IMG/VR virus record: IMGVR_UViG_3300049157_000049
Span: 1 to 61,531 of that record
Length of the DNA: 61,531 bases
Strand: one strand, 5' to 3'
Origin: a virus
Lineage: Duplodnaviria > Caudoviricetes
Part shown: positions 1 through 61,531 of the stretch, piece after piece
Position numbering within the stretch: position 1 is the first letter of the stretch
Layout: every line of letters begins with the position of its first letter
Made by a program: the position numbers and the translations under genes
The notes under the pieces: generated by a model
Databases searched by the model: none
What the model saw: the letters and a program-made list of their open reading frames with translations, nothing else
Told to the model about the DNA's origin: nothing

Positions 1-12
1 TCTGACTCCGGT
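1..12. repeat. 12-bp terminal direct repeat TCTGACTCCGGT (copy at 61520-61531); circular junction overlap
   Basis: First and last 12 nt are identical; merging them completes the portal reading frame (...DQPESDD*). Confidence 0.9.
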
Positions 13-1514
13 TGATCGGTGTCATCTTCGGATTCATCACTGTTGTCAGATGACACGCTCGGCCCGTTATCAGATTGATTCAGCCGGTCCGGTGTCAGCG
101 CCGCGAGTAGCTCAGACAGAGATCGGTAGGCAACCATCATCCCTTGCTGTTCGACGACGTAGACGTCACCGTCCGGGTCTTCTTCAAACCCTTGCAACCG
201 CCGCCATTCGTTGACGGTGAGCGTGAACGGCCGGGCTTCAGCCGCCGCCGTCTCCGCTTCACGGTCCGCAGGGATCGGCGAGTCGTAATCGAGCAGGAAG
301 CGGTCGTCGAAGTGCGCGTCAATGACGGAGTGTTGGAGGTTTGACCGGTGCGATTCGAGCCGCGGGACGATGACATCTTTCGCGAAGATTCCATCGGCGG
401 CGTCTGCGGTCGCTCGATTGGAGTTCTCCACGATACCGAGCTTCTCGGGCGGGATGCCGATGACTTGAGCGAACGTGTCGCGGAGATCCTTGCCGAGATC
501 GGAGACGGACATTTCCCGGAGATCGGTGCTGCCGATTTGGTGCACCTTGATTTCCTTGTTGACGAAATGCATACGGAAAGCTTGTAAGAACCCTTGATGC
601 AAAGAGTTCCAGCCTAGTTTGTATTTTTTTAATGCACCACGGCTCGCTCCCGGAACCTCGACGATACCGTCGGGTCTCGCCTGGTTGAAGAAAAAGGACT
701 TGACGTATTTCGCGAGCGCTTCGGACGAATCGAGCTCGTCGGCGAGCGCTCCAACAACTCCGGATCCCCGCGTGTAGGGGTTGACGGGATCGACGTCTAC
801 GATCCAGATCATTTGGTTCGCGGGGATATCTACCGCCGACCCCCGAGCGGAAAACTGGACCGTGAAGAATGGGCGCTGGGGAGAGGCGATCTCCTGGATC
901 CAATGTGGCGGAAGCGGCCATAGCCCCGTAAGTTGCCCGTTGTCTAGTTGTTTGAAGATGGGACTCTCTCCGAGGATATCCACGTAGATCGTCATCAGCT
1001 TGAGGATGTTGTTGCCGCCGAGCAATGGGGACGGACGAGAAAGAATGTTGAAGACGGGGTGATCGACGATTTCAACCAGCTCACCGCGGTTGCGGAGTTG
1101 TTTGATCTCTTGATCTCGGTACCGCTGATCTACGTACTTGACCGCATCGAGCTGGCGCCAACGGCCCCCACCACGAAACGCGTCGTCCAGGGAGAGCGTC
1201 TTCCCGCGTTTAGCCCGCGCGTTGCTAGTACGGCGGGCAAATAACCGCCATCGCGTAGTGGACACCGCCCCCGCGATACGATGCTCGGCGGCGCGCAACC
1301 ACGGATGCGTGTTGTACGCATCGAGGAATTTCTGCGCGTTGCGTTTGGGGGGTGTGGAGCGGTTCAGAAGAGAGAATATCTCCGTCGCGATGGATTCGCC
1401 GGCGGGTGTCAGCTCGTCGACGGACTTTTCGACGGCGGCTATCTCTTGGGGTTGCGATTCCGCGAGCGCCGATACGCCATTTTGGAACCCGAGCCATTGC
1501 GCAAAGCGTCCCAT
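1..1514 (-). CDS. Phage portal protein (HK97-like), ~506 aa; crosses the junction and ends at TAA 61513-61515; absent from supplied ORF track
   Basis: Manual translation from ATG 1514: MGRFAQWLGF...YNTHPWLRAAEHRIAGAVS...FFFNQARPDGIV...IGIPPEKLGIVENSNRATA...TVNEWRRLQGFEEDPDGD. These are portal-type motifs, and the gene lies directly upstream of the prohead protease on the circle. Confidence 0.9.
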   Translation of the reverse strand, partial: MGRFAQWLGFQNGVSALAESQPQEIAAVEKSVDELTPAGESIATEIFSLLNRSTPPKRNAQKFLDAYNTHPWLRAAEHRIAGAVSTTRWRLFARRTSNARAKRGKTLSLDDAFRGGGRWRQLDAVKYVDQRYRDQEIKQLRNRGELVEIVDHPVFNILSRPSPLLGGNNILKLMTIYVDILGESPIFKQLDNGQLTGLWPLPPHWIQEIASPQRPFFTVQFSARGSAVDIPANQMIWIVDVDPVNPYTRGSGVVGALADELDSSEALAKYVKSFFFNQARPDGIVEVPGASRGALKKYKLGWNSLHQGFLQAFRMHFVNKEIKVHQIGSTDLREMSVSDLGKDLRDTFAQVIGIPPEKLGIVENSNRATADAADGIFAKDVIVPRLESHRSNLQHSVIDAHFDDRFLLDYDSPIPADREAETAAAEARPFTLTVNEWRRLQGFEEDPDGDVYVVEQQGMMVAYRSLSELLAALTPDRLNQSDNGPSVSSDNSDESEDDTDQPES

Positions 1515-1553
1515 GCGAGAATGGTAGCATGTGCGCGGCCAAAACAGCCAGCG

Positions 1554-1793
1554 TCAAAAACTACGCTGGCGAGGGGCGGTGACGATCTGCGACTCACACG
1601 TGCTGCAACCGTATGTACGCGTGTTGTTTACATCGTCGAAACAGATCAATTTCACAGACCGATTGGTTTGGCAGCCGGGGCACTTTGGTCGTCGACCGCC
1701 GAGACGGCCGTTGATTTTGCTGGTGCCGGGTTTGGGGGATTTTCCCCCCTTTGCCCCAATGGTTGAGAGGTACTCTTTCACTGCGCTATCCAT
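1554..1793 (-). CDS. Small Zn-ribbon protein with basic N-terminus
   Basis: GGAGG RBS; CPGC...CSTC motifs; IGAKGGKS segment. Confidence 0.6.
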   Translation of the reverse strand: MDSAVKEYLSTIGAKGGKSPKPGTSKINGRLGGRRPKCPGCQTNRSVKLICFDDVNNTRTYGCSTCESQIVTAPRQRSF

Positions 1794-1826
1794 TCCTCCA
1801 AGTCTAGCAGATCAAAGCGGCTTAGG

Positions 1827-2039
1827 CTAGTTCATCCGCCCGGGGAGATTGGCGAAGCGCCGGCGAGCACAGGAGTCGCATAGCGCGTGCGAGGGCCGCC
1901 GCGCAAGATCCTTGACGAATTGCGCCAGCATGCGGCGGGGGTCACAATCCATGCAGACGCGAACGGTGCCCCCCTCAGGAGATTGACGGACGATTGCCGT
2001 CCAATCGCTGACTGTAAGTCCTTTAGTCAGAATACCCAT
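1827..2039 (-). CDS. Hypothetical protein (CxxC...CxxC)
   Basis: ATG start with GGTGG upstream; same strand as neighbours. Confidence 0.5.
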   Translation of the reverse strand: MGILTKGLTVSDWTAIVRQSPEGGTVRVCMDCDPRRMLAQFVKDLARRPSHALCDSCARRRFANLPGRMN

Positions 2040-2147
2040 TCATCCACCCCAATGCTTCAGCGTAGTGGACTTCAGTGCCCCACTTACGCAGAATGGCTAT
2101 CGCGGCCGGTACGAGCAGCCTGTAAACGACAAAGCGCTTCAAAGCCC

Positions 2148-2468
2148 TCATGAGCGCCGTGATATTTCGAGCGACGCGCGGAGAACCGCTTCGAGCCCGA
2201 GTTGTTTCTGGTCGCGCGCGATCTGATGGCCAAGCGCATCAAGGCGCTCGAGCCGAGCTCGGTAATGGCGGCGCCGGGTAGGACGGAGGGAGCTCTCTGC
2301 CTTTTTACACGTTGTGCGTCCGCGATTGTCGGCGGGATGCCGCGTGGGGTGGCGATGGCACGTCACGCAGGATTGGCATAGCTCCCGGTGACACGTGGTG
2401 CACACGCCGAGATTGAGGTTTTCAGTCCGTGGCTCCGTCCTACCCGTGTTTTTCATGCCGCCCTCCAT
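2148..2468 (-). CDS. Hypothetical Cys/His-rich protein
   Basis: Follows promoter 2475-2503; CTTCH and CVTCH motifs. Confidence 0.55.
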   Translation of the reverse strand: MEGGMKNTGRTEPRTENLNLGVCTTCHRELCQSCVTCHRHPTRHPADNRGRTTCKKAESSLRPTRRRHYRARLERLDALGHQIARDQKQLGLEAVLRASLEISRRS

Positions 2469-2474
2469 ATGATT

Positions 2475-2503
2475 ATGGTAACCTAAGCAGCTTAGATTGT
2501 CAA
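2475..2503 (-). promoter_or_regulatory. Sigma70-like promoter TTGACA-N17-TACCAT with palindromic operator in the spacer
   Basis: Minus strand reads TTGACA atctaagctgcttaggt TACCAT, with a T-tract upstream. Confidence 0.7.
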
Positions 2504-2519
2504 GAAAAAAAAATGATCA

Positions 2520-2661
2520 GAGGGGGCTGGCCCTTACACCACAGCACCCTAAAGGGCGCTCCCGGTGGGGCAAAACCGGACCTTCGGGTTGCCAAACCCG
2601 ACGTGCGTACGGGATTGCAGCCCCGTGCCCTAGGCCCTCCGCTGCAACGGAGTGCCCCCTC
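2520..2661 (-). ncRNA. Candidate multi-stem structured RNA (unassigned)
   Basis: 8-bp closing stem GAGGGGGC/GCCCCCTC encloses five hairpins; intergenic; followed by a T-tract on the minus strand. Confidence 0.4.
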
Positions 2662-2672
2662 CTCCCCAAGAA

Positions 2673-2915
2673 TCAGAACGTGAACCGTTTCGGCGCGGTC
2701 TGCCCGGGATTCAAGAACTGCGCCTTGACCTCATCAAGCGCGTTATGCAGCGCGCCGAACATAGATTCGATTTGCTCTTCTGTGTACGCGTACACCGCCG
2801 CCCGGGAGAGATTCCCCAGCTTGTGGATCTGAAGGATGAGGTTGTTCACGCGCGGATCCCCTACACGTATAAACTTTTCCTCTTTTGTTTCTTTCACTTT
2901 ACCCCCTCCGTACAA
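2673..2915 (-). CDS. Conserved small helical hypothetical protein
   Basis: ETKEEKFIR...RVNN...IHKLGNLS...YAYTEEQIESMF resembles a small protein family I recognise from bacteria and phages. Confidence 0.65.
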   Translation of the reverse strand: MYGGGKVKETKEEKFIRVGDPRVNNLILQIHKLGNLSRAAVYAYTEEQIESMFGALHNALDEVKAQFLNPGQTAPKRFTF

Positions 2916-3027
2916 GTCTATAATACCACGGCGGCCGGATCAATATGATTGCAACCCCAGTCAAGCATAATTACCTGACTGGGTTCGCTGCCGGGAGTGG
3001 GGAATCACGTTTGAAGGACCGACAGCG

Positions 3028-3648
3028 TCAAAAATTGCGGCTCATCCCGTAAGGCTCACCCCAACGGTTGGCGAGAAGTTGCGGCTCGGTGCGATTACCG
3101 ATTTCGAAAACCTGAGTCCCCGTGCCGTTGGCCCGTCCGATCACATAATGCAGGATAGGCAACGCCCAACGCTCCCCGGCGGTGAAATCTATCCCCGTCA
3201 GGAACACCCGCTGATAGCCCCACGCGACTGCGGTAGCGACGAGCCACGAGATGGAATTGTCGAAAACCTCTGCGCGGATATCAACGGATTTCGCGATCTC
3301 TTTGAATGGGAATTTCTGCAATACGTACTCTCCGGGCGGTTGGATGCCCTCGGGCGGACTCTGTCGCCAATCCTCGATCGCATGTTGCGGTAGGTAAAGC
3401 GCTCGCGTGTACCCCGCCAGCCAGTACATATAGTCGATTCCATGGGCTGCAACCATATGGTCAATGGAGTGGAGCTGAAACCAGGATGTAGAGACGTTTG
3501 CCCAGAGTTGTTGTTTTCGTTGGTCATTGATGCCCCAGATCGCCGCGAACCGGTCGCGAAGATTTTTTGTGTCAAGCGTGGACTCCGCACACCCTTTAAT
3601 AAGCACTGCGGAAGATGGAGATTCGATGTATTTTGTCACGATTTCCAT
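3028..3648 (-). CDS. Putative glycosyltransferase-like protein; paralog of 57800-58627
   Basis: Motifs shared with 57800-58627: VLIKG..S, IWGIN, WFQLH, FP, FDNSISWLVA, VFLTGIDF, ANGTG. Confidence 0.55.
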   Translation of the reverse strand: MEIVTKYIESPSSAVLIKGCAESTLDTKNLRDRFAAIWGINDQRKQQLWANVSTSWFQLHSIDHMVAAHGIDYMYWLAGYTRALYLPQHAIEDWRQSPPEGIQPPGEYVLQKFPFKEIAKSVDIRAEVFDNSISWLVATAVAWGYQRVFLTGIDFTAGERWALPILHYVIGRANGTGTQVFEIGNRTEPQLLANRWGEPYGMSRNF

Positions 3649-3962
3649 CCTGACTTTGGTATGTTATTGTCCTCAGCTTGATGTAGTATGAACGCCTTTA
3701 ACGATGATAGCTCCCGGATGAAAGCGTCATTTCTTTGCTCGGATCGGCCGTACGATTCGTGAGCTATTTGGATAACCCCCTTGATAGCTTCAATTCCATG
3801 TTTTAGGTCGTTAGCCATGCGATGGAGTTTAATCATCACGCCGCCGACACCCCCAACAATGAGCAGATAAAACGTCAAGTGCGCCCAGTAACCCGATGCC
3901 GCAAGATGCACCATCGATATTAGCACGACAACGACAATAATCAGCGTTTTCGCAGTTTGCAT
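3636..3962 (-). CDS. Membrane protein (2 predicted TM helices plus helical tail)
   Basis: Hydrophobic segments LIIVVVVLISMV and LTFYLLIVGGVGGV. Confidence 0.65.
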   Translation of the reverse strand: MQTAKTLIIVVVVLISMVHLAASGYWAHLTFYLLIVGGVGGVMIKLHRMANDLKHGIEAIKGVIQIAHESYGRSEQRNDAFIRELSSLKAFILHQAEDNNIPKSGWKS

Positions 3963-4086
3963 TTTGTCCCTTTGTTTTAAGGCGGGCCACCGTCCTTATG
4001 GCCCGCCCTGATCGATTGAGTTTGACGGTTTACCTTCTGTCCTGAATTCTCAAGGATCGCCTCATACCTCGCTATTGGACGTGGGT

Positions 4087-4470
4087 TTAGCAGGTATGCC
4101 CGACACATTTCCATCTGGCATCCCGCGTCATATGGAGCATAGCGTGCATCGCTTCATGCTCCAACACTTGGGGCATTGTGACATTATAGTGAATCTCCCC
4201 GTGGCGGTAGCACCCATTGGCGGACACCCCGCCGCAGTCAAACGACCCCGGATGTGAGTAGAACCGGAATGAGCTCGCGGGGATGTGGTACGTCGACACG
4301 CCGTAATCAGCGTCGAGACGGCGCTGTGCTGACTCCCAAAATCCGGGGAGCGTTTCGATCTGGCTGGCAACCACAGGCGCCGCGTCAAAACTCGCAGAGA
4401 TGGGCGATTTTCCGCACCCGATAAGTGCTACAACCAAAAGGCTAATCGTTGCCGCCATCAGCGACTTCAT
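4087..4470 (-). CDS. Lipoprotein with HExxH zinc-metallopeptidase motif
   Basis: AGGAG RBS; signal peptide with LIGC lipobox; VLEHEAMHAMLH. Confidence 0.65.
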   Translation of the reverse strand: MKSLMAATISLLVVALIGCGKSPISASFDAAPVVASQIETLPGFWESAQRRLDADYGVSTYHIPASSFRFYSHPGSFDCGGVSANGCYRHGEIHYNVTMPQVLEHEAMHAMLHMTRDARWKCVGHTC

Positions 4471-4810
4471 TTGCGGTCTCCTTTTCGTTTCCCTCATCCT
4501 GATTCCCAGTATAGCCTAAGCCGCTTGGGTTGTCAAGTACCTTTTGGAGGGGGTGCCGCATCCGCGCATGGTAGTACCAGGTTTCGAGCGCCGCTTGCTG
4601 CTCCTCGATCTTTTCGTTTTGCTCCCGAAGGGCGTTTATGCGACGATTAAGCTGATCCGTAAGTTGAATCGCAAAGGATTCGCAAGATTCAACTTGCTTG
4701 GTTTTTGATGAAATGACTTTCGTATCCATCAACAAAAAGCCCAACAGCAAACCGATCACGAGAAGCTCAACGACTGCTACCAGCTTTAAGTTTGTGATTT
4801 GTCCCATCAT
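4442..4810 (-). CDS. N-terminally membrane-anchored coiled-coil protein
   Basis: TM segment LVAVVELLVIGLLLGFLL followed by heptad-like LNRRINALREQNEKIEEQQ. Confidence 0.55.
   Translation of the reverse strand: MMGQITNLKLVAVVELLVIGLLLGFLLMDTKVISSKTKQVESCESFAIQLTDQLNRRINALREQNEKIEEQQAALETWYYHARMRHPLQKVLDNPSGLGYTGNQDEGNEKETANEVADGGND
4508..4536 (-). promoter_or_regulatory. Sigma70-like promoter TTGACA-N17-TATACT with operator palindrome
   Basis: Minus strand reads TTGACA acccaagcggcttaggc TATACT. Confidence 0.75.
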
Positions 4811-4846
4811 TGCCCCTTGTACCCCCGAAGGGGCGTTAGGATCACC

Positions 4847-6235
4847 ATGAAAGAGATCCAACGTAAGATGCTAGACCATTTTCGGGTGACCATACTCGAG
4901 AACAAGTATATCCCAGTCAAGCCGTTTTCTAAACAGGCACAGTTTATTATGTCTCCTCAGCGCGAAGGGCTATACGGTGGTGCCGCATTTGGGGGTAAAT
5001 CGGTATGCTTGGCGATGTGCGCATTACAATATGTCGATGTGCCTGGATATAACGCTGTGTTATTTCGTAGAACTAATCCCCAATTGACACGCGCTGATGG
5101 GCTAGTGCCGCTTTTGGAGAGTTGGCTATTGGATTCGGATGCGCGGTATAACAAAACTCAACGTCTGTGGACTTTTCCATCCACTGCGACATTACGGCTA
5201 GACCAATTGCAGCATGACCATACGGTGCATGAACATCAGGGTGCACAGTACCAATTTATTGGGTTCGATGAGCTAACGCATTTTTACGAATCACAATACA
5301 GATATATGATGTCTCGGCTCCGCAAGCCAAAAGAGATGAACGTCCCTTTGCGCACTCGCAGCACCGCTAACCCTGGTGGACTAGGCCATAACTGGGTGTA
5401 TGACCGTTTTGTGAATCCTGAAACTGCGAAGGATCCAGAACGCAAAAAGCGCGTATTCGTACCCGCTCGTGTGGAGGATAACGTTGCGGCGGATGTTGAT
5501 GAATACGATAAGACACTACAGAACCTTACAAAAATTGACTACACGCGACTGCGTCACGGAGACTGGACGTCACAAAAGCCCGGAGAGATTATCACCATAG
5601 AGATGATCCAAGAGAATTTGATAAACCCCTCTGACATTCCTAAGAGCATTCGCCTGATTAGGTACTGGGATTTAGCGAGCTCGGCTATAACGGAGAGCAA
5701 CCGTGACCCGGATTGGACGGCGGGCGCCTTAGTGGGTGAATCGGAACGGATGTTTTATGTGGTGAATGTTAAAAGGTTTCGTGAGGAGCCCTATAAAAGA
5801 GATTTAAGGATTCGAGGGACGGCACGCACGGACGGCAAAGATATTACAGTTTGGTTCCAGCGGGACCCGGGTCAAGCTGGTAAAAGTCAGATCTTTACGT
5901 TCCAGCGTGATGTGCTGCCTGAGTTTTTGGTCGAAGGGGACCCAAAGCGTACGTCGAAGGTTATCGATTGGGAGTTCATCGCGCAGAAGCTCGAAGCGGG
6001 ACTTGTCAAGATCGTGAAAGGGCCTTGGAATATGGAAATGGAAACCGAGTTTTGCGAGCTGACGAGAGACGACCAGCACGCGCATGACGACATGGCCGAT
6101 GCCGTGAGTGGAGCTTTACGCGTGCTGGCCGAAAGTGAAGCGGCTTACGTGAGTTTTGAGCCTCCCTCGGGGTCTCTCGATGACGACGAAAGGGAAGAAG
6201 AAGGGGACGATAGCGTCGAATTCGCTTTCGTCTGA
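4847..6235 (+). CDS. terL: Terminase large subunit
   Basis: Walker A GGAAFGGKS, Walker B FIGFDE, TANPGG, nuclease motifs RYWDLA...DPDWTAG and HDDMADA. Start is probably ATG 4847 (track gives 4799). Confidence 0.95.
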   Translation: MKEIQRKMLDHFRVTILENKYIPVKPFSKQAQFIMSPQREGLYGGAAFGGKSVCLAMCALQYVDVPGYNAVLFRRTNPQLTRADGLVPLLESWLLDSDARYNKTQRLWTFPSTATLRLDQLQHDHTVHEHQGAQYQFIGFDELTHFYESQYRYMMSRLRKPKEMNVPLRTRSTANPGGLGHNWVYDRFVNPETAKDPERKKRVFVPARVEDNVAADVDEYDKTLQNLTKIDYTRLRHGDWTSQKPGEIITIEMIQENLINPSDIPKSIRLIRYWDLASSAITESNRDPDWTAGALVGESERMFYVVNVKRFREEPYKRDLRIRGTARTDGKDITVWFQRDPGQAGKSQIFTFQRDVLPEFLVEGDPKRTSKVIDWEFIAQKLEAGLVKIVKGPWNMEMETEFCELTRDDQHAHDDMADAVSGALRVLAESEAAYVSFEPPSGSLDDDEREEEGDDSVEFAFV

Positions 6236-6326
6236 CGCCCTCCTGTGTTGTTTACGCCGTCATACGATCGTAGGACAGCTATGACGAGCGCCGCCCATAC
6301 CAGCATGATGAATCCCGCGACGTAGA

Positions 6327-6767
6327 TCATTGGCGCAAATGGTAATGTGCGAGGAACGCGTAGGCGCCAATGCCTAAGACGCGGACATACCAAGCCTGTG
6401 TAGGATTGGTCTTGTACATTTGATCCGATACCATCACTACACCCGCCGCCCCGACAGCAGACGCGGTCACCCGACCCATAAACCCCTCAACATCCGGGGA
6501 AAACGCTGGGTCTTTCCGCGCGCGAACAGCCTCTGCGGCAATGCTGGCTCCTGACGATGCGTAAGTAAGGTATCCAAAGACGCGAAACCACTTCCCTTGC
6601 TGGTGTGATTCGTGCTCCGATTCGACGACGTCGAGCGGGGATTGCAGCGTAGGGTAGTACGAAAACGCTTCCGTCGAGTGGGGAGACGGTAGCGCCGTAA
6701 TCCCCTCACCAAATAGAGGCGCAGCGGCAAACAGAGCGATGATCAATGTTGCGATGAGTTTTCTCAT
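6327..6767 (-). CDS. Exported/membrane protein
   Basis: GGAG RBS; signal peptide MRKLIATLIIALFAAAPLFG; hydrophobic C-terminal helices. Confidence 0.65.
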   Translation of the reverse strand: MRKLIATLIIALFAAAPLFGEGITALPSPHSTEAFSYYPTLQSPLDVVESEHESHQQGKWFRVFGYLTYASSGASIAAEAVRARKDPAFSPDVEGFMGRVTASAVGAAGVVMVSDQMYKTNPTQAWYVRVLGIGAYAFLAHYHLRQ

Positions 6768-6779
6768 AGATGTATCTCC

Positions 6780-7091
6780 CTAGTCATCTTTGTGTATAAC
6801 ATCCACTAGCACATCCCCGTGACATGTTAGCGGTGTACACCAGCATCCAAGTGTTTTGCCCCGAAGTTGCTTCTTTGCGGCGCGGATTAGGTCCGGTTGC
6901 ATGTTAAGCCACATGCGATATTTGTGTATGACCTTTCGTCGATCGCCGTGGATACCGATCACGAAAGGATTGCCCCATTTGGACGGTCGTCCAATGTAAA
7001 CATCGAATTTTGCCTTTTTGCAGTGGACAACCCGGGTTTTACCGGGTCTCTTTCCATGCGGCAGGGTCATAGGACCGGTTCTCCCCCACAA
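6780..7091 (-). CDS. DUF4326 family protein
   Basis: VYIGRPSKWGNPF...LRGKTLGCWCxPxxCHGDVL signature. Confidence 0.9.
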   Translation of the reverse strand: MWGRTGPMTLPHGKRPGKTRVVHCKKAKFDVYIGRPSKWGNPFVIGIHGDRRKVIHKYRMWLNMQPDLIRAAKKQLRGKTLGCWCTPLTCHGDVLVDVIHKDD

Positions 7092-7144
7092 AAATCTGGT
7101 AGGCGTAACATAGTATCCAGAGTAGCGGATATAAGATTACGTAC

Positions 7145-8482
7145 CTACACAGGACTTTTGAAAAATTTGTCAGCAAACTCCTTAGACCGCATGAGAGCGT
7201 CACGGAGACGAGCCTCTGACATGTGCCCTGACTTGAGACGTTCATTGTAGTGTTTTAGTCCTTCGATGTCGGCGTCCCGTTGGAGGATATCCCGGTAGGC
7301 AGCTGTGATGATATGCCCATACGGAAAATAAGGGATCTCGGGGTCCGGACTAGGGTCCGGTCCGGGAGACGGTTGTGCGCCACTCAGGTACTGCTCGATC
7401 TTGTTTAGCTCGCGATCCGGGTCCGAAGCCATACCCTCAAAATCGTGCATACAAAACGAGATTCCGTTTTCGAGAGTTTGTTCCATGAAGTCGATGTACT
7501 TTTGTACCTCGGTAGTCGTTGACGCCGGCCGAAACATCTCTTTTCCAGGCGGGAACGCTTTGCCAGGATCAGGTCCGGGCAGGGAGCGGGATTCCCACGC
7601 GGTGAGATCCATGTAATGCATCGATTCCGAGTAATAACGGATTTCGGTCTCCGGGCCGAGGTTGGTGCGCTCCCACCACCTGCCGTTGCGGGTCGGGTGG
7701 ATTACCCAGATATCGGCGCCGTCCGGCCGGCCCACCGTGTACTCTACGGTGTTTCGGCCCCCGTGATCCGCCATAACGAGCCCCTCCGGCCACTGCTCGG
7801 GCTTGCCGTTTTTCACTCGGCGGTGACGCACGAACTGCATGTTGAGCTCATCGAGCACCGCTTGCCGGGCCTGTTGCTGGGATTTCCCCGCAGCGCGCTC
7901 TTGCTTGAATCCATTCTGGTGCGCATCCCATTCGTTAATGAGCGAGTGGAAGAGGTTGTTCCCGCCGCGTTCCTGCTCGATCTCGCGCATCAAACGGGCT
8001 GTCTGCCGCGCGCAGTGGCCGATGACTTCGTACGGCACGCCGTCCGTGTGCTTCAGCGTCGCGTTGGTGACATACTCCGCGACGAGCCCGAATTCTTGGA
8101 GGATATCGACGAGAGCGGTGATCATTTGCCGGTTGAGCGGCGTGACTTCGCGGGGCCGATGACCCCGCTTGAGCGCGTTGATGTCCCAGACACCGTTGTT
8201 CCAGGGATACTGCCCGAAAAAGGGGTGATCGCCCGGGCGCTGCTCGTGGAGATCCCCCCAGTCCGCCGTTTCGCCGAAAACTCGCATCCCGTGGAATCCG
8301 AGGTCTTTGACGCGTTTCGCCCAGCGGCGCGCCTTGTCGAGCGGGTTGCCGCCGCGAGGGGAACCGCTCAAATGCTGGTTGAGCCACGCCATAAATTTGA
8401 ACGAGCTCCGCATACGGAGAACGGTCGGCCGGCCGTTGAGAGCAAAGAGGTTATCTTCCCGTCTGACTGAGATTTTTTCCAT
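7145..8482 (-). CDS. Putative glycoside-hydrolase-like TIM-barrel protein with Pro-rich linker and C-terminal DUF4214-like domain (possible lysin)
   Basis: LGFHGMRVF, INEWD (clan GH-A-like NE), YYSES; linker PSPGPDPSPDPE; AYRDILQRDADIEGLKHY...LMRSKEF. Confidence 0.55.
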   Translation of the reverse strand: MEKISVRREDNLFALNGRPTVLRMRSSFKFMAWLNQHLSGSPRGGNPLDKARRWAKRVKDLGFHGMRVFGETADWGDLHEQRPGDHPFFGQYPWNNGVWDINALKRGHRPREVTPLNRQMITALVDILQEFGLVAEYVTNATLKHTDGVPYEVIGHCARQTARLMREIEQERGGNNLFHSLINEWDAHQNGFKQERAAGKSQQQARQAVLDELNMQFVRHRRVKNGKPEQWPEGLVMADHGGRNTVEYTVGRPDGADIWVIHPTRNGRWWERTNLGPETEIRYYSESMHYMDLTAWESRSLPGPDPGKAFPPGKEMFRPASTTTEVQKYIDFMEQTLENGISFCMHDFEGMASDPDRELNKIEQYLSGAQPSPGPDPSPDPEIPYFPYGHIITAAYRDILQRDADIEGLKHYNERLKSGHMSEARLRDALMRSKEFADKFFKSPV

Positions 8483-8492
8483 GATTTTGCCC

Positions 8493-8726
8493 CTAGTCTT
8501 TCATGTGCATCCGTGCGGCGGCCGCGCGGGATTCCCGTGCTTTCCATGACGCGAACAGCGTACCGACAAGAACGATCGCGGATTCGATGACAGGCCGGAG
8601 CTCCCCGAGGAACTCGTTCGCACCTACCGGTACGTCGACGAAAAACGACAAGACGAGCAGAATGAAGCCCGTCACAGTGGCCCATTTCACTTTGCTGGAT
8701 ATGAGAGTCATTAGAGGTTGTCTCAT
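8493..8726 (-). CDS. Holin-like small 2-TM protein
   Basis: AAGGAG RBS before ATG 8726; two hydrophobic helices and a basic C-terminus; directly upstream of the GH-like gene. Confidence 0.5.
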   Translation of the reverse strand: MRQPLMTLISSKVKWATVTGFILLVLSFFVDVPVGANEFLGELRPVIESAIVLVGTLFASWKARESRAAAARMHMKD

Positions 8727-8751
8727 GATGTGTCTCCTTGATGTAATATGA

Positions 8752-8976
8752 CTACTTTGACAGTTTCTTGCGGCCAGGCTTTGGCGGATGGCGCTCCCGA
8801 CGATGCTTAAGAACTTCAACCTCCTCACGATCCAGCAACATGTTGCCGGAGATTGTGATGTATTCCAGCGTCCCGGCCATGCAGTACGACCGGACGGAGG
8901 ATACGGACACGCCAAGAATCTTAGCTGCGTCGGTCACCGACAGCAGATTTTCTTGAAGATGCGCCATATTCAGCAT
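8752..8976 (-). CDS. HTH_17/excisionase-like DNA-binding protein
   Basis: LLSVTDAAKILGVSVSSVRSYCMAGTL; KPGRKK tail. Confidence 0.8.
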   Translation of the reverse strand: MLNMAHLQENLLSVTDAAKILGVSVSSVRSYCMAGTLEYITISGNMLLDREEVEVLKHRRERHPPKPGRKKLSK

Positions 8977-8982
8977 GTATCG

Positions 8983-9067
8983 AGTCTAGCGAACAAACCT
9001 TGCGCAGTCAACAGCGTATTAGCGTAAAGATTTAATGGTTGACTTATATGCTACATAGTGGTACAGT
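8983..9067. promoter_or_regulatory. Divergent sigma70-like promoter pair
   Basis: Minus strand TTGACT-N17-TAGACT toward the HTH gene; plus strand TTGACT-N17-TACAGT (9039-9067). Confidence 0.6.
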
Positions 9068-9115
9068 GTTTTAAGCCATGTAACACCTTGTAAACCCAAT
9101 AGTTAGGGGGCTGAT

Positions 9116-9322
9116 ATGACTAAAATTGTCAAGATCACAAATACGATCGCTTGGTTTGAGGGCATCGCGGAAGCGGTTGAAACTAAGCTCGATAGGCAGC
9201 AAGACGAGCTCGTACAGCTCAGCGTGCGCATCCGGGACAGCAAATCGCAGCTTGACCGTCTCCGGGGTGCCATCCAGCGCGCGCGGAGTCGCGGAGATGT
9301 GGAAATGACGGTGGAGGCGTGA
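9116..9322 (+). CDS. Small coiled-coil hypothetical protein
   Basis: AGGGGG RBS; follows the plus-strand promoter. Confidence 0.6.
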   Translation: MTKIVKITNTIAWFEGIAEAVETKLDRQQDELVQLSVRIRDSKSQLDRLRGAIQRARSRGDVEMTVEA

Positions 9323-9323
9323 G

Positions 9324-9629
9324 ATGGGGCAACAGGTGATGGCACTCGACAAGCAAGGCACTGTGTTACGGATGGTTCGATTTCGCCGCGCGGGTTTATG
9401 CTGGGTGGCTACTGTCAGCTCCGTCTGCCTCCACAGGACGCAGCACACCGACCCACCCACCGCTGGGGAAGGGTGGACGAAGATCAGCGCCTTAGAGCGA
9501 GCCCTAGCGGCTTGGGTGAGGCAGGCCGAGAATGCCGCACAAGCAGAGCGGGCGCGACGACGGGCAATCGAGAGGTCGCCAGACGGGGCCGGAAACGCGG
9601 CGGTGGGTATTGATCCGTCCGAAAAATAA
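9324..9629 (+). CDS. Hypothetical protein
   Basis: GGAGG RBS; abuts the previous gene. Confidence 0.5.
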   Translation: MGQQVMALDKQGTVLRMVRFRRAGLCWVATVSSVCLHRTQHTDPPTAGEGWTKISALERALAAWVRQAENAAQAERARRRAIERSPDGAGNAAVGIDPSEK

Positions 9630-10073
9630 CTGTTAGAACAGCGATCGTTTGTTTTCAAGGGGTTACGGAGAAAATCCGTGCCCCTTATTTATTTAGGTAT
9701 ATAAAAGAACCAGATCGTTTTTTGTTGTGGACTGTACGTTGACACGTCTTATCCGTTCGTGTCCGGTGGGTATCTCGCGTTAACATACAATTTGAACGCA
9801 AATTTAAATAGACGGAGGTCGGTATTGCGTTTCAACCCAGCGTAAACAAAGGAAAAAAGTGCCGGCGAAAATAAAGCGAACTGAGACGAATCTAAGTTAT
9901 GGTATTGATCCGTCTAATCGGTTTGACCGGTGGATTATTTTTGTAATTTTTAAAGATCTCAGAGGTTCCGGAGCTCGGCCGCTACACAACCCGAAGGGTT
10001 GCCAGACGTCTTCGGACTGTGTTATGGTGGACTATATAATGGTCGCAGTGTGTTTATAGCGGCGGTGGGTATT
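9597..10073. repeat. Degenerate direct repeats (GCGG)CGGTGGGTATT / GGTATTGATCCGTC in an AT-rich spacer; candidate origin
   Basis: Copies near 9597, 9764, 9813, 9901, 9927 and 10059. Confidence 0.45.
9657..9694 (+). terminator. Intrinsic terminator
   Basis: AAGGGGTTACGGA-gaaaa-TCCGTGCCCCTT stem followed by ATTTATTT. Confidence 0.6.
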
Positions 10074-10092
10074 TAGCGTTTGGGTGGAGGGG

Positions 10093-10121
10093 TTGACAAC
10101 CCAAGCGGGTTAGGATAGTTT
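10093..10121 (+). promoter_or_regulatory. Sigma70-like promoter TTGACA-N17-TAGTTT with operator palindrome
   Basis: TTGACA acccaagcgggttagga TAGTTT, then AAGGAG RBS and ATG 10141. Confidence 0.7.
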
Positions 10122-10140
10122 CGACTGAAAGGAGACGTCG

Positions 10141-10638
10141 ATGCCCAAGAATCCGGCTGAGCTTAGTGTGTTACAGATAATTTGCTGCTCTTTACGAAGG
10201 AGGGTTTTTTTGGTACTTCCGGCAATTATCATATCCTCACTAACCATCCTGCGCATCGTCGGAGCGGGGCCGGTCCCAATGGGGGCGTGTTTAGGGGCCT
10301 TGGTTGTATTCACAGTGATTGGGGTACTCTTCCTACTCGAAGCGAACGACTTTCTATCCACGCTGGACCTGGACGTCTACATCCGCGATGCCTTAGGCCG
10401 CGCCAACGAGCGTAGGCTATACAGGGAGACGATCGACGCTCTTCGTACAGATGGGCCGTTACCCGTTCGGTTGGGGCTTTCCGAATGCGGCCGAGTGGTT
10501 CTCGAAGGCACCTTATGTCCGTTCTCCCCGTTTCGGGAGGTTCGGGTGCAGAAAGCTCAGCGTGAGTCCGAAGTCCGGCGGGCGCACAATAAGGAGTTCA
10601 ACGACAAAGCTTCCAAACTGCTGGACTCGCTCTCATGA
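10141..10638 (+). CDS. Membrane protein (2 TM)
   Basis: AAGGAG RBS; two hydrophobic helices; ATGA overlap with dam. Confidence 0.7.
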   Translation: MPKNPAELSVLQIICCSLRRRVFLVLPAIIISSLTILRIVGAGPVPMGACLGALVVFTVIGVLFLLEANDFLSTLDLDVYIRDALGRANERRLYRETIDALRTDGPLPVRLGLSECGRVVLEGTLCPFSPFREVRVQKAQRESEVRRAHNKEFNDKASKLLDSLS

Positions 10639-11489
10639 ACACGCTAGCGGGCAAAACCTACCGCCACTTCAAACCCAGTTTCCCCCAAACCCCTCTGCCA
10701 CCGATCGTCAAATGGGTGGGCGGTAAACGCTGGCAAGTTACCACGGTGGGGCCGATGTTCCGGCTTATGAACATGGTGGCCGGCAAGCGCTACCGGTTCA
10801 TCGAGCTCTTCGCGGGGGGCGCCGCGATGTCGTTCGGGCTGCTTCCCCGCCGGGCACTCCTGAATGACAGTCTCCCACCGTTGATGGACTTCTACCGATT
10901 CATCTCAAGATACCCGCACCGCTGGGAATGGCCGAAGATTGGCTGGGAGAATAACGCCGATCAGTATTATGAAAATAGGCAAATGTTCAACGAAGCCGCT
11001 GATCCGGATGTGCGCTCCGCATTGTTTTATTACCTTAATAGGCATTGCTATAACGGCCTGTGGCGACAGAACCGCAAAGGGGAGTTCAACGTCCCTTTCG
11101 GCAAGTACGCAAAGGTCAAGCTGGACACGACGTTCATGGACTACTCAACCGCGTTGAAGCATTGGACCCTGCGGTGCGGGGACTACAAAGCGGTTAAACT
11201 GGACCGGGACGATTTCGTGTATGCGGACCCTCCGTATGATACGGAGTTTCGTAATTACACGGGGCAACCGTTCGAGTTTGAAGACCAGATAGAGCTCGCG
11301 GAGAGACTGGCGGCGCATACCGGGCCTGTTGTGTTGTGTAATGCGCCGACTGGGAGAATCCTGGAGCTCTACAAACAATTGGGGTTCGAGATTTCAATCG
11401 TGCCCCGGAGTTCAACGATTGGATGCAAATCCCGCAAGAAAGTTTATGAGGTCATAGCGACCAATTTTCAAAGAAAGGAGCAACAATGA
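10635..11489 (+). CDS. dam: DNA adenine methyltransferase (D12/Dam family)
   Basis: KWVGGK, ELFAGGAA (motif I), YLNRHCYNGLWRQN..GEFNVPFG, YADPPY (motif IV). Confidence 0.93.
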   Translation: MNTLAGKTYRHFKPSFPQTPLPPIVKWVGGKRWQVTTVGPMFRLMNMVAGKRYRFIELFAGGAAMSFGLLPRRALLNDSLPPLMDFYRFISRYPHRWEWPKIGWENNADQYYENRQMFNEAADPDVRSALFYYLNRHCYNGLWRQNRKGEFNVPFGKYAKVKLDTTFMDYSTALKHWTLRCGDYKAVKLDRDDFVYADPPYDTEFRNYTGQPFEFEDQIELAERLAAHTGPVVLCNAPTGRILELYKQLGFEISIVPRSSTIGCKSRKKVYEVIATNFQRKEQQ

Positions 11490-11899
11490 CAGAATCAAAG
11501 ACAGAGAGACTCGAACTGAGTGAAGAGGAAACCAAAGAGTACATTCGCCTAAGCAACCGGGTTGCGCGGTCAGCGCATCTCAATAGTCGAAACAAAGGGT
11601 TCTGGGAAGCTCCAAAGTGTATTGACGCCAACTGCAACGTGGAGCAGCCCCGAAACAAGGGAGAAATGCTCGCGCTGATTCATTCGGAAATCAGTGAAGC
11701 ACTCGAAGCGGTCAGAAAGAACGTCAACGCGCCCGACAAGCATTGTCCTGAGTACACAGGACTAGCAATCGAACTGGCGGATGCGATAATTCGTATCTAC
11801 GATTTCGCGGCAGGGTTTGGGTTGCCGGTGAACGAAGCGCTCGTGGCAAAGATGGCCTTCAACGTGACGCGGCCGCACAAGCATGGCAAAAAGTTTTGA
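11486..11899 (+). CDS. MazG-like NTP pyrophosphohydrolase
   Basis: LALIHSEISEALEAVRK...IELADAIIRIYD...KMAFNVTRPHKHGK. Confidence 0.85.
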   Translation: MTESKTERLELSEEETKEYIRLSNRVARSAHLNSRNKGFWEAPKCIDANCNVEQPRNKGEMLALIHSEISEALEAVRKNVNAPDKHCPEYTGLAIELADAIIRIYDFAAGFGLPVNEALVAKMAFNVTRPHKHGKKF

Positions 11900-11900
11900 C

Positions 11901-12116
11901 ATGGCGTATCCGGATACCCCAACAGCGCACTTTGCGGAGTTTGGTGAAATGTGCGGCGGATGTCAAATCCCCGGCGAATATCCGAAGGGTAACTATATTT
12001 GCTGTGACCGCGTGTTTTGCGAAAAGTGCTTATTTCGCACCTACACAAAAGTTTTTGTCTGTCCTAAGTGTTGGTTCCAAAGTGAACCTTGCTTAACTGT
12101 AACAAGAGAAAAATAA
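11901..12116 (+). CDS. Small RING-like zinc-finger protein
   Basis: CGGC-x12-CCDRVFCEKCL-x9-CPKC. Confidence 0.55.
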   Translation: MAYPDTPTAHFAEFGEMCGGCQIPGEYPKGNYICCDRVFCEKCLFRTYTKVFVCPKCWFQSEPCLTVTREK

Positions 12117-12526
12117 TGTGTGACACTTACCTTGACGCGCAACATGACAAACACATCACATCGGGCTGGAAGATCTTCACGGTATATAAGGAGTTTGCGG
12201 GTACTCGAAAAATGTATGGGTCTCGTCATCATGGGATCCTTTGGGAACCGGATAGGTGGTATCGGTGCTACTTGATACGCCCGTTCGATCAGCGATTGAT
12301 TTTGCAGCCTGAGAAGTTTCGCGGCGGATGGCACGGGTTTTGCTATTTCGAAAACTTGTCAGACGCAGTCAAATACAAACGCACAGTGAGTGAAATCTTG
12401 AGTGAAATCCCTGGTCGGTCAGTTGGCGTGATTAAAAGCGTCGAGATCATGGGCCTAAGCAAAAAGGCGACCACCCAAGGGATCACGTGCTGGCTCGCGC
12501 AGACTATGCGCATGATTGGAGACTGA
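12116..12526 (+). CDS. Hypothetical protein
   Basis: TAATG coupling to the previous gene. Confidence 0.6.
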   Translation: MCDTYLDAQHDKHITSGWKIFTVYKEFAGTRKMYGSRHHGILWEPDRWYRCYLIRPFDQRLILQPEKFRGGWHGFCYFENLSDAVKYKRTVSEILSEIPGRSVGVIKSVEIMGLSKKATTQGITCWLAQTMRMIGD

Positions 12527-12528
12527 AG

Positions 12529-12969
12529 ATGAAAATTACAATGACGTTTGTTGGATGGGGAATGATCTTCCTTGGGGCTTTGTTGTTAATGATGCTTGGC
12601 ATTCTCGCGGCCGTCAATACCGTCACCGCTCAGCCTACAATGGGCTGCGAGGGGAGTTACGTACACCCTACCGGCAAAATTGTGATTGAGGACCCGGATA
12701 CGTTGGGGACGGTTACTCACTATGGCGTGTTCGTGTCCGTGGATGGCGAGTTTGATTTCGACGTGCCAAACTTCACGACTGGTCGTGAGGCGCCAGAGAT
12801 TGTCGTAAGTGATTTAGGTGTTGAGCCCGGGGTGTACTGCGTCGTTGTAGTTTCGAAAGACGATATACGAAATTCCTCTGCGCCGTCTAACGTGTTACGA
12901 TTTACTTTGGTTCCCGAGGGGGTGCCAATTTTAGACCCCCCAGTTATCGAGTTGAGAGGCGATCAATGA
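12529..12969 (+). CDS. Exported protein with fibronectin-III-like domain
   Basis: GGAG RBS; long signal/TM segment; VTHYGVFVS...GVYCVVVVSKD..RNSSAPSN. Confidence 0.6.
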   Translation: MKITMTFVGWGMIFLGALLLMMLGILAAVNTVTAQPTMGCEGSYVHPTGKIVIEDPDTLGTVTHYGVFVSVDGEFDFDVPNFTTGREAPEIVVSDLGVEPGVYCVVVVSKDDIRNSSAPSNVLRFTLVPEGVPILDPPVIELRGDQ

Positions 12970-13391
12970 ACGCAAAAGAAACTATTGACAGGCTGCACAA
13001 GACATATCCAGTCAGCAGAGAAACGATGCGATCTGAGGTCGTAATCTCAAAAGAAGTTCTCGATACGGCGGAGTTTAATGTCATCGAGAACATTGTCTTG
13101 GGAAAGCTCATCGCTACTCTAGATCTAACTCTATACGGTGACGCGTACAAAATGGAGACAAAAACCGAGGAAATCACCGTCCCTCGAAGTTGGATAGACC
13201 ACCTTAAACAAGCGATTGTTGTTCGGTGGCCTTGGATGGAGCGATTTATGGAGCCGCAACTCCGTACCATTGACATCAAAACTGAGATATGGCATCGCGT
13301 CGTATGCCCCCACATTGCAGTTGTGAACGAGGATATTCGTCATTACGATTGGATTTCCACATACAAACGTGAAGGGGGCGATGATGATTAA
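12966..13391 (+). CDS. Hypothetical protein
   Basis: ATGA overlap with the upstream gene; GAGG RBS. Confidence 0.65.
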   Translation: MNAKETIDRLHKTYPVSRETMRSEVVISKEVLDTAEFNVIENIVLGKLIATLDLTLYGDAYKMETKTEEITVPRSWIDHLKQAIVVRWPWMERFMEPQLRTIDIKTEIWHRVVCPHIAVVNEDIRHYDWISTYKREGGDDD

Positions 13392-13575
13392 CCGGTTTGT
13401 CCATGACGGAACATCACTGGTGGAAGAGCTAGCGCCGTATCTGGAGGAAATGGACCCGAAATCCCGCAGTTTCGTTGAGGATCTGGCGGACACGGTATCC
13501 CGGGAAGGCCACGTCATGACGACGGATGCTCAGTTCGAGTGGCTGTTAGACCTTGAGGAGAAGTTCAAACGATGA
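13381..13575 (+). CDS. Hypothetical protein
   Basis: Fills the gap; ATGA overlap with thyX. Confidence 0.55.
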   Translation: MMINRFVHDGTSLVEELAPYLEEMDPKSRSFVEDLADTVSREGHVMTTDAQFEWLLDLEEKFKR

Positions 13576-14279
13576 CTGCGAAGTGGCGCGATAAGGCGTT
13601 CCCGGTGCTGGACAAAGGGTTCGTGCGTGTGGTGGATGTGATGGGCGGGGACTCCGCGATCGTGCAAGCCGCCCGAATCAGCTATGGCGCCGGGACGAAG
13701 ACGAAGCGGGATGACGAGAAGCTCATCAACTACCTGATGAAAAACCGCCATACGACGCCGTTTGAGATGGCGGAAATCAAGTTTCACGTGCGGTGTCCGA
13801 TGGACGTCTGGCGACAGTGGATCCGGCACCGCACCGCGAACGTGAACGAGTACTCGACGCGGTACTCGGTCGCGATCGACGATATGAGGGTCGTGCCGCC
13901 GGACGGGTGGAGGCTCCAGAGCGAGTCGAACAGGCAGGGTAGCGAGGGCGCGCTGTCGACGATCGAGGGGTATGCGCTGACGGCCGCACAGAAGCGGTTT
14001 CATGCGGCCGCGCGAGAGTTGTACGAAGAGCGGCTCGCGAGGGGGGTTAGTCGGGAGCTCGCAAGGCAGGACCTGCCGCTGAGCACGTACACCGAAGCAT
14101 ATTGGAAGATTGATCTACACAATTTGCTGCACTTTTTGAGATTGCGGATGGACAATCACGCGCAGTGGGAGATACGGCAATACGCCGGCGTGATTGGTAA
14201 TGAAATTGTAAGTCAATGGGTCCCGTCGACGTGGGCCGCGTTTAAACGCGCGGCCCACGTATCAGAAGTGTCCAAGTAG
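13572..14279 (+). CDS. thyX: Flavin-dependent thymidylate synthase
   Basis: RHRTANVNEYSTRY (RHRx7SxR), HTTPFE, ELARQDLP, NLLHFLRLR...HAQWEIR. Confidence 0.97.
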   Translation: MTAKWRDKAFPVLDKGFVRVVDVMGGDSAIVQAARISYGAGTKTKRDDEKLINYLMKNRHTTPFEMAEIKFHVRCPMDVWRQWIRHRTANVNEYSTRYSVAIDDMRVVPPDGWRLQSESNRQGSEGALSTIEGYALTAAQKRFHAAARELYEERLARGVSRELARQDLPLSTYTEAYWKIDLHNLLHFLRLRMDNHAQWEIRQYAGVIGNEIVSQWVPSTWAAFKRAAHVSEVSK

Positions 14280-14571
14280 GTTTACGATGTAGTACCGCCA
14301 CGATGTGGCGCTCAAGGGGGCGTAGTACGGTGATGCTGCCGATGCGTCTCCTTTTTGCTGTCCGGCCGATGATGAGCTCGGTGTAGCCGCCTCGAAGGAT
14401 GATTGAAAACTGCCATTTGTAGGGGTGGTCATGGAAATTTGTGGGAAGATTGGGATACGTGAATTTGTGCAGATAGACGTTGAGCAGCTTGGTGTCTAAG
14501 AGGACCCATCTCGTTAGGCATGTATCTCCTTTCGTCCAAGAGAAAGCGTATTTACGAAGCCGTTTTGCCAT
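14242..14571 (-). CDS. Cupin-like protein
   Basis: VYLHKF...FHDHPYKW..SIILRGGYTE...RH...WTL. Confidence 0.7.
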   Translation of the reverse strand: MAKRLRKYAFSWTKGDTCLTRWVLLDTKLLNVYLHKFTYPNLPTNFHDHPYKWQFSIILRGGYTELIIGRTAKRRRIGSITVLRPLERHIVAVLHRKPTWTLLIRGPRV

Positions 14572-14585
14572 GTGGCGCCCCCATG

Positions 14586-15032
14586 TTAGTCCATTAGGTT
14601 GTATAGAGATTCCAAAGCGGCCGCGACTGTCTGCCTGTTCTTCCTCTGCATCCAAAAGACGATACGCTGTTCACGATAGATCCGAGAGCCCTCGACTACT
14701 TTGCGCTCAATCTTTGAACGGAACCGTGTAGTATCTTCGAGGGTCTCAAGAATCCTTTCGAGTTCTAGTTTGGTAAGTACCTTACGCTCCCAACTGGTCA
14801 ATGGGGCACCCTCCTCAGTCCAGTAAACCAGCTCGTTACATTGGTCAATAATTACAGCAAATTGACGGCACCCTATTTGCATTATGTAGGTGTCTTTCAA
14901 AGGTAAGTAGGCGGCAGAACCGGTTCCCAAAGGATCCCATGTGCGGCGAAATAGAAACGCATGGATAATTGCCCAACCATCGCCGTGATCGTAGGCATTA
15001 TCGGCCCTAAGTAATGACATATCTAACGGCAT
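14586..15032 (-). CDS. Hypothetical protein
   Basis: TAATG coupling; GGGGGT RBS. Confidence 0.6.
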   Translation of the reverse strand: MPLDMSLLRADNAYDHGDGWAIIHAFLFRRTWDPLGTGSAAYLPLKDTYIMQIGCRQFAVIIDQCNELVYWTEEGAPLTSWERKVLTKLELERILETLEDTTRFRSKIERKVVEGSRIYREQRIVFWMQRKNRQTVAAALESLYNLMD

Positions 15033-15361
15033 TAGTCACCCCCTTCTGCAATTTCAGTGAGCATTTGTATGATAACGGGTATCCGATCAGCGGAGAACGA
15101 GAAGCTGTATTCGGCATACCCGCCGTAATACAATTTAAAGTAAAAGCGAACGTGCCGCTCTGGTTCTTTCATGGTGCGGCTCGGTAGAGACATCGTATCG
15201 GTGGTTAACTCTACACGGTTTAGAGTTCCGTTGAGACCGTATACCTTACTGGGTTTTGCCATTGATGATCTCCCAAGGTGTTTGTACGCATGTAGTGTCA
15301 CTTGTTGGGGCAACCCAACGTGTGGACCATACCAAATGCTGTTACTTGACAGTTTTCGCAC
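15032..15361 (-). CDS. Hypothetical protein (start probably 15262)
   Basis: GGGAG precedes the internal ATG; operon context. Confidence 0.5.
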   Translation of the reverse strand: MRKLSSNSIWYGPHVGLPQQVTLHAYKHLGRSSMAKPSKVYGLNGTLNRVELTTDTMSLPSRTMKEPERHVRFYFKLYYGGYAEYSFSFSADRIPVIIQMLTEIAEGGD

Positions 15362-15855
15362 TCAGTCGCGGGTTTCTCGGATGGTTTGTGAGGGTCGTAA
15401 GTGTCATAAGGCGAGGAATGGAAAAAAGAAAAAGGCGCGAATCCTATATCGTAATAAAGCGACATATCCTTGATAATCCTCCAGGGCTCTGCAAACGATG
15501 GATCCAGCGACATGTTGGCGGCGGTGGCCGATGCCCCTAGATAGTCTCCATCGCGAAATTCGTTGTAGCCTTTGATGAATTGTTGGTTGTACCGTTCGCC
15601 TAAGGAGCATACGCACAACACAGCTTCATAGTTAAGCACGGGGACGGTGATCTTGTGCGTTGAAGAGTCGTACCGAAAGTTACTACAGTAGACGTGATCC
15701 GTAATATATTTAGCGCATTCGCCACACATGACAGAGCCGTTATTACGCCGCACATCGTAGTTGTGAGCTCCCCATCCGATTTTCTTATGAGTTGCGCAAT
15801 GTGCTTCCCCTGTCGCTGCGATAGCTTGCAGATGTACGAGCAACACGATCGCCAT
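15298..15855 (-). CDS. Hypothetical Cys-rich protein
   Basis: GAGG RBS; several CxxC motifs. Confidence 0.6.
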   Translation of the reverse strand: MAIVLLVHLQAIAATGEAHCATHKKIGWGAHNYDVRRNNGSVMCGECAKYITDHVYCSNFRYDSSTHKITVPVLNYEAVLCVCSLGERYNQQFIKGYNEFRDGDYLGASATAANMSLDPSFAEPWRIIKDMSLYYDIGFAPFSFFHSSPYDTYDPHKPSEKPATECENCQVTAFGMVHTLGCPNK

Positions 15856-16263
15856 TATTTTGTACCTCGCTGGATGCGCACCGGTTGGGTGTCGCTCGGG
15901 TCAAGCCGCCGGGAGCGGGTTTTGCCGCAGGAACACCGCCACCAAATCATTCCTTCGCCATCGGGTTGGGCTAGTACGGTTCGCCCACAGTCGCATTGTT
16001 CGGATTTTGCTATGACGATGTTCATCGGTGTCTCCTTCCCTACATTTTATGTGTTGATCTCTGAGAAGAATCTCTTGGAAAGGGACCTCTAGTCCCCGAA
16101 CCCCAGTGCCGCCATTTGCACGGGAACCACCCTAGTTGCCACGGTCTCGTCTCCCATCCAATGGTAATTTGGTGTTGTCCTGCGTGGCCCGGCTTACGTT
16201 CGCATCCATTATCATTACAATAATAGCGACGTGCTGGACGTATCAGATTCAGTCTTACGATCA

Positions 16264-16857
16264 TTATTTCACGTCCCGTGCGCAACGGAAGCCAAGGCCG
16301 TCCCAGTCGTCCGACGGGACGCTAGCGAGCCGGTACGCGGAGCGGACGTACCTGGCGTCCGAGTCCCAGGAACCGCCGCGAATGACCCGCTCCGAGCCTT
16401 CTTCTGTCGAGGTCCACTCATAAACTTGCCCGAGCATATCGTAGAGACCGAGATTGTTGGGTTTTTTTGTCATTACCGCTTTCTTTTCTGTTTGGCCGTA
16501 CACCGCAAATTCGTACAGCTCACCCAAGCTCGGGTAAAACGCCCCAAAACGGCACGCGTACTCCCATTCGGCGTCTGTCGGCAGTCGGTAGCCGCGTGCA
16601 TCACAATATGCCTTAGCATCGTACCAGGACACATCGGTCATAGGGTGGTTATCCGGGCCTTTATGGAACACCGAGCTAGCATAACCCAAATGTTGTTTGT
16701 ACTGCCCGATAGTCACGGGCGTAATGGCCATCTCAAAAGTCCGAATAGACCCGCCGCCAGGAATCCGCACGAATTGGGTCTCTGTAGTAGAGTTGTTTTT
16801 TGGTTTCTCCACCAACTCATACTCGATGCCATCAATGGTCAGTTTGATGTTTGACAT
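16264..16857 (-). CDS. FGE-sulfatase (SUMF1/C-type lectin fold) domain protein, copy 1
   Basis: PVTIGQY, P..DVSWYDAKAYC, RLPTDAEWEYACR, KPNNLGLYDMLGQVYEW, VIRGGSW, GFRCAR. Confidence 0.93.
   Translation of the reverse strand: MSNIKLTIDGIEYELVEKPKNNSTTETQFVRIPGGGSIRTFEMAITPVTIGQYKQHLGYASSVFHKGPDNHPMTDVSWYDAKAYCDARGYRLPTDAEWEYACRFGAFYPSLGELYEFAVYGQTEKKAVMTKKPNNLGLYDMLGQVYEWTSTEEGSERVIRGGSWDSDARYVRSAYRLASVPSDDWDGLGFRCARDVK
16285..16389 (-). repeat. DGR-like variable region VR1 (paired with 16920-17024)
   Basis: 35-codon alignment with VR2: 18 non-synonymous and 0 synonymous differences, mostly in NNC codons. Confidence 0.65.
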
Positions 16858-16901
16858 TTTTTCTCACTCCTTAGGTTGAAACATGTTGCCATGGTAGCCC
16901 T

Positions 16902-17399
16902 TTAGATGTCTCGGGCACAACGGAAGCCGCCGTTGAGCCAGTCGACCGACGGGTCGTACTCGTACCGGTCCGCGACGCAGACGCTCCCGGCGTACGAGTG
17001 CCAGCAACCGCCGCGAAGGATCCGAAACGAGTCCGCGTCTGTTGCTGTCCACTCATAAACCAGCCCCAACATATCGTATAGCCCTAAGTTGTTGGGCTGT
17101 TTTGTACCGACAGTAGCCATACTGGTCCGCTCATAAACAGCGTATCGATCGAGGTCGTCTAGGTCCGGATAGAACCCTCCAAACCTGCACGCATATTCCC
17201 ATTCCGCATCGGTTGGAAGGCGGTAGCCGTGTTCAGCGCAGTACGAAGACGCGTCAAACCACGTTACCTCGACGGCGGGATACTTGCTGCCCACGGCAAT
17301 TTTGGTGTACTGCTCGACCGTAGTAGGGGTTGCGGCCAACTCGAAGGACCGAATATTACCTTGGCCGGGCACATGGATGAATTTGATATCGGATGTCAT
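16902..17399 (-). CDS. FGE-sulfatase (SUMF1/C-type lectin fold) domain protein, copy 2
   Basis: Same motif set; AGGAGG RBS. Confidence 0.93.
   Translation of the reverse strand: MTSDIKFIHVPGQGNIRSFELAATPTTVEQYTKIAVGSKYPAVEVTWFDASSYCAEHGYRLPTDAEWEYACRFGGFYPDLDDLDRYAVYERTSMATVGTKQPNNLGLYDMLGLVYEWTATDADSFRILRGGCWHSYAGSVCVADRYEYDPSVDWLNGGFRCARDI
16920..17024 (-). repeat. DGR-like variable region VR2
   Basis: See VR1. Confidence 0.65.
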
Positions 17400-17409
17400 T
17401 TTGTACCTC

Positions 17410-17850
17410 CTAAACTAGCACAGGTTGCCACGGCAGCACGTCAACAAGTATACGGCTGAGGCGGCGCGCGGATTCCGCAAATTTGGCGGCTCGATCGTGT
17501 TGGTCAATTTTGGCAAGCTGCTCAGAAAGCAGAGTGCATCGGTGGCGGGCAGCGGAGATTTGATAATGGAGCTCCCTCCGCGCAAGGACGTCTTCTATCT
17601 TGGCTAACATGGCCTTTGCGTCGGCAATCTGGCGATCTCGAGCGGTTTGGTGGCGGATTTGCCAGGGAAGGGTACCGCGAGCGTAGTTGTAGAGGCGCCG
17701 TTCCGCATTGAAGAACCGGTCGGCGGTGGCGGTTTGGCCGGATTTGGAGAAAGCGATCGCGCGGCTCATCGCTCGGCGGCGGGCAGCGCGGACGGTTTCT
17801 GTACGGGCGCGGATTGCGGATGGCGTGTTGATGTTTTGGAGTTTTGTCAT
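17410..17850 (-). CDS. Hypothetical basic helical protein
   Basis: GGAGG RBS; TAATG coupling at 17850. Confidence 0.6.
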   Translation of the reverse strand: MTKLQNINTPSAIRARTETVRAARRRAMSRAIAFSKSGQTATADRFFNAERRLYNYARGTLPWQIRHQTARDRQIADAKAMLAKIEDVLARRELHYQISAARHRCTLLSEQLAKIDQHDRAAKFAESARRLSRILVDVLPWQPVLV

Positions 17851-18359
17851 TAGATATCCTCCGAACGCTGCTTGTAGCAGTCGTCGCACCAAAAAGATAA
17901 CAGGACCGCTTTGCCCCGAAAAATGTCATCTATCTGTTCGAGCGCGCCTTCAGATTCTATTATCCCCTCAGTGACGAAAGGGTCTTCGACGATGTTGCCC
18001 TGTTTTTCTTCCTTACACCTACAGCATGTGCCTTTCATGGTCTCCTCATACGAGATGATCTCCCCACGAACGCGCTCACCTTTTGCCGCTTCCGGATACG
18101 CTTGAATAATAAGCTGGTAGGCAAGCTCACAGCGTTTTTTGTGTGCGGCTTCACACGCCTCATAGCGCCCGTCAGGATACGCGGACAAGTGCTGAAAAAG
18201 CGCCGGATCCGGGTCGGTGCCTATTTTTCCCCACAATTGGCCATCACCGAACGACATGACAGTCGAATGGTTACCCCCGACTTTTGACGGCATCCACGCT
18301 GCGAAAACCCACGGGCCGGTCGATGAATAGAGTTGGGTTCGGGTAATTTTGAGCTTCAT
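17850..18359 (-). CDS. Hypothetical protein with C-terminal Zn-binding motifs
   Basis: ATGA overlap; CCRC...CDDC. Confidence 0.6.
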   Translation of the reverse strand: MKLKITRTQLYSSTGPWVFAAWMPSKVGGNHSTVMSFGDGQLWGKIGTDPDPALFQHLSAYPDGRYEACEAAHKKRCELAYQLIIQAYPEAAKGERVRGEIISYEETMKGTCCRCKEEKQGNIVEDPFVTEGIIESEGALEQIDDIFRGKAVLLSFWCDDCYKQRSEDI

Positions 18360-18595
18360 GTTCGTCGTACCTTTCGTCCAATCTTGAAAAGGCGCCCGTA
18401 AAGGCGATCCGCAAACTGCTCGTATGTTGTGGCTTCTTCTTCGGCGGCGGCGCGCTCGTCATCTGTGAGGTTGTAGTCAACCGAGGCGTAATGGATGTCG
18501 TTTAAGATGGTCCCGAGACCTTCGTTCACCAGATCGCTCAAGATGTTCATCTCCTCGGCGGACAACCGGAGACGGAGCTCGTAGGGTCTATGCAT
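18356..18595 (-). CDS. Hypothetical protein
   Basis: Operon context; AAGG RBS. Confidence 0.55.
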   Translation of the reverse strand: MHRPYELRLRLSAEEMNILSDLVNEGLGTILNDIHYASVDYNLTDDERAAAEEEATTYEQFADRLYGRLFKIGRKVRRT

Positions 18596-18614
18596 CGGTC
18601 AACCTTTCCCTTTC

Positions 18615-19133
18615 TTAGGCAATACACCCAATAGACCGCGCGATGCGGCGCAAGTCTTCTCTTAGACTTTTCACGGAGTCCGCGCCATCGTGCATACATT
18701 GCAGCTGTTCCGCGAAGTCGTATAGGTACTTACTCTCGCCTTCAAGTCCCAGAAACCAACCCAACTCTTGCATTATGTCCTGAAGGAGCATTTCGTCCGT
18801 TAGTTCGTCCGTTAGTATAGAATCTCTCAGCGATACGTGCTTACGGTCGTAACGTGTACGGTATTGATTGTCGGGGATCGACGCACCGATTGCACAGCGG
18901 ACCTTTCCAGTCGCCTTCCCATTAAGTCGGTAAAAGCACCCGTTTCCTGATTTGCGCGAGAGTCTTGCACCCTTCTGCCCAAAATGGTCAATCGCATTTA
19001 GCAACAACGCGCGTTTTCGCCGCTCTAATGTACCTGTGATCTGTAGCATGTGTCTTCTTGTCATCGCTTGATGCTCCGATTTCTTCCGGGAGTCCCTTTG
19101 ATCTCCCTCATGCCTTGCCCCCTCCTTTGACAA
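18615..19133 (-). CDS. Conserved phage hypothetical protein
   Basis: GCFYR...RCAIGASIP...LQCMHD pattern; true start may be downstream. Confidence 0.6.
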   Translation of the reverse strand: MSKEGARHEGDQRDSRKKSEHQAMTRRHMLQITGTLERRKRALLLNAIDHFGQKGARLSRKSGNGCFYRLNGKATGKVRCAIGASIPDNQYRTRYDRKHVSLRDSILTDELTDEMLLQDIMQELGWFLGLEGESKYLYDFAEQLQCMHDGADSVKSLREDLRRIARSIGCIA

Positions 19134-19374
19134 GTTGGATGTCCAGTTTTTTCAGCCTCTCCAACTGCCTGGTGAGATTTATGATTTTGCGTGCCTTAAG
19201 CTCTCGCGCGCGCACAGTGGCCGCGTCGATTGAGCGATGCCAATCTCCGGGCTGGATACACTGCTCCATGTGATCGCTTGACAGCTTGATTACGCAGTAA
19301 CCGTTATCAACCTCTCTGCCCTCAATCTCCAATATCCCTGTGGTGAGTGCCCATTTCGTGATGTAGACTTTCAT
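19108..19374 (-). CDS. Hypothetical protein
   Basis: MKVYITKWALTTGI; ATGA overlap. Confidence 0.65.
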   Translation of the reverse strand: MKVYITKWALTTGILEIEGREVDNGYCVIKLSSDHMEQCIQPGDWHRSIDAATVRARELKARKIINLTRQLERLKKLDIQLVKGGGKA

Positions 19375-19601
19375 CTCTTACCCCCTTTTGACTTGACGTA
19401 GGTGGCCACGAAGTCGTAGCTCTCTCCCGCGAGCCCCTCTTCCCCCTCGCGCCGGACGATGTCGCGCTGACCGTGGCCCTCTCGGATAGTGGAGCCTTCG
19501 CCATAGAACGACACGACCGCAGCGGCGGCTTCGATTTCCTTACAGGCCGCCTGGTAGGTCCCCGTGTGGTCGTAGATCTTGTATTTCGGGCTTGCCGCCA
19601 T
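19371..19601 (-). CDS. Conserved phage hypothetical protein
   Basis: MAASPKYKIY..G.YQAACK..E.AA...GESYD; GGGGT RBS. Confidence 0.65.
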   Translation of the reverse strand: MAASPKYKIYDHTGTYQAACKEIEAAAAVVSFYGEGSTIREGHGQRDIVRREGEEGLAGESYDFVATYVKSKGGKR

Positions 19602-19612
19602 TATGGCACCCC

Positions 19613-20203
19613 CTAAGTCCTAGGTCCAATGGCCCGGGCGTTGCGCATGAGCGCCGCGCTGTTATCCCAGCCGACTATAAACCCCAGGCCGTAGCCATTC
19701 CGTGCGAAGTACAGATCCCTGCCTGCACGAGCGGCATGCCGCTCTACCTCGAAAAATGATCCGTCCTCTAAGCACCGAGTCAGAAACCGCTCGAGGTCAC
19801 CAAACACTTGCTCAGCGTTCGGCGCCCCGATCGTAAAATCCATCGGCGCATCGTCGTTGCTGACCGAACCTCGCCAGTAATCTTCCGCCTCGTGGTAGGA
19901 CTCCGTCATCTCGCGCGCCACGTTCCGGATGAGCTCCGTGCTCAGCACAAACATATCGTCCAGGACGTAGTGGTGGATCTGATGGGCACGGAGCAGCCAA
20001 TTTTCAACGTCTAGCTCGGGCTCGTTCAGATCTGCGGTCTCCACAGCCCAATGCCCGGTGGTGATCTCGTGCCCGTAGATAGCCGACACGCGCACAGCGG
20101 CTGAGGTTGCCTTTGCGCCATGGTTTTCGAGCCATCGGGCTAGCGTCCGTGATGGTTCTGTCTGTCCCCAAACGTACGCTTTCACGGCTTGCCTCCCTGC
20201 CAA
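19613..20203 (-). CDS. Hypothetical protein
   Basis: C-terminal AGRDLYFARNGYGLGF motif. Confidence 0.6.
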   Translation of the reverse strand: MAGRQAVKAYVWGQTEPSRTLARWLENHGAKATSAAVRVSAIYGHEITTGHWAVETADLNEPELDVENWLLRAHQIHHYVLDDMFVLSTELIRNVAREMTESYHEAEDYWRGSVSNDDAPMDFTIGAPNAEQVFGDLERFLTRCLEDGSFFEVERHAARAGRDLYFARNGYGLGFIVGWDNSAALMRNARAIGPRT

Positions 20204-20461
20204 ACGCGAATGTCAACCTGTAAACCCCCCTTGACTACATCGCTTAGATCCGGCCATGTGCTGTCGATTGCCACCACGTCCTCCAGGGACGTCTCGAGCT
20301 CCATCCCTCGGCCTGTCTGCTCGCCAACAATGTAGTCGATCGCCTTAAGATCTAGGCTCGGATCGCCCGACGGCGCGCGAAGCACCTTGCGGATGTCAGC
20401 TTCGAGTTTCAGCCACTGCATCTTGAACGTCCTCATGACTTGCCTCCCTTTGATTTTTTCG

Positions 20462-20725
20462 TCATGCCCGGGCCGGAGCGTAGACCCCGATGTGCCGCTC
20501 GCAAGGCGTGTAGAGGTACTCCTCGTACCGGTACCTACCCGGCTCCACAACGCGACGCTCGCGCGTCATGCACCCGCACTCCCACAGAAACTCTAGCCGG
20601 CCAACGTCTTGAGCTTCAACCCCACGAGACTCCATGATGGCTCGGATCGGTTTGGTTTCCAGGGGCTTCACTTTTTCGTTTGTCATCTTCTCTCTCCTCT
20701 TGGTTCCCGTTCCCGTGTGTCCCAT
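20462..20725 (-). CDS. Hypothetical protein
   Basis: Follows promoter 20732-20760; AGGAG RBS precedes an internal ATG at 20686. Confidence 0.55.
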   Translation of the reverse strand: MGHTGTGTKRREKMTNEKVKPLETKPIRAIMESRGVEAQDVGRLEFLWECGCMTRERRVVEPGRYRYEEYLYTPCERHIGVYAPARA

Positions 20726-20731
20726 AAGTTA

Positions 20732-20760
20732 ATAGTACGCGAGTACGCAGTATTTGTCAA
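20732..20760 (-). promoter_or_regulatory. Sigma70-like promoter TTGACA-N17-TACTAT
   Basis: Minus strand reads TTGACA aatactgcgtactcgcg TACTAT taact. Confidence 0.75.
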
Positions 20761-20761
20761 C

Positions 20762-20808
20762 AAAAAAAAAAGACCACCCCCGGGGGGAGCGCGGTCCCGG
20801 GGGCGGCC
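20762..20808 (-). terminator. Intrinsic terminator
   Basis: GGCCGCCCCCGGG/CCCGGGGGTGGTC stem followed by T10 on the minus strand. Confidence 0.75.
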
Positions 20809-20910
20809 GGCCGGAGGTACCTTATAGCTCAGCGATGGCGCGCCGGATAGCCTAGATCAAATTCATCCCGCGCATCACTGGCTCGAGTAGAGCCCCCCAC
20901 GCTTTGGGTT

Positions 20911-21132
20911 TCATTCGGCGTTTCCTGTGTCGGGCGGGTTGCTCATCCACTCCTCGGGGATAGGGAGTAGTAAGTCCCTTTTGAGTTGGTTGCCTTGCGC
21001 ACCCCCTAACCAGAGAATGAGGCTTTTCACGGCGAGTACGCCGCGCATAATGGGCACGGGGGTTTGGTCGCTGTCCAGAATCAAGTCGAACATTCTGTCA
21101 ATCTCCTTGTTGCTGCGTTGGATTCTAGACAT
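20911..21132 (-). CDS. Hypothetical protein
   Basis: Overlaps the upstream stop; AGGGG RBS. Confidence 0.55.
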   Translation of the reverse strand: MSRIQRSNKEIDRMFDLILDSDQTPVPIMRGVLAVKSLILWLGGAQGNQLKRDLLLPIPEEWMSNPPDTGNAE

Positions 21133-21775
21133 CGCTTGCCCCTTTCTGCGGTTCCTCCCTGATTTCGGGGGCTTGTAGTTGGTCGATCGCTCGGTTGATG
21201 AGCGCCCGGATGACGTCCTCTTGTGCCGTGCGCCGGAGCTTCCCGAAGACGTCCTCGATCAGCCCGCAGACGAGGTCGCGCTTGTGGGCGGCCATGACGT
21301 CAACAGGGTGGATCAGAAACTTGTCCGTTTCGAGAATGGCGAAGAGCAGGGTGCCAAGCGCGTCGAGGAATTCGAAGTCCCCTGTGTCGTTGTAGAGATC
21401 ACTCGCGAGGGTGATTGTTTCCTTGGCGGTGGTGATGCGCTTGCGGAACGCGGCCATGCTCTCGGCTGGCGGATTGGTGGCGGGCATAGGGATTTCCAGT
21501 TTCGTGTCGGGCAGCCACGCCGACGAATGGGATGCTTTCGTGTCTTGGTCGTTGCCGTCAGGCTGCGAATGGAGCTCCTCACACAGCGCGTGGAAGGCTG
21601 CCCATAGCACTGCGTGGGACGGCATCCATGGCTCCCATTCGCCCAGTGTAAGGAAACCGGCATTGCTGAGAAAGGTGAGATGCTCAATCCCGTAATGGGC
21701 CGCTTTCGTGCTCTCGTCGAGGAATCTGGTGACCCGGTATTTGCTGTCCCCCATTTCGAATTCCACTGCTCTCAT
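21125..21775 (-). CDS. Hypothetical protein
   Basis: 216-aa ORF; GGAG RBS; ATGA overlap. Confidence 0.65.
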   Translation of the reverse strand: MRAVEFEMGDSKYRVTRFLDESTKAAHYGIEHLTFLSNAGFLTLGEWEPWMPSHAVLWAAFHALCEELHSQPDGNDQDTKASHSSAWLPDTKLEIPMPATNPPAESMAAFRKRITTAKETITLASDLYNDTGDFEFLDALGTLLFAILETDKFLIHPVDVMAAHKRDLVCGLIEDVFGKLRRTAQEDVIRALINRAIDQLQAPEIREEPQKGASDV

Positions 21776-21999
21776 TTCGGTTCTCCCTTTTCCTTTTCTA
21801 TCATCACGTCAACGACCGCTTCGTCGAATTGTTCCATTACGTTGCCCGGGTAAAAAGAGCTTAGTTTCTGTAGCCTTTTTACGAGTTTGAGTCGGACTTG
21901 ATATGCGATGCCCAGCCATTCCGGCTCTGACGTGGCCTTCTCTGGTTGTTTTTTCTCTGTCATTTCGTTGTTCCTCTTACGCTTCAAACGCCAATGCCA

Positions 22000-22404
22000 T
22001 TAGCACTTCTTGTTGAAGGCGAGATTGCGGATCTGGTGGGCGGGGATGAACAGATCGCCATCTGCCAGCTCGATGTAGGCGCCGTTTTTGGCCACTTCCG
22101 CCGCGTAGAGCTCCGGGGATGTGCGGAGGGCCGGAAGATGGGTGAATTTCGCTCCAGTGACGGTGACTATTGTTACCCTGATTGCTGGATTTGGGTACGA
22201 CAGATCTACAGGCTTGTCGATTGGTGATACGAGCGCTGTCGTGTTGATTTCCTCCAAGAGTTCGTAGCACCAAGTCATGTGGCATCCCCGGTAGGATTTA
22301 GGGGGAATGGTGCTGTCGAAGGGCACCGTGACGTAGATTCCGTCAGCCCGGCGAAAGGTGATCTTGTGAGTTGGCGTCATTCGGCGTCTCCTGACTTCTG
22401 TCAT
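22000..22404 (-). CDS. Hypothetical protein
   Basis: GGAG RBS; operon context. Confidence 0.6.
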   Translation of the reverse strand: MTEVRRRRMTPTHKITFRRADGIYVTVPFDSTIPPKSYRGCHMTWCYELLEEINTTALVSPIDKPVDLSYPNPAIRVTIVTVTGAKFTHLPALRTSPELYAAEVAKNGAYIELADGDLFIPAHQIRNLAFNKKC

Positions 22405-22519
22405 TACATGCTCTCCGCGTTCAAAAATCTCTGAAAAAATTCGCGTGGGGCTTCTCCGGAGTCCCCCCTCTTTTCAGATAAATGGACTTTTTCCCTAGGG
22501 GGGGGGGGGGGTCTAGTGA

Positions 22520-23104
22520 TCAGTCCTCGGGGTCCTCGTCTAGGTCAAGCTCTTGCACGTCCATAGCGAGACGCTGACGTCGCTGGGCGCCCCGAGCCTT
22601 ATCCGCATAAGCTTCCGCTCTGTTGCGGCTGGTGTACGCAGCGACCGGAATCATGTGGCCGTCGGACGAGAGCCCGTTCTCCTCCAGCACGATGTAGACC
22701 TTCAATAGCTGTCTCCTTAGGGGGGGGGGTCCTATACGGGTCGCGATCGGTATTTGACCGCGACAAAGTACGGTGGCCTGTGATTATCCGCGTCACGGTT
22801 CAGTCTCCGGATGGCCGCCCGGGTCTGGTCAGCGGGCAGAACGCCCCAAAATGACCAAGAAAAGCCCTCGCCGTCGTACTTTTGGACTCCTCGTTCGATT
22901 ACTCTTTCGTCTGCCATGTCAGTTCTCCTACACCCAGATGGGTGCGTTGTAGGTTAGGGCCACCTTGAGCGCGGTGATGGTGGCGTCCTCATGAGAGCGG
23001 ATTGACGTCCATCGGGCTCCCTCTACCTCGGCTACTTCACCCTCCGGGCTCGTAGCCTCGGCAACGACCGTGACGGTGTAGAGAGTAGGTAGTGTGTCGC
23101 TCAT
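22520..23104 (-). other. Three small hypothetical ORFs (22520-22705, 22732-22917, 22928-23104)
   Basis: Each has an AGGAG/AGGGG RBS; tightly packed on one strand. Confidence 0.55.
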
Positions 23105-23274
23105 TGGGTGCCCCTTTCCAGCGTCTGGAGTTCTTTGCGTTTCAGCCAGATATCCGTCCCGTGTTTGTCTTGGACCCAAGCCCCGCCCTCCAATGGCACA
23201 TCACGGGTGAAGGTGTAGCCTTCATGGGCCAGCCGCTCTAGCTGCTTTTCTCGGTTACTCTTTGTCTGTTCCAT
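23101..23274 (-). CDS. 57-aa ORF absent from the track (MEQTKSNREKQLERLAHEGY...); probably leaderless
   Basis: ATG lies 6 nt after the -10 box of promoter 23281-23309; ATGA overlap with the next gene. Confidence 0.6.
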   Translation of the reverse strand: MEQTKSNREKQLERLAHEGYTFTRDVPLEGGAWVQDKHGTDIWLKRKELQTLERGTQ

Positions 23275-23280
23275 GAGTTA

Positions 23281-23309
23281 ATAGTACACTAGTATGGTGT
23301 GCATGTCAA
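23281..23309 (-). promoter_or_regulatory. Sigma70-like promoter TTGACA-N17-TACTAT
   Basis: Minus strand reads TTGACA tgcacaccatactagtg TACTAT taactc ATG. Confidence 0.75.
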
Positions 23310-23512
23310 CAGTTTATTTGCGCTGAATAGCAGATTCCCCCCTACGCCGTCTACCCCCTCCGGGGCTAGGCGGCCGCCCCCCTGGATTGGTTGACGAATG
23401 GGCAAATCCATGCTATCCTGATCTTCACCAACCGAGGGGGGTGGGGGGCTCCAACAATTTATCAGAATGTGATCTAGATCATTGACATACGCTGCGTAGA
23501 GGCTTATTATTA

Positions 23513-23555
23513 GATATAGCAAGTGATTGACGGAACGTCAATCACTTGCTATATC
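23513..23555. repeat. Perfect 20-bp inverted repeat with GAA loop
   Basis: GATATAGCAAGTGATTGACG-GAA-CGTCAATCACTTGCTATATC. Confidence 0.95.
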
Positions 23556-23578
23556 ATTATTGTAGGGTCGGATTCCTG

Positions 23579-23607
23579 TTGACAACCTAACCAGGTTAGC
23601 TTATACT
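23579..23607 (+). promoter_or_regulatory. Sigma70-like promoter TTGACA-N17-TATACT (rightward) with operator palindrome
   Basis: TTGACA acctaaccaggttagct TATACT. Confidence 0.65.
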
Positions 23608-23654
23608 ATAATGGGGGAGTGTGTGTGAGGGGGGGGGGCCTCCAGTCGCGCCCG

Positions 23655-23695
23655 TAAATCAATGAGACCAACGGAACGTTGGTCTCATTGATTTA
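23655..23695. repeat. Perfect 19-bp inverted repeat with GAA loop
   Basis: TAAATCAATGAGACCAACG-GAA-CGTTGGTCTCATTGATTTA. Confidence 0.95.
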
Positions 23696-23799
23696 ATATT
23701 AAGCCACTAAACGGCATATGTCAATGATATAGATCACAGATTGATAGAGGGCAAAGTACTTTGTTTCGCAAAGGCGATAGATGGATCTCCCCCCATTAT

Positions 23800-23828
23800 A
23801 GTATAACCCAAGCCGGTTAGGTTGTCAA
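23800..23828 (-). promoter_or_regulatory. Sigma70-like promoter TTGACA-N17-TATACT (leftward); inverted copy of 23579-23607
   Basis: Minus strand reads TTGACA acctaaccggcttgggt TATACT. Confidence 0.65.
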
Positions 23829-23891
23829 CCCTTGGCCGAGCGAGGTTGACCCCGGAGGGGGTCAACCGAGCGAGGATAGGGGGAGGGGTGC

Positions 23892-24878
23892 TCAGGTAGA
23901 GGTTGATTTGGTGGGGGGCGACGGGGTGACGTCGATGGTTTCCGCTAGGGCGCGATCCATCGCTTCGGAGTATTCGATGTACATTTGTTCCACATTGATA
24001 ACTGGTTTTACTGTAGGAGCCCGCTCTTTCTCACGAGCACGTTCCGCCCGCTCAACAGGGTCAAAGATTTTGATTTTCGCGAGAGTGTCAAGTGCGTCTT
24101 TGCGGTTGTAGAATTCGAATTCTGTATAGACATCTCTTTTATTTGTGTCAGGATCAATTACGACTTTTTGTCTTACTTTACGTATACAAGGCATTACCTT
24201 ATCAAGCTCACCAGTTGATAGATGATCAAGGGTAATTTCGTATTGTCCTGACGAATTCTTTTTTGTAATTACAGCAGGATTAAATTCAGCTATCTCCTGA
24301 ATACGTAAGGTTATGTCATTACAACTATACTCAAGTGAATTCGAAAGACGCTCGCTTTCGAGCGCGAGCGACGCCTTGACCTTCTTCCTTGCCAAAATGT
24401 TCCTAGATTGCACATTTGCCCGTTTTCTGCTAAATCCCGCATTTACCGCGCTTTGGATGCGGTCTCCGGCAGCGTCGCCCCAGATATATTCCAGCACAAA
24501 CTTATAAACCTTTGGAGGCAACTTATACGGATTTTTGACGTCATATGACGACTTTTCCGCGAGTAATCTTTCAACTGAACCTGATAAATTCGCCTGCTGC
24601 CGCGAAAAATCGCCAAATTCCGGCAATTTTGAGTTCTTCTGGACGGATTCCCGGGTCGATAAGCTGACGAGCTGTTGATCTGATAGATCCCCCACTGAAT
24701 CTGCCGCGGATTTCGCCGCTGACTCGAGTGCGCGGGTTTCCCGCTTCTCGGCGGACTCGGTGCGCTTGCGAGCTCGCGACCGCGCATGTGGCGACTTGGA
24801 TGCGGAGTCTATGCCCGCATCGTCCGGCGCGGAAAGGAAGAAGCCCTTTCGGCGAGTGCGTTTGGGTCGATCGCTCAT
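23892..24878 (-). CDS. terS: Terminase small subunit with long N-terminal extension
   Basis: KFVLEYI...IQSAVNAGFSRKRA....RNILARKKVKA HTH, IQEIAEFN, FYNRKDALDTLAK match the TerS pattern. Confidence 0.75.
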   Translation of the reverse strand: MSDRPKRTRRKGFFLSAPDDAGIDSASKSPHARSRARKRTESAEKRETRALESAAKSAADSVGDLSDQQLVSLSTRESVQKNSKLPEFGDFSRQQANLSGSVERLLAEKSSYDVKNPYKLPPKVYKFVLEYIWGDAAGDRIQSAVNAGFSRKRANVQSRNILARKKVKASLALESERLSNSLEYSCNDITLRIQEIAEFNPAVITKKNSSGQYEITLDHLSTGELDKVMPCIRKVRQKVVIDPDTNKRDVYTEFEFYNRKDALDTLAKIKIFDPVERAERAREKERAPTVKPVINVEQMYIEYSEAMDRALAETIDVTPSPPTKSTST

Positions 24879-25020
24879 TTAAACCCCCGATACGTAGCAG
24901 ACGATGAGTGCGGTGGCGCCTACGATGGCTACGGTCGCCAAGGCAGCGTAGAGCGCCCAATCCATGAATCGGCCGAGGGAGGGCTGATAGCGGTCAGGGG
25001 AAAGCTCCCGTCGCGCCTGG

Positions 25021-25404
25021 TCAGCTCTCATCGGAGCTCCCCTCTTCGCTGCCAAGGGCCGCCAGCACGAAGCAGTCCTTAGCCTCGAGGAGCTTGCGGA
25101 GCCCCCGCGTCTTCTCGTCACAATCCGGAAGTTGATGATCCAGCATGTTCGCCAACCCCGCACACGCGTCAGACACTTTGCGAAGCGGTTGAGGTAAATG
25201 ATTCGATTTGAAGTATTTAAGCAACGGGTTGATGATACGCTCCATTGCGGTAATCCTTTCTTGTTGGTCGTTGATGTGGTACAGGTGCTCGTAGCTCCGG
25301 TCGCTCCGGTCGCGCTGATAAGCTAGGATGCCGCAATTCTGGCACAGAGCCATTCTGGCGGCGGCCCCGCTTCGCATCGGTTTAGAGCAGTTCGGACATT
25401 CCAT
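25021..25404 (-). CDS. Zn-ribbon fused to a conserved helical-hairpin phage domain
   Basis: GAGGTG RBS; CPNC..CQNC, then LLKYF..HLP...EKTRGLRKLLEAKDCFV. Confidence 0.65.
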   Translation of the reverse strand: MECPNCSKPMRSGAAARMALCQNCGILAYQRDRSDRSYEHLYHINDQQERITAMERIINPLLKYFKSNHLPQPLRKVSDACAGLANMLDHQLPDCDEKTRGLRKLLEAKDCFVLAALGSEEGSSDES

Positions 25405-25409
25405 CGTTA

Positions 25410-25745
25410 TCACCTCGAAACGGCAGAGCACCAGTCTTTCGATTCGAGCTCATTCGTTTCGTTTACGAAGCTCTGAATCTCCGCCTTGAAAGAATCGAAG
25501 TCTTGCACGCGGTAAGCAATATCGACCAAGATCTCGTGGAAGGTGTCCCGGAATCTCGCGTGCGCTTCTTTGAAGGTCTCCCCTCCCTCTGCCAAACCTC
25601 CGGGCTGCACACCGTTCATCCACCAGCCGTCTTCTTCTTTCACCATAAGAGCCCTCCCTCTGGAGCATACCTCAGCGAAGAAACCGCTTCCCTTCACAAA
25701 GTGCCGATACGTAAAGATTAACGGGTATTCCTGGACGGGTTCCAC
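25410..25745 (-). CDS. HicB-like fold protein
   Basis: GGAG RBS with GTG start; KEEDGWW..V.PG...GGETFKEAH resembles the HicB N-terminal motif. Confidence 0.45.
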   Translation of the reverse strand: MEPVQEYPLIFTYRHFVKGSGFFAEVCSRGRALMVKEEDGWWMNGVQPGGLAEGGETFKEAHARFRDTFHEILVDIAYRVQDFDSFKAEIQSFVNETNELESKDWCSAVSR

Positions 25746-25759
25746 TTCGTCTCCTCCCT

Positions 25760-27131
25760 TCAGAGCTCCCTCAATGGTAGCAGAAGCCCACAATCCGAGC
25801 ACTGGCTCACTTGGATTTCAGAGACGCGCTCGGTCACCCCCCGACATTTGGGGCACTCCGCCCGCCCGGTCCGGTAGACGGACAGGATCTCCCCGGCGGA
25901 AAAAACCAGGATCGCGCCGCAGGTACCGCAATCCCCCCGCGAGTTCCATTCGTTCATATGGCCAGCGAGCTCACCACACCGGGGGCACTCCGCCGTTCCA
26001 TTGATGAAATTCTCGTGCGTTAGGGCTGTGGTGCCGTTCACGGCTGAACTCCCCAGAGAATCAGCGCGGAAACCGCTATCGCCCCCGCCACGAGCACCGC
26101 GAGAACCGCATACCTGGTGGGCTCACCGTCTACCGCTTCGGCGAGCACTTGCACTGAAATCTTGGTCGTCGTATCGCATAACGGGCACACGACGTAGAAC
26201 CTTTCTCCCCAAGGGCGCGCCGCGTGGTAGTCCGGGACGGTCAATAGCGCGCGGCATTTGGTATTGGCACAACGAACCTCCGCCAATCCGCTCATAGCAA
26301 ACCTCTCAGCCCTTCTCTGATCAACATCATGACCGCGAACACCGCTGCAATTGTCATGGTGATTGTAAGGATAACCCAAAGAACCCCAAAAACCATCTCG
26401 GCTGCCGTTTCCAACCGTCGGTATCTACGGAAGCCACACCTGATACACCGATACGTCAATTTAGATCTCCCCCCTTGGGCATAGCGGGCTTCCCACGCTC
26501 GCAGAGCGCGTGCCTCTCTTGCGTGATTCCAAAGTCGTACGGTCGGCCACATGTGCAGGCGATTCGGTCTGTGTCTTCCAAAATAACCCCCTCATTCAAC
26601 TTGTTTTGTGACCACCTTAAACTCAATTTGGCACCGAGCTCCGCAGTACGGGCATACGACTCCGCCATAGAGCCCTTGGAATGTCGTCAGCTTGTCAGCG
26701 GTGATGTCGAATCCCTCGCTACACTGCCAACACACCACGTTACTATTGTCTACCGTGTATGACGGCATAGGGTCAGGTTCGCGTGGGTTAAAATCGACCT
26801 CAAATTGTACCGGCTCGTCCAATTGCTTCGCCCATCCTTCATCAAGGCTTCCAAGTGTTGTGAACTCCCGCACTTGGTCTGGCAATCCAGTCCTTAGCAT
26901 CGTTTGCCGGACTCGCGCTTCCTCACTGAGGTCGTCCAGTTTATCGGCGATGTTCTTACCAGTAACCCCAACGAATGTGTCGAGCTTGCGGCGGGCGACC
27001 GTCGCCAAATGAGACAAAGTCTGACTCATTCCGATGCGCTGAACGATTGAAACAAGAGACTCTAAAACGTGTTCTCTTTCCATTACAGAAAATGCCTCCC
27101 GCTGCGCCATCCACAGCCACGATCGGGGCAT
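25760..27131 (-). other. Cluster of small Zn-ribbon (CxxC-rich) hypothetical ORFs (25760-26041, 26038-26379, 26456-26668, 26592-27131)
   Basis: Repeated CxxC pairs; overlapping, same-strand ORFs; exact starts uncertain. Confidence 0.5.
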
Positions 27132-27409
27132 ACGAATTCGGACGACTTTTCCATAAGGTCAAGCTTGCGGCCGCACTTCTCGCAGACGTAGTGTAATGAC
27201 GTATCGCTATCGCCTGTGCCCGCCCATTGCCGTTCGGGTTCTCTAGTGAGCCCTTCTCGTTTCAGATAAACCCGCAAGCGGTCGTCCAGCGACCCTTGAA
27301 GAAGTTTCGCCATCACAAGCTTCAAGAGCCGCTGTCCGGATTTCTGTAATTCTAATATCCTAGCTGCTAACTCGGGGTCAGCGACCTCGATCTTCAGTGT
27401 GAGTTTCAT
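27083..27409 (-). CDS. Hypothetical protein with C-terminal Zn-ribbon
   Basis: GAGGGG RBS; CEKC...CPDRGC. Confidence 0.6.
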   Translation of the reverse strand: MKLTLKIEVADPELAARILELQKSGQRLLKLVMAKLLQGSLDDRLRVYLKREGLTREPERQWAGTGDSDTSLHYVCEKCGRKLDLMEKSSEFVCPDRGCGWRSGRHFL

Positions 27410-27429
27410 TTCGCCCCTCGTCGCCCTAT

Positions 27430-27813
27430 CTAGCTTATGACAACTACCTTGAGGACACGGACCTTCTTTGTGAGCGGGCCTGTTGGGGTGTGGCTGTGAA
27501 GGCCCTCTATCTCTTCAATCACTACTTTGCAGCCCCGCCTGAGGGGCCGTCTCGGGTTCTCAGCGACCGCCCCCAATGAGTACAAGCCACGCCGCCCGTC
27601 GTCAAACTTGACATGGAACAAGGTCAGCTCCACTTGCGTCACCGTTGCGAACCGCCGCACGATTTTCTCTTGGACGATGTTTTCGTGTGTATGTGCCGTC
27701 TCCGGGGGTTTAGCCGTTTCGGCCGACTCTTCAGCATTTTGCGTGTCTTTCTCTTCAGCCGTGTCTTTCTCTTCAGTTTTCTTAGAACTCTCCGCTTTTT
27801 GTTTCTTTGCCAT
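27430..27813 (-). CDS. Hypothetical protein with charged low-complexity N-terminus
   Basis: AAGGAG RBS; EEKDT repeat. Confidence 0.65.
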   Translation of the reverse strand: MAKKQKAESSKKTEEKDTAEEKDTQNAEESAETAKPPETAHTHENIVQEKIVRRFATVTQVELTLFHVKFDDGRRGLYSLGAVAENPRRPLRRGCKVVIEEIEGLHSHTPTGPLTKKVRVLKVVVIS

Positions 27814-27826
27814 TTTGTGAACTCCT

Positions 27827-28339
27827 TTATGGATTTGTAGTATGTAAATAGCCTTGAACCATCATTCGGTGACCAGTTAAGTCTGAGAAGTCATCATTTA
27901 GTACTACTTCCAGCCGTTCGTTTTCCAGACCGTAAATCGAAAGCGGTATCCCCGCCCGATCAAAACTCCATCGTACGACTATCATAACATCGCCAACACC
28001 AAACGCCAGCTCTTTCACGTCGTAGCATAGCACCGCCCATTCGCCGTTTGTCTTAACGTTGGATTTCGTAAGTGCATTCACGGTCCCGGAATCATTTTGT
28101 ATACGCACTTGAATCCCGTTCGCAAGGGTAATGTTGTTACCGTATTTGTCCGCGTCCGGGTTGCCCGCATCTTTGATCCATATAATCATGCGATGAGCGA
28201 AAAATTTCTTGTCGCTCGGGGGTTGGTAAAAGAAGATTGTCTGGCCAGCTCCAAGATCAGAATAGTCGCCTGTCATTTCAGTCGTTCCGGTTCCGTCCCC
28301 GGCTGTATCTAGGAGATGAGAGAGATATCTTGAGGACAT
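27827..28339 (-). CDS. Conserved phage beta-rich protein, possibly virion-associated
   Basis: GGAGG RBS; G/T/D-rich beta-strand pattern. Confidence 0.6.
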   Translation of the reverse strand: MSSRYLSHLLDTAGDGTGTTEMTGDYSDLGAGQTIFFYQPPSDKKFFAHRMIIWIKDAGNPDADKYGNNITLANGIQVRIQNDSGTVNALTKSNVKTNGEWAVLCYDVKELAFGVGDVMIVVRWSFDRAGIPLSIYGLENERLEVVLNDDFSDLTGHRMMVQGYLHTTNP

Positions 28340-28363
28340 AATTCGCCTCCAAAAGTCTTTACA

Positions 28364-28810
28364 TCATTTGTTATACGTAATGGAGTGCATCAGCTTGAGC
28401 GCGTCTATTACGGATTTGAGTTCTTGCTCGGATGATATTGTGACGCACCATTTGGGCTGAAACGTAGGGCCGATTGTTACCTCCGATTGGGTGCCTGTTG
28501 ATGGGATGCGAATTAGAAGATCCCCTTTATCGAGTTCTATGACTTTAGATGAGAACGATGGCGGCGGGGGGCCAAATGTCGCCTGACGGATCGTTGCCCA
28601 TGGGCGCCCGGTATTGCGGTACTCAACCATGCGGAATTTCGCACCACGTTTGATGAGAGATCGCTCGTCTTCGGACACGCAGCTATTTGACACGTAGCTT
28701 ACGTAAACCCGCTCCCCCTCCGTCAGCTTGGCGTTGAACCCCTCATAGGACAGCTCGTGTACCGTCCCTGTCAGGGTTACAATATCGATGATGGGGCACG
28801 GCTCACTCAA
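28364..28810 (-). CDS. Hypothetical protein
   Basis: Overlaps the upstream stop; operon context. Confidence 0.55.
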   Translation of the reverse strand: MSEPCPIIDIVTLTGTVHELSYEGFNAKLTEGERVYVSYVSNSCVSEDERSLIKRGAKFRMVEYRNTGRPWATIRQATFGPPPPSFSSKVIELDKGDLLIRIPSTGTQSEVTIGPTFQPKWCVTISSEQELKSVIDALKLMHSITYNK

Positions 28811-29234
28811 CGCCTTGACCCGAATACATCACGCTGTGCAGAGATGTAGCTGGGGTTATTGGGTCCCCTACAAAGGCCGCTACGAACGTGGCGTACGCGA
28901 TGGGGTGATTGTCGTCCTCAGCTGGAGCGTAAACACCGAAAAACTCAAGGATCGTGGATGTCGGTTCCAGTCCGGAGCCGGTGCGGCCGGTACATTTGGC
29001 TGCGATGTCCCAGAGCAACGCCGCAAAGCCCTGCTCATACAATTCGAATCTGGCGAATCCACCCACGCGATCCACCGCAAATCGGGAATGGCGAAGATTC
29101 CCGGGGTTGTTGTTGCGGTACGAACGGGACTCAGGGAACCACCCTTCAAATTTTTGGATGGCGAGCGCCATCCTGTAGACGTGAGGGTGATGCTTCGCCA
29201 TATAGAGAATGTAGGTGTAAGATTGGTCGTTCAT
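28803..29234 (-). CDS. Putative peptidoglycan hydrolase (RNNNPGNLR family)
   Basis: RSYRNNNPGNLR...FARF...GFAAL...TI..F..VYAP..DN...YA motif seen in phage lytic/virion proteins. Confidence 0.7.
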   Translation of the reverse strand: MNDQSYTYILYMAKHHPHVYRMALAIQKFEGWFPESRSYRNNNPGNLRHSRFAVDRVGGFARFELYEQGFAALLWDIAAKCTGRTGSGLEPTSTILEFFGVYAPAEDDNHPIAYATFVAAFVGDPITPATSLHSVMYSGQGVE

Positions 29235-29389
29235 TGAGCCCTTTCTGGGTTGACAGCTAGGTGTCCCCATCCCCCTCCTAGATGCCGAGGTTTGGAGCCT
29301 CAGCATGCGAGCCGACCCGGGAATCCGTCGCCCCCGGCTCCAACTACCCTCGCCTGTCAGTCTATCAAAAACGCGGGCGCGTAGCCCGG

Positions 29390-29593
29390 CTACGCGTTGG
29401 AGCCGAAGACTTCGCGACGGAAGTAGTGCGACAGGGATATACCTTCCTTTGTCGCGCGCCTGCGGATGGCTTCCATATCCGCCTTCGAAATCTTCAGTTG
29501 AAAGAACTTAGGGCGCCCCCCTTCCACGTCGGGGCGCCGGCCACGTTGCGGTTTCTCTGCCATAGATGCGATCTCCTTTCTGAGTATTGTCAC
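29390..29593 (-). CDS. Ribbon-helix-helix DNA-binding protein
   Basis: GRPKFFQLKISKADMEAIRRRATKEGISLSHYFR. Confidence 0.7.
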   Translation of the reverse strand: MTILRKEIASMAEKPQRGRRPDVEGGRPKFFQLKISKADMEAIRRRATKEGISLSHYFRREVFGSNA

Positions 29594-30048
29594 TCCTCAT
29601 TATCCCCTATCGGTTGTGACGCGTCAAATACGACCTCAGGCGCATAGGGTCGGGTCTTTGCCGCCGAGATGCTCGCGCCGGCTACAGGGGGGTCCTGAAT
29701 CTTTGAAGCTTGAATCGTTTCGATAGGCACGCCGTTGTCGATAAGCGCTTCTTCAGAGAGCCTCCATTTGCTGCCCCGGTCAACCCTCGTGACTTTCCAC
29801 TCATCATAGCTGTAGGACTTGAGGTTGAAAGCGGTGATGATGCTGACGATCTCTTCGGTGACTTCCTTTTTTCGCGCGACCGCTTCAACCTCTTGGGCGC
29901 GCAATCGTTTGTACTCCGCGCAGAGCTCCCGCAGAGTCGGCCCGACCATTTCCTCGATCTCTTCAAATGTCATTTTTATAGCCCCTTTGTCTTGAGCACG
30001 CTCGATACCACGGAACCAACTTTCTTGACGATTTTCTTGTAGCTCCAA
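29590..30048 (-). CDS. Hypothetical coiled-coil protein
   Basis: Operon context; helical N-terminal half. Confidence 0.6.
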   Translation of the reverse strand: MELQENRQESWFRGIERAQDKGAIKMTFEEIEEMVGPTLRELCAEYKRLRAQEVEAVARKKEVTEEIVSIITAFNLKSYSYDEWKVTRVDRGSKWRLSEEALIDNGVPIETIQASKIQDPPVAGASISAAKTRPYAPEVVFDASQPIGDNEE

Positions 30049-30248
30049 CTTCCTTTACCAAAATACAAATCTCGCTGCAGCGTGCTCGGGATAAGCTTAG
30101 CGTGTTCGCGGCATGTCGGATACCTTACGGGGATCCGTTTGGTGCAAGTATTCACCACACAAACATGACGTTTCGGCGCACGCTTGAGCGGGTAGTTCTG
30201 CCGGTTGTAGGTATCAACGAAAGCCTGTAGGGCCTTAGCGTTCTTCAT
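29976..30248 (-). CDS. Hypothetical protein (Cys/His motif)
   Basis: HVCVVNTC...TCREH. Confidence 0.55.
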   Translation of the reverse strand: MKNAKALQAFVDTYNRQNYPLKRAPKRHVCVVNTCTKRIPVRYPTCREHAKLIPSTLQRDLYFGKGSWSYKKIVKKVGSVVSSVLKTKGL

Positions 30249-30555
30249 ACGTCCACCCGCCTTGTTTGCTTATGGCTTCAAAGTCCTCTTTGGTAAAGGG
30301 CGTCTCGTAGTCGGATAGCCAACAGGTAAGTTGGCCTTCCGCATCCGTCGAGATGTGCTCAATTTTCAGCTCCCGAAACGCAAGCGATTCTATTTCTAGC
30401 CCCATACCTACAAATGCAGGCATAGGCAGACTTATGTATTTCGAAAGCCTAACGCTGACAGGCCCCGTGCCAATTTTGGGTTGCTTCCCGAAATACGCCG
30501 AAGAGATTACAAATTTGTATACCACTTTTGTCACCCCCTCAATTTGTACTTCCAT
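30235..30555 (-). CDS. Hypothetical protein
   Basis: GGAGG RBS. Confidence 0.6.
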   Translation of the reverse strand: MEVQIEGVTKVVYKFVISSAYFGKQPKIGTGPVSVRLSKYISLPMPAFVGMGLEIESLAFRELKIEHISTDAEGQLTCWLSDYETPFTKEDFEAISKQGGWTYEER

Positions 30556-30738
30556 ACTATTGTCCTCCTGAGGGTTTAGGCGCAGGTTTCGGACGCGGTC
30601 TAGGTTTCGGCTTCTCCCATGGGGGTTTCTTAGCAGTCATGGGCCTTCGGTCACCAAACGCCACAACCATAGCAATAACAACCACCATCGCAAAAAACAC
30701 CAACCCAGCGACACACACGTGACACGAGAAACTATACA

Positions 30739-31059
30739 CTACAAAACCTCCACGTCGTCGATGTTGATGAATGGAAGTGACGCACCAATGCTGAAATAGA
30801 GCGGGGACTTGTGGCCAGCCTCGGCCCCATGAAGGAAAAACACGCCCTTAACACGAAACGTCGCACCGGTGAGTTTGGGCTTTGAGCTGCTTTCTACCTT
30901 GCCGTTGTAGAACTGCGACACAACTTTGATCTCAGCACCTTTAAGCCGTTTGAGTAGCGCATTGACGCGGTTCTCGATGTCTTTGCATTCCTCGCGGATG
31001 TGGTGCGTTTTTTCAGAGATCGGTGCAAACCCTATTACGTTGACAACTTCAGCAGTCAT
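30739..31059 (-). CDS. Hypothetical protein
   Basis: AGGAG RBS; directly downstream of polA. Confidence 0.6.
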   Translation of the reverse strand: MTAEVVNVIGFAPISEKTHHIREECKDIENRVNALLKRLKGAEIKVVSQFYNGKVESSSKPKLTGATFRVKGVFFLHGAEAGHKSPLYFSIGASLPFINIDDVEVL

Positions 31060-31071
31060 TATCGTTCTCCT

Positions 31072-33699
31072 CTATTCTTTGATGTCTGCGAGGTTATAGC
31101 CAAAGCCGCTATCAACTTCAACAGGTACTGACAGCGGCACAGCGTTAATCATGAGGTCTTCCATCATGGTTTTTGTGTTGTGTTTCTCATCTGGCGAATC
31201 CGGTGTTTCCACGGTCAGGTCATCATGAATCTGTAGCAACGGAAACACTAACAGAGTGGACGCCGCCACTTCTTCCATGACGAGATTCATGGCGCGTTTG
31301 ATGATCTCTTGCGCGGTTCCTTGGATACGGAAGTTGATTGCGGCACGCTCCGCTTCGAATCTCGTATAGGCGTTCTCCGAGTGGATGCCCGGAAGGATCC
31401 GTTTACGGCCGAGCTGGGTGCGCACGTATCCGTGGCGACGGCAATATTCTTTGGACTCTTCCATGTACACCTTAACACCTGAAACCAGCTTAAGATACTC
31501 CTGTAGAAACTCTTCACATTTTGTGAGTGGCCAGTTCAGTCCTACTTTATTCAATGACAGATAGAGCTTTTTAGCGCCCCCTCCGTACACCGTAAGAAAC
31601 CCAATTGTCTTTGCTGGGAACCTCTGCGAACCTTTATCGACGGCATCAACAGGTATATCCCAGATCATTGCGGCGGTTTTGGAGTGTTGGTCCTCTCCAT
31701 TGCGAAACGTCTCGCACAGAAACGGGTCACCGGAGATGTGAGCGAGCACACGCATCTCAATACCGGAGTAATCTGCGCCGAACATGATGTGGCCGGCACG
31801 GACGATAAACGCTTTCTTGATACGCTTGCCGAGCTCCGTTCGGGCGGGCAACGCGAGCACGTTTGGATCGAATGCAGACAGTCGCCCGGTTATCACGCTT
31901 GTAATGCGGAAATTAGGGTGAAGCGTACCGTTCTTGACGTACTCAGGGATCTTATCCGCATATGTGCTTTTAAGCTTTAGCAGCCCCCGATATTCCAGCG
32001 TTTTGCTTAGAAGCCAGTGCGCAACCTCCCACGATTCGGACTCCTCAGTGTCGAGCTCCAACATGTTAATCAGCGTTTGGATGTTAGGCTCATTCAAGCT
32101 AGGCTGGCCTGAATCCGTTTTCGTCGGGGGCATTGGTATATTACCGAGACCGTCATAGAGAAATTCCGTAAGTTGTTTTGACGAATTTAGGTTCAAGTCT
32201 GTCCCCAGCTTATCCTTAATCTCACCATGGATCCCTAGCATCTTACTCATAAGCTCATCTGACAGCGTCTTGAGCGCCTCCAGATCGGGATAAAGCCCGT
32301 ATTCCTGCATGCGATTGATAAACGTAATGGCACCTAGGTCGTTCTGTATGCTTTTGCCTAGCTTATTACGTCGGATCTCCTCTTCAAGGATCGGCAATAC
32401 CTCATACGTCGCATGTGCGTCTCGGGCGGAGTAGTATATCGCATCTTCGAGCGGGATATCATCGAGAGTCGGCTCGGGCATATCGCCAAACTTTTCAATG
32501 GCGGGCGCTTTATCCGCATGGTCCCATTTCTTCCAACGCTCTCGTAGATCTGCTTTCTTGATTTTGTCTTCCGCGAGATCAGATAGAAGCCTGTCGAGCT
32601 TGCGATTCAATGGCCACGGTTTCTTTGCAACCATCTTCCCGCCTTTGAACTCGGTACGCGGCGGAGTCGGTCCCCAGTCGTAATCCGCTATCTCCATTAT
32701 ATACTTGAACGCAAGGCTTGCGGACGGCTTAGCAATCATGTCTCTGTAGGATTTCATCTTCATGCCGCAATGGCGCATGGCGAGGGGCTTCAAGCCCTGC
32801 GGCTCTACTTGTAATTGGTATGACAATACCTGGCTATCCGTAAACTGCATACGTTCCACACAGAGAACTCCAAGAACCTTAAGCATACGAATATCGTATA
32901 GCGCATTATGGTAAATTATCCGGGGGCGATTCCGATTAAGCGCGTCGTCGAACGCTTTTATCAAACGGGCGCCATTGGGTCCATGCAGTCGAATGACGTA
33001 AGCAACGCCAGATTCAGAGCAAAAACTCAGCCCCCAAGGGTTGTAAGGCGTCCCTTCAGTATCGACAGCAACCGATCCCTTCAGCTTGCGTCTAAGAAGC
33101 TTCACGGCAACTGGTACAGACATCTTGTTGATATCAATGTATTTGGGAGATGGGTGTTTGTCTCGAATCCTCTTAAGCGGGAGCTCCCCCCTTAGGTAGC
33201 GGCCTAATTGTCTATAGTCGTACTCGATGAAAGGCTGTAGATCGTGGTTATGCATCCCTCCGGCTGGGTGGTAGAGCGGTACAACCCACCCTTGATAGCC
33301 AGTGGCCTTTGAGCGCGCCCATTGGGCTTTCCCATGGACCACATCCATCGAACACCGGGGGCCTAAAAAGAACCGCGCGGAAAACGCTCCAACCGCACCG
33401 ATGATGCCCGGGTTTACCTCCTCAATCTCCGCGCTCAGCTTGCTTACGTCTCGGGAGATCTCCCAAGGTAGGGGATCCGGGTCGCCTTCTTTGTAGTCTT
33501 TAACCAGGTTGGTTTTGTAGTACGAGTATTTCCGTATCCCTGCCGCTGCCATGTAGCGATCTTGCTCGCGGCCAGATGCGCCCACAAATGGAAGCCCAAG
33601 CTCGGCTTCCGTCTTGCCAGGGCGCTCTCCGACAACCATTAGCTCCGCAGGGACGGGGCCATCCCCGGGCACCCAGATCTGCTTAGGCTTACGATTCAT
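31072..33699 (-). CDS. polA: Family A DNA polymerase with N-terminal uracil-DNA-glycosylase-like domain and 3'-5' exonuclease
   Basis: UDG: VPGDGP..AELMVVGERPG..E...G.PFVGASG, YHPA. Exo: VAVDTE, HNALYD, YSARDA. Pol: TGRLS, ADYSGIEMR, AKTIGFLTVYGGG, QIHDD. Confidence 0.96.
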   Translation of the reverse strand: MNRKPKQIWVPGDGPVPAELMVVGERPGKTEAELGLPFVGASGREQDRYMAAAGIRKYSYYKTNLVKDYKEGDPDPLPWEISRDVSKLSAEIEEVNPGIIGAVGAFSARFFLGPRCSMDVVHGKAQWARSKATGYQGWVVPLYHPAGGMHNHDLQPFIEYDYRQLGRYLRGELPLKRIRDKHPSPKYIDINKMSVPVAVKLLRRKLKGSVAVDTEGTPYNPWGLSFCSESGVAYVIRLHGPNGARLIKAFDDALNRNRPRIIYHNALYDIRMLKVLGVLCVERMQFTDSQVLSYQLQVEPQGLKPLAMRHCGMKMKSYRDMIAKPSASLAFKYIMEIADYDWGPTPPRTEFKGGKMVAKKPWPLNRKLDRLLSDLAEDKIKKADLRERWKKWDHADKAPAIEKFGDMPEPTLDDIPLEDAIYYSARDAHATYEVLPILEEEIRRNKLGKSIQNDLGAITFINRMQEYGLYPDLEALKTLSDELMSKMLGIHGEIKDKLGTDLNLNSSKQLTEFLYDGLGNIPMPPTKTDSGQPSLNEPNIQTLINMLELDTEESESWEVAHWLLSKTLEYRGLLKLKSTYADKIPEYVKNGTLHPNFRITSVITGRLSAFDPNVLALPARTELGKRIKKAFIVRAGHIMFGADYSGIEMRVLAHISGDPFLCETFRNGEDQHSKTAAMIWDIPVDAVDKGSQRFPAKTIGFLTVYGGGAKKLYLSLNKVGLNWPLTKCEEFLQEYLKLVSGVKVYMEESKEYCRRHGYVRTQLGRKRILPGIHSENAYTRFEAERAAINFRIQGTAQEIIKRAMNLVMEEVAASTLLVFPLLQIHDDLTVETPDSPDEKHNTKTMMEDLMINAVPLSVPVEVDSGFGYNLADIKE

Positions 33700-34090
33700 T
33701 CCGTTTTCGCACTACCATTGTCAACGTCTTATACTCACCGCGACCGACATGAGAGAGCTCAATCTGCACGATATCATCGTAATCTAGGTTAAGGTATTGC
33801 GCGGCTTCGTCCGGAATTGCAATAGCCTTAGGGTTTGAGCCTTCCCGCCCGTGGTCTAGAAGGCGCTTACCTTCCGTAACGAACCCCAATACCAATTTTA
33901 CACAGTCTGTGCAACGGTAGGCGCCGCCTATAAGGCTCCATCCTTCTGGAGGTTCGGGGCGCCTATCGTCATGGGCTAACTGATACAGTACAGATTCGTG
34001 CAAACCTGAGTAGGCAATTCCTGGTAAATCTACCGCGTTCGGGCAGAAATCGCATTCGATCGATGCTCTTGTTGTTATCTTAATCGCCAT
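33689..34090 (-). CDS. Hypothetical protein (CxxC pairs; AbrB-like C-terminus)
   Basis: CDFC, CTDC; IAIPDEAAQYLNL...DIVQI. Confidence 0.55.
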   Translation of the reverse strand: MAIKITTRASIECDFCPNAVDLPGIAYSGLHESVLYQLAHDDRRPEPPEGWSLIGGAYRCTDCVKLVLGFVTEGKRLLDHGREGSNPKAIAIPDEAAQYLNLDYDDIVQIELSHVGRGEYKTLTMVVRKRNES

Positions 34091-34811
34091 TGTTTGAGCC
34101 CCTCACTCCCAGCTCTTTCATAATCCGTTCCGCTTTTTTAGCGCCGATGCCGTTTATCTTCACCCAGTCTTCTACCTGAGCATCGACCATCGCCTTGACA
34201 GTAGAGAATCTCTCAGCAATACGTAATGACAGCTCCCACCCAACGTTCGTTAATTGCGAAGCGAAATACTGTGTCTTAGACACATTACCAATCTCTGTCC
34301 CCGACGCTAAACTACAGATAGCCCCACTCTTGTTAAAGACCTTGTAGCTTTTGTGTTTCGCCCAGTCTTTTTGCCACCATTGATATAGCTCAATCAATAG
34401 CATGATCGAATCCCGTTTATCCACCGCCTGCAACAGCCTAACAGGCGCTTGATGTGTGATGGAGAGTAGCCAACCGCGAAAGTCCGCGAGCGTTGTCACG
34501 CCCATTGGCACCTTTGGCGACTTGATATATCCACGGTTGTCCTCCCTTGGCATCCCGATTAAGAGTAGATAGCTGACATCGAAGGTTTCGATCATTCCGG
34601 GAATCTGATGGCACGCAAGCCGCCCGTTCTTCATGCAACTCAGCGCGTCCGACATGGTTTTGATTTCCACACCGATTGAGAGCTGGCCTTTTGGCCCCTT
34701 GCCGAAGAACGCCACGTCCCCGAAGTCGAGCTGCGTGAGCTCCACACCAAGTCGCCTAGGCATCGCGTCCTTTAGGTGCTTTGAGCCGATACGGTTGTCC
34801 ACTAAGATCAT
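34080..34811 (-). CDS. ERCC4 (XPF/Mus81-like) nuclease with C-terminal HhH
   Basis: ILVDNR...LDFGD...GVEIKTMSD....NGRL..Q; INGIGAKKA. Confidence 0.85.
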   Translation of the reverse strand: MILVDNRIGSKHLKDAMPRRLGVELTQLDFGDVAFFGKGPKGQLSIGVEIKTMSDALSCMKNGRLACHQIPGMIETFDVSYLLLIGMPREDNRGYIKSPKVPMGVTTLADFRGWLLSITHQAPVRLLQAVDKRDSIMLLIELYQWWQKDWAKHKSYKVFNKSGAICSLASGTEIGNVSKTQYFASQLTNVGWELSLRIAERFSTVKAMVDAQVEDWVKINGIGAKKAERIMKELGVRGSNNGD

Positions 34812-35158
34812 GGTTTCTGCTCAAAGCGGGATTCGCTCTCCTCAACCATCCCGCGAAGCAAATACAGATAGTTGATGAGATCGTTGATTCTCCCTTCGAT
34901 TGGTTCTGACGCTACTTTACCGCTTCGAACGAAGTGGCGGATTGATGACCAATGCTTTTGCGCGAACACGTACCAGACATGTCGGGGCTCAATACCGCAG
35001 TCCTCACTTGTTCTTTTGAAATTACGTAACGCGTCGTCATCGCCCGCGTATTCCATACCCTTTGTGTCACGGAGCTCAGAACAAGCCTGCTGTACTTCAG
35101 TCACGAGATTTTCGAAGTCTTCACGCCTCATCTTCCCAAACCTCCACACCCCATTCAT
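34808..35158 (-). CDS. All-alpha NTP-PPase-like protein (DUF1599/Nmad1-like)
   Basis: KGMEYA...DALRNF...KH...SEPIEGRINDLINYLYLL. Confidence 0.7.
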   Translation of the reverse strand: MNGVWRFGKMRREDFENLVTEVQQACSELRDTKGMEYAGDDDALRNFKRTSEDCGIEPRHVWYVFAQKHWSSIRHFVRSGKVASEPIEGRINDLINYLYLLRGMVEESESRFEQKP

Positions 35159-35936
35159 CTAAATCAGCGTCGGGGAACAGATATTCAACCAATTCTGCAA
35201 AGCACATCGCGGGCTGTAGTGTCTGGTTAAGATCCACATTTGGCCGGCATTTGTTGAAGTAGTACATAAATTCCGCGTCCCCCCCGTCTCCCTTTACAAT
35301 GCGAGCTGTAATGTCAACTTGAGTGTGATAGAGAATAATATCTTTCTGCCCGTCGAATTCCTTCTTTCCTGTATTTTTGTCATTTACCCATTTGTCCTTC
35401 ATCCTGTGAAGCGTAATAAAATTCATATTCTCACAGCGCTTCACCCGTGCTATGAGAGCGTTGTATTCCATTTTGAGTTTTGTGTACCACAGTGGCGGCG
35501 CTTTTTCAATTCGGGTTGTCCGAGCGAAACGCAAAAACCGATAGAAATCGCTTGCGGTGTCCCATACTAAAGTCCTCGGCGGGTCATCTTGATCCATCAA
35601 CTTAAAACAATCGGATTTCCAATCGGACACGCAGTCGGCGCACTCTTCAACAACTTCTTCGATCTCTTTCTCGGAAACATCCTTGTAATGCATTGTGGTT
35701 TCTTCGATTCGGGGAGGGTCGTACTCTTTGAGCCAAATCTCTTTACCACGTTCGGCAAACTTTTCAACCATGCTATCGCTTCCCAAGTCGAGGGATTGCA
35801 CCAAAATAGGATCAGGGGCGGTAAACGCAAAATGGTTTTTGCCGCTTCCTTGCTGGCCGGTGATGTTGATCATCAATTTAGGTTTAGGCACAGAATTCGC
35901 CCTTTCAAACCCGAGCTTTTTGTATTTACTCGTCAT
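35121..35936 (-). CDS. AAA-family ATPase (Sak4-like recombination protein)
   Basis: Walker A GQQGSGKN; LVWDT Walker B; adjacent to a nuclease and an SSB-like gene. Confidence 0.75.
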   Translation of the reverse strand: MTSKYKKLGFERANSVPKPKLMINITGQQGSGKNHFAFTAPDPILVQSLDLGSDSMVEKFAERGKEIWLKEYDPPRIEETTMHYKDVSEKEIEEVVEECADCVSDWKSDCFKLMDQDDPPRTLVWDTASDFYRFLRFARTTRIEKAPPLWYTKLKMEYNALIARVKRCENMNFITLHRMKDKWVNDKNTGKKEFDGQKDIILYHTQVDITARIVKGDGGDAEFMYYFNKCRPNVDLNQTLQPAMCFAELVEYLFPDADLDEWGVEVWEDEA

Positions 35937-35954
35937 CGGTGTAGTCCTTTGCTG

Positions 35955-36551
35955 TTAGACCCATCCCTGGTTTTTGGCGTGAGCTTTAAGCACTTCAAAA
36001 TTCTGCGACAGCTCTTCGTCTGTGAACGTCAGGTCATACATACGCCAACTGTATTTCGTCCTATCACTATCGAAAAATTGGTAACGACCGTTGACGTAGA
36101 AAACCCTGAATCGAACCGTGTGAAGGCCTAGCATATGTAAGTACGCTTTGGATTGGAGCATCCAATGGTGGTAAGACGGGTCAGTAATGTGTTTTTTGGC
36201 GGATTTCCACGTCGCTTTGTACTCCTCGATGATCGGTACGCCTGGATCTGCCGGTACCGGCGGGTCAGGGGCAAGGTTAATCCCATCCGGTGTGCCGTAG
36301 ATTCCGTCCTTTTCTACCTCTCCGGGATGTGGCACAACGTTGTCATGGTTAAATAGATAATGCCCGAGCCACTTTTCCATCGCTAGGCCAAAGAGGATCA
36401 TCTCGCGTGCGTCTTGGATATTGCCGCCGTATTTCTTGGGGTCTTTTTTGACGAGAATATCTGATGTAATGTCAGAGACATGAAGCCCTTTGGAACGCGT
36501 TGGGTCATTGAGGAGTTGCGGGCCTAAGAATTTGTGCTCGGTTATTTTCAT
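35955..36551 (-). CDS. PD-(D/E)XK exonuclease
   Basis: LHVSD, GTPDG, IEEYKATW, QSKAY. Confidence 0.8.
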   Translation of the reverse strand: MKITEHKFLGPQLLNDPTRSKGLHVSDITSDILVKKDPKKYGGNIQDAREMILFGLAMEKWLGHYLFNHDNVVPHPGEVEKDGIYGTPDGINLAPDPPVPADPGVPIIEEYKATWKSAKKHITDPSYHHWMLQSKAYLHMLGLHTVRFRVFYVNGRYQFFDSDRTKYSWRMYDLTFTDEELSQNFEVLKAHAKNQGWV

Positions 36552-37153
36552 TATAGAATTCCTAGAACCATAAGTCGCAGTACTAAGTGTGCAGGGTCTT
36601 TAACGCGCTCGATCGGACATTTAAGGGGGACTCGATTCCAACTCTGATCCATACAAAACATCCTAGGTTTATAGACATCCTCTGGCCACTGCTCGGATAT
36701 CTGATTCAACGTTTGTGCGTGGTCTTCGACGATCGCTGCGTAGAACGGAAACGGCACCCGTTTATTAATCCGTGACGTGCACGCTTGGATAAACCATGTC
36801 GCTTTTTCCGCCGGGCTACCAAAGCTTTTAATCGCAACAGTTTTGTCAAAAACACTTGAAGCCTTCATGTGGGGAGTCACCCATTTGTAATCCCCTCGCG
36901 CCGTCGCTATGGTGATGTGCGCCCGTCTTGTGAGCACCTGCATGGTCTGCTTGGCGTAGGGGTAAAACTGTGGAACCATATCGCGGAAAATAACATGAAA
37001 TGTTTTGAGGACTTCTTCGGAGGATAGGCCATACTCTGCAGCTAGATTATACTGCGTAGGCGGAGCGCAAAGATCGTGTAACTGTAAAAACGGTGTAACT
37101 AGATCAACAAACACCCCATCAAGGTCACATACAATATTAGGTTTCTTTGCCAT
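36551..37153 (-). CDS. HAD-superfamily 5'(3')-deoxyribonucleotidase-like protein
   Basis: CDLDGV, IATAR, IVEDH, QSWN. Confidence 0.75.
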   Translation of the reverse strand: MAKKPNIVCDLDGVFVDLVTPFLQLHDLCAPPTQYNLAAEYGLSSEEVLKTFHVIFRDMVPQFYPYAKQTMQVLTRRAHITIATARGDYKWVTPHMKASSVFDKTVAIKSFGSPAEKATWFIQACTSRINKRVPFPFYAAIVEDHAQTLNQISEQWPEDVYKPRMFCMDQSWNRVPLKCPIERVKDPAHLVLRLMVLGIL

Positions 37154-37209
37154 TACTGCCCCCTCAGCTCCGGGGTGCCAGGGCTATCCCTGGCACCCTG
37201 ATCCGTACG

Positions 37210-38145
37210 TTATTCTTCGTCCTCAACCGTGAGAACCTTGCCGTCGAAACTGAAGAGCTCGGACTCTTTCAGGTTCTCAGTTTTCTTCGTCCAAGCGATG
37301 ACCTCTTTGCGTTGAGTGGGCTTTATTTTCAGCCGAAGAAGTTTCCCGGGCAGCGCGGTCCGCTTGATCGACCCGCCAGCCGCTTTGACAGTCTCGTAGA
37401 CAGCCACTTCCGGATCAAAGTCACCCCCGGCGTCGTCGGCGGGGTCCTCTTCTTCCTCTTCTTCCTCTTCTTCCTTTGCAGCCGCCTTGGACTTCGCGAG
37501 AGGCTTTCGGCGGGTCTTTGGACGAGTGTCCTTTTCTTCCTCTTCTTCTCCCAATTCATCCTCATCCGCGACGAATTCGTCCTCTCCATCGCTGTCGGTA
37601 TCCTCTTCGATCGAGCCTACAAAGCGCTGATAGTCATCGGTCTCTTCAGCGCCAGGCAAAAGGTAGATCTCAGATGGGACCAGGACCATGATCTGCGCGC
37701 CTTCTTTGGTTTTGCTCTTCCGCCCGGTAAACTCCGCGAGAGGGCGCTGGATCCATTGCGCGTGAAGGCCTTCGAGCTTGCTGATGTCACCCGAGTGGAG
37801 GAGCTTCGCGGGAACACCAAGTTGTTGCAGCTGAGCAAACAGCACAGCCGCTTTTGTGGTACGCCCGATGCTTTCCTGTGAGCCGGTGCTCTTGAGGCGC
37901 TTGCCGCCGTCAACCACCGCGAAGTTGTCACCCGCGTCGCTGCCCATGCTGTACGCCTGCGGATAAGTTTTTTCATCCCCAGCGAGATGGAGCATCGCAA
38001 CGGTGTTGTTGCCCGTCGCCCCTCCATAGTCAAACTTGTCATCGAACCTAGCTCGATAAATTGTGAACTCCCCACCGAAGGTCCCAGTATCCACTTGGTC
38101 TTCAGCTGAAAGGCCCACGTACTTTTCAGTTGGCTTTTTTGCCAT
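37210..38145 (-). CDS. Putative ssDNA-binding protein with long acidic region
   Basis: AAGGAG RBS before ATG 38145; beta-rich N-terminal domain; poly-E tracts; replication-module position. Confidence 0.5.
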   Translation of the reverse strand: MAKKPTEKYVGLSAEDQVDTGTFGGEFTIYRARFDDKFDYGGATGNNTVAMLHLAGDEKTYPQAYSMGSDAGDNFAVVDGGKRLKSTGSQESIGRTTKAAVLFAQLQQLGVPAKLLHSGDISKLEGLHAQWIQRPLAEFTGRKSKTKEGAQIMVLVPSEIYLLPGAEETDDYQRFVGSIEEDTDSDGEDEFVADEDELGEEEEEKDTRPKTRRKPLAKSKAAAKEEEEEEEEEDPADDAGGDFDPEVAVYETVKAAGGSIKRTALPGKLLRLKIKPTQRKEVIAWTKKTENLKESELFSFDGKVLTVEDEE

Positions 38146-38149
38146 TTCG

Positions 38150-38446
38150 TCATTCTCCTTTTGTTGGTGTTTTTGGTTTAGATGAAGCCGTTGGGGTTCC
38201 AGCAATCCCGATATCAAATTGCGACAACCGTCTTTCAATCTTCGTGACCAGGCTCTGTAACGCATCGAAATCTTCTAATGTCTCGATATAAGCGTACATA
38301 ATTTTGCTGTCCGCCAAAGTATCCATATTCTCTCTGATAAGGTGGCTAAACAGCCGAGCGTGAGAGGCGCGCGCATTACCTAAAAACAATTCCATCAGCG
38401 AGATTAACTCGCTATTGGGCGTGTCATCTTGTTTGGATTTACTCAT
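38150..38446 (-). CDS. Hypothetical protein
   Basis: GGAGG RBS; ATGA overlap with the helicase. Confidence 0.6.
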   Translation of the reverse strand: MSKSKQDDTPNSELISLMELFLGNARASHARLFSHLIRENMDTLADSKIMYAYIETLEDFDALQSLVTKIERRLSQFDIGIAGTPTASSKPKTPTKGE

Positions 38447-40011
38447 TCTACCCTCCGAGAGGCTTTTGTGTGGCGTATAGGCAGCGTCGCGACCTTACGT
38501 AAAGAGTTCATGAACCATTTTGGAGCGAACCGCTTGTTTGCCCAGATGAACCAGTCCCAAAAATTGTTGTCGACAATAAACGTCTCACAAAAATCGTCTT
38601 CCGCCCTTGTTGCTCGGCCCGACGCTTGGACGATCTCTTGCATAGCGATATAGGATGCATAGGTCTTGTCGAGCTCTATGCGTTTTTTCATGATGGGTGA
38701 GAATAGATTAGGCCAGGGCACCTTAGCGATGATTTGGAATCGACACTCATCGTACGGGAAATCAAGCCCGGTGGTTGACGATGGCGATAGGAATACTCCG
38801 TTAGATGACTTGCGAAATCTGTCAAGTGCGTAGTCTTTATCCCGCGCGTCAGTATGTGTAATGATTCTGTGGGGGTATTTAGTGAGATCGTGTATAAGCT
38901 CTGCGCGTTTGTAGCTAACAGCGTGTATGATCCCTTTTGTATGCGGATGGGCTTTTAGGATTAAGTCCATACGATTCATCCACCAAGAATTCTCCGACGG
39001 TGTATTGTTACGGCTCACTCGAACAGACGGCAGGAAACTAACTCGTCGGTTTTTGACAGGGAACGTATGAGGAAAGCTACAAACCTCTACTTCGTCCTTC
39101 TCGATACCTAGCAGGTTGAGCGTCTTTCGTGTCGCAGTGGCGGAGACTAGGTAAATCTTATCGACACCCGCAAACAAGTAATCTTCGGCGAATTTCGCTG
39201 GCGACAGGGGGTCGAACATGATCTTTTTTTTGCTTGTTGCATCTGGGACCCAATTATCAGGATCGCCATGTTCGCTAAGCGTCTTCATCCCTCGCTTCAG
39301 TCGCGCTAATCTACTCGCTTGGTGTATCCCCGCTGCACTCTTGTTGTAGGTTAACTTTTTCCTACCCCATATAGTCACGAACGTTTTCGCAAAAGCTACC
39401 CAATCCTCGGGCTTCGAAGTCCTAGGGTAAGTGTCGCCACAAAACTCACGAAGGTCCTCGTACCGGAAACTCACGCCAAGGAAATTTGCAAGCTCTTTCG
39501 GCGCAGAATGAGCTTCGTCTAAAACCAACAGATCGAAGGCGCCCATCTTGCTTAGGTTGTGCATGTAGTAGCTATAATTCGTAACCACTAAATTAGAGGT
39601 AACCATCTTGTCAAACGCTGCATAATACGTACATTGCTTATCCCCGCTACCCGCGGAGATACGGCTGCAATCTATGTTGTAATTACAAGGGCCTAAATCA
39701 ACCGTAATTAGTGGGTTGTTTGGCTCCTCTTTACACCCGTAGTTGTTCTTTCCTCGGATGTCAGACACCAACTCCTCGTAGTCCCTGATGATTTGGTTCT
39801 GTAATGCTTTTGTCGACGTGAGGATACACGTGCGCCCGCCCATCAGAAGATGTTGTGCAACGTATGTTAGGGTTTTGCCGCCGCCTGTGGGGATAGTGTG
39901 TAATACGAATCGCGCCTCAGACTTCAAAGCGCGAACGATAGCGGCATCTTGGTACTTACGCCACTTAGTGAATTTTTCGGGCGCGCCTATCTCTTTAGGT
40001 TTGGGGAGCAT
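38443..40011 (-). CDS. SF2 helicase, DinG/XPD-like, with putative Fe-S cysteines
   Basis: PTGGGKT, TKALQNQ, RGKNNYGC..C..C..CTY, VLDEAH, SAT, GLDF, IAKVPWP, QASGRATR..DD. Confidence 0.9.
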   Translation of the reverse strand: MLPKPKEIGAPEKFTKWRKYQDAAIVRALKSEARFVLHTIPTGGGKTLTYVAQHLLMGGRTCILTSTKALQNQIIRDYEELVSDIRGKNNYGCKEEPNNPLITVDLGPCNYNIDCSRISAGSGDKQCTYYAAFDKMVTSNLVVTNYSYYMHNLSKMGAFDLLVLDEAHSAPKELANFLGVSFRYEDLREFCGDTYPRTSKPEDWVAFAKTFVTIWGRKKLTYNKSAAGIHQASRLARLKRGMKTLSEHGDPDNWVPDATSKKKIMFDPLSPAKFAEDYLFAGVDKIYLVSATATRKTLNLLGIEKDEVEVCSFPHTFPVKNRRVSFLPSVRVSRNNTPSENSWWMNRMDLILKAHPHTKGIIHAVSYKRAELIHDLTKYPHRIITHTDARDKDYALDRFRKSSNGVFLSPSSTTGLDFPYDECRFQIIAKVPWPNLFSPIMKKRIELDKTYASYIAMQEIVQASGRATRAEDDFCETFIVDNNFWDWFIWANKRFAPKWFMNSLRKVATLPIRHTKASRRVE

Positions 40012-40012
40012 G

Positions 40013-40606
40013 TTAGCTGATACTTTTGACCATGGAAAGGCTTACGCCCGTCATCTGTTTTTCGATACCTTCAAACGCGCGGTTGAAATCTTGTAGATAT
40101 TTGTCACGCCAATGCGAATGTTCCATGTCTTTAATTTTTTGTCGTACTTGAGCGATAGTCCGAGCCGCTTCGGCCACCGCACCGCTCATGACGAGACGGT
40201 TTATGACCTCTTGGGAGCGCTGGATTGTCTGCTCAAAAGACATGAGTTCTTCCTGCGCAGCAAGGATCTCTAGGATCGATTCCACTTGCGAGATTGAGGA
40301 TTTGATCATGAGAGAGTTTTTGAGCTTTTTGTGTTTGGAAAGACGGCGGATATGTTCGCGGACAGCATGTCGGATGAAATCCCCTTCCGCTTTGTACTCG
40401 TCCCCGTATTCGTTGACGAGCTCGCGGATGACTGCGGCTGATTGGGGTTGTATAGAAAACGTAATGCGCGTTGAGTGGCCTTTGTCATCGACCGTAACAC
40501 GCGACTTGCGGAATCCAGTTCGGTCAATACCTGAAAACGGGTCCTCTTGAGGCTCATCATCAAAGTTGTTACTGACAGATAGGGATAGAAATTTGTCATG
40601 AGTCAT
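40013..40606 (-). CDS. Protein with RHH-like DNA-binding domain
   Basis: TRITFSIQP....IRELV....Y....DFIRHAVREH. Confidence 0.6.
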   Translation of the reverse strand: MTHDKFLSLSVSNNFDDEPQEDPFSGIDRTGFRKSRVTVDDKGHSTRITFSIQPQSAAVIRELVNEYGDEYKAEGDFIRHAVREHIRRLSKHKKLKNSLMIKSSISQVESILEILAAQEELMSFEQTIQRSQEVINRLVMSGAVAEAARTIAQVRQKIKDMEHSHWRDKYLQDFNRAFEGIEKQMTGVSLSMVKSIS

Positions 40607-41006
40607 TGTTAGCCTCTTTCCATTTGGCGTAGTGGTAGCGCGTGCGACACCCCGGCTTGCAGAATTTATGATCTGAACGTGCAGGGGTGAACGTCACATT
40701 ACAGAATATACACTGCCTGTTGGGGTGTTGAACACGGATCGATTCATGTGTCGAGACCCAACCAAGCTTCGCCATTCGCCGTTGCTGGTGGAAGTTCGGA
40801 CGGCCCGGCTTGTTCCCCATCACCATGAAGCGGGGGTCTTTTCCGGCGGCTCGCCGTTCCCACTTGTGGATCGACTCGAGCAGGTTTTTGCGCTCGTCGC
40901 GACGGGTGACTGTCGGGAGAATCTCTCGCAGGCGTTTCAGATACGCTCGCGCGCCGTCCCGGTCACCAGGGGACAGAACAGGGCAGTCAAGGTGTCGTTT
41001 GCTCAT
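40596..41006 (-). CDS. Hypothetical protein with C-terminal Zn finger
   Basis: CIFCNVTFTPARSDHKFCKPGCR. Confidence 0.65.
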   Translation of the reverse strand: MSKRHLDCPVLSPGDRDGARAYLKRLREILPTVTRRDERKNLLESIHKWERRAAGKDPRFMVMGNKPGRPNFHQQRRMAKLGWVSTHESIRVQHPNRQCIFCNVTFTPARSDHKFCKPGCRTRYHYAKWKEANNDS

Positions 41007-41012
41007 TTGTCT

Positions 41013-41042
41013 ATGCTAAGCGGTTTTGGTTGACGCTGTCAA
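41013..41042 (-). promoter_or_regulatory. Sigma70-like promoter for the replication module (TTGACA-N18-TAGCAT) with operator-like site
   Basis: Minus strand reads TTGACA gcgtcaaccaaaaccgct TAGCAT agacaa ATG. Confidence 0.65.
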
Positions 41043-41050
41043 GCCTGCAG

Positions 41051-41081
41051 AAAAAAGGGCTGCTAGCCGCAGCCCCAAAAA
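41051..41081 (-). terminator. Intrinsic terminator ending the structural operon
   Basis: GGGCTGC-ggcta-GCAGCCC followed by T6; also flanked by an A/T tract on the other side. Confidence 0.75.
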
Positions 41082-41110
41082 GTAATATTACCCCGCGACA
41101 GCATGTAATA

Positions 41111-41425
41111 TTACTTATTCAACTTAGCTTCCAGCCGTTCGATCTTCGCCTCGACTTTGTCGGTGAGTCGCTGGACCTGACCGACGAGCGTTGCTAGGAC
41201 CTCGGTGTTTTTGCCTACGTACTCGTTTGACTGCTTGAGAATCAGCATGAGCTGATCGTTGGATTTCACCCCGGACGCGGTCATGAATCGTAAGAAAAGG
41301 AACAACATGCCGAGAGCGAGCACCGCAATGACAACCGAATGGGGCGCGATGGTTCCGGTCGTCTCGATCGTTTTCTCCAATATTTCAGCTTGTGTACCAG
41401 AGATTATTTTCAATGTGGGAATCAT
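41111..41425 (-). CDS. Holin-like single-TM coiled-coil protein
   Basis: AAGGAG RBS; TM VVIAVLALGMLFLFL; last gene of the tail operon. Confidence 0.5.
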   Translation of the reverse strand: MIPTLKIISGTQAEILEKTIETTGTIAPHSVVIAVLALGMLFLFLRFMTASGVKSNDQLMLILKQSNEYVGKNTEVLATLVGQVQRLTDKVEAKIERLEAKLNK

Positions 41426-41476
41426 GATGTTAGTCTCCTTACCTACTGTAATAATGCTCCCGTCGACGCTGTAATA

Positions 41477-42484
41477 TTACTCATCTGGTAGAATAAGGGC
41501 GGAGAGGGGCCGAACGTATGAAAGGACGCGCACCTGTATCTCACCAAACACCGGCCCTGTGGCGGCCTGAGAGACATCGATCCGTAACAGCCCGTTGTCT
41601 ACCCCCGATCCCGAGCTCGGAGCGAGACAGCGGCGCGCGTAGGACGTGGCATCGGGTATTTTGCGCGCGGCATTGTCGGATGTGGAGAGTGTCGGCCCGG
41701 TCGCGTACATGTCCACCCAAGAGGACCCGTCCCATTTGAAAACGTCTAAGTTTATATCAGTGTTAGGGTTAGCGTCCGTGAAGAGTCCCACATCTTCCAC
41801 ACGCGCCGCGTCCCAAATACGATGCAGGAGCTTGGCGCCCGTCGTGATCCCTGATCCGAACTGGTAGTTGAACGTCTCGCGTCTCGGGATTGCCGGGATT
41901 GTGTCTGCGGGTGGAACGGCACCGATTAGAACCGTAGGCTGAGAGACGTACATGTCGCCAGTAGCGGCCAGCTCCGCCTGCAGAATGAGCTTGTCAGCGT
42001 TCGCGGCGATGGTGTGAGTCAGAGTCATCAACTGCCAGTCGTCATCGCCGTCGTGGGCGTCTGTGCGCGTCGGTGAGCCTGTGCCGCCGTCATTCAGCGC
42101 GATCTTGGCGTTTGTGGAGTCGGATTTGACCCAGACTGCGACGACGATCGGCACGCCATCGAGCCCGTCGTCATAGGATGCGGTGGTCAAGATGTTGTAA
42201 TCGAGCGAGTCCGTACCCGAACCCGAGTAGGTCATTTTCGTTGCGAAATCCCCCTTTTTCCGAGTGGTATCCGCGAGCCCGGTCCCGGTGCGCGCGATCG
42301 TCGGGCTGCCTGACTTTCCCCAGAGAGCCGGGGGGTTGGCGTCTCCGTTGTGCCAGATGAGGAAATCGGAATTCGCGATGAGGTTGATGCCGAACAGGGA
42401 TTGGTCAATAGCCTGAAAGTTGCTCCGGACGTCCGCCGAGACGGTTTTGGCGCCGTCTGCAGGCTTGTTGCGGTTGTAGGTCAT
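41477..42484 (-). CDS. Putative tail fibre/receptor-binding protein with carbohydrate-binding-like domain
   Basis: VRSNFQAID anchor-like segment; NLIANSDF..W; VWVKS...WQLMTLTHTI. Confidence 0.65.
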   Translation of the reverse strand: MTYNRNKPADGAKTVSADVRSNFQAIDQSLFGINLIANSDFLIWHNGDANPPALWGKSGSPTIARTGTGLADTTRKKGDFATKMTYSGSGTDSLDYNILTTASYDDGLDGVPIVVAVWVKSDSTNAKIALNDGGTGSPTRTDAHDGDDDWQLMTLTHTIAANADKLILQAELAATGDMYVSQPTVLIGAVPPADTIPAIPRRETFNYQFGSGITTGAKLLHRIWDAARVEDVGLFTDANPNTDINLDVFKWDGSSWVDMYATGPTLSTSDNAARKIPDATSYARRCLAPSSGSGVDNGLLRIDVSQAATGPVFGEIQVRVLSYVRPLSALILPDE

Positions 42485-42774
42485 GGGCGTCTCCGTATGT
42501 GCTGGTCTACGTCATCGTGCAGCTTTTGAATCTGGCACCCAAGGCTCTCAAAGCGTCGGGAGTGGCGTCTCAGGCGCGCCACACGGTGGGACCACCGAGC
42601 GAGCATGCTTCGCAGCTCCTCAAACGGCAACGGGGCGACGCGCCTTCGGTGCTCTAACATCTGGGATTGCAGCGCTTCCAACTCGCTGGACTCCGCGTCG
42701 GTGAGCTCTCCATTGATGTCCTTGTCAATCAGCGCGCATCGGCGCGCGTTCTTCGCATCGGTCCATCGCGTCAT
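42481..42774 (-). CDS. Small helical hypothetical protein
   Basis: ATGA overlaps on both sides. Confidence 0.65.
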   Translation of the reverse strand: MTRWTDAKNARRCALIDKDINGELTDAESSELEALQSQMLEHRRRVAPLPFEELRSMLARWSHRVARLRRHSRRFESLGCQIQKLHDDVDQHIRRRP

Positions 42775-43178
42775 TTCAGCTTGCCCTTTTTACGGCCGGC
42801 CCGACCCCGACCTCTCCCGCGACCCGGGCCGGAGTCGTCATCGCCCCCGCCACCACCGCCCGATTGGAGGATTTCCGGTAGGTCCATCCGCCGCGCGAAG
42901 TCGCGCACGATCTTGTGGTACTCCGCACGCGCCAACTTGCGGCCGGCCGCAGCGAGCTCAGGCGGTAGCTCGGTCAGCCGGTTGATGTTTTCCTCCAACG
43001 ATAATTGTATCAGCATATCAATGTTGTCGCGAGAGGCGGCGATACCCAGCTCGTGAAGCGCCGACGTAACCCCTTGCTTCGTAAGGCTATAGGCTTGTTT
43101 GATCGCCTCAAGCGCTTTCCGGTCGATGAATTTCTTTTCATGGTCTGGGTCCGCTAAGGGCTTAAAGTTGAATGACAT
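42771..43178 (-). CDS. Hypothetical protein with G6/RG-repeat tail; candidate rSAM accessory
   Basis: GAGGGG RBS; directly after the rSAM gene. Confidence 0.65.
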   Translation of the reverse strand: MSFNFKPLADPDHEKKFIDRKALEAIKQAYSLTKQGVTSALHELGIAASRDNIDMLIQLSLEENINRLTELPPELAAAGRKLARAEYHKIVRDFARRMDLPEILQSGGGGGGDDDSGPGRGRGRGRAGRKKGKLK

Positions 43179-43202
43179 AGAAGGGATCCCCTCGAAATTT
43201 TG

Positions 43203-44324
43203 TCACGCTTTGTAGCTGAGCTTGCCCTCAATTTTAGCACCTAAATGAAGCCCTGCAAAGATCGATTGCATCGACTGGCACCAGCCGGGAGCGATGTCGT
43301 AGCGGTTTTTCGGGTCATGGCCATCCTGTCCTATGTAACGACAGTGGCATCCACCAAAACTGACAGGGTTCGCCGCGCAGTCCCCACAATCGAAGCCCTT
43401 TGGTGTCCGCATCTGGGAGTTTTTGATCCCACTGACTTCTGTAAGTCGGGTCTGGTTAATGACGGGGTCGTGGAATACGTCACCCACTTTGTAATATTCT
43501 GCGGTGCCTTCCGCCACACCCGGCTCGAACGCTTTGAACGCCATCTCTTGGCTCGGGTACAGATAGCCTTCCGGTGTTAACGCAAGCATTGATAGCCCAG
43601 TTCCGCACGGCTGCAGAGGTTTTGAACTACGAATGTAAGTTTCGTAGAATTTACCAGCCCAATTTGATGACATGGATTTCCGTATGCACAACCGCATCAC
43701 CCGCTTCATGAAATCTTGTAGCATGATTCGGGACTCCGGCTTCCATTCTTTGAGCCAATTGATGTTGAAATTTAGTTTCTTGAATCCGCGGTCGATCATC
43801 CAGTGGAGATCATCTGTCGAGAATGGAACATCTGGGTCAAGTTGCCAAGCGATCTCGAGACCGGGTCTCCATTTGAGTAGGGACTCGGGGTCTATTACGT
43901 CCCATGAAGGTTTTCCTTTGTAGTAGAAACGCTGCTTGTCGTGTATCCATGGTGGGCCGTCGAGAGACAGTAGCATCCCTACCTTATGGCTATCCATGAA
44001 TGACATAAAATCATCGTCGAGCATGGTGCCGTTTGTGGTGATTGACCATTTCAAATTAAGAGGGGAGTTAGACCATTCCGTCACGACCTTTTTGATGAGG
44101 GGTTTATTGAGAAGGGGTTCGCCTCCATACCAAATGATGTTGAGGTTTTTGTCCTTCTTACACCAATCGTTGATGAGCCATTCAAACGCGCGATCGGCAG
44201 TCCTTGGCGGCATCATCTTGAATAGTCCCGCATTCTTTTGCCATTTCCATTGGTGACTGCCCTGGTAGCAATAACTACAATCCAAGTTGCATGTTCTCGT
44301 GTTGACAAGCCAAAGTGTTTTCAT
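43203..44324 (-). CDS. Radical SAM enzyme with SPASM-like domain (anSME/peptide-maturase type), ~373 aa
   Basis: CNLDCSYC (CxxxCxxC), YGGEPLL, TTNGT, SLDGP..HD..R; C-terminal PCGTG..LTPEG.LYP, CGDC, GGCHC, WC. ATG 44324 overlaps the upstream TAA. Confidence 0.95.
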   Translation of the reverse strand: MKTLWLVNTRTCNLDCSYCYQGSHQWKWQKNAGLFKMMPPRTADRAFEWLINDWCKKDKNLNIIWYGGEPLLNKPLIKKVVTEWSNSPLNLKWSITTNGTMLDDDFMSFMDSHKVGMLLSLDGPPWIHDKQRFYYKGKPSWDVIDPESLLKWRPGLEIAWQLDPDVPFSTDDLHWMIDRGFKKLNFNINWLKEWKPESRIMLQDFMKRVMRLCIRKSMSSNWAGKFYETYIRSSKPLQPCGTGLSMLALTPEGYLYPSQEMAFKAFEPGVAEGTAEYYKVGDVFHDPVINQTRLTEVSGIKNSQMRTPKGFDCGDCAANPVSFGGCHCRYIGQDGHDPKNRYDIAPGWCQSMQSIFAGLHLGAKIEGKLSYKA

Positions 44325-47300
44325 TATAGATCTTCGTCTCCGGACTCTCTGCCTGATTGACAGATTGACTGACATTGCGATTGGCAATGGGTTTGACACC
44401 CTACCTGACAGTTCAGTTCACACGTAGATTGGCAATTCAACTCACAGTTAGATTGACAGCTAACCTCGCATGTAGACTGGCACGTTACCTGGCACCCGGT
44501 CTGGCAAGTGATTTGGCAACCAGACTGGCACCCTTGTTGGCAAACAGTTTGACATGACGATTCACACGGTGATTGGCAACCGAGCTCACAAGCTGTTTGG
44601 CAGGAAGACTCACACGGAGTTTGACAGCCCCCGCCCTCACACCCTCCCTGACAAGCAAGCTCACACGTAGCCTGACATGAGCTTTGACATGTGTCCTGAC
44701 AAGTCAGCTCGCACGTCGATTGACAGGCAAGTTGACAGGTATCTTGGCACGCACTCTGGCATGCAATTTGACATGATGCTTCGCAAGTCTCTTGGCAAGC
44801 GATTTCGCACGTATCCTGGCACGATTGTTGGCACGTTGACTGACAGGATGATTGACAGAATCCTTGACACTCATTAACACACGCTTGGCTCGCAACCGTT
44901 ACGCGATCGTCAGTCGCGGTGAACTGTACCAGGCCCGACAGCGCGTCTTTCGATAGAGATATAATCCGGAAAATTTCATTTGAGATTTGGCCCGACTTAC
45001 CGAGTCCTCTTCGCTTCAAGATCTTAAACTTGTCACCTACTTCCTTGCGCATCAACTTCCCCCCGATGACTGTGCCTTGTATCTTGCGCGCAGCAGATGA
45101 TGACAGTTCGAGAATCCGTGACGCTAAGGACTCCGCATTGTCCGTGATCTTTAGATACGTCTCTACAGGTTTTATGTCCGGACGTCCCAGTAATACGGAA
45201 ACTGACGTGTCGGAGCGTTCAACGGACTCAAACGTACCGCGCGAGGGGTCTTGGTCGAAATCCACACGGATCTTAGCGAATACCTCATTTGAGGCTCTTG
45301 ACGAAGAGAAATCAGAAATATCGTAATCAAACACAGTAGTTATATTGTCGGCTACTGTACCTACATAAATCTGATAGAAGATTTTGCCTGAGCCATCAAT
45401 GATGATGTTCCCGAGATTACTACGCTCCAATGTGTCAAAGATTTCGCTTGTGCTTGTGCTTTCACGGAGATAGATGCTAAGAGATTCCGCAGCGGTATCT
45501 CGAGCGAACAAAAAGCTAGTCGTGTCGATTGCGCTCGACGGTTTACCCATGAAGCGCACAAGGAGCGTCTGGAGAATGTCGGCCCCTATCTCAATAAGAG
45601 CATCTGCGGTGCCCGTGAAGGTTCCGCTAGCGTCGTCTCGATACCCTTTAGCGTCCGTTCGCAGGATGTGATCGCGATCAACGTCGTCAAATATTGCGTT
45701 GTCGGCTTCATAGCTTAGCGACCCCGTGTTGTCGTCCCCGAGATTGAACCCTAGCAGCCCCCAACCAGTGGAGCTAGAATGGGACCCCGTTTTTGTAAGT
45801 AGGTTAGCAGTTCCGGCATCCTTTGAAACCGTGATTTGATGCGTGGTATTACTGTATGCACAATTCCAGTCGGCCGCGCCAGCGTCTCTTAGCTGCGTCT
45901 GCACATGTGCTGCTAAAGACTGCGCCGTGTAGAGTCCCGACGTCAACTCGGCGGTAAGCTCCGCACCCCCTTCATTGAAGTCCAAACGAGAGTTGGTGTC
46001 GAGCACGCGGTATGGACCCACATCGCGAGAGATAGTGAATCTACCGTTGTCAACATCCGTTGTATAGTCTGTCCCATCGACAAGCTCTAGCCGCTCGGTC
46101 GTTAACCTTAACCCTGCGAATTCCTCAGACGTGTAAGCATAGACTGTGGTTATTTCTTTGATACCGTTTGGGGCTCTACTTACATCCGCGACCTCATAGA
46201 CCCCATAATCGTTTGCAGTTACGTTTACACGAAAAGGTGTGATGTTGGATTTCACCCCGAAAAATACAGGTTTTATACGTCCGTCAGTTTTTGTAAGGCT
46301 TAAATTGGGAAGGTCGTCTTCAGAATAGAGATCCGTCGCAATCTGCTGATGGAAGAACGTTCGCTCGTCATCCAAATCGAACGTCGCTATGTCATCTGTG
46401 ATGTTGATGCGCTGGATTAGGCCTGTCATTTGAGCGAAATACTGGTTGACGTCGAGCTCAACAGTCGTTCCATCAGACGCCTCAATGGCACCCCCGATCT
46501 TGACGATGACAGACTGACTCATCCATTGTAGTTCGGCAACCAAACGTTCGATGAATCCATCGGAATTGATTAACGACACGTCCCCACTACCTATTTGTTT
46601 CCCTGCGAAATAGATATCAGGCGAACCCGTCTCAAGACTAGGGATGGAGGAATTGGAGACCCGGGGGTCATAAGGGTAGTAACGATAGATTCTCTCCATC
46701 ACGATACCGTCATACAACACGATCGATGTACCGCTGCCGCCCGATTTGGTTTCGAACGTTACGACATGATTACCACTACTCTCTGCGCGAAAATCCACGA
46801 TGAATCGTTTCCAAGCGTCTCCGGTATTGTTGAGGTCAATATCTCCATCAAAACTCGCAACGTCTTCCCAATTGGTCCCGTCTGTGTGTACAAATGCATT
46901 GGGTGTTGCGAAGTTATCACGGACCCGTATTACCCCCTGCGTGGCGTTCGTGCCTATCGTTTTGTAATACCCGTGTAGACGATAACGGTGGCCGGAAACT
47001 AATGTAATGTTCCCTGTAGTTAGAATAGTCTGCCCACCGACTGTTGTATCAGCCGCTGTAAGCCTCGCTGCGGAAGAATTTATCTTTACGTCAGTGGTTT
47101 CTTCGTCGACGGTGCCCGTTCCTGTCTTGGTGAAATTGTCAGGCGAGCCTCCAGTCCAATTTTCAAAGTCCCCGTTTGTTACGAGATTGTTGCCGGATAG
47201 ATCGGGAAGAATTAGTGCTTTTGACGCGAAATGAAATGGCACAACGGCGGCTACTGTGGTGTCTGACGGATCGCTGCCATCCGAAAGATTGACGTAGAGC

Positions 47301-48349
47301 TGTCGCACTTGGTCCCAACAATTAATGACGGTCCCGGGGCCGGTCCCTGTCGCGGTTGTTCCCGCAGATGTGAAATCGCCGCTGCTACCCCGATTGCTGG
47401 TGAAGTCCCCATTCACGAAAAAGATGAGCGGCTGCACGCCGTCCGCAAGGGAGCCATCTTCGCCAAGATTTTTTGGCGTACTCCCAGAGAAAAACTTGGC
47501 TAGCTCGGTTGAATCATTCGGATTATGTAGTACTGGATGGAACCACAGATTCGCCAGCTCACCGTTTAGTTGTTGAGTGCCCGCTAGTTGCCCGATTTCG
47601 TACTCACCCCCGGTCAAATCGATATCGTTCGCGGGGCTAGCTGTGGACGATCCGACAACTACACCGTCAACCGCTACGTAGGTTGTTGCTGATGTATCGA
47701 AACCTACCATAACATGATGCCAGTCCCCATCCGCCGTAACAGTGACTGAGCTGGTGATGGTAAACATCGTGTTATTTGACGAATCTTTTGCTATGACACG
47801 GATATTGTCGTCATTGTCACGTAGCACGTTGATCCGACCGCTACCGCTAACGTTGTGTGCGAAGATTTGTTGTGTAGTCCCGTCCCCACCGTTGAATTTA
47901 ACCCACGTTGAGAAAGTAGCTACGCTGCTATCAAACGCGCCGGACAAGCTTGCTATTTCGTATTGTGTGTTTGTACCGTTGAAGACAGCGGACTCCCATG
48001 CGGGTGCATCCCAAAACGAGCCATCATCCCAGTTGATAACCGGCGCATCAAAAACCTCATCCACATCGTAGAAAAATGTCCCAACGGTCGCGATGCAATC
48101 CGCGAGGGTGTCAGCTCTTGAGAGTACCTCATCGGCGGTTTTGACGGATATCACATCGCGCACCACGTCATCAAATACGAAGTCGTGCACGGAAACGTAA
48201 GTCGTTCCTGAGTGTAACGACCAATCAGCGACTTCGACTACCGGGCGCAACTCAACAGTCGCTACGCGATTCGGGTCTGTTAAATCGAGAAGCTCATCTA
48301 GATCGGGCGAACCCGTCGTGACACCCAGCCTTCCGTTTCGTGCAGCCAT
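44324..48349 (-). CDS. Large tail-tip/host-specificity protein (~1341 aa) with LamG-like and CBM-like inserts and a C-terminal (CxxX)44 repeat
   Basis: Follows TMP and the Dit-like gene; TGATG coupling at 48349. LamG-like: FNG..TFSTWV..DGDWHHV..VDG..GELANL. CBM-like: NLVTNGDFE. Confidence 0.85.
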   Translation of the reverse strand: MAARNGRLGVTTGSPDLDELLDLTDPNRVATVELRPVVEVADWSLHSGTTYVSVHDFVFDDVVRDVISVKTADEVLSRADTLADCIATVGTFFYDVDEVFDAPVINWDDGSFWDAPAWESAVFNGTNTQYEIASLSGAFDSSVATFSTWVKFNGGDGTTQQIFAHNVSGSGRINVLRDNDDNIRVIAKDSSNNTMFTITSSVTVTADGDWHHVMVGFDTSATTYVAVDGVVVGSSTASPANDIDLTGGEYEIGQLAGTQQLNGELANLWFHPVLHNPNDSTELAKFFSGSTPKNLGEDGSLADGVQPLIFFVNGDFTSNRGSSGDFTSAGTTATGTGPGTVINCWDQVRQLYVNLSDGSDPSDTTVAAVVPFHFASKALILPDLSGNNLVTNGDFENWTGGSPDNFTKTGTGTVDEETTDVKINSSAARLTAADTTVGGQTILTTGNITLVSGHRYRLHGYYKTIGTNATQGVIRVRDNFATPNAFVHTDGTNWEDVASFDGDIDLNNTGDAWKRFIVDFRAESSGNHVVTFETKSGGSGTSIVLYDGIVMERIYRYYPYDPRVSNSSIPSLETGSPDIYFAGKQIGSGDVSLINSDGFIERLVAELQWMSQSVIVKIGGAIEASDGTTVELDVNQYFAQMTGLIQRINITDDIATFDLDDERTFFHQQIATDLYSEDDLPNLSLTKTDGRIKPVFFGVKSNITPFRVNVTANDYGVYEVADVSRAPNGIKEITTVYAYTSEEFAGLRLTTERLELVDGTDYTTDVDNGRFTISRDVGPYRVLDTNSRLDFNEGGAELTAELTSGLYTAQSLAAHVQTQLRDAGAADWNCAYSNTTHQITVSKDAGTANLLTKTGSHSSSTGWGLLGFNLGDDNTGSLSYEADNAIFDDVDRDHILRTDAKGYRDDASGTFTGTADALIEIGADILQTLLVRFMGKPSSAIDTTSFLFARDTAAESLSIYLRESTSTSEIFDTLERSNLGNIIIDGSGKIFYQIYVGTVADNITTVFDYDISDFSSSRASNEVFAKIRVDFDQDPSRGTFESVERSDTSVSVLLGRPDIKPVETYLKITDNAESLASRILELSSSAARKIQGTVIGGKLMRKEVGDKFKILKRRGLGKSGQISNEIFRIISLSKDALSGLVQFTATDDRVTVASQACVNECQGFCQSSCQSTCQQSCQDTCEIACQETCEASCQIACQSACQDTCQLACQSTCELTCQDTCQSSCQATCELACQGGCEGGGCQTPCESSCQTACELGCQSPCESSCQTVCQQGCQSGCQITCQTGCQVTCQSTCEVSCQSNCELNCQSTCELNCQVGCQTHCQSQCQSICQSGRESGDEDL
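44351..44881 (-). repeat. Coding tandem repeat of 44 Cys-x-x-x units (12-nt period)
   Basis: CVNE CQGF CQSS CQST...CQSI CQSG; Q or E follows Cys in 43 of 44 units; one 5-residue unit (CEGGG). Confidence 0.97.
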
Positions 48350-49464
48350 CAGCCTAAAGACTCCTGAATTGGCACGGCGATGCGCCAATGGGTCGGGGGC
48401 ACTTCTGTAATAGCTAGTGGAGATGCGCTGTGACAATATAGCATATCGGTTGAGTCATTTTGCGGGTCGAAGAAAAAGAACAGCGGCCGGCCTATCCGCC
48501 GGTCCCCAGACATCGTCTCGAAACTTGTTTTGTCAGCGTTGGTCATGCCCATGAACTCGATGCTAAATTGGCGCGCAGCCTGCTTAACGTTTTGGAACCC
48601 TGCGCCTTGATCTGCTAACTGAATAGCTGTAAGCTCCACACGGTCGATCGCCATTTCGAAGGCGTGCGCCCGGGAAGGTTGAAAATAGGCGCCTACAAAA
48701 GCCACACCTATACTGTTGTACCCGGTGCTCGACTGCACATCGTCAAATTCAAGCTGCCAAAAGCGATAAGTCTGCTCACTGAAAAAATCTAAGCGGAAGG
48801 TGTCATCTGTGTTGCTATCTGCGAGCACTTGGCTGAACGCGGGAGAGATCCAGCTATCGGATGAATTGCCATGAAGGGTCACGGTCCCCGTGCTATCAAT
48901 ATTGTGGTCAAGCACGATACCCAGCTCTACCGTCTGCGCTTGGGGAAGGACATAAGTGATCCGATGGCGCGATTGGTGGCTGGCGTTATCCGCAGTGTAC
49001 GACGTAGCACCAGTGTCGTCCGCAGAGACATCGAACCCAAGATCCACACCAATAGATGTTGACGTGTTAGAACCTGTAGACCATTCAAGCCCTATCGTAT
49101 CTGACCCAGTATCTCGCGCGATTACAAATTTGTTCGTCGATGCGTTGTAGGTTACAGAATAGGTATTGTCAGTAGCCGCAGCGTCCATTTGGGTTTCAAT
49201 CTCAGCGGCCATTAACGCGCCCGTCGCGTAGTTGCCCGCTGTGATCGTTGCGGTGGCATCACCGGTGGTACCCTCGGTAAAATCTAATTTGTCATTATAC
49301 CCTGCGACGATAGTCCATCCTGTTTTCGAGCGCCATTGCTTGGAGCGCAGCTGATCAATTGAAAACTTCCCTTTGAAAGTGGGCTGCTCGCTTGATGCGG
49401 CAATCGTTGTTCCCGCGAATTGTAGGAAATTCTGCCATGCGAATCTTGGTGTGACGTCTGCCAC
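48349..49464 (-). CDS. Distal tail (Dit-like) protein with inserted domain
   Basis: Immediately downstream of TMP; C-terminal RQFSIEF...G..RPLFFFFDP pattern. Confidence 0.7.
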   Translation of the reverse strand: MADVTPRFAWQNFLQFAGTTIAASSEQPTFKGKFSIDQLRSKQWRSKTGWTIVAGYNDKLDFTEGTTGDATATITAGNYATGALMAAEIETQMDAAATDNTYSVTYNASTNKFVIARDTGSDTIGLEWSTGSNTSTSIGVDLGFDVSADDTGATSYTADNASHQSRHRITYVLPQAQTVELGIVLDHNIDSTGTVTLHGNSSDSWISPAFSQVLADSNTDDTFRLDFFSEQTYRFWQLEFDDVQSSTGYNSIGVAFVGAYFQPSRAHAFEMAIDRVELTAIQLADQGAGFQNVKQAARQFSIEFMGMTNADKTSFETMSGDRRIGRPLFFFFDPQNDSTDMLYCHSASPLAITEVPPTHWRIAVPIQESLG

Positions 49465-49472
49465 GATTCCCC

Positions 49473-52400
49473 CTAGAAATTTCTCACAGCGGACGGGTGG
49501 ATACGCATCGATCGCTGTTTGGAGCGCCGCTCGATTTCAGGAACCACCGCCCGCGCAACTTCTTTATCCCCGATCATAACAGGAACCACCAACGTAGTAG
49601 TTCCGCCGTTTCGCTGCCCGCGCCCGTCCTTGTCAAAACTGACGCGCTCGGGACCTGCCTCTCCCACGAGAAGGTTGGTGGGGCCGAATGCCGTAAAGGG
49701 CACTGCGGCGGCCGCCCGTCGCTGGCGCCGTGGGACCGGGACCTCACGGAAGCTCGGGATGGAGACGTCGGGTACCCGAATAGAGCCCGCCGCCCGAGCC
49801 GCATCCCGGAAAGTCGACTTCAAGACTCCCACTTGCTCAGCCGCTGTGCGTAGCCCCCCAACAACATCGGTTGTCATCACCGCAGTCAGATCCTTCGCCG
49901 CTTGCTGGGTGTCTTCCATGGCGGCGGTTGAGGTTTCCGCCTGGCCTTCGAGCTCAATGCCGAACGCCTCTGCCAGAGTCGTCATCCCCTCGAAATCCAC
50001 ACCGAGTCTCTCCGCAGCGCGAATCATGCGGAGAATCTGGAATTCACCAGCGGGGCCTAGCTGATCCATCACGGGGATAAGCTGCGCAACGTTGTCATTT
50101 AGGATGCGTTGCGCTTCCGACGCGGAAACTTGGCCGCGCTCCAAGAACGAAAACGTGTCCGCGATGCGCTCGGTGAACATGTCGAGATCTGCCGTACCGT
50201 CCGCCAGCGCTTCGCCGAAGATGCCCCCGAGGGAGACTTGGAGCGCCGTTTCGATGTCGCCACGGTTTTCCTTGATGCCTTCAATCGACTCCAAAAGTCC
50301 TTTAGATATAGCAGTTCCGAAGTTGTCCTTGATGGCGTCCTTGACGTTGGCCTTTTTGAAGATCTTGCCAATGAGCTTCGCGATGCCAAAGCCGCCCGCT
50401 ATCCCGCCACCGATGATAGCTGTCAGAGGATTCGTGAAGAAGCCCCCGAGGGAGCCTAGAATCCCCGCTCCGCCGCCAGCCGCCCCACCACCAAGCCCGG
50501 CGGCTCCCGCGGCGGCGCCTCCTCCTACTGTTGCCGCTCCGCCTCCCCCGCCGAAAAGCCCTCCAATCAGCCCGCCGATACCGCCAATGCCCCCAACACC
50601 GGGGACGCCACCGCCACCAATGCCCGTGATCCCCCCAAGAATTCCGCCTCCACGACCCCCTGTGAAAAGTCCGATGAGCTTGTTGACGGTACCTAGACCA
50701 GACTGAATAGTGCCGAGGAATTTCTCGACGAAGCGGATAGCCTTGCCGAGTGCAGATTCTGCAGAGACTCCGAAGTCATCCATAAGCCCCCTCAGACCAG
50801 ATGTGGCTCGCGACGACCGGTCGAGCGCCTCGTTCCATGTGGTGGTGAGCGGTGGGAGTCCCAGCAACGCCGCGTTCGCTTCCGTGCCGAACTTAGGGAG
50901 CTCCGCAGTGACGTCGCTGATCTCTTCCGGGAGACCCTTGATCGTGTCTTCCCACTCATCCGTCGTGAATACCATTCGCTCCATCGGCGGGAGGTTTGCG
51001 AGCGCTTTGCGGCCAACTTCTTCGATGCTCTTCGCCATCCGGCCGAGCTCCCCGTTGAGCTCGACCCCCTCTTGCTTCGCCGTTTTGATGATGTCCGTAA
51101 CCGAGCGGAGACCCTCCGCTGAGAGCTTCCGCCCTTGCGCATTCAAAATTTCTAGAGCTTTGTTTGTTCGTGTGATCTCTTTTTCGAGACCCCCTGTGCC
51201 GAGAGAGTCGACTAGTCCAAGCACAGAAGAATCAAGCTCATCGAATGTGTCATTGAGGTTTTTAAACGTGGTGGTAAGGTCCTGAGTAGTTTTGTCTACC
51301 TTTTTGGTTACGGACTCGCCAACCTTTGCGACCCCTTGAGATTCCCGCATCGCATTGATGTGATCGTTCATCGCTTTGCGAGCTTCTTTGAGCCCCTTCG
51401 TACTGAACTCGAATGACTTCCCTTGTTCACGGAACATGTCATTCGCTTTGCCGATGAGCCGGATGTCCTCCGCTTGGATGGGGGGATCGAGTTTACCGTC
51501 CATCGTGCGGCGAAGCCCCATCATAGATTCCATTGTGCCTGTGATGGCGTCCCGCATCCCAGTCATTTCTAGGATGAAATTCGTAGCCGCAAACGCCGCG
51601 ACGAAGACAACAAGCCCTGCGAGTATAGGATTCGCCGCAGCAAACTGCAGGAACATAGCCTTTGCGGCAATAAGAGCCTTCGCCATCCACGCAAGAAATA
51701 CTTTTCCTGCAACTGTGATTGCAGCAAACGCGATCGGAAGTTGCCCTGCTGCGGCCGTGAGCGCACCAATCGCTATGAGAAGGGGGCCGAGTGCAGCCAC
51801 TAGTAGGCCAATAACTACAATTACCGTGCGTGTTGTTTGGCTCCATTCGCCGAACCGAGTCACCATCGAAGCCAGCGACTCTAGCATCGGCTTGAAGACT
51901 TCCATCAAGTCCAGCAAAACAGGAATGAGCGCTTGACCGAGCGTGATGCCGATATCAATGATCTGATTCGCCAGCTTGATCAATTGAGACGCGAAAGTCT
52001 CAAAACGTTTCGCAGCCTCTTCATTCAACGCGCCCCCGTTTTGCGCTTGTTCCGCGGCCCTTTTCAACGCGTCGCCTAGAAGATCTGACGCGCTCGCCAC
52101 ACGCAACGATGCGTCTCTGACCCGAATCTGATTCAGCCCGAGCTCTTTCAAAACCTTGAAAGATGAGATCCCTTGCTTGTCGAGATTGCTAAGCCCTACA
52201 ACGAACGCCTCAATTGCCTTAGAGGAATCTTCCTTAAAGGCTTTCGCGAATTCGCTTGATGTCTGCCCGGCTACCGCCGCGAATTTCTGTAGTCTCGCGC
52301 CCCCCTCATCTACGGACGCCGCCAGATCGATGAACAGTCGGGAGAACGCAGTACCGCCCGCTTCCGCCTTGATACCGGCAGACGACAACACCGCACTGAA

Positions 52401-53051
52401 CGCGAGAATTTCGTCTTGACTTAGACCTATCTCTTTACCCGCCGCCGCCAGACGCAACGCAAATTCAACGATTTCGGACTCCGTCGACGCGAAATTGTTG
52501 CCGAGGTCCACGATTACATCACCGACGCGTTCGATATTGGTTCCATCTAAGCCGTCCGTGATGTTCGCAAATCTCGCAAGGGATTTCGCCGCGTCTGCAC
52601 TAGCAATATCTGTCGTGACGCCAAGCTTCGCCATGACGGTCGTAAACTCGACCAGACCATCCGCTTTGACGCCAACCTGACCGGAGACTTCCGCGATTTT
52701 GTTGAGCTCGTTCACGGCCACCGGGAGCGTTGATGTGGCCAGCTTGCGGAATTCACTCTCCAACTTAGCAAACGATGTGGTTGCGGTCTCGTTGACTGTC
52801 TTTTTGACACCGGCGAAAGAGGACTCGAAATCCGCCGCCATCTTAACGGACGCCCCCGCTATAAGGGCCATCGGCGCCGCAAGGCGTGTAATTTGTGACC
52901 CAACTTCGGTGATATCACGGCCCGCTTGGCGGACCTTTTTCGCCATCGATTGGAGGCTCTTAGGAACCCTTTTACGTTCTTTGTCGAACCCTTTTGTAAG
53001 GAGTTTTACGTCTATTGTGAGGGTGCCGAGCGATCGTGTTGGCCCTGCCAT
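49473..53051 (-). CDS. Tail tape measure protein (TP901-type core), 1192 aa
   Basis: ADFESSFAGVKKTV, LGNNFA.TESEI, AEAGGTA; Ala/Gly-rich helices; VGEAGPE near the C-terminus. Confidence 0.95.
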   Translation of the reverse strand: MAGPTRSLGTLTIDVKLLTKGFDKERKRVPKSLQSMAKKVRQAGRDITEVGSQITRLAAPMALIAGASVKMAADFESSFAGVKKTVNETATTSFAKLESEFRKLATSTLPVAVNELNKIAEVSGQVGVKADGLVEFTTVMAKLGVTTDIASADAAKSLARFANITDGLDGTNIERVGDVIVDLGNNFASTESEIVEFALRLAAAGKEIGLSQDEILAFSAVLSSAGIKAEAGGTAFSRLFIDLAASVDEGGARLQKFAAVAGQTSSEFAKAFKEDSSKAIEAFVVGLSNLDKQGISSFKVLKELGLNQIRVRDASLRVASASDLLGDALKRAAEQAQNGGALNEEAAKRFETFASQLIKLANQIIDIGITLGQALIPVLLDLMEVFKPMLESLASMVTRFGEWSQTTRTVIVVIGLLVAALGPLLIAIGALTAAAGQLPIAFAAITVAGKVFLAWMAKALIAAKAMFLQFAAANPILAGLVVFVAAFAATNFILEMTGMRDAITGTMESMMGLRRTMDGKLDPPIQAEDIRLIGKANDMFREQGKSFEFSTKGLKEARKAMNDHINAMRESQGVAKVGESVTKKVDKTTQDLTTTFKNLNDTFDELDSSVLGLVDSLGTGGLEKEITRTNKALEILNAQGRKLSAEGLRSVTDIIKTAKQEGVELNGELGRMAKSIEEVGRKALANLPPMERMVFTTDEWEDTIKGLPEEISDVTAELPKFGTEANAALLGLPPLTTTWNEALDRSSRATSGLRGLMDDFGVSAESALGKAIRFVEKFLGTIQSGLGTVNKLIGLFTGGRGGGILGGITGIGGGGVPGVGGIGGIGGLIGGLFGGGGGAATVGGGAAAGAAGLGGGAAGGGAGILGSLGGFFTNPLTAIIGGGIAGGFGIAKLIGKIFKKANVKDAIKDNFGTAISKGLLESIEGIKENRGDIETALQVSLGGIFGEALADGTADLDMFTERIADTFSFLERGQVSASEAQRILNDNVAQLIPVMDQLGPAGEFQILRMIRAAERLGVDFEGMTTLAEAFGIELEGQAETSTAAMEDTQQAAKDLTAVMTTDVVGGLRTAAEQVGVLKSTFRDAARAAGSIRVPDVSIPSFREVPVPRRQRRAAAAVPFTAFGPTNLLVGEAGPERVSFDKDGRGQRNGGTTTLVVPVMIGDKEVARAVVPEIERRSKQRSMRIHPSAVRNF

Positions 53052-53142
53052 TGTAGCTACCTCTTAAGATGATAGCAGCGGGGCGTGGCGGTAGAGGGGC
53101 ATTTACCGCCACGTACCGTTAGGCACGTTGCCCCGCTACGTG

Positions 53143-53538
53143 TCACCGTTGCTTTGGCTCAACGGTGCCACCCATCATTGAATTAATCATTTTGACCTTC
53201 TCTAACAGCCGCTCCGTCTGTCTTTGTTCGTCGTCTGCACGTTTGCGTTCCTGGTCGGCCATATCGTACGCCAATACGAAATCGTCAATATCGCGCGCCG
53301 TGTAGTTGATGCTCCGCGCGGTCGTCTTGCTGGCCCAAAGTTTTGCCATTTGGACTAACATTTTGTTGAACCCGTTGTGGACCTCGGACGTCAATAACGC
53401 AAAAAGTAGATCCATCCGATGATCCGATATCGGGCTGATTTCGTTGTACGCAATCCAATATGACAACTCCGTAGGTGTCAGTTCCCGCTCCAACTCCCCG
53501 ACAGTCTTTCCCAGCCGTAAGGCTAGGTCGAACATCAA
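53143..53538 (-). CDS. Tail assembly chaperone, gpT-like frame (expressed by -1 frameshift)
   Basis: LALRLGKTVGELE...EL..WIAY...P; open in the -1 frame from the slippery site. Confidence 0.8.
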   Translation of the reverse strand: MMFDLALRLGKTVGELERELTPTELSYWIAYNEISPISDHRMDLLFALLTSEVHNGFNKMLVQMAKLWASKTTARSINYTARDIDDFVLAYDMADQERKRADDEQRQTERLLEKVKMINSMMGGTVEPKQR

Positions 53539-53981
53539 TCGTCTGACGGAGTTGGAGCGGAGTCGTTTTTTGCTTCCTCTTTGATAGACTCCGACATTCC
53601 GTTAAGTCGAAGGGCCGCCGCCGCAATGGTGTTGATCGCTGAACCAGATTTGTTAGCGAGCTTCATCTCTTCACCAGGCTTGAACAGCCACTCGAATTTA
53701 CCCTCTTCTGTCTTCCGGGTGAGAGATAGCGCCGCAATACGCAGCTTGACGTTCTCCGCCGCAATTTCTGTCCCGGAGTCGCCAATTTTGTACTTGATCC
53801 TATTTTCATCTTGCGATTCGGAAAGCGTGCATGACTCGAAATAGTCGCGCCGCGAGATGGAAAGTTGCTGAATCCAGACAGAACGGTCCCAGTCGGGAAT
53901 CTCGACGAGCTCCGTCTTGAGATCGTTGATACGGAGTAGCTCATCGGCGGAGTTGATTTCCATGACCTCTTCGTTTGCCAT
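53535..53981 (-). CDS. Tail assembly chaperone (gpG-like)
   Basis: Between tail tube and TMP; VEIPDW..SVWI..LS...RD. Confidence 0.85.
   Translation of the reverse strand: MANEEVMEINSADELLRINDLKTELVEIPDWDRSVWIQQLSISRRDYFESCTLSESQDENRIKYKIGDSGTEIAAENVKLRIAALSLTRKTEEGKFEWLFKPGEEMKLANKSGSAINTIAAAALRLNGMSESIKEEAKNDSAPTPSDD
53565..53571 (-). other. -1 programmed frameshift slippery heptamer A AAA AAC
   Basis: In-frame gcA AAA AAC near the end of gpG; the -1 frame reads RLRSNSVRRLMFDLAL. Confidence 0.8.
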
Positions 53982-54005
53982 TTTGTTATGCCCCTCTTTA
54001 TGTGG

Positions 54006-54434
54006 TTATGCGAGTGTTGGCTGACCCGTCACGGTGAACGTGATACTTACAGAAAGTTGTTCGCCCACGGGCGCAGATGGATTGAACGCTGTCACGATTG
54101 CCGTGAAAGACCAGGTTGTCGACGAGGGATCCGGGAACACGATCTGGAAGTTTCGCGCGGTTCCGTTCTCCATATCGTTAAGGACACCGGTTGTTGCGTC
54201 GTGAGTTGCGTCCGTAGGGATCCAGTTTACGTCGAACGAAACCTCGCCGCCGTCCTTGAGCCCCGCAATGCGTTCGCGCCATGCGTTTGTTGAACCGTGA
54301 TTTGTCACGTCGACAGGATCGACGCTGAGCCCCAGTCCAATGTCCCGGACTTCCGCGATGGTCGTAAATACTTCCGTCGCGGCGCCGTTTCCTTGTTTGA
54401 GTAGAGTACCGTGTCCAAGAGTCGCTGATGTCAT
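54006..54434 (-). CDS. Major tail tube protein
   Basis: VDVT...S..AWRERIAGLKDGGEVSF...FQIVFPD...WSF...VTGQP. Confidence 0.9.
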   Translation of the reverse strand: MTSATLGHGTLLKQGNGAATEVFTTIAEVRDIGLGLSVDPVDVTNHGSTNAWRERIAGLKDGGEVSFDVNWIPTDATHDATTGVLNDMENGTARNFQIVFPDPSSTTWSFTAIVTAFNPSAPVGEQLSVSITFTVTGQPTLA

Positions 54435-54455
54435 GATTTCGCTCCTTAAGTAAGA

Positions 54456-54815
54456 TTACAGGCCAGGGATTTTGATGATAGCGACTTCCAAGCTCGTCGA
54501 TGTACCTTCCAGATAAAAATTGCCGTCCGTGTTGATCCACCCGGTGAGTTTCATCGGGCCAATTACGGCGAATTCACCTGTAGCCATGACTTGTGTGACG
54601 TCCTCTTGTCGCCCTTGAGGGTCGTCTACTGATTTCAGTACGACGCTTCCCGTGGCCGTTGTTGGGTTCCGGATTACAATCAGTTCGGACCCCGTGAGGG
54701 AGAACTGCTCGCCATTCGTGCTTGTAGTCCCTTGAAAAGCCGTAAATGCGAACGTCGTGAACGCGCCCTCATAAGCGCCAGGGGCCGTGATTTTAGTAAG
54801 TGTGGTTCTCGCCAT
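54456..54815 (-). CDS. Small beta-rich structural protein
   Basis: AAGGAG RBS; within the neck-tail operon. Confidence 0.65.
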   Translation of the reverse strand: MARTTLTKITAPGAYEGAFTTFAFTAFQGTTSTNGEQFSLTGSELIVIRNPTTATGSVVLKSVDDPQGRQEDVTQVMATGEFAVIGPMKLTGWINTDGNFYLEGTSTSLEVAIIKIPGL

Positions 54816-54826
54816 TGCATGTCTCC

Positions 54827-55021
54827 TTAATTGCGGTTCCTGATCAGGCTAGAATGCAATTTTATGATATGGGCGCGCAGAGCTCCCAAGTTATTTAGCG
54901 TGTCAAATTTGCAGTGCGGACACGACATTCTGTAAAGCCCCTCTTTCCACTGAACAACTTCAAATCCTTGCTGCCGTGCTGTCTCTACCATCTGCTTCAC
55001 TACGGATTCTTTTCGTTGCAT
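54827..55021 (-). CDS. Small C2H2 zinc-finger-like protein
   Basis: CPHCKF......LRAHIIKLH. Confidence 0.55.
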   Translation of the reverse strand: MQRKESVVKQMVETARQQGFEVVQWKEGLYRMSCPHCKFDTLNNLGALRAHIIKLHSSLIRNRN

Positions 55022-55030
55022 GAGAGTTTC

Positions 55031-55429
55031 CTAATCACTGTGCATCACGGCTACATCGAAAACTACCAGATGTCGGCTGCGTGATTCGTCCTTACCTACG
55101 GCTGTAGGTGCCCCAATAGGTGAACATGACAAAATACGTGTCGACGGAGTGATTTGCTCATTATAGATTCGGTCAAAAATTTCGTAAGCGGATTCCGCAT
55201 TCGTAAACGCTGTCGAGATATCGACAGCGCGACTGATTACCTCCACGACCGGCCGGAAGATTGTCTCGGTGCCCTGAGTCCTCAGCGGAGGAATCCCCGC
55301 TCGCTGTATCAGGGTCACCATTGTGTCCGGCGAATCTGCCGTGTCAGGCACATGATCGTAAAACAGCATGTCATCCGAAAATCCTCCGGCCCTTAGCAAG
55401 ATTAACATGTCCTTCGTCAATCCAGGCAT
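55031..55429 (-). CDS. Tail terminator-like protein
   Basis: Position; PD...VTL...G...RP.VEVISR...GKDE..R. Confidence 0.7.
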   Translation of the reverse strand: MPGLTKDMLILLRAGGFSDDMLFYDHVPDTADSPDTMVTLIQRAGIPPLRTQGTETIFRPVVEVISRAVDISTAFTNAESAYEIFDRIYNEQITPSTRILSCSPIGAPTAVGKDESRSRHLVVFDVAVMHSD

Positions 55430-55797
55430 TAGAATCCCCTAGCGATGTCGGATAACAACACAACGGCCATTTGCTCAACCGCTTTCTCGAGAAATCGATC
55501 CGTCCCTACCTCGTGGCGAGCGGGTATGTCATGAACAAAAACAGCATATTTTTCAGATTTCCCTGCACCGAATCCGATGGTTATCATTATACCATCTTGA
55601 CGTTTTTCTGGCTCACTAACCTGTCCGGAGTCTCTGAGGTCCCCAGTGCGAACCGGGGTACGACCTTGTGCGACAAGCTTCGTGCGGGCTCCCCAACTTC
55701 CGAGTCCATTTCCGAGATCATTTTGGGTATTCTTCGCCTCATCCCGCAGTGCGCGTTCGATATCATCAAGGTCTTTGTCGAAAACTTTAAATCCCAT
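55429..55797 (-). CDS. HK97 gp10-like neck/tail completion protein
   Basis: TPVRTGDLRDS...YAVFVH...RFLEKA. Confidence 0.8.
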   Translation of the reverse strand: MGFKVFDKDLDDIERALRDEAKNTQNDLGNGLGSWGARTKLVAQGRTPVRTGDLRDSGQVSEPEKRQDGIMITIGFGAGKSEKYAVFVHDIPARHEVGTDRFLEKAVEQMAVVLLSDIARGF

Positions 55798-55799
55798 GG

Positions 55800-56126
55800 T
55801 TAAACGTGGATCACAGTGCTGTGGATCCCCTCCTCATCCGCTAGCACATCAATGGCTAAAACCGGCAATCGACTGTGCGGATTGAAATCTGATGGAAACG
55901 TGACAAGACTGTCAGCCGCTATTTTTGTGGTGAGGTTGGTGTACGCACGGCCGATGGAATTTTTCTCTTGTCCGTCGAATCCAATCACGATGCGGACTTT
56001 CTGCTCGATATAAGCGGATACGGAAACGTCCGCGTAACCGATTGGATCACCATTCTGCGCGCGACCTAGAAACTTGTGCACCGTGATAGTAAAGGGCATG
56101 CAGTCTTCCCACAGTGAAATATCCAT
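55800..56126 (-). CDS. Head closure (stopper) protein
   Basis: Position after the adaptor; beta-rich, 108 aa. Confidence 0.7.
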   Translation of the reverse strand: MDISLWEDCMPFTITVHKFLGRAQNGDPIGYADVSVSAYIEQKVRIVIGFDGQEKNSIGRAYTNLTTKIAADSLVTFPSDFNPHSRLPVLAIDVLADEEGIHSTVIHV

Positions 56127-56785
56127 TACGCAAATCCTTCCACTGTCATTGCGCGAGCTAGCAACATCTCAGCTCGATCGGGGATACCATGTAGCGACTG
56201 CGCCAAGGCGAATTCAATTTCAAGCGGTCCGATTTTCTTACGTTTGATGTTGGAGAGCGACTTTCTCCCCGCGAACCAATCCTTCACGATTTCGATCCCA
56301 GCCTGTTCGAAAATCAATGGCAGCGTTTCTACTCCCGTGGATGTCGCTGTGGAACCGGGCATTTTGTACCCTGCGGTATAGACAACGGATAAGTCTGTAG
56401 GGTCCTCCCTACCGAAATGGGGTACTTGCGCAAGCGTTGTGTTGAAAGCCTTGACACGTTTACGCCACCCATTTTCACGGAAGAGTATCCCTACCGCTTT
56501 GTCATCTACGACGTAATCCGTAATGATTGACGAATCCAGCGTCACCGACGTAATGTCAGCGATAGGATGCACGGACAGCGGGAGGAAATTATCACCCGAG
56601 CCTGCAAGCGTTTCCGTGTATGTCTGCACGCCCAGTGATGGCACATCTACCACGGACCGGACCGCGTCACTTGCCCGGTCCGCGATAACCGCTAGAAGCG
56701 TGGATGTGGTACCCAATATGCTCTCAAGCGCAGCTACGGTGACAACTCTTTCGTCAGTAGCCGCAGTTGTTACCGTCAGGCCCAT
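56126..56785 (-). CDS. Head-tail adaptor (gp6/gp15-like)
   Basis: TYTE...LPL...PI..ITSV...VVYTAGY...LP...KKIG.LEIEF. Confidence 0.8.
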   Translation of the reverse strand: MGLTVTTAATDERVVTVAALESILGTTSTLLAVIADRASDAVRSVVDVPSLGVQTYTETLAGSGDNFLPLSVHPIADITSVTLDSSIITDYVVDDKAVGILFRENGWRKRVKAFNTTLAQVPHFGREDPTDLSVVYTAGYKMPGSTATSTGVETLPLIFEQAGIEIVKDWFAGRKSLSNIKRKKIGPLEIEFALAQSLHGIPDRAEMLLARAMTVEGFA

Positions 56786-56787
56786 GG

Positions 56788-57066
56788 TTAACCCTCGTCA
56801 TTCTCCGGCTGGGAATAACCGATGACTTCCGCGATCGGATTGTCTGCATGTTTTGGCGACAGATAGCTCGCGACTACCTTTGCGCTGTCGGGCCACGCCG
56901 CTTCATCACCCTTATGATATGGGGGCGCCGACCGCAGAAACCTCAGCACAACCATTCGTGTGCTCTTGGCGCCATTTTCAGTTTTCGATGCGTCGGTCTC
57001 CACAACCGTCGTTGATTCAGTTTTCTCCTCTTTCGATGGAGAGCGTTTCAGTCCGCCTGTAGCCAT
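56788..57066 (-). CDS. Small hypothetical protein in the head operon
   Basis: AGGGGG RBS before ATG 57066. Confidence 0.55.
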   Translation of the reverse strand: MATGGLKRSPSKEEKTESTTVVETDASKTENGAKSTRMVVLRFLRSAPPYHKGDEAAWPDSAKVVASYLSPKHADNPIAEVIGYSQPENDEG

Positions 57067-57803
57067 ACGTACTTTCCCCCTTTGATAAGGCATTCTACCG
57101 TTTCAAAATCCTCATCCGTGTTTATGTCGACCCCGTGAGAGTGGGGCACTTCCATGCCGATAACTTTCGAGGCAGTTCGACTACCTCGTGACAAGAGATA
57201 ACTAACCGGTGTGGCATAAACCGCTCCTGTCTCGACCATGTAAGTATCTTTGTGCGTGAATGATTGCGATATGCCCCGATCGGTGCCGTTGAGCTGGCGG
57301 ATCAATGTACCGTAGTACCGAGCGTCCAAATGGTTCGAAACAGGATTCTCTGAGCCCCAAAGAAAACTATTGTGTTTTGTTACTGTCATGACAGGCCACT
57401 TAACGCTAAACGCCCGCCCAACGCAATCATCTATCAAGGATGGAACACGAATCGGCGATGTCGGGTGTAGCGTAACTACGACGTCATATCCGCTGAGCTC
57501 CCGTGCTGAGAGACACGAAATCACCGCATGAAACACCACAGGGTCCGTCACGACGTCATCAGCGGCTAAATCTTCCCTGCGCTCGAACGAGACCACATTC
57601 TGCCCGTAGTTTTCTCGCGTGTAGGCAAGCACCTCTTGGTCATCAGACGTTACGATGGTCTTCTCGACATGGCGCGACTCTTTCACACTACGCAATGTGT
57701 AGTCAATGAGTGGCCGCCCTGCGAGATCCCGCATGTTTTTGCCTGGAACACGCGACGAGTTTTTGCGTGCTGGGATGACAGCGATCGCTTTGATTTCACT
57801 CAT
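57048..57803 (-). CDS. CMP-N-acylneuraminate synthetase-like cytidylyltransferase (NeuA/PseF/LegF family)
   Basis: AVIPAR..S.RVPGKN...LAGRPLI, TSDD, R..DLA.D, LHPTSP.R, ETGAVY, DINT..DF. Confidence 0.9.
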   Translation of the reverse strand: MSEIKAIAVIPARKNSSRVPGKNMRDLAGRPLIDYTLRSVKESRHVEKTIVTSDDQEVLAYTRENYGQNVVSFERREDLAADDVVTDPVVFHAVISCLSARELSGYDVVVTLHPTSPIRVPSLIDDCVGRAFSVKWPVMTVTKHNSFLWGSENPVSNHLDARYYGTLIRQLNGTDRGISQSFTHKDTYMVETGAVYATPVSYLLSRGSRTASKVIGMEVPHSHGVDINTDEDFETVECLIKGGKYVWLQAD

Positions 57804-58627
57804 TGCTGCCATCCTTTTTTCATTTCTTCGGTCTGCCGCTCGATAGACTCCGCAGTTTTTTCGAGATCTCGCCCGCGACGGTGCTGCGTCAATAATGTGG
57901 TGAGCTCAATCATTTGCAGTCGAGCAGCTTCATGAATGATACGCTGCGTATCAGCTTGGTCGCGCTGTTTAAGGTTCGCATCTCGGATTGCCGCGAGTTG
58001 TTTTTCTTTCGCCTTGAGAACTTTGACCATGTCGTCGACGAATCCATCAGGTTCTTGGTCGAATCCGTATAGGCAGGATGACGTCATCAGCGCGCCCCCA
58101 TCGGGTATGATAATGTTAATACCCATACCATGCGCGACACCGAGAAAAAATTCTGTGTTCGGTCGTTGATACCCCCACTCCGTATCGTGCGTCATGTCGA
58201 TACCATACAGGTAGATATGCGAATACAACTGTTGTCTGGTGACATGGCGCCAAAGTACGAACGCAAGTGCGTAGGCGACAGTGGATTCAAAGTAGGGAGT
58301 TTTGAGCCGTAGGGCTGCCACCACGTCATCAAGGGGGTACGGCGTGCTTGTCGGGAACTCTTCAATCTCCCGTATGGTGTACAGCGGAATCTTGAGAGAT
58401 TTGTAGTGGTTCGCGATCTTGGGGTACTGCTCTTTGTGGATCTCCCGTAGGTGGCTATCGTGGTGAATTTCGTACCAGTAATCCCACGGGAGATCCGGCA
58501 TGATCATCCATAGGCTGTTCATCCCGTGGAACTCAAAGGACGAATCGCCGATGTGTTGTCGCACAGCTTCCCGCGTTGATGGCGAAAAGCCTACGATTGC
58601 CGCTTTTTTCGCTGATGGTTTCGTCAT
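57800..58627 (-). CDS. Putative sialyltransferase/Maf-like glycosyltransferase
   Basis: AAIVG.SPS, GMN, YFESTVAYALA, IYLYGIDM resemble Cst-II/Maf-type Rossmann motifs; ATGA-coupled to the NeuA-like gene. Confidence 0.5.
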   Translation of the reverse strand: MTKPSAKKAAIVGFSPSTREAVRQHIGDSSFEFHGMNSLWMIMPDLPWDYWYEIHHDSHLREIHKEQYPKIANHYKSLKIPLYTIREIEEFPTSTPYPLDDVVAALRLKTPYFESTVAYALAFVLWRHVTRQQLYSHIYLYGIDMTHDTEWGYQRPNTEFFLGVAHGMGINIIIPDGGALMTSSCLYGFDQEPDGFVDDMVKVLKAKEKQLAAIRDANLKQRDQADTQRIIHEAARLQMIELTTLLTQHRRGRDLEKTAESIERQTEEMKKGWQQ

Positions 58628-58660
58628 TTTGCCCCTCTAGTGTTCAGTGTTTGGTTTTGA

Positions 58661-59170
58661 TTAGCCGCTGGCAGGAAGCTCCTTTGCGCCTCCAAAGATA
58701 GCCACTGCGCCGCCAAAGTGCAGTGAGCTACCTGTGGACGTGCTGTCGATATAGTTTGTTGACGACGGCTGCACTACTACCCGCAGGTACCGGCTGAAAG
58801 TGCGAAATTCGCCCGTGTTCTCGGAGATTGAGAATTCGGAATTTGCCGTCGACGTCGACGTGGTGGCGTTCGTGACCGTGAATGTGCGGCCGGTGGTTCC
58901 GTCGTTTGCCCATGTCGATCCTGCGCCCGATGTGGATGTGCGATCCTGGATGTCCACCTTGAAAGCGAGCGTCCGGCCTGTCGTCAAGCTGTAGGAAAAC
59001 GGCACCGTAAACTTTACGCAGTGGTATTGGCCACGCGAAAGCCCACTGACACGATCAATCTGGATTCCATTGATAGAATCCGCGTTGTTCGTGGCACCGC
59101 TGTCAAAGCTCGCTTGAGGCGCAAGCGCAACAACCGATTCTGTGTAAGCTCCAATATCGTATGCGTGCAT
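58661..59170 (-). CDS. Capsid decoration/minor head protein, Ser/Thr-rich
   Basis: Directly after MCP; NG..IDR...RYLRVV pattern. Confidence 0.7.
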   Translation of the reverse strand: MHAYDIGAYTESVVALAPQASFDSGATNNADSINGIQIDRVSGLSRGQYHCVKFTVPFSYSLTTGRTLAFKVDIQDRTSTSGAGSTWANDGTTGRTFTVTNATTSTSTANSEFSISENTGEFRTFSRYLRVVVQPSSTNYIDSTSTGSSLHFGGAVAIFGGAKELPASG

Positions 59171-59227
59171 TTCTTACTCTCCCTTTGTTTTATACGGCGT
59201 TTCGATCCCCGTAACGTGCGCTTGTCG

Positions 59228-60454
59228 TTACGATGCAGGGATCGAATCCCAAGTGACAGCAGTCTTGACCACAATCGCATCCGGCTGTCGAGTGATGATG
59301 TCAGTACGGATAACGTACCGAACGACCGTCTGCAGCATCGAGAACGAAGAGACGACGTTTGAGCCGTCGTGGTACGCCGCATCTTCAGAGACAGTGATTT
59401 CGATTCCACCCAGCGAACCGAGCACGATTTCCGCGAAGTCCACAAGGTAGAGCTCGGTTTCGTCCCCACCGCTTCCAAGGTTCCGGGGAATCTGTTTGGA
59501 GACGACGAACGGGAACCCGAAGAGCCGGCCCTGGTTAACCTCACTACGGAACACGGGATTGGCGTTCGCATCCAGCGCTGTAAAGAGCGCTTTCCACGTT
59601 CGCGGCTCCATAATCCACCCAACTTCGGTCATTGGGACGTTCGCGTCCATAAGAGCTTGAATCATCCCACCAAGATCGCTTACGACGTTGGTTACGTTGA
59701 CGGTGCTGTTCGCATCCGAAACGTTTCCAGACGACGCGAGATGACGAAGCCCCCGGGGCTGCCCGTCTGACCCATCCGCACGCAAGTAAGCGAGATCCGA
59801 CGCGAGCACGGCATCCATGACAACGTCGTCCCGCACGAACGCAGGGGCGTCCGTTGCGGCACTGATGATCAAGTCGTTCGAAATCGGCACGACACCCGCA
59901 TAGGTCTTCGGGATGAGCTGTACGGAACCGAATGCGGGTTGGGTGGCCGGCGCGTTTTGGCTCTCACCAATCCAGCCGCCAGACGCTCCAGTCGTGTGTT
60001 TTGGAATCCGGATCGAGCCGGTGCCGGACCCTGGCTCGAACGTGAGACGGCGGGGGTTGAACGCGCTGAAAACCTCCCGGTTGCGGAGTAGTTCGATAAT
60101 GTCGGGCGAGACCGCTTCCGTCAGAAGGAACCCACCGTCAGTAGCCGATCCGGCCGTGAGCGCCTTCTCAAATTCCGTGAGCCCGTGTTTGTCATCCTTG
60201 TACCATTTGGTCGCAGCGTACGCACCCGCGCGCTCCAGATTTCCTCGAGAATGCATGAGAGACAGAAGCAACTCGCCGCTTCTAGCTCTCTTATCCCTTT
60301 TTTCCTTGGCTTGCATGAAGTCGATGACTTGAGCGGTCGTGTCCGTCGCGGCTTCTTTCGCTTTGCGCTCCCGCTGTTCCTCTTTCTCAGCAATGCCGGC
60401 TTCCTTGAAGCATTCAGTCACAGCCTGTTGAATATCCTTAACCGTGAGACCCAT
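59228..60454 (-). CDS. Major capsid protein (HK97 fold)
   Basis: DGGFL...IIELLR, WIGE, PKT...VPISNDL, DG..GQP.GL, GRLFGFP. Confidence 0.96.
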   Translation of the reverse strand: MGLTVKDIQQAVTECFKEAGIAEKEEQRERKAKEAATDTTAQVIDFMQAKEKRDKRARSGELLLSLMHSRGNLERAGAYAATKWYKDDKHGLTEFEKALTAGSATDGGFLLTEAVSPDIIELLRNREVFSAFNPRRLTFEPGSGTGSIRIPKHTTGASGGWIGESQNAPATQPAFGSVQLIPKTYAGVVPISNDLIISAATDAPAFVRDDVVMDAVLASDLAYLRADGSDGQPRGLRHLASSGNVSDANSTVNVTNVVSDLGGMIQALMDANVPMTEVGWIMEPRTWKALFTALDANANPVFRSEVNQGRLFGFPFVVSKQIPRNLGSGGDETELYLVDFAEIVLGSLGGIEITVSEDAAYHDGSNVVSSFSMLQTVVRYVIRTDIITRQPDAIVVKTAVTWDSIPAS

Positions 60455-60472
60455 GATTTATCTCCTTACGAA

Positions 60473-61363
60473 TTAGTCCTGTAGTTTACCGGACTGATGA
60501 ACGGTGGTCATTTTCTTTCTTGCGGTAATTTCGGTCATGACGATTTGTTTCAGCTCATCCCTTGTTATATCGAGCGTTTCATCGTCCGAATCCTCCTCAT
60601 CGGCTTCGATGGAGGTTTCCGATTTTGCGTCACCCGACCCAACACGAAGGGTCTCGTTATCGTCTAGTTTGCGCGCGCTGGCCATGACAAGATCCTTAAT
60701 ATCAGGATCATACTGCATGAGCTCAAGCGTCACAGCGACCTCGTCGGGAATACCCGAGAGACTCGTCTGGGCGGGTGACACAACTTTTGCGAGATTATGA
60801 ACGTTTGATGCCTTGATTTTGTCGGCCATTTCGCAGATCCAATCTTTCATTGGGTTGATGTTGTAGCCTTGGGCTGAAGCTACCAGTATCGCGTCTGCGT
60901 TTGCGGGGATCGTCACGACACTCCACTCGGTAAGCTCTTGGCGCATGAAATTGATGCCACCACGTTCGTCATCAAACGAGAATTCGAGGGGGCGAAATCC
61001 GACGCTGGCGGCCTTTAGGAACCCACCCACGAGGAGCTGGAACACGGACTCCGCGAGAGGATTCTGCTCTGCCGTAGCAAACTGCGCCCGAGAGCGAATC
61101 TGGCGGGCGGTTTTGCGGAGTCGGATAGACCGGCCAATGGGCGGCGTGTCCCGGGAGTGCATCCACAGGACCAAGGGGTTTTGCTCGAACGCGGCAGTCT
61201 CCCACCCCGCAGGGTTGATCACGTCGTTGTCACGATCGACTGAACCGGTCGTGATTATAAAATCAGCAGTACGCGCCTCGCGGTTTACCGCTTTGACGCT
61301 TGAGCCGAAGTTTTTAATGACAAAATCCGGGGCATCAGTCATATGGCTAGCCTCCTCTTGCAT
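60473..61363 (-). CDS. HK97-family prohead protease
   Basis: VDRDNDVI, NPLVLWMH...PIG, AASVGF, ELTEWSVVTIPAN..A. Confidence 0.93.
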   Translation of the reverse strand: MQEEASHMTDAPDFVIKNFGSSVKAVNREARTADFIITTGSVDRDNDVINPAGWETAAFEQNPLVLWMHSRDTPPIGRSIRLRKTARQIRSRAQFATAEQNPLAESVFQLLVGGFLKAASVGFRPLEFSFDDERGGINFMRQELTEWSVVTIPANADAILVASAQGYNINPMKDWICEMADKIKASNVHNLAKVVSPAQTSLSGIPDEVAVTLELMQYDPDIKDLVMASARKLDDNETLRVGSGDAKSETSIEADEEDSDDETLDITRDELKQIVMTEITARKKMTTVHQSGKLQD

Positions 61364-61531
61364 TAAAACGCAACCAAATTACGCCTGTCAAACGGTAACC
61401 CGCTGTGTTTAGAGAAAGTTAAGGGGTTTGGTATGTTGGTTTAGCCGTACAAGTACAAAACGGAAGAAAGGTTTACGGGGAATTTTTCGCGGGGGGTGTT
61501 GCAGGATTAAATTTAGTCATCTGACTCCGGT

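What the first reader, a model, noticed from the sequence alone, without database searches (positions are those of the whole stretch)
16264..17399. Two tandem CLec/FGE genes show a DGR mutagenesis signature, yet no reverse transcriptase or template repeat is visible
Seen: over the C-terminal 35 codons (16285-16389 vs 16920-17024), 17 codons are identical and 18 differ. All 18 differences are non-synonymous, 16 are confined to codon positions 1-2, and 14 keep C at position 3 in both copies (gac/cac, gac/tac, tac/agc, ctc/tac, ggc/aac). Upstream, the identical peptide YRLPTDAEWEYACRFG is encoded with about 10 synonymous differences. Known: DGRs mutate adenines of an AAC-rich template and write them into the C-terminal VR of CLec/FGE-fold proteins, which gives this pattern. 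Inference: both genes were rewritten from one template acting in trans (host or co-infecting element), or the RT/TR cassette was lost recently. They also lie among accessory genes and not in the tail module, which is unusual for phage DGR targets.
Basis: partly seen in the sequence, partly recalled or inferred. Interest (0 to 1): 0.8.

Follow-up and report, generated by a model that had tools for sequence, protein, structure and literature searches.

The report
Orphan DGR targets in a phage
Two neighbouring small lectin-fold genes of a marine-sediment phage end in binding sites that were clearly rewritten by a diversity-generating retroelement, yet the apparently complete phage genome holds neither the reverse transcriptase nor the template, so the sites are either frozen relics or are rewritten by machinery carried on other DNA.

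Summary
Genes A (16264-16857, -) and B (16902-17399, -) are FGE/C-type-lectin-fold proteins. Over codons 82-116 of their ungapped alignment, 17 codons are identical and 18 differ, all non-synonymously. There are 0 synonymous differences in 15 informative codons, against 29 of 42 in the upstream flank (binomial P 2e-8). The homogenised block probably extends to 147 nt (16285-16431 and 16920-17066). All 39 differing sites fit a single template with 49 adenines, of which each copy has changed about 55%. This is the mark of a DGR, and neither copy can be the template of the other.

No RT, Avd or third copy is in the record. The record appears to be a complete genome: it has a 12-nt exact terminal repeat, and the portal ORF closes across the junction. 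No matching scaffold turned up in viral, metagenome, genome, phage or plasmid collections.

Best reading: orphaned, now frozen DGR targets (0.45). Rivals: rewriting in trans from another replicon (0.30), a cassette in a minority variant (0.15), not DGR (0.04). The single available run holds assembled contigs only, so it cannot separate these readings.

The parts
16264..16857 (-). Gene A, 197 aa. A stand-alone FGE-sulfatase/C-type-lectin-fold protein with no signal peptide evident.
   Evidence: ORF. Pfam PF03781 E 2.1e-32. AlphaFold2 model pLDDT 89, pTM 0.85. Best PDB fold match is 2y3c, Treponema denticola variable protein 1, E 6.2e-15, followed by formylglycine-generating enzymes. NCBIfam enzyme equivalogs (EgtB, SenA, GldK, PvdO) all score far below their cut-offs.
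16902..17399 (-). Gene B, 165 aa. A paralogue of gene A (53% identity by BLASTP), lacking about 32 N-terminal residues of A.
   Evidence: ORF. Pfam PF03781 E 4.6e-26. Ungapped 364-nt nucleotide alignment to gene A at 67.6% identity.
16285..16431 (-). Variable region of gene A (VR-A), 147 nt.
   Evidence: All 108 scaffold positions are identical to VR-B, and 39 sites differ. It retains 22 of the 49 inferred template adenines. GC3 is 0.78 against 0.59 in the gene body. Adenine fraction is 0.15 against 0.27 in the body.
16920..17066 (-). Variable region of gene B (VR-B), 147 nt.
   Evidence: Same analysis as VR-A. It retains 21 of the 49 inferred template adenines. GC3 is 0.82 against 0.61 in the gene body.
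16867..16872 (-). Shine-Dalgarno AAGGAG, 9 nt upstream of the ATG of gene A.
   Evidence: Read directly from the sequence. Indicates an intact, translatable gene.
17406..17411 (-). Shine-Dalgarno AGGAGG, 6 nt upstream of the ATG of gene B.
   Evidence: Read directly from the sequence.
1..12 (.). Left copy of an exact 12-nt terminal direct repeat. Together with 61520-61531 it argues that the record is a complete genome.
   Evidence: The first 12 nt equal the last 12 nt, and no other overlap length from 10 to 399 nt matches. The chance of this is about 4^-12. The portal ORF (1514..3, -) runs off the left end, continues in frame across the junction, and stops within a few codons at the right end. 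It is followed by prohead protease and capsid.
61520..61531 (.). Right copy of the 12-nt terminal direct repeat.

Best explanation
Genes A and B encode small stand-alone C-type-lectin/FGE-fold binding proteins. Their C-terminal 147 nt were each overwritten by mutagenic retrohoming, meaning that an error-prone reverse transcript of one shared adenine-rich template repeat replaced the old sequence. That is why the scaffold of the two regions is identical base for base, while about 40 template-adenine positions carry unrelated bases, mostly in NNC codons.

The writer (reverse transcriptase, template repeat, accessory protein) is not on this phage genome, which appears to be complete. The most likely state today is an orphaned pair of targets. 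On this reading the cassette was lost from the lineage, or never came along, shortly after the last writing events, and the two binding sites are now frozen alleles that evolve only by ordinary mutation.

Shown: the scar, the fold, the absence of RT, TR and Avd from the record, and the closure of the genome.
Inferred: DGR authorship, a single common template, and the frozen state.
For: (1) Scar.
- 0 of 15 informative codons in the core (1 of 22 in the extended block) carry a synonymous difference, against 29 of 42 in the flank.
- 18 of 18 differing codons in the core are non-synonymous, and 14 of them keep C at position 3 in both copies.

(2) Neither copy is the other's template. At 16 of the 39 differing sites neither copy has A, and the 23 sites with an A are split 12 to 11 between the copies.

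(3) The inferred template has 49 A. The copies keep 22 and 21 of them. Both keep A at 10 sites, against 9.4 expected if the two were written independently. The 55-57% mutated fraction matches the ~50% density reported for active DGRs (passage of bioRxiv 10.1101/2024.11.15.621889).

(4) Fold. Pfam FGE-sulfatase; the best solved-structure match is the DGR variable protein TvpA, 2y3c.

(5) No writer in the record.
- PF00078: 0 hits at E<=1, while the same search finds brt of phage BPP-1 at 9e-19.
- PF05635 (Avd): 0 hits.
- No third copy of the scaffold.
- The same blastn method finds a canonical VR/TR pair in another phage, with 19 of 19 mismatches being A in the TR.

(6) Genome complete. A 12-nt exact terminal repeat, portal ORF closure and portal-protease-capsid order. 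The longest contigs of capsid homologues are also about 60-61 kb.

(7) Frozen state.
- The only run holding this phage shows one contig across both genes with 0 differences at depth 12 (contigs only).
- No matching scaffold in any collection.
- VR-only 'partial DGRs' read as fossils or remote targets are on record (passage of PMC4372165).
Against: The scaffolds of the two VRs show no difference at 108 positions (95% upper bound 2.7% divergence). The gene bodies, by contrast, are saturated at synonymous sites and match the phage in GC3 (0.59 and 0.61 against a mean of 0.61). The pair was therefore served by a template for a long time while resident in a genome of this composition, and the last writing is recent. 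A loss would have to be very recent.

Both genes are intact with strong ribosome-binding sites. No remnant of a cassette lies beside them.

The read evidence is weak. Logan contigs drop rare variants, so a diversifying population could look uniform.
Confidence: 0.45

Rival explanations
1. The two VRs are live targets served in trans. An RT, template RNA and accessory protein encoded on another replicon in the infected cell (host chromosome, plasmid, or a co-resident phage or satellite) rewrite the phage-borne VRs while the phage DNA replicates.
For: - The last writing is recent relative to a very old duplication, both genes are intact, and the gene bodies are adapted to phage composition.
- No cassette remnant lies nearby.
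- Action across replicons is shown experimentally: avd-TR-brt on one plasmid edits a target on another plasmid or on the chromosome (passages of PMC12875486; PMC5758913).
- RT-less and TR-less loci diversified in trans within one genome are described (passages of bioRxiv 10.1101/2023.09.22.558884).
- The phage encodes its own replication module and a Sak4-like annealing protein. These could help cDNA annealing; this is an inference.
Against: - No template was found. Two exact scaffold motifs gave 0 hits in viral contigs, metagenome contigs and genome contigs (185,579 species).
- blastn of the VR against phages and plasmids gave only chance matches covering 23% of the query or less, at E>=2.
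- No conserved GC-rich stem-loop or shared sequence follows the two VRs. The 3' flanks differ at synonymous sites within 4 codons, and fold z-scores are -2.4 and -1.1.
- No lysogeny genes were recognised, so co-residence with a host DGR would be limited to the infection cycle.
- Wu et al. expect no remote targets for phage-linked DGRs (passage of PMC5758913).
Confidence: 0.3
2. The cassette exists in cis but is not in this record. On this reading a minority structural variant of the phage population still carries TR and RT, and the assembled consensus is the cassette-less majority form. Alternatively, the assembly skipped the cassette.
For: - A comparable case is described, in which long reads revealed variants with intact RT and TR at an apparently broken locus (passage of bioRxiv 10.1101/2023.09.22.558884).
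- CheckV rates the record 75% complete and 'linear'.
- A 151-nt contig of depth 2 lies on 16331-16380 with 8 other letters. By my hand count, that equals the number expected for the inferred template against VR-A over this stretch. VR-A against VR-B gives 10 there.
Against: - The ends of the record close on themselves: a 12-nt exact repeat, with the portal ORF completed across the junction.
- No joints or loose ends were listed at the VRs. The six loose ends shown lie at conserved FGE motifs near 16550-16591 and 17190-17226; 32 more were not shown.
- The small contig may well come from an unrelated FGE gene. 65 of the 76 laid contigs were under 90% alike, and the 6 other partial contigs shown map to conserved FGE motifs.
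Confidence: 0.15
3. This is not a DGR scar. Instead, recent gene conversion between the paralogues erased differences over 147 nt, and strong diversifying selection then changed the binding residues.
For: Tandem paralogues do undergo conversion. With only two copies, assigning every difference to a template adenine is always possible, so that fit alone proves nothing.
Against: - 39 substitutions would have had to be fixed, including 12 codons with two or three changes. Meanwhile 0 of 15 (or 1 of 22) synonymous sites changed, and only 2 of 35 third positions in the core.
- The NNC codon structure, the adenine depletion (0.15 against 0.24-0.27) and the raised GC3 of the block are unexplained by this model.
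- Adenine retention in the two copies is statistically independent, as expected for two separate writings.
Confidence: 0.04

Closest known systems
TvpA and the remote targets of the Treponema denticola DGR (PDB 2Y3C)
   Same: FGE-type C-type-lectin fold with a C-terminal VR. 2y3c is the best structural match to gene A. Several targets are served by one template, some of them far from the RT (passage of PMC5758913).
   Different: In Treponema the RT and TR are in the same genome as the targets. Here no RT or TR is on the replicon. The proteins here are minimal (165-197 aa) and lack an evident export signal (my reading of the sequence, not tested with a predictor).
Bordetella phage BPP-1 DGR (mtd-avd-TR-brt)
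   Same: A phage-borne C-type-lectin-fold variable protein with adenine-specific rewriting in NNC/AAC codons.
   Different: BPP-1 carries the whole cassette next to a tail-fibre target; its RT was found by my control search at E 9e-19. The window has no cassette, its targets lie about 24 kb from the tail module, and no GC-rich IMH or stem-loop was recognised.
Partial DGRs of Nanoarchaeota (Paul et al. 2015, PMC4372165) and RT/TR-less DGR loci of Thiohalocapsa PB-PSB1 (bioRxiv 10.1101/2023.09.22.558884)
   Same: Target genes with adenine-mutagenesis scars but no RT beside them. The authors read them as fossils or as served remotely or in trans (passages).
   Different: Those cases lie in cellular genomes that hold DGRs elsewhere, and for some a matching TR was found. 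Here the whole replicon is a phage genome without any DGR part, and no matching TR is known.
Canonical DGR in a distant capsid relative (IMG/VR record G082, locus L165)
   Same: The same broad group of HK97-fold siphophage-like viruses (capsid 39% identical). It has a real DGR: VR 7978-8091, TR 8144-8257 and RT 8335-9411, with 19 of 19 mismatches being A in the TR.
   Different: Its target is a 435-aa protein in the structural module that gives no FGE Pfam match. Its TR has no similarity to the window's VRs (local alignment score 9).

Membership tests
DGR variable protein (target gene) | C-terminal variable region on a C-type-lectin (incl. FGE-type) or Ig fold | tested here: met
   PF03781 E 2e-32 and 5e-26. 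The model has pLDDT 89, and the top PDB match is the DGR variable protein 2y3c. The VR occupies the last ~50 codons before a short conserved tail.
DGR variable protein (target gene) | Substitutions confined to template-adenine positions (AAC-type codons), with the scaffold otherwise identical to the template | tested here: inconclusive
   Only VR-to-VR comparison is possible. That comparison shows 108 of 108 scaffold positions identical, 39 variable sites, 14 NNC codons, independent adenine retention (10 observed against 9.4 expected) and a 55-57% mutated fraction. This is strongly consistent with the feature, but no template is available for direct comparison.
DGR system (complete cassette) | Template repeat (TR) that differs from the VR almost only at TR adenines | tested here: not met
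   No third copy in the record. Scaffold motifs gave 0 hits in viral, metagenome and genome collections. No relevant hit in phages or plasmids.
DGR system (complete cassette) | DGR-clade reverse transcriptase near the TR | tested here: not met
   PF00078 six-frame search: 0 at E<=1. No RVT family among 79 ORFs. The positive control, BPP-1, was found at 9e-19.
DGR system (complete cassette) | Accessory protein (Avd; or HRDC/MSL types) | tested here: not met
   PF05635: 0 at E<=1. Neighbouring ORFs give no relevant family at E<=5. HRDC and MSL were covered only by the general Pfam scan of 79 ORFs.
DGR system (complete cassette) | cis elements at the VR 3' end (IMH, GC-rich stretch, stem-loop) | tested here: inconclusive
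   No shared GC-rich stem-loop was found. DNA folds of the two 3' flanks give z -2.4 and -1.1. The flanks diverge at synonymous sites within 4 codons of the VR. These elements are poorly defined outside BPP-1.
DGR system (complete cassette) | Ongoing diversification of the VR within populations | tested here: inconclusive
   One run, contigs only. A single contig of depth 12.2 spans both genes with 0 differences. Contigs drop rare variants.
Formylglycine-generating enzyme / EgtB / PvdO enzymes (PF03781 catalytic members) | Scores above the curated cut-offs of the enzyme equivalog models; catalytic residues present | tested here: not met
   Best NCBIfam scores are 78 bits against a cut-off of 360 (EgtB) and 57 against 420 (SenA). 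Both proteins lack an ~18-residue segment present in 9 of the 10 homologues aligned (shorter in the tenth). Catalytic residues were not examined one by one.

The most novel reading that the evidence does not exclude
A non-integrating phage keeps a tandem pair of hypervariable binder genes but outsources the mutator. A DGR on another replicon in the infected cell (host, plasmid, or co-resident phage or satellite) rewrites the phage-borne VRs in trans. Accelerated evolution of phage proteins would then depend on whom the phage meets.

The many RT-less FGE arrays in viral records would be further cases: 0 of 79 records with an RT (78 with FGE homologues plus one capsid relative).

Because the genes sit among early or accessory genes rather than in the tail, the binders might act inside the cell, for example against host defence proteins, and not as receptor-binding tips.
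Probability: 0.25. Interest if true: 0.85.

Novelty: new variant of a known kind. Interest (0 to 1): 0.55.

Why it matters
DGRs are usually found and counted by their RT, with targets sought next to it. Roux et al. note that this approach misses remote targets (passage of PMC8144416).

A complete phage genome that carries two freshly written targets but no writer raises two possibilities. If the writer was lost, DGR cassettes are lost from phages quickly and leave usable frozen binding sites behind. If the writer acts in trans, mutagenic retrohoming crosses replicon borders in nature, as it does in two-plasmid experiments. The second possibility would change how phage-host co-evolution and the 'ownership' of hypermutation are viewed.

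The case is directly testable with raw reads of the source sample. It also points to a class of minimal, non-structural lectin-fold binders in phages whose ligands are unknown.

Tried and rejected
- **One VR as the TR of the other:** rejected. At 16 of 39 differing sites neither copy has A.
- **Gene conversion plus selection:** rejected as the main cause (see rivals).
- **Close relatives of the phage or of the genes.**
  - None were found by the search for related loci with gene A.
  - The best non-self protein homologue is 43% identical, among 3,589 hits.
  - The capsid's best matches are 37.5% in cultured phages and 52% in the protein collection.
  - So the proposed comparison with close relatives could not be made.
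  - Of 80 capsid-related IMG/VR loci I took 30, mostly the longer records. 0 of 30 have PF03781 and 1 of 30 has an RT. That RT belongs to an unrelated canonical DGR.
- **Read evidence.**
  - Only one run holds the stretch, and it is probably the source sample, kept as contigs.
  - It shows no variants, joints or loose ends at the VRs. This does not show absence of variation.
  - Depth bumps of about +2 at 16334-16379 and 16932-16977, and the 151-nt contig, could be a template, a rare VR allele or an unrelated FGE gene.
- **Rfam and tRNA scans of the window:** nothing.
- **Search for cassette remnants** in the 238-nt spacer after gene A, in neighbouring ORFs and in the ORF-poor stretch 22.4-23.9 kb: nothing recognisable.
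- **Stem-loop search** with the repeat finder failed on a parameter error and was not repeated. Strand folding was used instead.
- **Earlier notes of this scan for this genome or sequence:** none.
- **Not done:** Complex prediction, the search of protein representatives and the protein-atlas search were not used. Supplementary files of the papers were not opened. All papers were seen as search listings and found passages only.
Full report
**What is there**

The window is a whole IMG/VR virus record of 61,531 bases, classed as linear with CheckV completeness of 75%.

Two adjacent ORFs on the minus strand are the finding: gene A (16264-16857, 197 aa) and gene B (16902-17399, 165 aa).
- Both are FGE-sulfatase domain proteins (Pfam PF03781, E 2e-32 and 5e-26).
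- Both have strong Shine-Dalgarno sequences: AAGGAG at 16867-16872 and AGGAGG at 17406-17411.
- An AlphaFold2 model of A, built on 114 aligned homologues, has pLDDT 89 and pTM 0.85.
- Its best match among solved structures is 2y3c, the Treponema denticola DGR variable protein (E 6e-15). Formylglycine-generating enzymes follow.
- Against NCBIfam, the enzyme equivalogs of this superfamily score far below their cut-offs, for example 78 bits against 360 for EgtB.
- Both proteins lack an ~18-residue segment present in 9 of the 10 homologues aligned and shorter in the tenth.

I read them as minimal, non-enzymatic lectin-fold binders.

The two genes align without gaps over 364 nt at 67.6% identity.
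- In 16285-16389 against 16920-17024 there are 17 identical codons and 18 differing codons.
- All 18 differences are non-synonymous. 16 differ only at positions 1-2, and 14 have C at position 3 in both copies.
- The upstream peptide YRLPTDAEWEYACRFG carries synonymous differences in 10 codons.

The key contrast is in synonymous change:

| Region | Same-residue codons with a synonymous difference | Differences at codon positions 1/2/3 |
|---|---|---|
| Upstream flank (alignment codons 0-67) | 29 of 42 | 15/16/45 |
| Core block (codons 82-116) | 0 of 15 | 14/11/2 |

- For 0 of 15: binomial P 2e-8, Fisher P 1.7e-6.
- For the shift in codon position: chi-square P 1.7e-5.
- Right after the block, 3 of the next 4 codons again differ synonymously.

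From alignment codon 68 onward only 1 of 22 informative codons has a synonymous difference, and one copy has A at that site. This gives variable regions of 147 nt at 16285-16431 and 16920-17066.

**Why this is a DGR scar**

With two copies, any difference can be blamed on a template adenine, so that fit is not a test. The informative points are these:
- The scaffold, 108 of 147 positions, is identical between two genes whose bodies are saturated with synonymous change. Both blocks were therefore copied from one source long after the duplication.
- Neither copy is the source of the other. At 16 of the 39 differing sites neither has A, and the 23 sites with an A are split 12 to 11.
- Taking variable sites plus shared A sites as template adenines gives 49. 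The copies keep 22 and 21 of them and share 10, against 9.4 expected if they were written independently.
- The mutated share of 55-57% is what active DGRs produce per event, about 50% (passage of bioRxiv 10.1101/2024.11.15.621889).
- The blocks are adenine-poor (0.15 against 0.24-0.27 in the bodies) and have GC3 of 0.78 and 0.82, against 0.59 and 0.61 in the bodies and 0.61 for 27 phage genes.

Gene conversion followed by selection cannot give 39 substitutions, 12 codons of them with multiple hits, without synonymous change.

**The writer is not in this genome**
- A six-frame search for RVT_1 finds nothing at E<=1. The same search finds the RT of phage BPP-1 at 9e-19.
- Pfam on 79 ORFs and PHROGs on 77 ORFs show no RT, no integrase and no Avd. 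A six-frame search for the Avd family is empty.
- blastn with word size 7 and a sliding scan of the 108 scaffold positions find only the two VRs. The next best place scores 54 of 108.
- The blastn method works: in another phage record it picked out a canonical VR/TR pair with 19 of 19 mismatches being A in the TR.
- No remnant lies beside the genes.

**The genome appears complete**
- The first 12 bases equal the last 12, and no other overlap length from 10 to 399 nt matches.
- The portal ORF (1514..3, minus strand) leaves the left end without a stop. It continues in frame over the junction and stops within a few codons at the right end. Prohead protease (60473-61363) and capsid (59228-60454) follow.
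- Packaging, head, connector, tail, replication and nucleotide-metabolism genes are all present.
- The longest contigs carrying capsid homologues are about 60-61 kb.

A 12-nt terminal repeat could reflect filled-in cohesive ends or a trimmed circular assembly. Either way little or nothing is missing. I therefore set aside CheckV's 75%.

**The search for the template elsewhere**
- Two motifs covering the invariant scaffold, with N at variable sites, gave 0 hits in IMG/VR, JGI metagenome contigs and 185,579 species genomes.
- blastn of the VR against cultured phages and plasmids gave only chance matches, covering 23% of the query or less at E>=2.
- These scans need an exact scaffold match and cover only what is assembled and held. 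A strain-specific host DGR in marine sediment could easily be missing.

**Population evidence**

One public run holds the stretch. It is a marine sediment metagenome, probably the source sample, and is kept as contigs.
- A single contig of depth 12.2 covers both genes with no difference, and no joints were listed. The six loose ends shown lie at conserved FGE motifs; 32 more were not shown.
- Contigs drop rare variants, so this does not show that the VRs are uniform.
- A 151-nt contig of depth 2 lies on 16331-16380 with 8 other letters, and a similar bump lies on VR-B. By my hand count, eight is the number expected there for the inferred template against VR-A, and ten for VR-A against VR-B.
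- However, 65 of the 76 laid contigs were under 90% alike, and the 6 other partial contigs shown sit on conserved FGE motifs of other organisms. This hint is therefore weak, and I could not see the letters.

**Relatives**

No close relative of the phage or of the genes exists in the collections.
- Of 80 capsid-related IMG/VR loci (34-44% identity) I examined 30, mostly the longer records. 0 of 30 encode an FGE domain and 1 of 30 has an RT.
- That one, G082, has a textbook DGR in its structural module: VR, TR and RT within 1.5 kb. Its TR is unrelated to the window's VRs.
- So DGRs occur in this broad group, but the tandem FGE pair is peculiar to this phage. Its location is indeed unusual: about 24 kb from the tail genes, between a ThyX gene and unannotated small genes. 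Phage DGR targets are mainly tail receptor-binding proteins (abstract of PMC10743442 in the listing).

**How it most likely works, and the alternatives**

The writing step is inferred from established DGR biology. An RT copies a template RNA and misreads adenines. The cDNA then replaces the VR, probably by pairing with transiently single-stranded target DNA during replication (passages of PMC12875486).

For the present state I weigh four readings.

1. **Frozen orphan, 0.45.** The cassette was lost or left behind, and the two binding sites are now fixed alleles.
   - For: no template anywhere, a uniform assembled population, and precedent for VR-only 'partial DGRs' (passage of PMC4372165).
   - Against: zero scaffold divergence (upper bound 2.7%) after a long shared history in a genome of this composition, which requires a very recent loss.
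2. **Trans service from another replicon, 0.30.** Action across replicons is experimentally feasible, and trans service is described within single genomes. Here, however, there is no candidate template, no recognisable cis element and no lysogeny genes.
3. **A cassette in a minority variant or missed by the assembly, 0.15.**
4. **Not a DGR scar, 0.04.**

**Comparison with what is known**

The system works like a multi-target DGR with FGE-type variable proteins, with TvpA as the closest example. As a member of 'DGR system' it fails three tested defining features: TR, RT and accessory gene. I therefore file it only as DGR-written target genes.

RT-less targets have been described in cellular genomes. 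Wu et al. argue that remote targets are not expected for phage-linked DGRs. In my three literature searches I found no description of a complete phage genome with targets but no DGR. I read only listings and passages, and no supplements.

Earlier unchecked notes of this scan list many 'orphan DGR variable regions', several of them in phages. The configuration may therefore be recurrent rather than singular.

**Verdict**

The scar is real and clean. The interpretation as DGR targets is well supported. The absence of the writer is real for this replicon, and its whereabouts, or its loss, remain unresolved. Interest is moderate (0.55). It would be high if raw reads showed ongoing adenine-site variation.

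Noticed in passing
window 1-12 and 61520-61531; portal ORF 1514..3 (-): An exact 12-nt terminal direct repeat, with the portal ORF closing across the junction. The record appears to be a complete genome of about 61.5 kb (cohesive-end-like or trimmed circular) despite the labels 'linear, 75% complete'.
   Followed up: partly
IMG/VR loci L004-L081 (e.g. L038-L041, L043): 78 viral records encode FGE homologues. Many carry tandem arrays of 2-9 paralogues with VR-like C-termini.

0 of 79 records searched (these 78 plus L003) have an RVT_1 match, including 0 of 11 that are at least 90% complete. No TR-like partner lies within 8 kb.

Among 209 between-record pairs with at least 95% identical bodies, 157 have identical VR-like segments, 23 differ at 1-3 sites, 26 at 4-9 sites and 3 at 10 or more. 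The signature is weaker than in the window: 2-4 synonymous differences per VR in L043.
   Followed up: partly
L165 (G082) 6800-9411: A canonical DGR in a distant capsid relative. It has a 435-aa target in the structural module (VR 7978-8091), a TR at 8144-8257 with 19 of 19 mismatches at TR adenines, and a 358-aa RT at 8335-9411.
   Followed up: yes
window 43203-48436 (-): A radical SAM enzyme gene (43203-44399) lies directly downstream of, and slightly overlaps, a 1,370-aa protein gene next to the tail module. The C-terminal part of that protein weakly matches the 'Cys-Xaa-Xaa-Xaa repeat radical SAM target' family (TIGR04117, E 1e-8, below the cut-off). A tail protein may be modified by a phage-encoded radical SAM enzyme.
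   Followed up: no
window 31072-33699 (-): An 875-aa fusion of a uracil-DNA-glycosylase-superfamily domain, a 3'-5' exonuclease and a family A DNA polymerase.
   Followed up: no
window 57048-57812 (-): A cytidylyltransferase-like domain (PF02348, E 4e-16) in a 254-aa ORF inside the head/connector module.
   Followed up: no
window 16331-16380 and 16932-16977: Low-depth (about 2x) short contigs of the source-like run lie on parts of both VRs at about 84% likeness. They could be the missing template, rare VR alleles or unrelated FGE genes. The letters were not visible.
   Followed up: partly
window 4799-6235 (+) vs 23892-24878 (-): The large terminase lies on the plus strand near the portal end. 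The only small-terminase-like ORF (a weak match, 25.3 bits against a cut-off of 26.1) lies about 19 kb away on the other strand. This is an unusual packaging-gene layout.
   Followed up: no

What the first reader, a model, noticed from the sequence alone, without database searches (positions are those of the whole stretch)
43203..48349. Tail-tip protein carries a RiPP-like (C-Q/E-x-x)44 cassette coupled to its own radical SAM/SPASM enzyme: candidate system for post-translational modification of a virion protein
Seen: the ~1341-aa tail protein (after TMP and the Dit-like gene) ends in a 177-aa array of 44 Cys at 4-residue spacing, broken once (CEGGG, unit 21). Q or E follows Cys in 43 of 44 units and S/T are enriched at the other positions. 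Codons are diverged, so this is not a recent DNA slippage. The stop codon overlaps the ATG (TAATG) of a radical SAM enzyme with CxxxCxxC and a SPASM-like C-terminus, inside the tail operon. Known: SPASM enzymes such as CteB (SCIFF/ranthipeptide core CQTSCQSAC), PapB and QhpD install Cys-to-carbon thioether crosslinks, and CXXX-repeat target/maturase pairs are described in bacteria (TIGR04114/TIGR04115, from memory). Those substrates are small stand-alone peptides or enzyme subunits, not phage structural proteins. Inference: the phage staples, or metal/Fe-S loads, the end of its tail tip into a rigid crosslinked element, or releases a modified peptide from it. I do not know of a description of this arrangement.
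Basis: partly seen in the sequence, partly recalled or inferred. Interest (0 to 1): 0.95.

Follow-up and report, generated by a model that had tools for sequence, protein, structure and literature searches.

The report
Phage tail tip with enzyme-stapled cysteine array
A phage from an uncultivated community ends its tail-tip protein in 44 evenly spaced cysteines and encodes, right behind it, an enzyme of the kind that welds cysteines into permanent thioether bridges, which suggests a way of hardening a virus particle that has not been described.

Summary
On the minus strand, a 1341-aa tail-tip (baseplate hub, gpJ/pb3-like) protein ends in 44 Cys at period 4. Gln or Glu follows 43 of the 44. Its TAA stop overlaps the ATG of a 373-aa radical SAM enzyme.

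The enzyme begins directly at CxxxCxxC, so it has no N-terminal recognition (RRE) domain. It aligns over its full length with thioether-forming maturases (PapB, CteB/SCIFF, QhpD) but reaches no curated cutoff. Its SPASM-like end is atypical.

The pairing is conserved. All 7 relatives with usable flanks carry array plus enzyme. All 3 array-less relatives with about 10 kb downstream lack the enzyme.

The theme is wider than this family. In 21 other viral loci with such arrays, found in baseplate and tail proteins of other architectures, 15 encode a PapB-like enzyme nearby. One complete phage genome has an array but no enzyme.

Best reading (0.55): the enzyme installs serial Cys-to-Gln/Glu thioether crosslinks in the cytoplasm, producing a redox-inert stapled distal fibre. 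No chemistry is shown. I found no description of this in phages. The nearest precedents are cellular: QhpC, and CrpA/CrpC (2026). I class it as a new variant of a known kind, of high interest.

The parts
49473..53051 (-). Tape-measure protein (1192 aa), upstream of the tail-tip genes
   Evidence: PF10145 at 2e-19; phrog_13339 TMP at 1e-92
48349..49464 (-). 371-aa protein in the Dit (distal tail) position
   Evidence: Gene order; only phrog_8610 (unknown function) at 1e-10. A homologous 369-aa gene sits at the same position in L001
44324..48349 (-). Tail-tip / baseplate-hub protein, 1341 aa (stop codon included)
   Evidence: ORF. The AF2 model of relative P0141 (pLDDT 80.8) matches T5 pb3 at 5.7e-17, and also DT57C, lambda gpJ, Chi, JBD30 and the GTA hub
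47537..47977 (-). Laminin_G_3 (ConA-like lectin) insertion, residues 125-271; absent from shorter relatives
   Evidence: PF13385 at 2.2e-14; alignment A2 shows it as an insertion
44351..44881 (-). (C-Q/E-x-x) array, residues 1157-1333: 44 Cys
   Evidence: TIGR04117 at 8.8e-9, 35.4 bits, cutoff 50
44627..44641 (-). Five-residue unit CEGGG (unit 21), the single register break
   Evidence: A Gly-rich break at units 18-20 recurs in most relatives, but at least 5 relatives have none (P0149, P0151, P0152, P0157; L008). AF2 places a helix-helix turn at this break in P0141, with low confidence
44327..44350 (-). Short acidic C-terminal tail after the array (8 aa)
   Evidence: Relatives likewise end in 0-8 residues, most holding a Glu
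44322..44326 (-). TAATG: the tail-protein stop overlaps the rSAM start
   Evidence: TAATG in 3 of 7 loci, ATGA in 2 of 7, gaps of 10 and 28 nt in 2 of 7
43203..44324 (-). Radical SAM enzyme, 373 aa, with no N-terminal RRE
   Evidence: PF04055 at 46.9 bits (cutoff 29.5). PapB model at 7.1e-41 over its full length. CteB at 5e-38, aligned from CteB residue 98. AF2 pLDDT 91.4. Foldseek TM 0.69-0.72 to CteB, ChlB and anSME
44268..44291 (-). CxxxCxxC radical SAM cluster motif (residues 12-19)
   Evidence: C12, C16 and C19 are invariant in 30 of 30 clade members
43278..43607 (-). SPASM-like C-terminal region (residues 240-349) with 6 Cys
   Evidence: C240, C313, C316, C326, C328 and C349 are invariant, as are H327 and S258. 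S258 aligns with a Cys of CteB. No PF13186 match at E<=0.01
42771..43178 (-). 135-aa ORF of unknown function downstream of the rSAM
   Evidence: No Pfam or PHROG match
42481..42774 (-). 97-aa ORF of unknown function
   Evidence: No Pfam or PHROG match
41477..42484 (-). 335-aa conserved protein, weakly tail-fibre-like. Its homologue directly follows the rSAM in L001
   Evidence: phrog_15641 tail fiber at 4.8e-6. 33% identity, 2e-43, to the L001 373-aa ORF

Best explanation
The tail-tip hub protein carries a C-terminal substrate module of 44 C-Q/E-x-x units. The translationally coupled, RRE-less PapB/CteB-like radical SAM enzyme is made beside it in the infected cell.

Inferred mechanism: in the reducing cytoplasm, before or during tail assembly, the enzyme works along the unfolded array. 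At each unit it abstracts a hydrogen from a side-chain carbon of the conserved Gln/Glu and joins that carbon to a Cys sulfur, giving a ranthionine-type thioether. Three pairings fit the spacing:
- Gln/Glu three residues before the Cys, the NxxC-like spacing.
- Gln/Glu five residues after the Cys, like Cys32-Thr37 in SCIFF.
- The adjacent residue, which PapB accepts (Cys-Xn-Asp with n=0).

The product stays attached to the protein. It would be a chain of small covalent rings forming the distal fibre of the trimeric tail tip. Such a fibre would be rigid, protease-resistant and, unlike a disulfide ladder, not reducible, which would matter for a virion that must survive in anoxic, reducing sediment.

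Shown here: the anatomy, the family relations and the co-inheritance of array and enzyme. Inferred: the substrate relation, the chemistry, the acceptor residue and the benefit.
For: 1. Anatomy. Stop and start overlap (TAATG), and the enzyme sits between the hub gene and a conserved tail-fibre-like gene.

2. Enzyme kinship.
- Best NCBIfam match is the PapB ranthipeptide maturase: 7.1e-41, query residues 3-327 on model positions 4-317 of 330.
- Next come the nif11-like peptide maturase (2e-34), QhpD-type (2.7e-33), the SCIFF maturase (3.3e-30, near full length) and the CXXX-repeat family (1.4e-21, near full length).
- Best solved structure by sequence is the thioether synthase CteB (5e-38).
- By fold, the best matches are CteB, ChlB and anSME (TM about 0.7).

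3. Co-inheritance within the family.
- 7 of 7 loci with flanks have array plus rSAM within 30 nt.
- 0 of 3 array-less relatives with 9.7-10 kb downstream have an rSAM. A fourth, L209, has only 0.9 kb of downstream flank.
- Array-less relatives end exactly at the junction, so the array is an add-on module.
- As a proxy, 22 of 32 array-bearing homologues share their contig length with a clade rSAM, against 0 of 5 array-less ones.

4. Pattern under selection. Over 1034 units in 31 homologues, position 1 is Cys in 98% and position 2 is Q in 66% and E in 27%. Positions 3-4 vary freely.

5. Generality.
- 15 of 21 unrelated viral array loci encode an rSAM nearby, 14 of them on the same strand.
- PapB is the top family for 7 of the 10 of these enzymes that I tested.
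- For comparison, tblastn found such an rSAM in 21 of 50,697 GenBank phage records.

6. Precedent.
- PapB accepts Cys-Xn-Asp/Glu with n=0-6 (PMC9413430, abstract) and works without a leader (PMC12715619, abstract).
- QhpD makes Cys-Glu and Cys-Asp thioethers in a protein subunit, and NxxcB links Cys23 to Asn20 (PMC8326336, passages).
- CrpC installs ranthionines on the 28.8-kDa Cys-repeat protein CrpA, which has C-X-X-Q/D motifs (PMC13692751, abstract and sections 8 and 14).
Against: - No biochemical or proteomic datum exists; everything here is inference from sequence.
- The enzyme scores far below every curated cutoff: PapB 140 against 340, TIGR04115 77 against 350, SCIFF maturase 105 against 425.
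- Pfam SPASM (PF13186) is not matched at E<=0.01. Of the Cys positions that align with CteB, one is an invariant Ser (S258). A second is Ser in the window but Cys in some clade members. The auxiliary clusters may therefore differ from those of characterised thioether synthases.
- Gln has been proposed but not proven as an acceptor (CrpA).
- 6 of 21 other array loci show no rSAM. None of their 5 whole records has one, and one of those is a 100%-complete genome with terminal repeats. So arrays can exist without a phage-encoded enzyme.
- In degenerate arrays the Q is kept where the Cys is lost. This fits a structural role for Q at least as well as an acceptor role.
- AF2 draws the array as a helical hairpin (pLDDT 46-77), which would not need crosslinks.
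Confidence: 0.55

Rival explanations
1. The enzyme does modify the array, but by a different radical SAM chemistry. Candidates are alpha-carbon (sactionine) thioethers, oxidation of Cys to formylglycine or a dehydro residue as in anSME, C-C crosslinks, or epimerisation.
For: The fold matches anSME as well as it matches CteB (TM 0.70-0.72). The anSME family also matches (5.3e-20). No curated thioether family cutoff is reached. The SPASM Cys pattern is atypical. Cyclophane- and sactipeptide-forming families appear among the weaker hits.
Against: Four of the five best-scoring NCBIfam families (PapB, QhpD-type, SCIFF maturase, CcpM; the second-ranked is the nif11-like peptide maturase) and the closest solved structure by sequence (CteB, 5e-38 against 7e-22 for anSME) are Cys-directed peptide maturases. 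The conserved pair in each unit is Cys plus a Gln/Glu that carries abstractable beta and gamma hydrogens. The array lacks the aromatic residues that cyclophane formers need. It also lacks the sulfatase motif of anSME substrates.
Confidence: 0.15
2. The array is a self-sufficient structural or metal-binding module, for example a Cys ladder holding Fe, Zn or Fe-S, or forming disulfides, along a trimeric fibre. The neighbouring enzyme is dispensable for it or serves another target.
For: A complete phage genome and 4 further records carry arrays without any rSAM. Such arrays occur in hundreds of protein clusters of many architectures: 743 hits at E<=1e-3. AF2 predicts a regular helical hairpin. 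The CrpA authors suspect metal binding (PMC13692751, section 14). From recall, not from any call: the T4 long tail fibre tip lines up iron ions on His pairs.
Against: The tight, repeated co-location of array and enzyme is hard to explain otherwise: 7 of 7 in the family, 15 of 21 elsewhere, against 21 of 50,697 GenBank phage records. Array-less relatives lack the enzyme. Phages without the enzyme could use a host enzyme. A period of 4.0 fits poorly with a Cys core in alpha-helical bundles (inference). Disulfides would not persist in reducing habitats (inference).
Confidence: 0.15
3. The tail protein acts as a giant RiPP precursor. The modified array is cut off and released as a free peptide, such as a toxin, signal or decoy, rather than staying on the virion.
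For: The layout resembles a RiPP: a long 'leader' and a C-terminal Cys-rich 'core'. The junction before the array is conserved.
Against: No protease or exporter was recognised next to the genes; the two small ORFs are unknown. In other viral proteins the arrays are internal, with folded domains after them. That fits a spacer or shaft, not a leader-core precursor. Array length is held near 165-176 residues in most relatives, as expected of a structural ruler.
Confidence: 0.05

Closest known systems
PapB / freyrasin (PapA) ranthipeptide system (NF047865)
   Same: PapB is the best-scoring named family for this enzyme, aligned over nearly the full model, and for 7 of 10 rSAMs beside other viral arrays. 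It makes serial Cys-to-Asp/Glu side-chain thioethers in tandem short motifs, tolerates Cys-Xn-Asp with n=0-6, and works without a leader (PMC9413430 and PMC12715619, abstracts).
   Different: The score is 140 bits against a cutoff of 340, so this enzyme is not a member. PapB has an RRE (a delta-RRE variant is described in PMC12715619) and this enzyme has none. PapA is a small peptide with 6 motifs. Here there are 44 units fused to a 1156-aa virion protein, and the candidate acceptor is mostly Gln.
CteB / SCIFF (TIGR03974; PDB 5WGG, 5WHY)
   Same: CteB is the closest solved structure by sequence (5e-38) and by fold. The SCIFF core also contains C-Q-x-x-type units, as seen in the SCIFF peptides next to rSAMs in two GenBank 'Bacteriophage sp.' records. 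Its crosslink joins Cys32 to Thr37, five residues apart (PMC8326336, passages).
   Different: CteB has an N-terminal RRE; our alignment starts at CteB residue 98. One CteB SPASM Cys is an invariant Ser here. SCIFF is about 45 aa with one crosslink reported. The score is 105 bits against a cutoff of 425.
CrpC / CrpA of Methanococcus voltae (TIGR04463; Dieter et al. 2026, PMC13692751)
   Same: A SPASM radical SAM enzyme installs ranthionine crosslinks on a large (28.8 kDa) protein with a C-terminal repetitive Cys region that includes Gln as a putative acceptor. The product remains a protein.
   Different: The context is cellular (archaeal), not a virion. CrpA has a 17-residue motif repeated 10 times, with C-X-X-Q/D. 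CrpC has an RRE and engages a leader-like N-terminus. This enzyme scores 61.8 bits against a cutoff of 525 for TIGR04463. I could not see that paper's Supplemental Data set 1 of related clusters; it may or may not list viral cases.
QhpD / QhpC of quinohemoprotein amine dehydrogenase (TIGR03906)
   Same: A radical SAM/SPASM enzyme forms Cys-Glu (gamma-carbon) and Cys-Asp (beta-carbon) thioethers within a protein subunit that stays in the final assembly (PMC8326336, passages). It is the third-best NCBIfam hit (2.7e-33).
   Different: QhpC has three crosslinks in a small enzyme subunit. Only the N-terminal half of this enzyme aligns (residues 2-146). The score is 115 bits against a cutoff of 453.
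NCBIfam CXXX-repeat systems (TIGR04115 maturase, TIGR04117 target, TIGR04119)
   Same: These families pair a period-4 Cys repeat target with a radical SAM maturase. Both models match weakly here.
   Different: Both matches are below cutoff: 77 against 350 and 35 against 50. Those families are annotated for stand-alone bacterial targets. My full-text search for these accessions and for the names 'CXXX repeat' and 'Cys-Xaa-Xaa-Xaa repeat' returned only one unrelated paper. Any original description is recalled, not read.
Siphophage tail-tip hub proteins (T5 pb3, lambda gpJ, Chi, JBD30, GTA hub)
   Same: The gene position after TMP and Dit matches, as does the fold of the body. A C-terminal extension points away from the tube.
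   Different: No Cys-array terminus comes to my mind for those named proteins (recall, not checked in any call). Consistent with that, tblastn with the whole window protein, array included, found no match in 50,697 GenBank phage records.

Membership tests
Radical SAM superfamily (PF04055) | CxxxCxxC cluster motif and a Pfam score above the gathering cutoff | tested here: met
   46.9 bits against 29.5. C12, C16 and C19 are invariant in 30 of 30.
SPASM subfamily (PF13186) | Match to the Pfam SPASM model | tested here: not met
   No PF13186 hit at E<=0.01; only PF04055 and Fer4_12 matched.
SPASM subfamily (PF13186) | C-terminal domain with the seven-Cys pattern for two auxiliary clusters (pattern recalled) | tested here: inconclusive
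   There are six invariant Cys (240, 313, 316, 326, 328, 349). S258 sits where CteB has Cys. A second canonical position is Ser in the window and Cys in some clade members. The fold resembles SPASM enzymes at TM about 0.7.
PapB family ranthipeptide maturase (NF047865) | Score at or above the curated cutoff (340 bits) | tested here: not met
   140.5 bits, although the alignment is full length.
SCIFF maturase CteB/ScfB (TIGR03974) | Curated cutoff of 425 bits | tested here: not met
   105.4 bits.
SCIFF maturase CteB/ScfB (TIGR03974) | N-terminal RRE that binds a leader peptide | tested here: not met
   The protein starts 11 residues before the cluster motif. It aligns from CteB residue 98 and from model position 97.
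CXXX-repeat maturase (TIGR04115) | Curated cutoff of 350 bits | tested here: not met
   77.4 bits, query residues 2-314 on model positions 2-317 of 359.
CXXX-repeat target (TIGR04117) | Curated cutoff of 50 bits | tested here: not met
   35.4 bits, 8.8e-9.
CXXX-repeat target (TIGR04117) | Tandem Cys-Xaa-Xaa-Xaa repeats next to a radical SAM gene | tested here: met
   44 Cys at period 4, with the rSAM start overlapping the stop.
TIGR04463 (CrpC-type, partners of large Cys-rich proteins) | Curated cutoff of 525 bits | tested here: not met
   61.8 bits.
Ranthipeptide / ranthionine-modified product | [quoted passage not shown] | not testable with these tools
   Needs mass spectrometry or NMR of the product.
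RiPP (in the strict sense) | Leader-core precursor whose modified core is released by proteolysis | tested here: inconclusive
   No protease or exporter was recognised nearby. Arrays are internal in other viral proteins. Cleavage itself is not testable here.
Siphophage baseplate hub / tail-tip protein (pb3, gpJ, Tal type) | Gene after TMP and Dit, and a hub fold | tested here: met
   Gene order. The Foldseek match to T5 pb3 (5.7e-17) and to other tail tips was obtained on the model of relative P0141, which is 47% identical. The window protein itself exceeds the fold tool's length limit.

The most novel reading that the evidence does not exclude
Many uncultivated phages, from siphophages to jumbo-sized contigs, build period-4 Cys arrays into tail-tip, baseplate (P2 gpI-like) and fibre proteins. 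They carry their own RRE-less PapB-like radical SAM enzyme to convert these arrays into runs of thioether rings. This would be a previously unrecognised class of enzymatic covalent modification of virion structural proteins. It would serve as a redox-inert replacement for disulfides in anoxic habitats. It would also be a natural case of leader-free, protein-scale serial thioether installation at dozens to more than a hundred sites per chain.
Probability: 0.45. Interest if true: 0.9.

Novelty: new variant of a known kind. Interest (0 to 1): 0.82.

Why it matters
Enzymatic covalent crosslinking of phage particles is known for capsids, for example the self-catalysed HK97 isopeptide chainmail (recalled, not from any call). 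I know of no case where a RiPP-type radical SAM enzyme acts on a tail protein, and five full-text searches found none.

If the reading is right, it would do four things:
- Add a new post-translational chemistry to virion assembly.
- Explain how tail tips can be hardened where disulfides cannot survive.
- Reassign some phage 'auxiliary metabolic' radical SAM genes as structural-maturation genes.
- Offer enzyme-substrate pairs that install tens of thioether staples on a full-size protein without a leader, which is of direct interest to peptide and protein engineering.

It is readily testable by co-expression and mass spectrometry.

Tried and rejected
- **Complex prediction.** Complex prediction with the rSAM (A1) and tail residues 1085-1341 (A5) scored 0.00 and gave no verdict. 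I do not use it either way.
- **Sequencing runs.** The look-up of sequencing runs listed one DNA run, labelled marine sediment metagenome, which may be the source of the window. No RNA holder is listed. This gives no evidence on expression and no independent evidence on habitat.
- **GenBank phages, DNA and tail protein.** blastn with the 5.1-kb region found no match. tblastn with the tail protein found no match.
- **GenBank phages, rSAM.** tblastn with the rSAM hit 21 records. The three I opened are irrelevant: two carry a SCIFF peptide plus maturase, and Phass-1 has no array.
- **Genome scan.** The genome-contig scan gave only distant rSAMs (24-37% identity on the best segment, about 24-27% where the alignment is near full length). 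Just 1 of 80 has a period-4 Cys ORF nearby. I inspected Cys-rich ORFs in 9 of these 80 genome loci (plus 3 metagenome loci). That showed nothing useful except a MauA-like protein in L048.
- **Naming the host.** The listing of cluster members gave no names or accessions, so the 5.1-Mb contig that carries P0029 and P0149 (a likely prophage) could not be named. The host remains unknown.
- **PF27846.** This label is precomputed on 22 of 37 tail homologues: all 22 are array-bearing and 0 of 5 array-less ones carry it. It is not in the local Pfam (error) and appears in no paper. I could not learn its name. It may be a recent family covering this array or this protein, which bears on novelty.
- **Considered and rejected.**
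  - Recent DNA slippage: the units are all distinct.
  - A chance ORF: the protein is conserved over its full length in 37 proteins.
  - The enzyme as an anaerobic sulfatase maturase: there is no sulfatase and no matching motif, and the anSME families score weaker than PapB.

Full report
**What is there**

The window is an IMG/VR virus record of 61,531 bases, linear and estimated 75% complete. The portal gene runs off its start, and the head protease and major capsid genes lie at its end, so the record looks circularly permuted.

On the minus strand the structural genes run in this order:
- a tape-measure protein (49473-53051);
- a 371-aa protein in the Dit position (48349-49464);
- a 1341-aa protein (44324-48349);
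- a 373-aa radical SAM enzyme (43203-44324);
- two small unknown ORFs;
- a 335-aa protein with a weak tail-fibre match;
- the replication genes (helicase, family A polymerase).

The 335-aa protein is homologous to the gene that directly follows the enzyme in a related phage (33% identity, 2e-43). The enzyme gene therefore sits inside the tail module.

**The observation**

The last 185 residues of the 1341-aa protein hold 44 Cys, against 3 in the first 1156. They form 42 four-residue units and one five-residue unit (CEGGG, unit 21). Q follows Cys 32 times, E 11 times and V once. There are 42 CxxxC pairs, against at most 20 in 10,000 shuffles of the same residues.

At the DNA level all 42 of the 42 12-nt units differ. 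Identity over the two variable codons is 0.30, both Cys codons are used (25:19), and TRF sees only three weak short rows. This is an old, selected protein pattern, not slippage. The TAA stop overlaps the enzyme's ATG as TAATG.

**The tail protein**

Pfam sees only a Laminin_G_3 insertion (residues 125-271) and a weak CBM_4_9 match. The window protein is too long for the fold tool, so I modelled its 47%-identical relative P0141 (1120 aa) with an alignment of 34 homologues. Mean pLDDT was 80.8.

Foldseek against the PDB gave tail-tip proteins:
- T5 pb3, 5.7e-17;
- the DT57C baseplate;
- lambda gpJ;
- Chi and JBD30;
- a GTA hub.

So this is the trimeric hub that closes the tail tube, and its C-terminus points away from the virion.

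AF2 draws the array as two roughly 80-residue helices joined at the Gly-rich break. Confidence there is low (block means of pLDDT 46-77). I treat this as a weak hint only, because period-4 repeats attract helical predictions.

**The enzyme**

- PF04055 is matched above its cutoff. PF13186 (SPASM) is not matched at E<=0.01.
- The best NCBIfam match is the PapB ranthipeptide maturase (7.1e-41, 140.5 bits, cutoff 340), covering query residues 3-327 on model positions 4-317 of 330.
- Next come the nif11-like peptide maturase, QhpD-type and SCIFF maturases. The CXXX-repeat maturase TIGR04115 follows at 1.4e-21 (77 bits, cutoff 350). No cutoff is reached.
- A profile of 30 clade members finds the thioether synthase CteB as the best solved structure (5e-38). 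The alignment starts at CteB residue 98, after CteB's RRE.
- The protein itself starts 11 residues before its CxxxCxxC, so it has no N-terminal RRE.
- Its AF2 model (pLDDT 91.4) superposes on CteB, ChlB and anSME at TM about 0.7.
- Invariant in 30 of 30 members: C12, C16, C19, C240, C313, C316, C326, H327, C328 and C349. S258 is also invariant and aligns with a CteB Cys. A second canonical Cys position is Ser in the window and Cys in some members (pattern [SC]).

The auxiliary-cluster region is thus SPASM-like but atypical. I cannot say what that means for cluster content.

**Conservation of the pair**

The enzyme defines a tight clade. Of the best 120 proteins listed (507 with E<=0.001 among 1181 candidates), 90 have E<=1.2e-67, and the next stands at 1.4e-22.

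IMG/VR holds six distinct close relatives, out of 42 loci that encode any relative. All six have an upstream ORF of 1114 to 1505 codons (stop to stop) that is homologous to the window protein and ends in a C-Q/E-x-x array just before the enzyme. The junctions are TAATG (3 of 7, window included), ATGA (2 of 7), and gaps of 10 and 28 nt.

A search with the body of the tail protein (residues 560-1156; only the 8000 best candidates were scored) gave 37 proteins:
- 29 carry arrays of 29-44 Cys;
- one has a three-Cys stub;
- two have a degenerate array with spacings of 4 and 8, in which the Q is kept where the Cys is lost;
- five have no array and end exactly at the junction.

I could fetch four array-less relatives from IMG/VR. 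None has an rSAM in the fetched DNA. Three of them have 9.7-10 kb downstream and one has only 0.9 kb.

As a proxy for the proteins I could not place on DNA, I compared contig lengths. Of the array-bearing homologues, 22 of 32 share the exact length of their longest contig with a clade enzyme. None of the 5 array-less ones does. One such pair lies on a 5.1-Mb contig, so one relative is probably a prophage.

Over 1034 units from 31 homologues, position 1 is Cys in 98%. Position 2 is Q in 66% and E in 27%. Position 3 is varied, and position 4 is small (T, S, A, G). Most arrays are 165-176 residues long. Most have a Gly-rich five-residue unit near units 18-20, but at least five have none. Some use many five- and six-residue units.

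**The theme is wider than this family**

A search with the last 200 residues against 1.84 billion representatives gave 743 proteins at E<=0.001 (210 at 1e-10, 57 at 1e-30). I examined the first 60 new ones, and all 60 contain runs of at least five period-4 Cys units. Some have up to 166 Cys, and the architectures are unrelated to one another.

Using an alignment of stored array segments, the search for related loci returned 30 viral loci, which I scanned with an HMM built from A1:
- Six belong to the window's family. Five have the enzyme; in the sixth the contig ends inside the array.
- Three fall below my threshold of six C-Q/E-x-x-C.
- 21 are other array proteins.

Of those 21, 15 have an rSAM in the fetched flanks:
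- Five have it directly downstream and two directly upstream.
- Six have it 0.6-1.9 kb downstream, and one about 7 kb downstream.
- One is a partial gene on the opposite strand.

Ten of these enzymes were scanned against NCBIfam. PapB is the top family for 7, nif11-type for 2 and ScfB-related for 1, all below cutoff.

Some array proteins carry recognisable domains: a P2 gpI baseplate domain, Laminin_G_3, an InlB-type repeat or an amidase PHROG. Others match nothing.

For the six loci without an enzyme I searched the five whole records behind them. None has one, and one of these records is complete, with terminal repeats.

In the reverse direction, I counted period-4 Cys ORFs near more distant rSAM relatives. 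They occur in 10 of 36 viral loci, 1 of 80 cellular loci and 3 of 79 metagenome loci. Among them are a C-S/T-G-x type of array on jumbo-sized contigs and a distant tail-tip relative with array plus enzyme on a 150-kb metagenome contig.

As a rough base rate, tblastn with the window enzyme hit 21 of 50,697 GenBank phage records.

**How it most likely works**

Shown: an enzyme of the thioether-maturase lineage is co-inherited and translationally coupled with a Cys/Gln-Glu array on a tail-tip protein.

Inferred: the array is its substrate. It forms side-chain thioethers between Cys and the conserved Gln/Glu, unit after unit, in the cytoplasm. The modified array stays on the virion as a stapled distal fibre.

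Literature support for the chemistry:
- PapB makes Cys-Asp/Glu links, accepts n=0-6 intervening residues and needs no leader (PMC9413430 and PMC12715619, abstracts).
- QhpD makes Cys-Glu and Cys-Asp links in a protein subunit. NxxcB links a Cys to an Asn three residues before it. SCIFF links Cys32 to Thr37 (PMC8326336, passages).
- CrpC installs ranthionines on a 28.8-kDa Cys-repeat protein with C-X-X-Q/D motifs (PMC13692751, abstract and sections 8 and 14).

Which Gln/Glu pairs with which Cys cannot be told from sequence.

The proposed benefit, crosslinks that a reducing environment cannot open, is my inference. The only run holding this DNA is labelled marine sediment and may be its source, so it is not independent support.

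**Against this reading**

- No cutoff is reached and the SPASM end is atypical.
- A complete phage genome has an array without an enzyme.
- The Q survives where the Cys is lost.
- No experiment exists.

The rivals are a different chemistry on the same substrate (0.15), a self-sufficient metal-binding or disulfide module (0.15), and a released peptide (0.05).

**Comparison with what is known, and novelty**

Thioether installation by SPASM-type enzymes on Cys-repeat targets is a known kind: PapB, CteB, QhpD, CrpC, and the NCBIfam CXXX-repeat families. This case fails the membership test of each curated family.

It differs in three respects: the substrate is a module of a phage structural protein, the enzyme has no RRE, and the number of sites is large.

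Five full-text searches combining radical SAM, SPASM, RiPP, thioether, phage, prophage, virion and tail terms found nothing describing it. The searches for the TIGR accessions and for PF27846 were equally empty.

Two blind spots remain: the unnamed Pfam family PF27846, precomputed on 22 of the 37 homologues, and the supplement of PMC13692751.

**Verdict**

It is a new variant of a known kind. Interest is 0.82.

Noticed in passing
window 3-1514 (-) and 59228-61363 (-): The portal gene runs off the window start, while the head protease and major capsid genes sit at the window end. The record looks circularly permuted and may be closer to complete than the 75% estimate.
   Followed up: partly
window 31072-33699 (-): The family A DNA polymerase has an N-terminal uracil-DNA-glycosylase-superfamily domain and a 3'-5' exonuclease domain in one 875-aa protein.
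   Followed up: no
L222 8576-10960 (+): The rSAM next to this array protein is 795 aa. Its N-terminal part matches an intein-containing rSAM model (NF038136, residues 43-382), so an intein-like insert may interrupt a phage maturase.
   Followed up: no
L016 8224-8958, L017 5777-6616, L029 8359-8757; L113 8130-8894: A second array type, C-S/T-G-x repeated (Gly/Ser-rich, no Gln/Glu), sits on small proteins of about 130-280 aa beside distant rSAMs. It occurs on jumbo-sized viral contigs (134-181 kb) and in one Ruminococcaceae MAG.
   Followed up: partly
L220 6336-8624 (record complete, 35,579 b): A 763-aa protein with 119 Cys combines C-Q/E-x-x arrays with a different ~11-residue Cys/Gly-Glu repeat. 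It lies in a complete phage genome that has no detectable rSAM.
   Followed up: partly
L243 8420-8632 and L244 1002-1157: Two GenBank 'Bacteriophage sp.' records from faecal samples carry a classical SCIFF peptide directly upstream of a SCIFF-type maturase. Either these phages carry the SCIFF system or the records are bacterial fragments.
   Followed up: no
P0135 (tail homologue, contig 64,705) and rSAM P0018: One relative has only a three-Cys stub in place of the array, yet an rSAM of the clade appears to sit on the same contig, judging by matching contig length. This may be a minimal substrate or an array in decay.
   Followed up: no
L214 2674-4167: An array protein ends in a run of His-Ser-Asp triplets after its Cys array, which may be a metal-binding tail.
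   Followed up: no
L048 3571-4116: A methylamine-dehydrogenase-light-chain-like Cys-rich protein lies about 3 kb from a Sphingobium rSAM that is 25% identical to the window enzyme.
   Followed up: no
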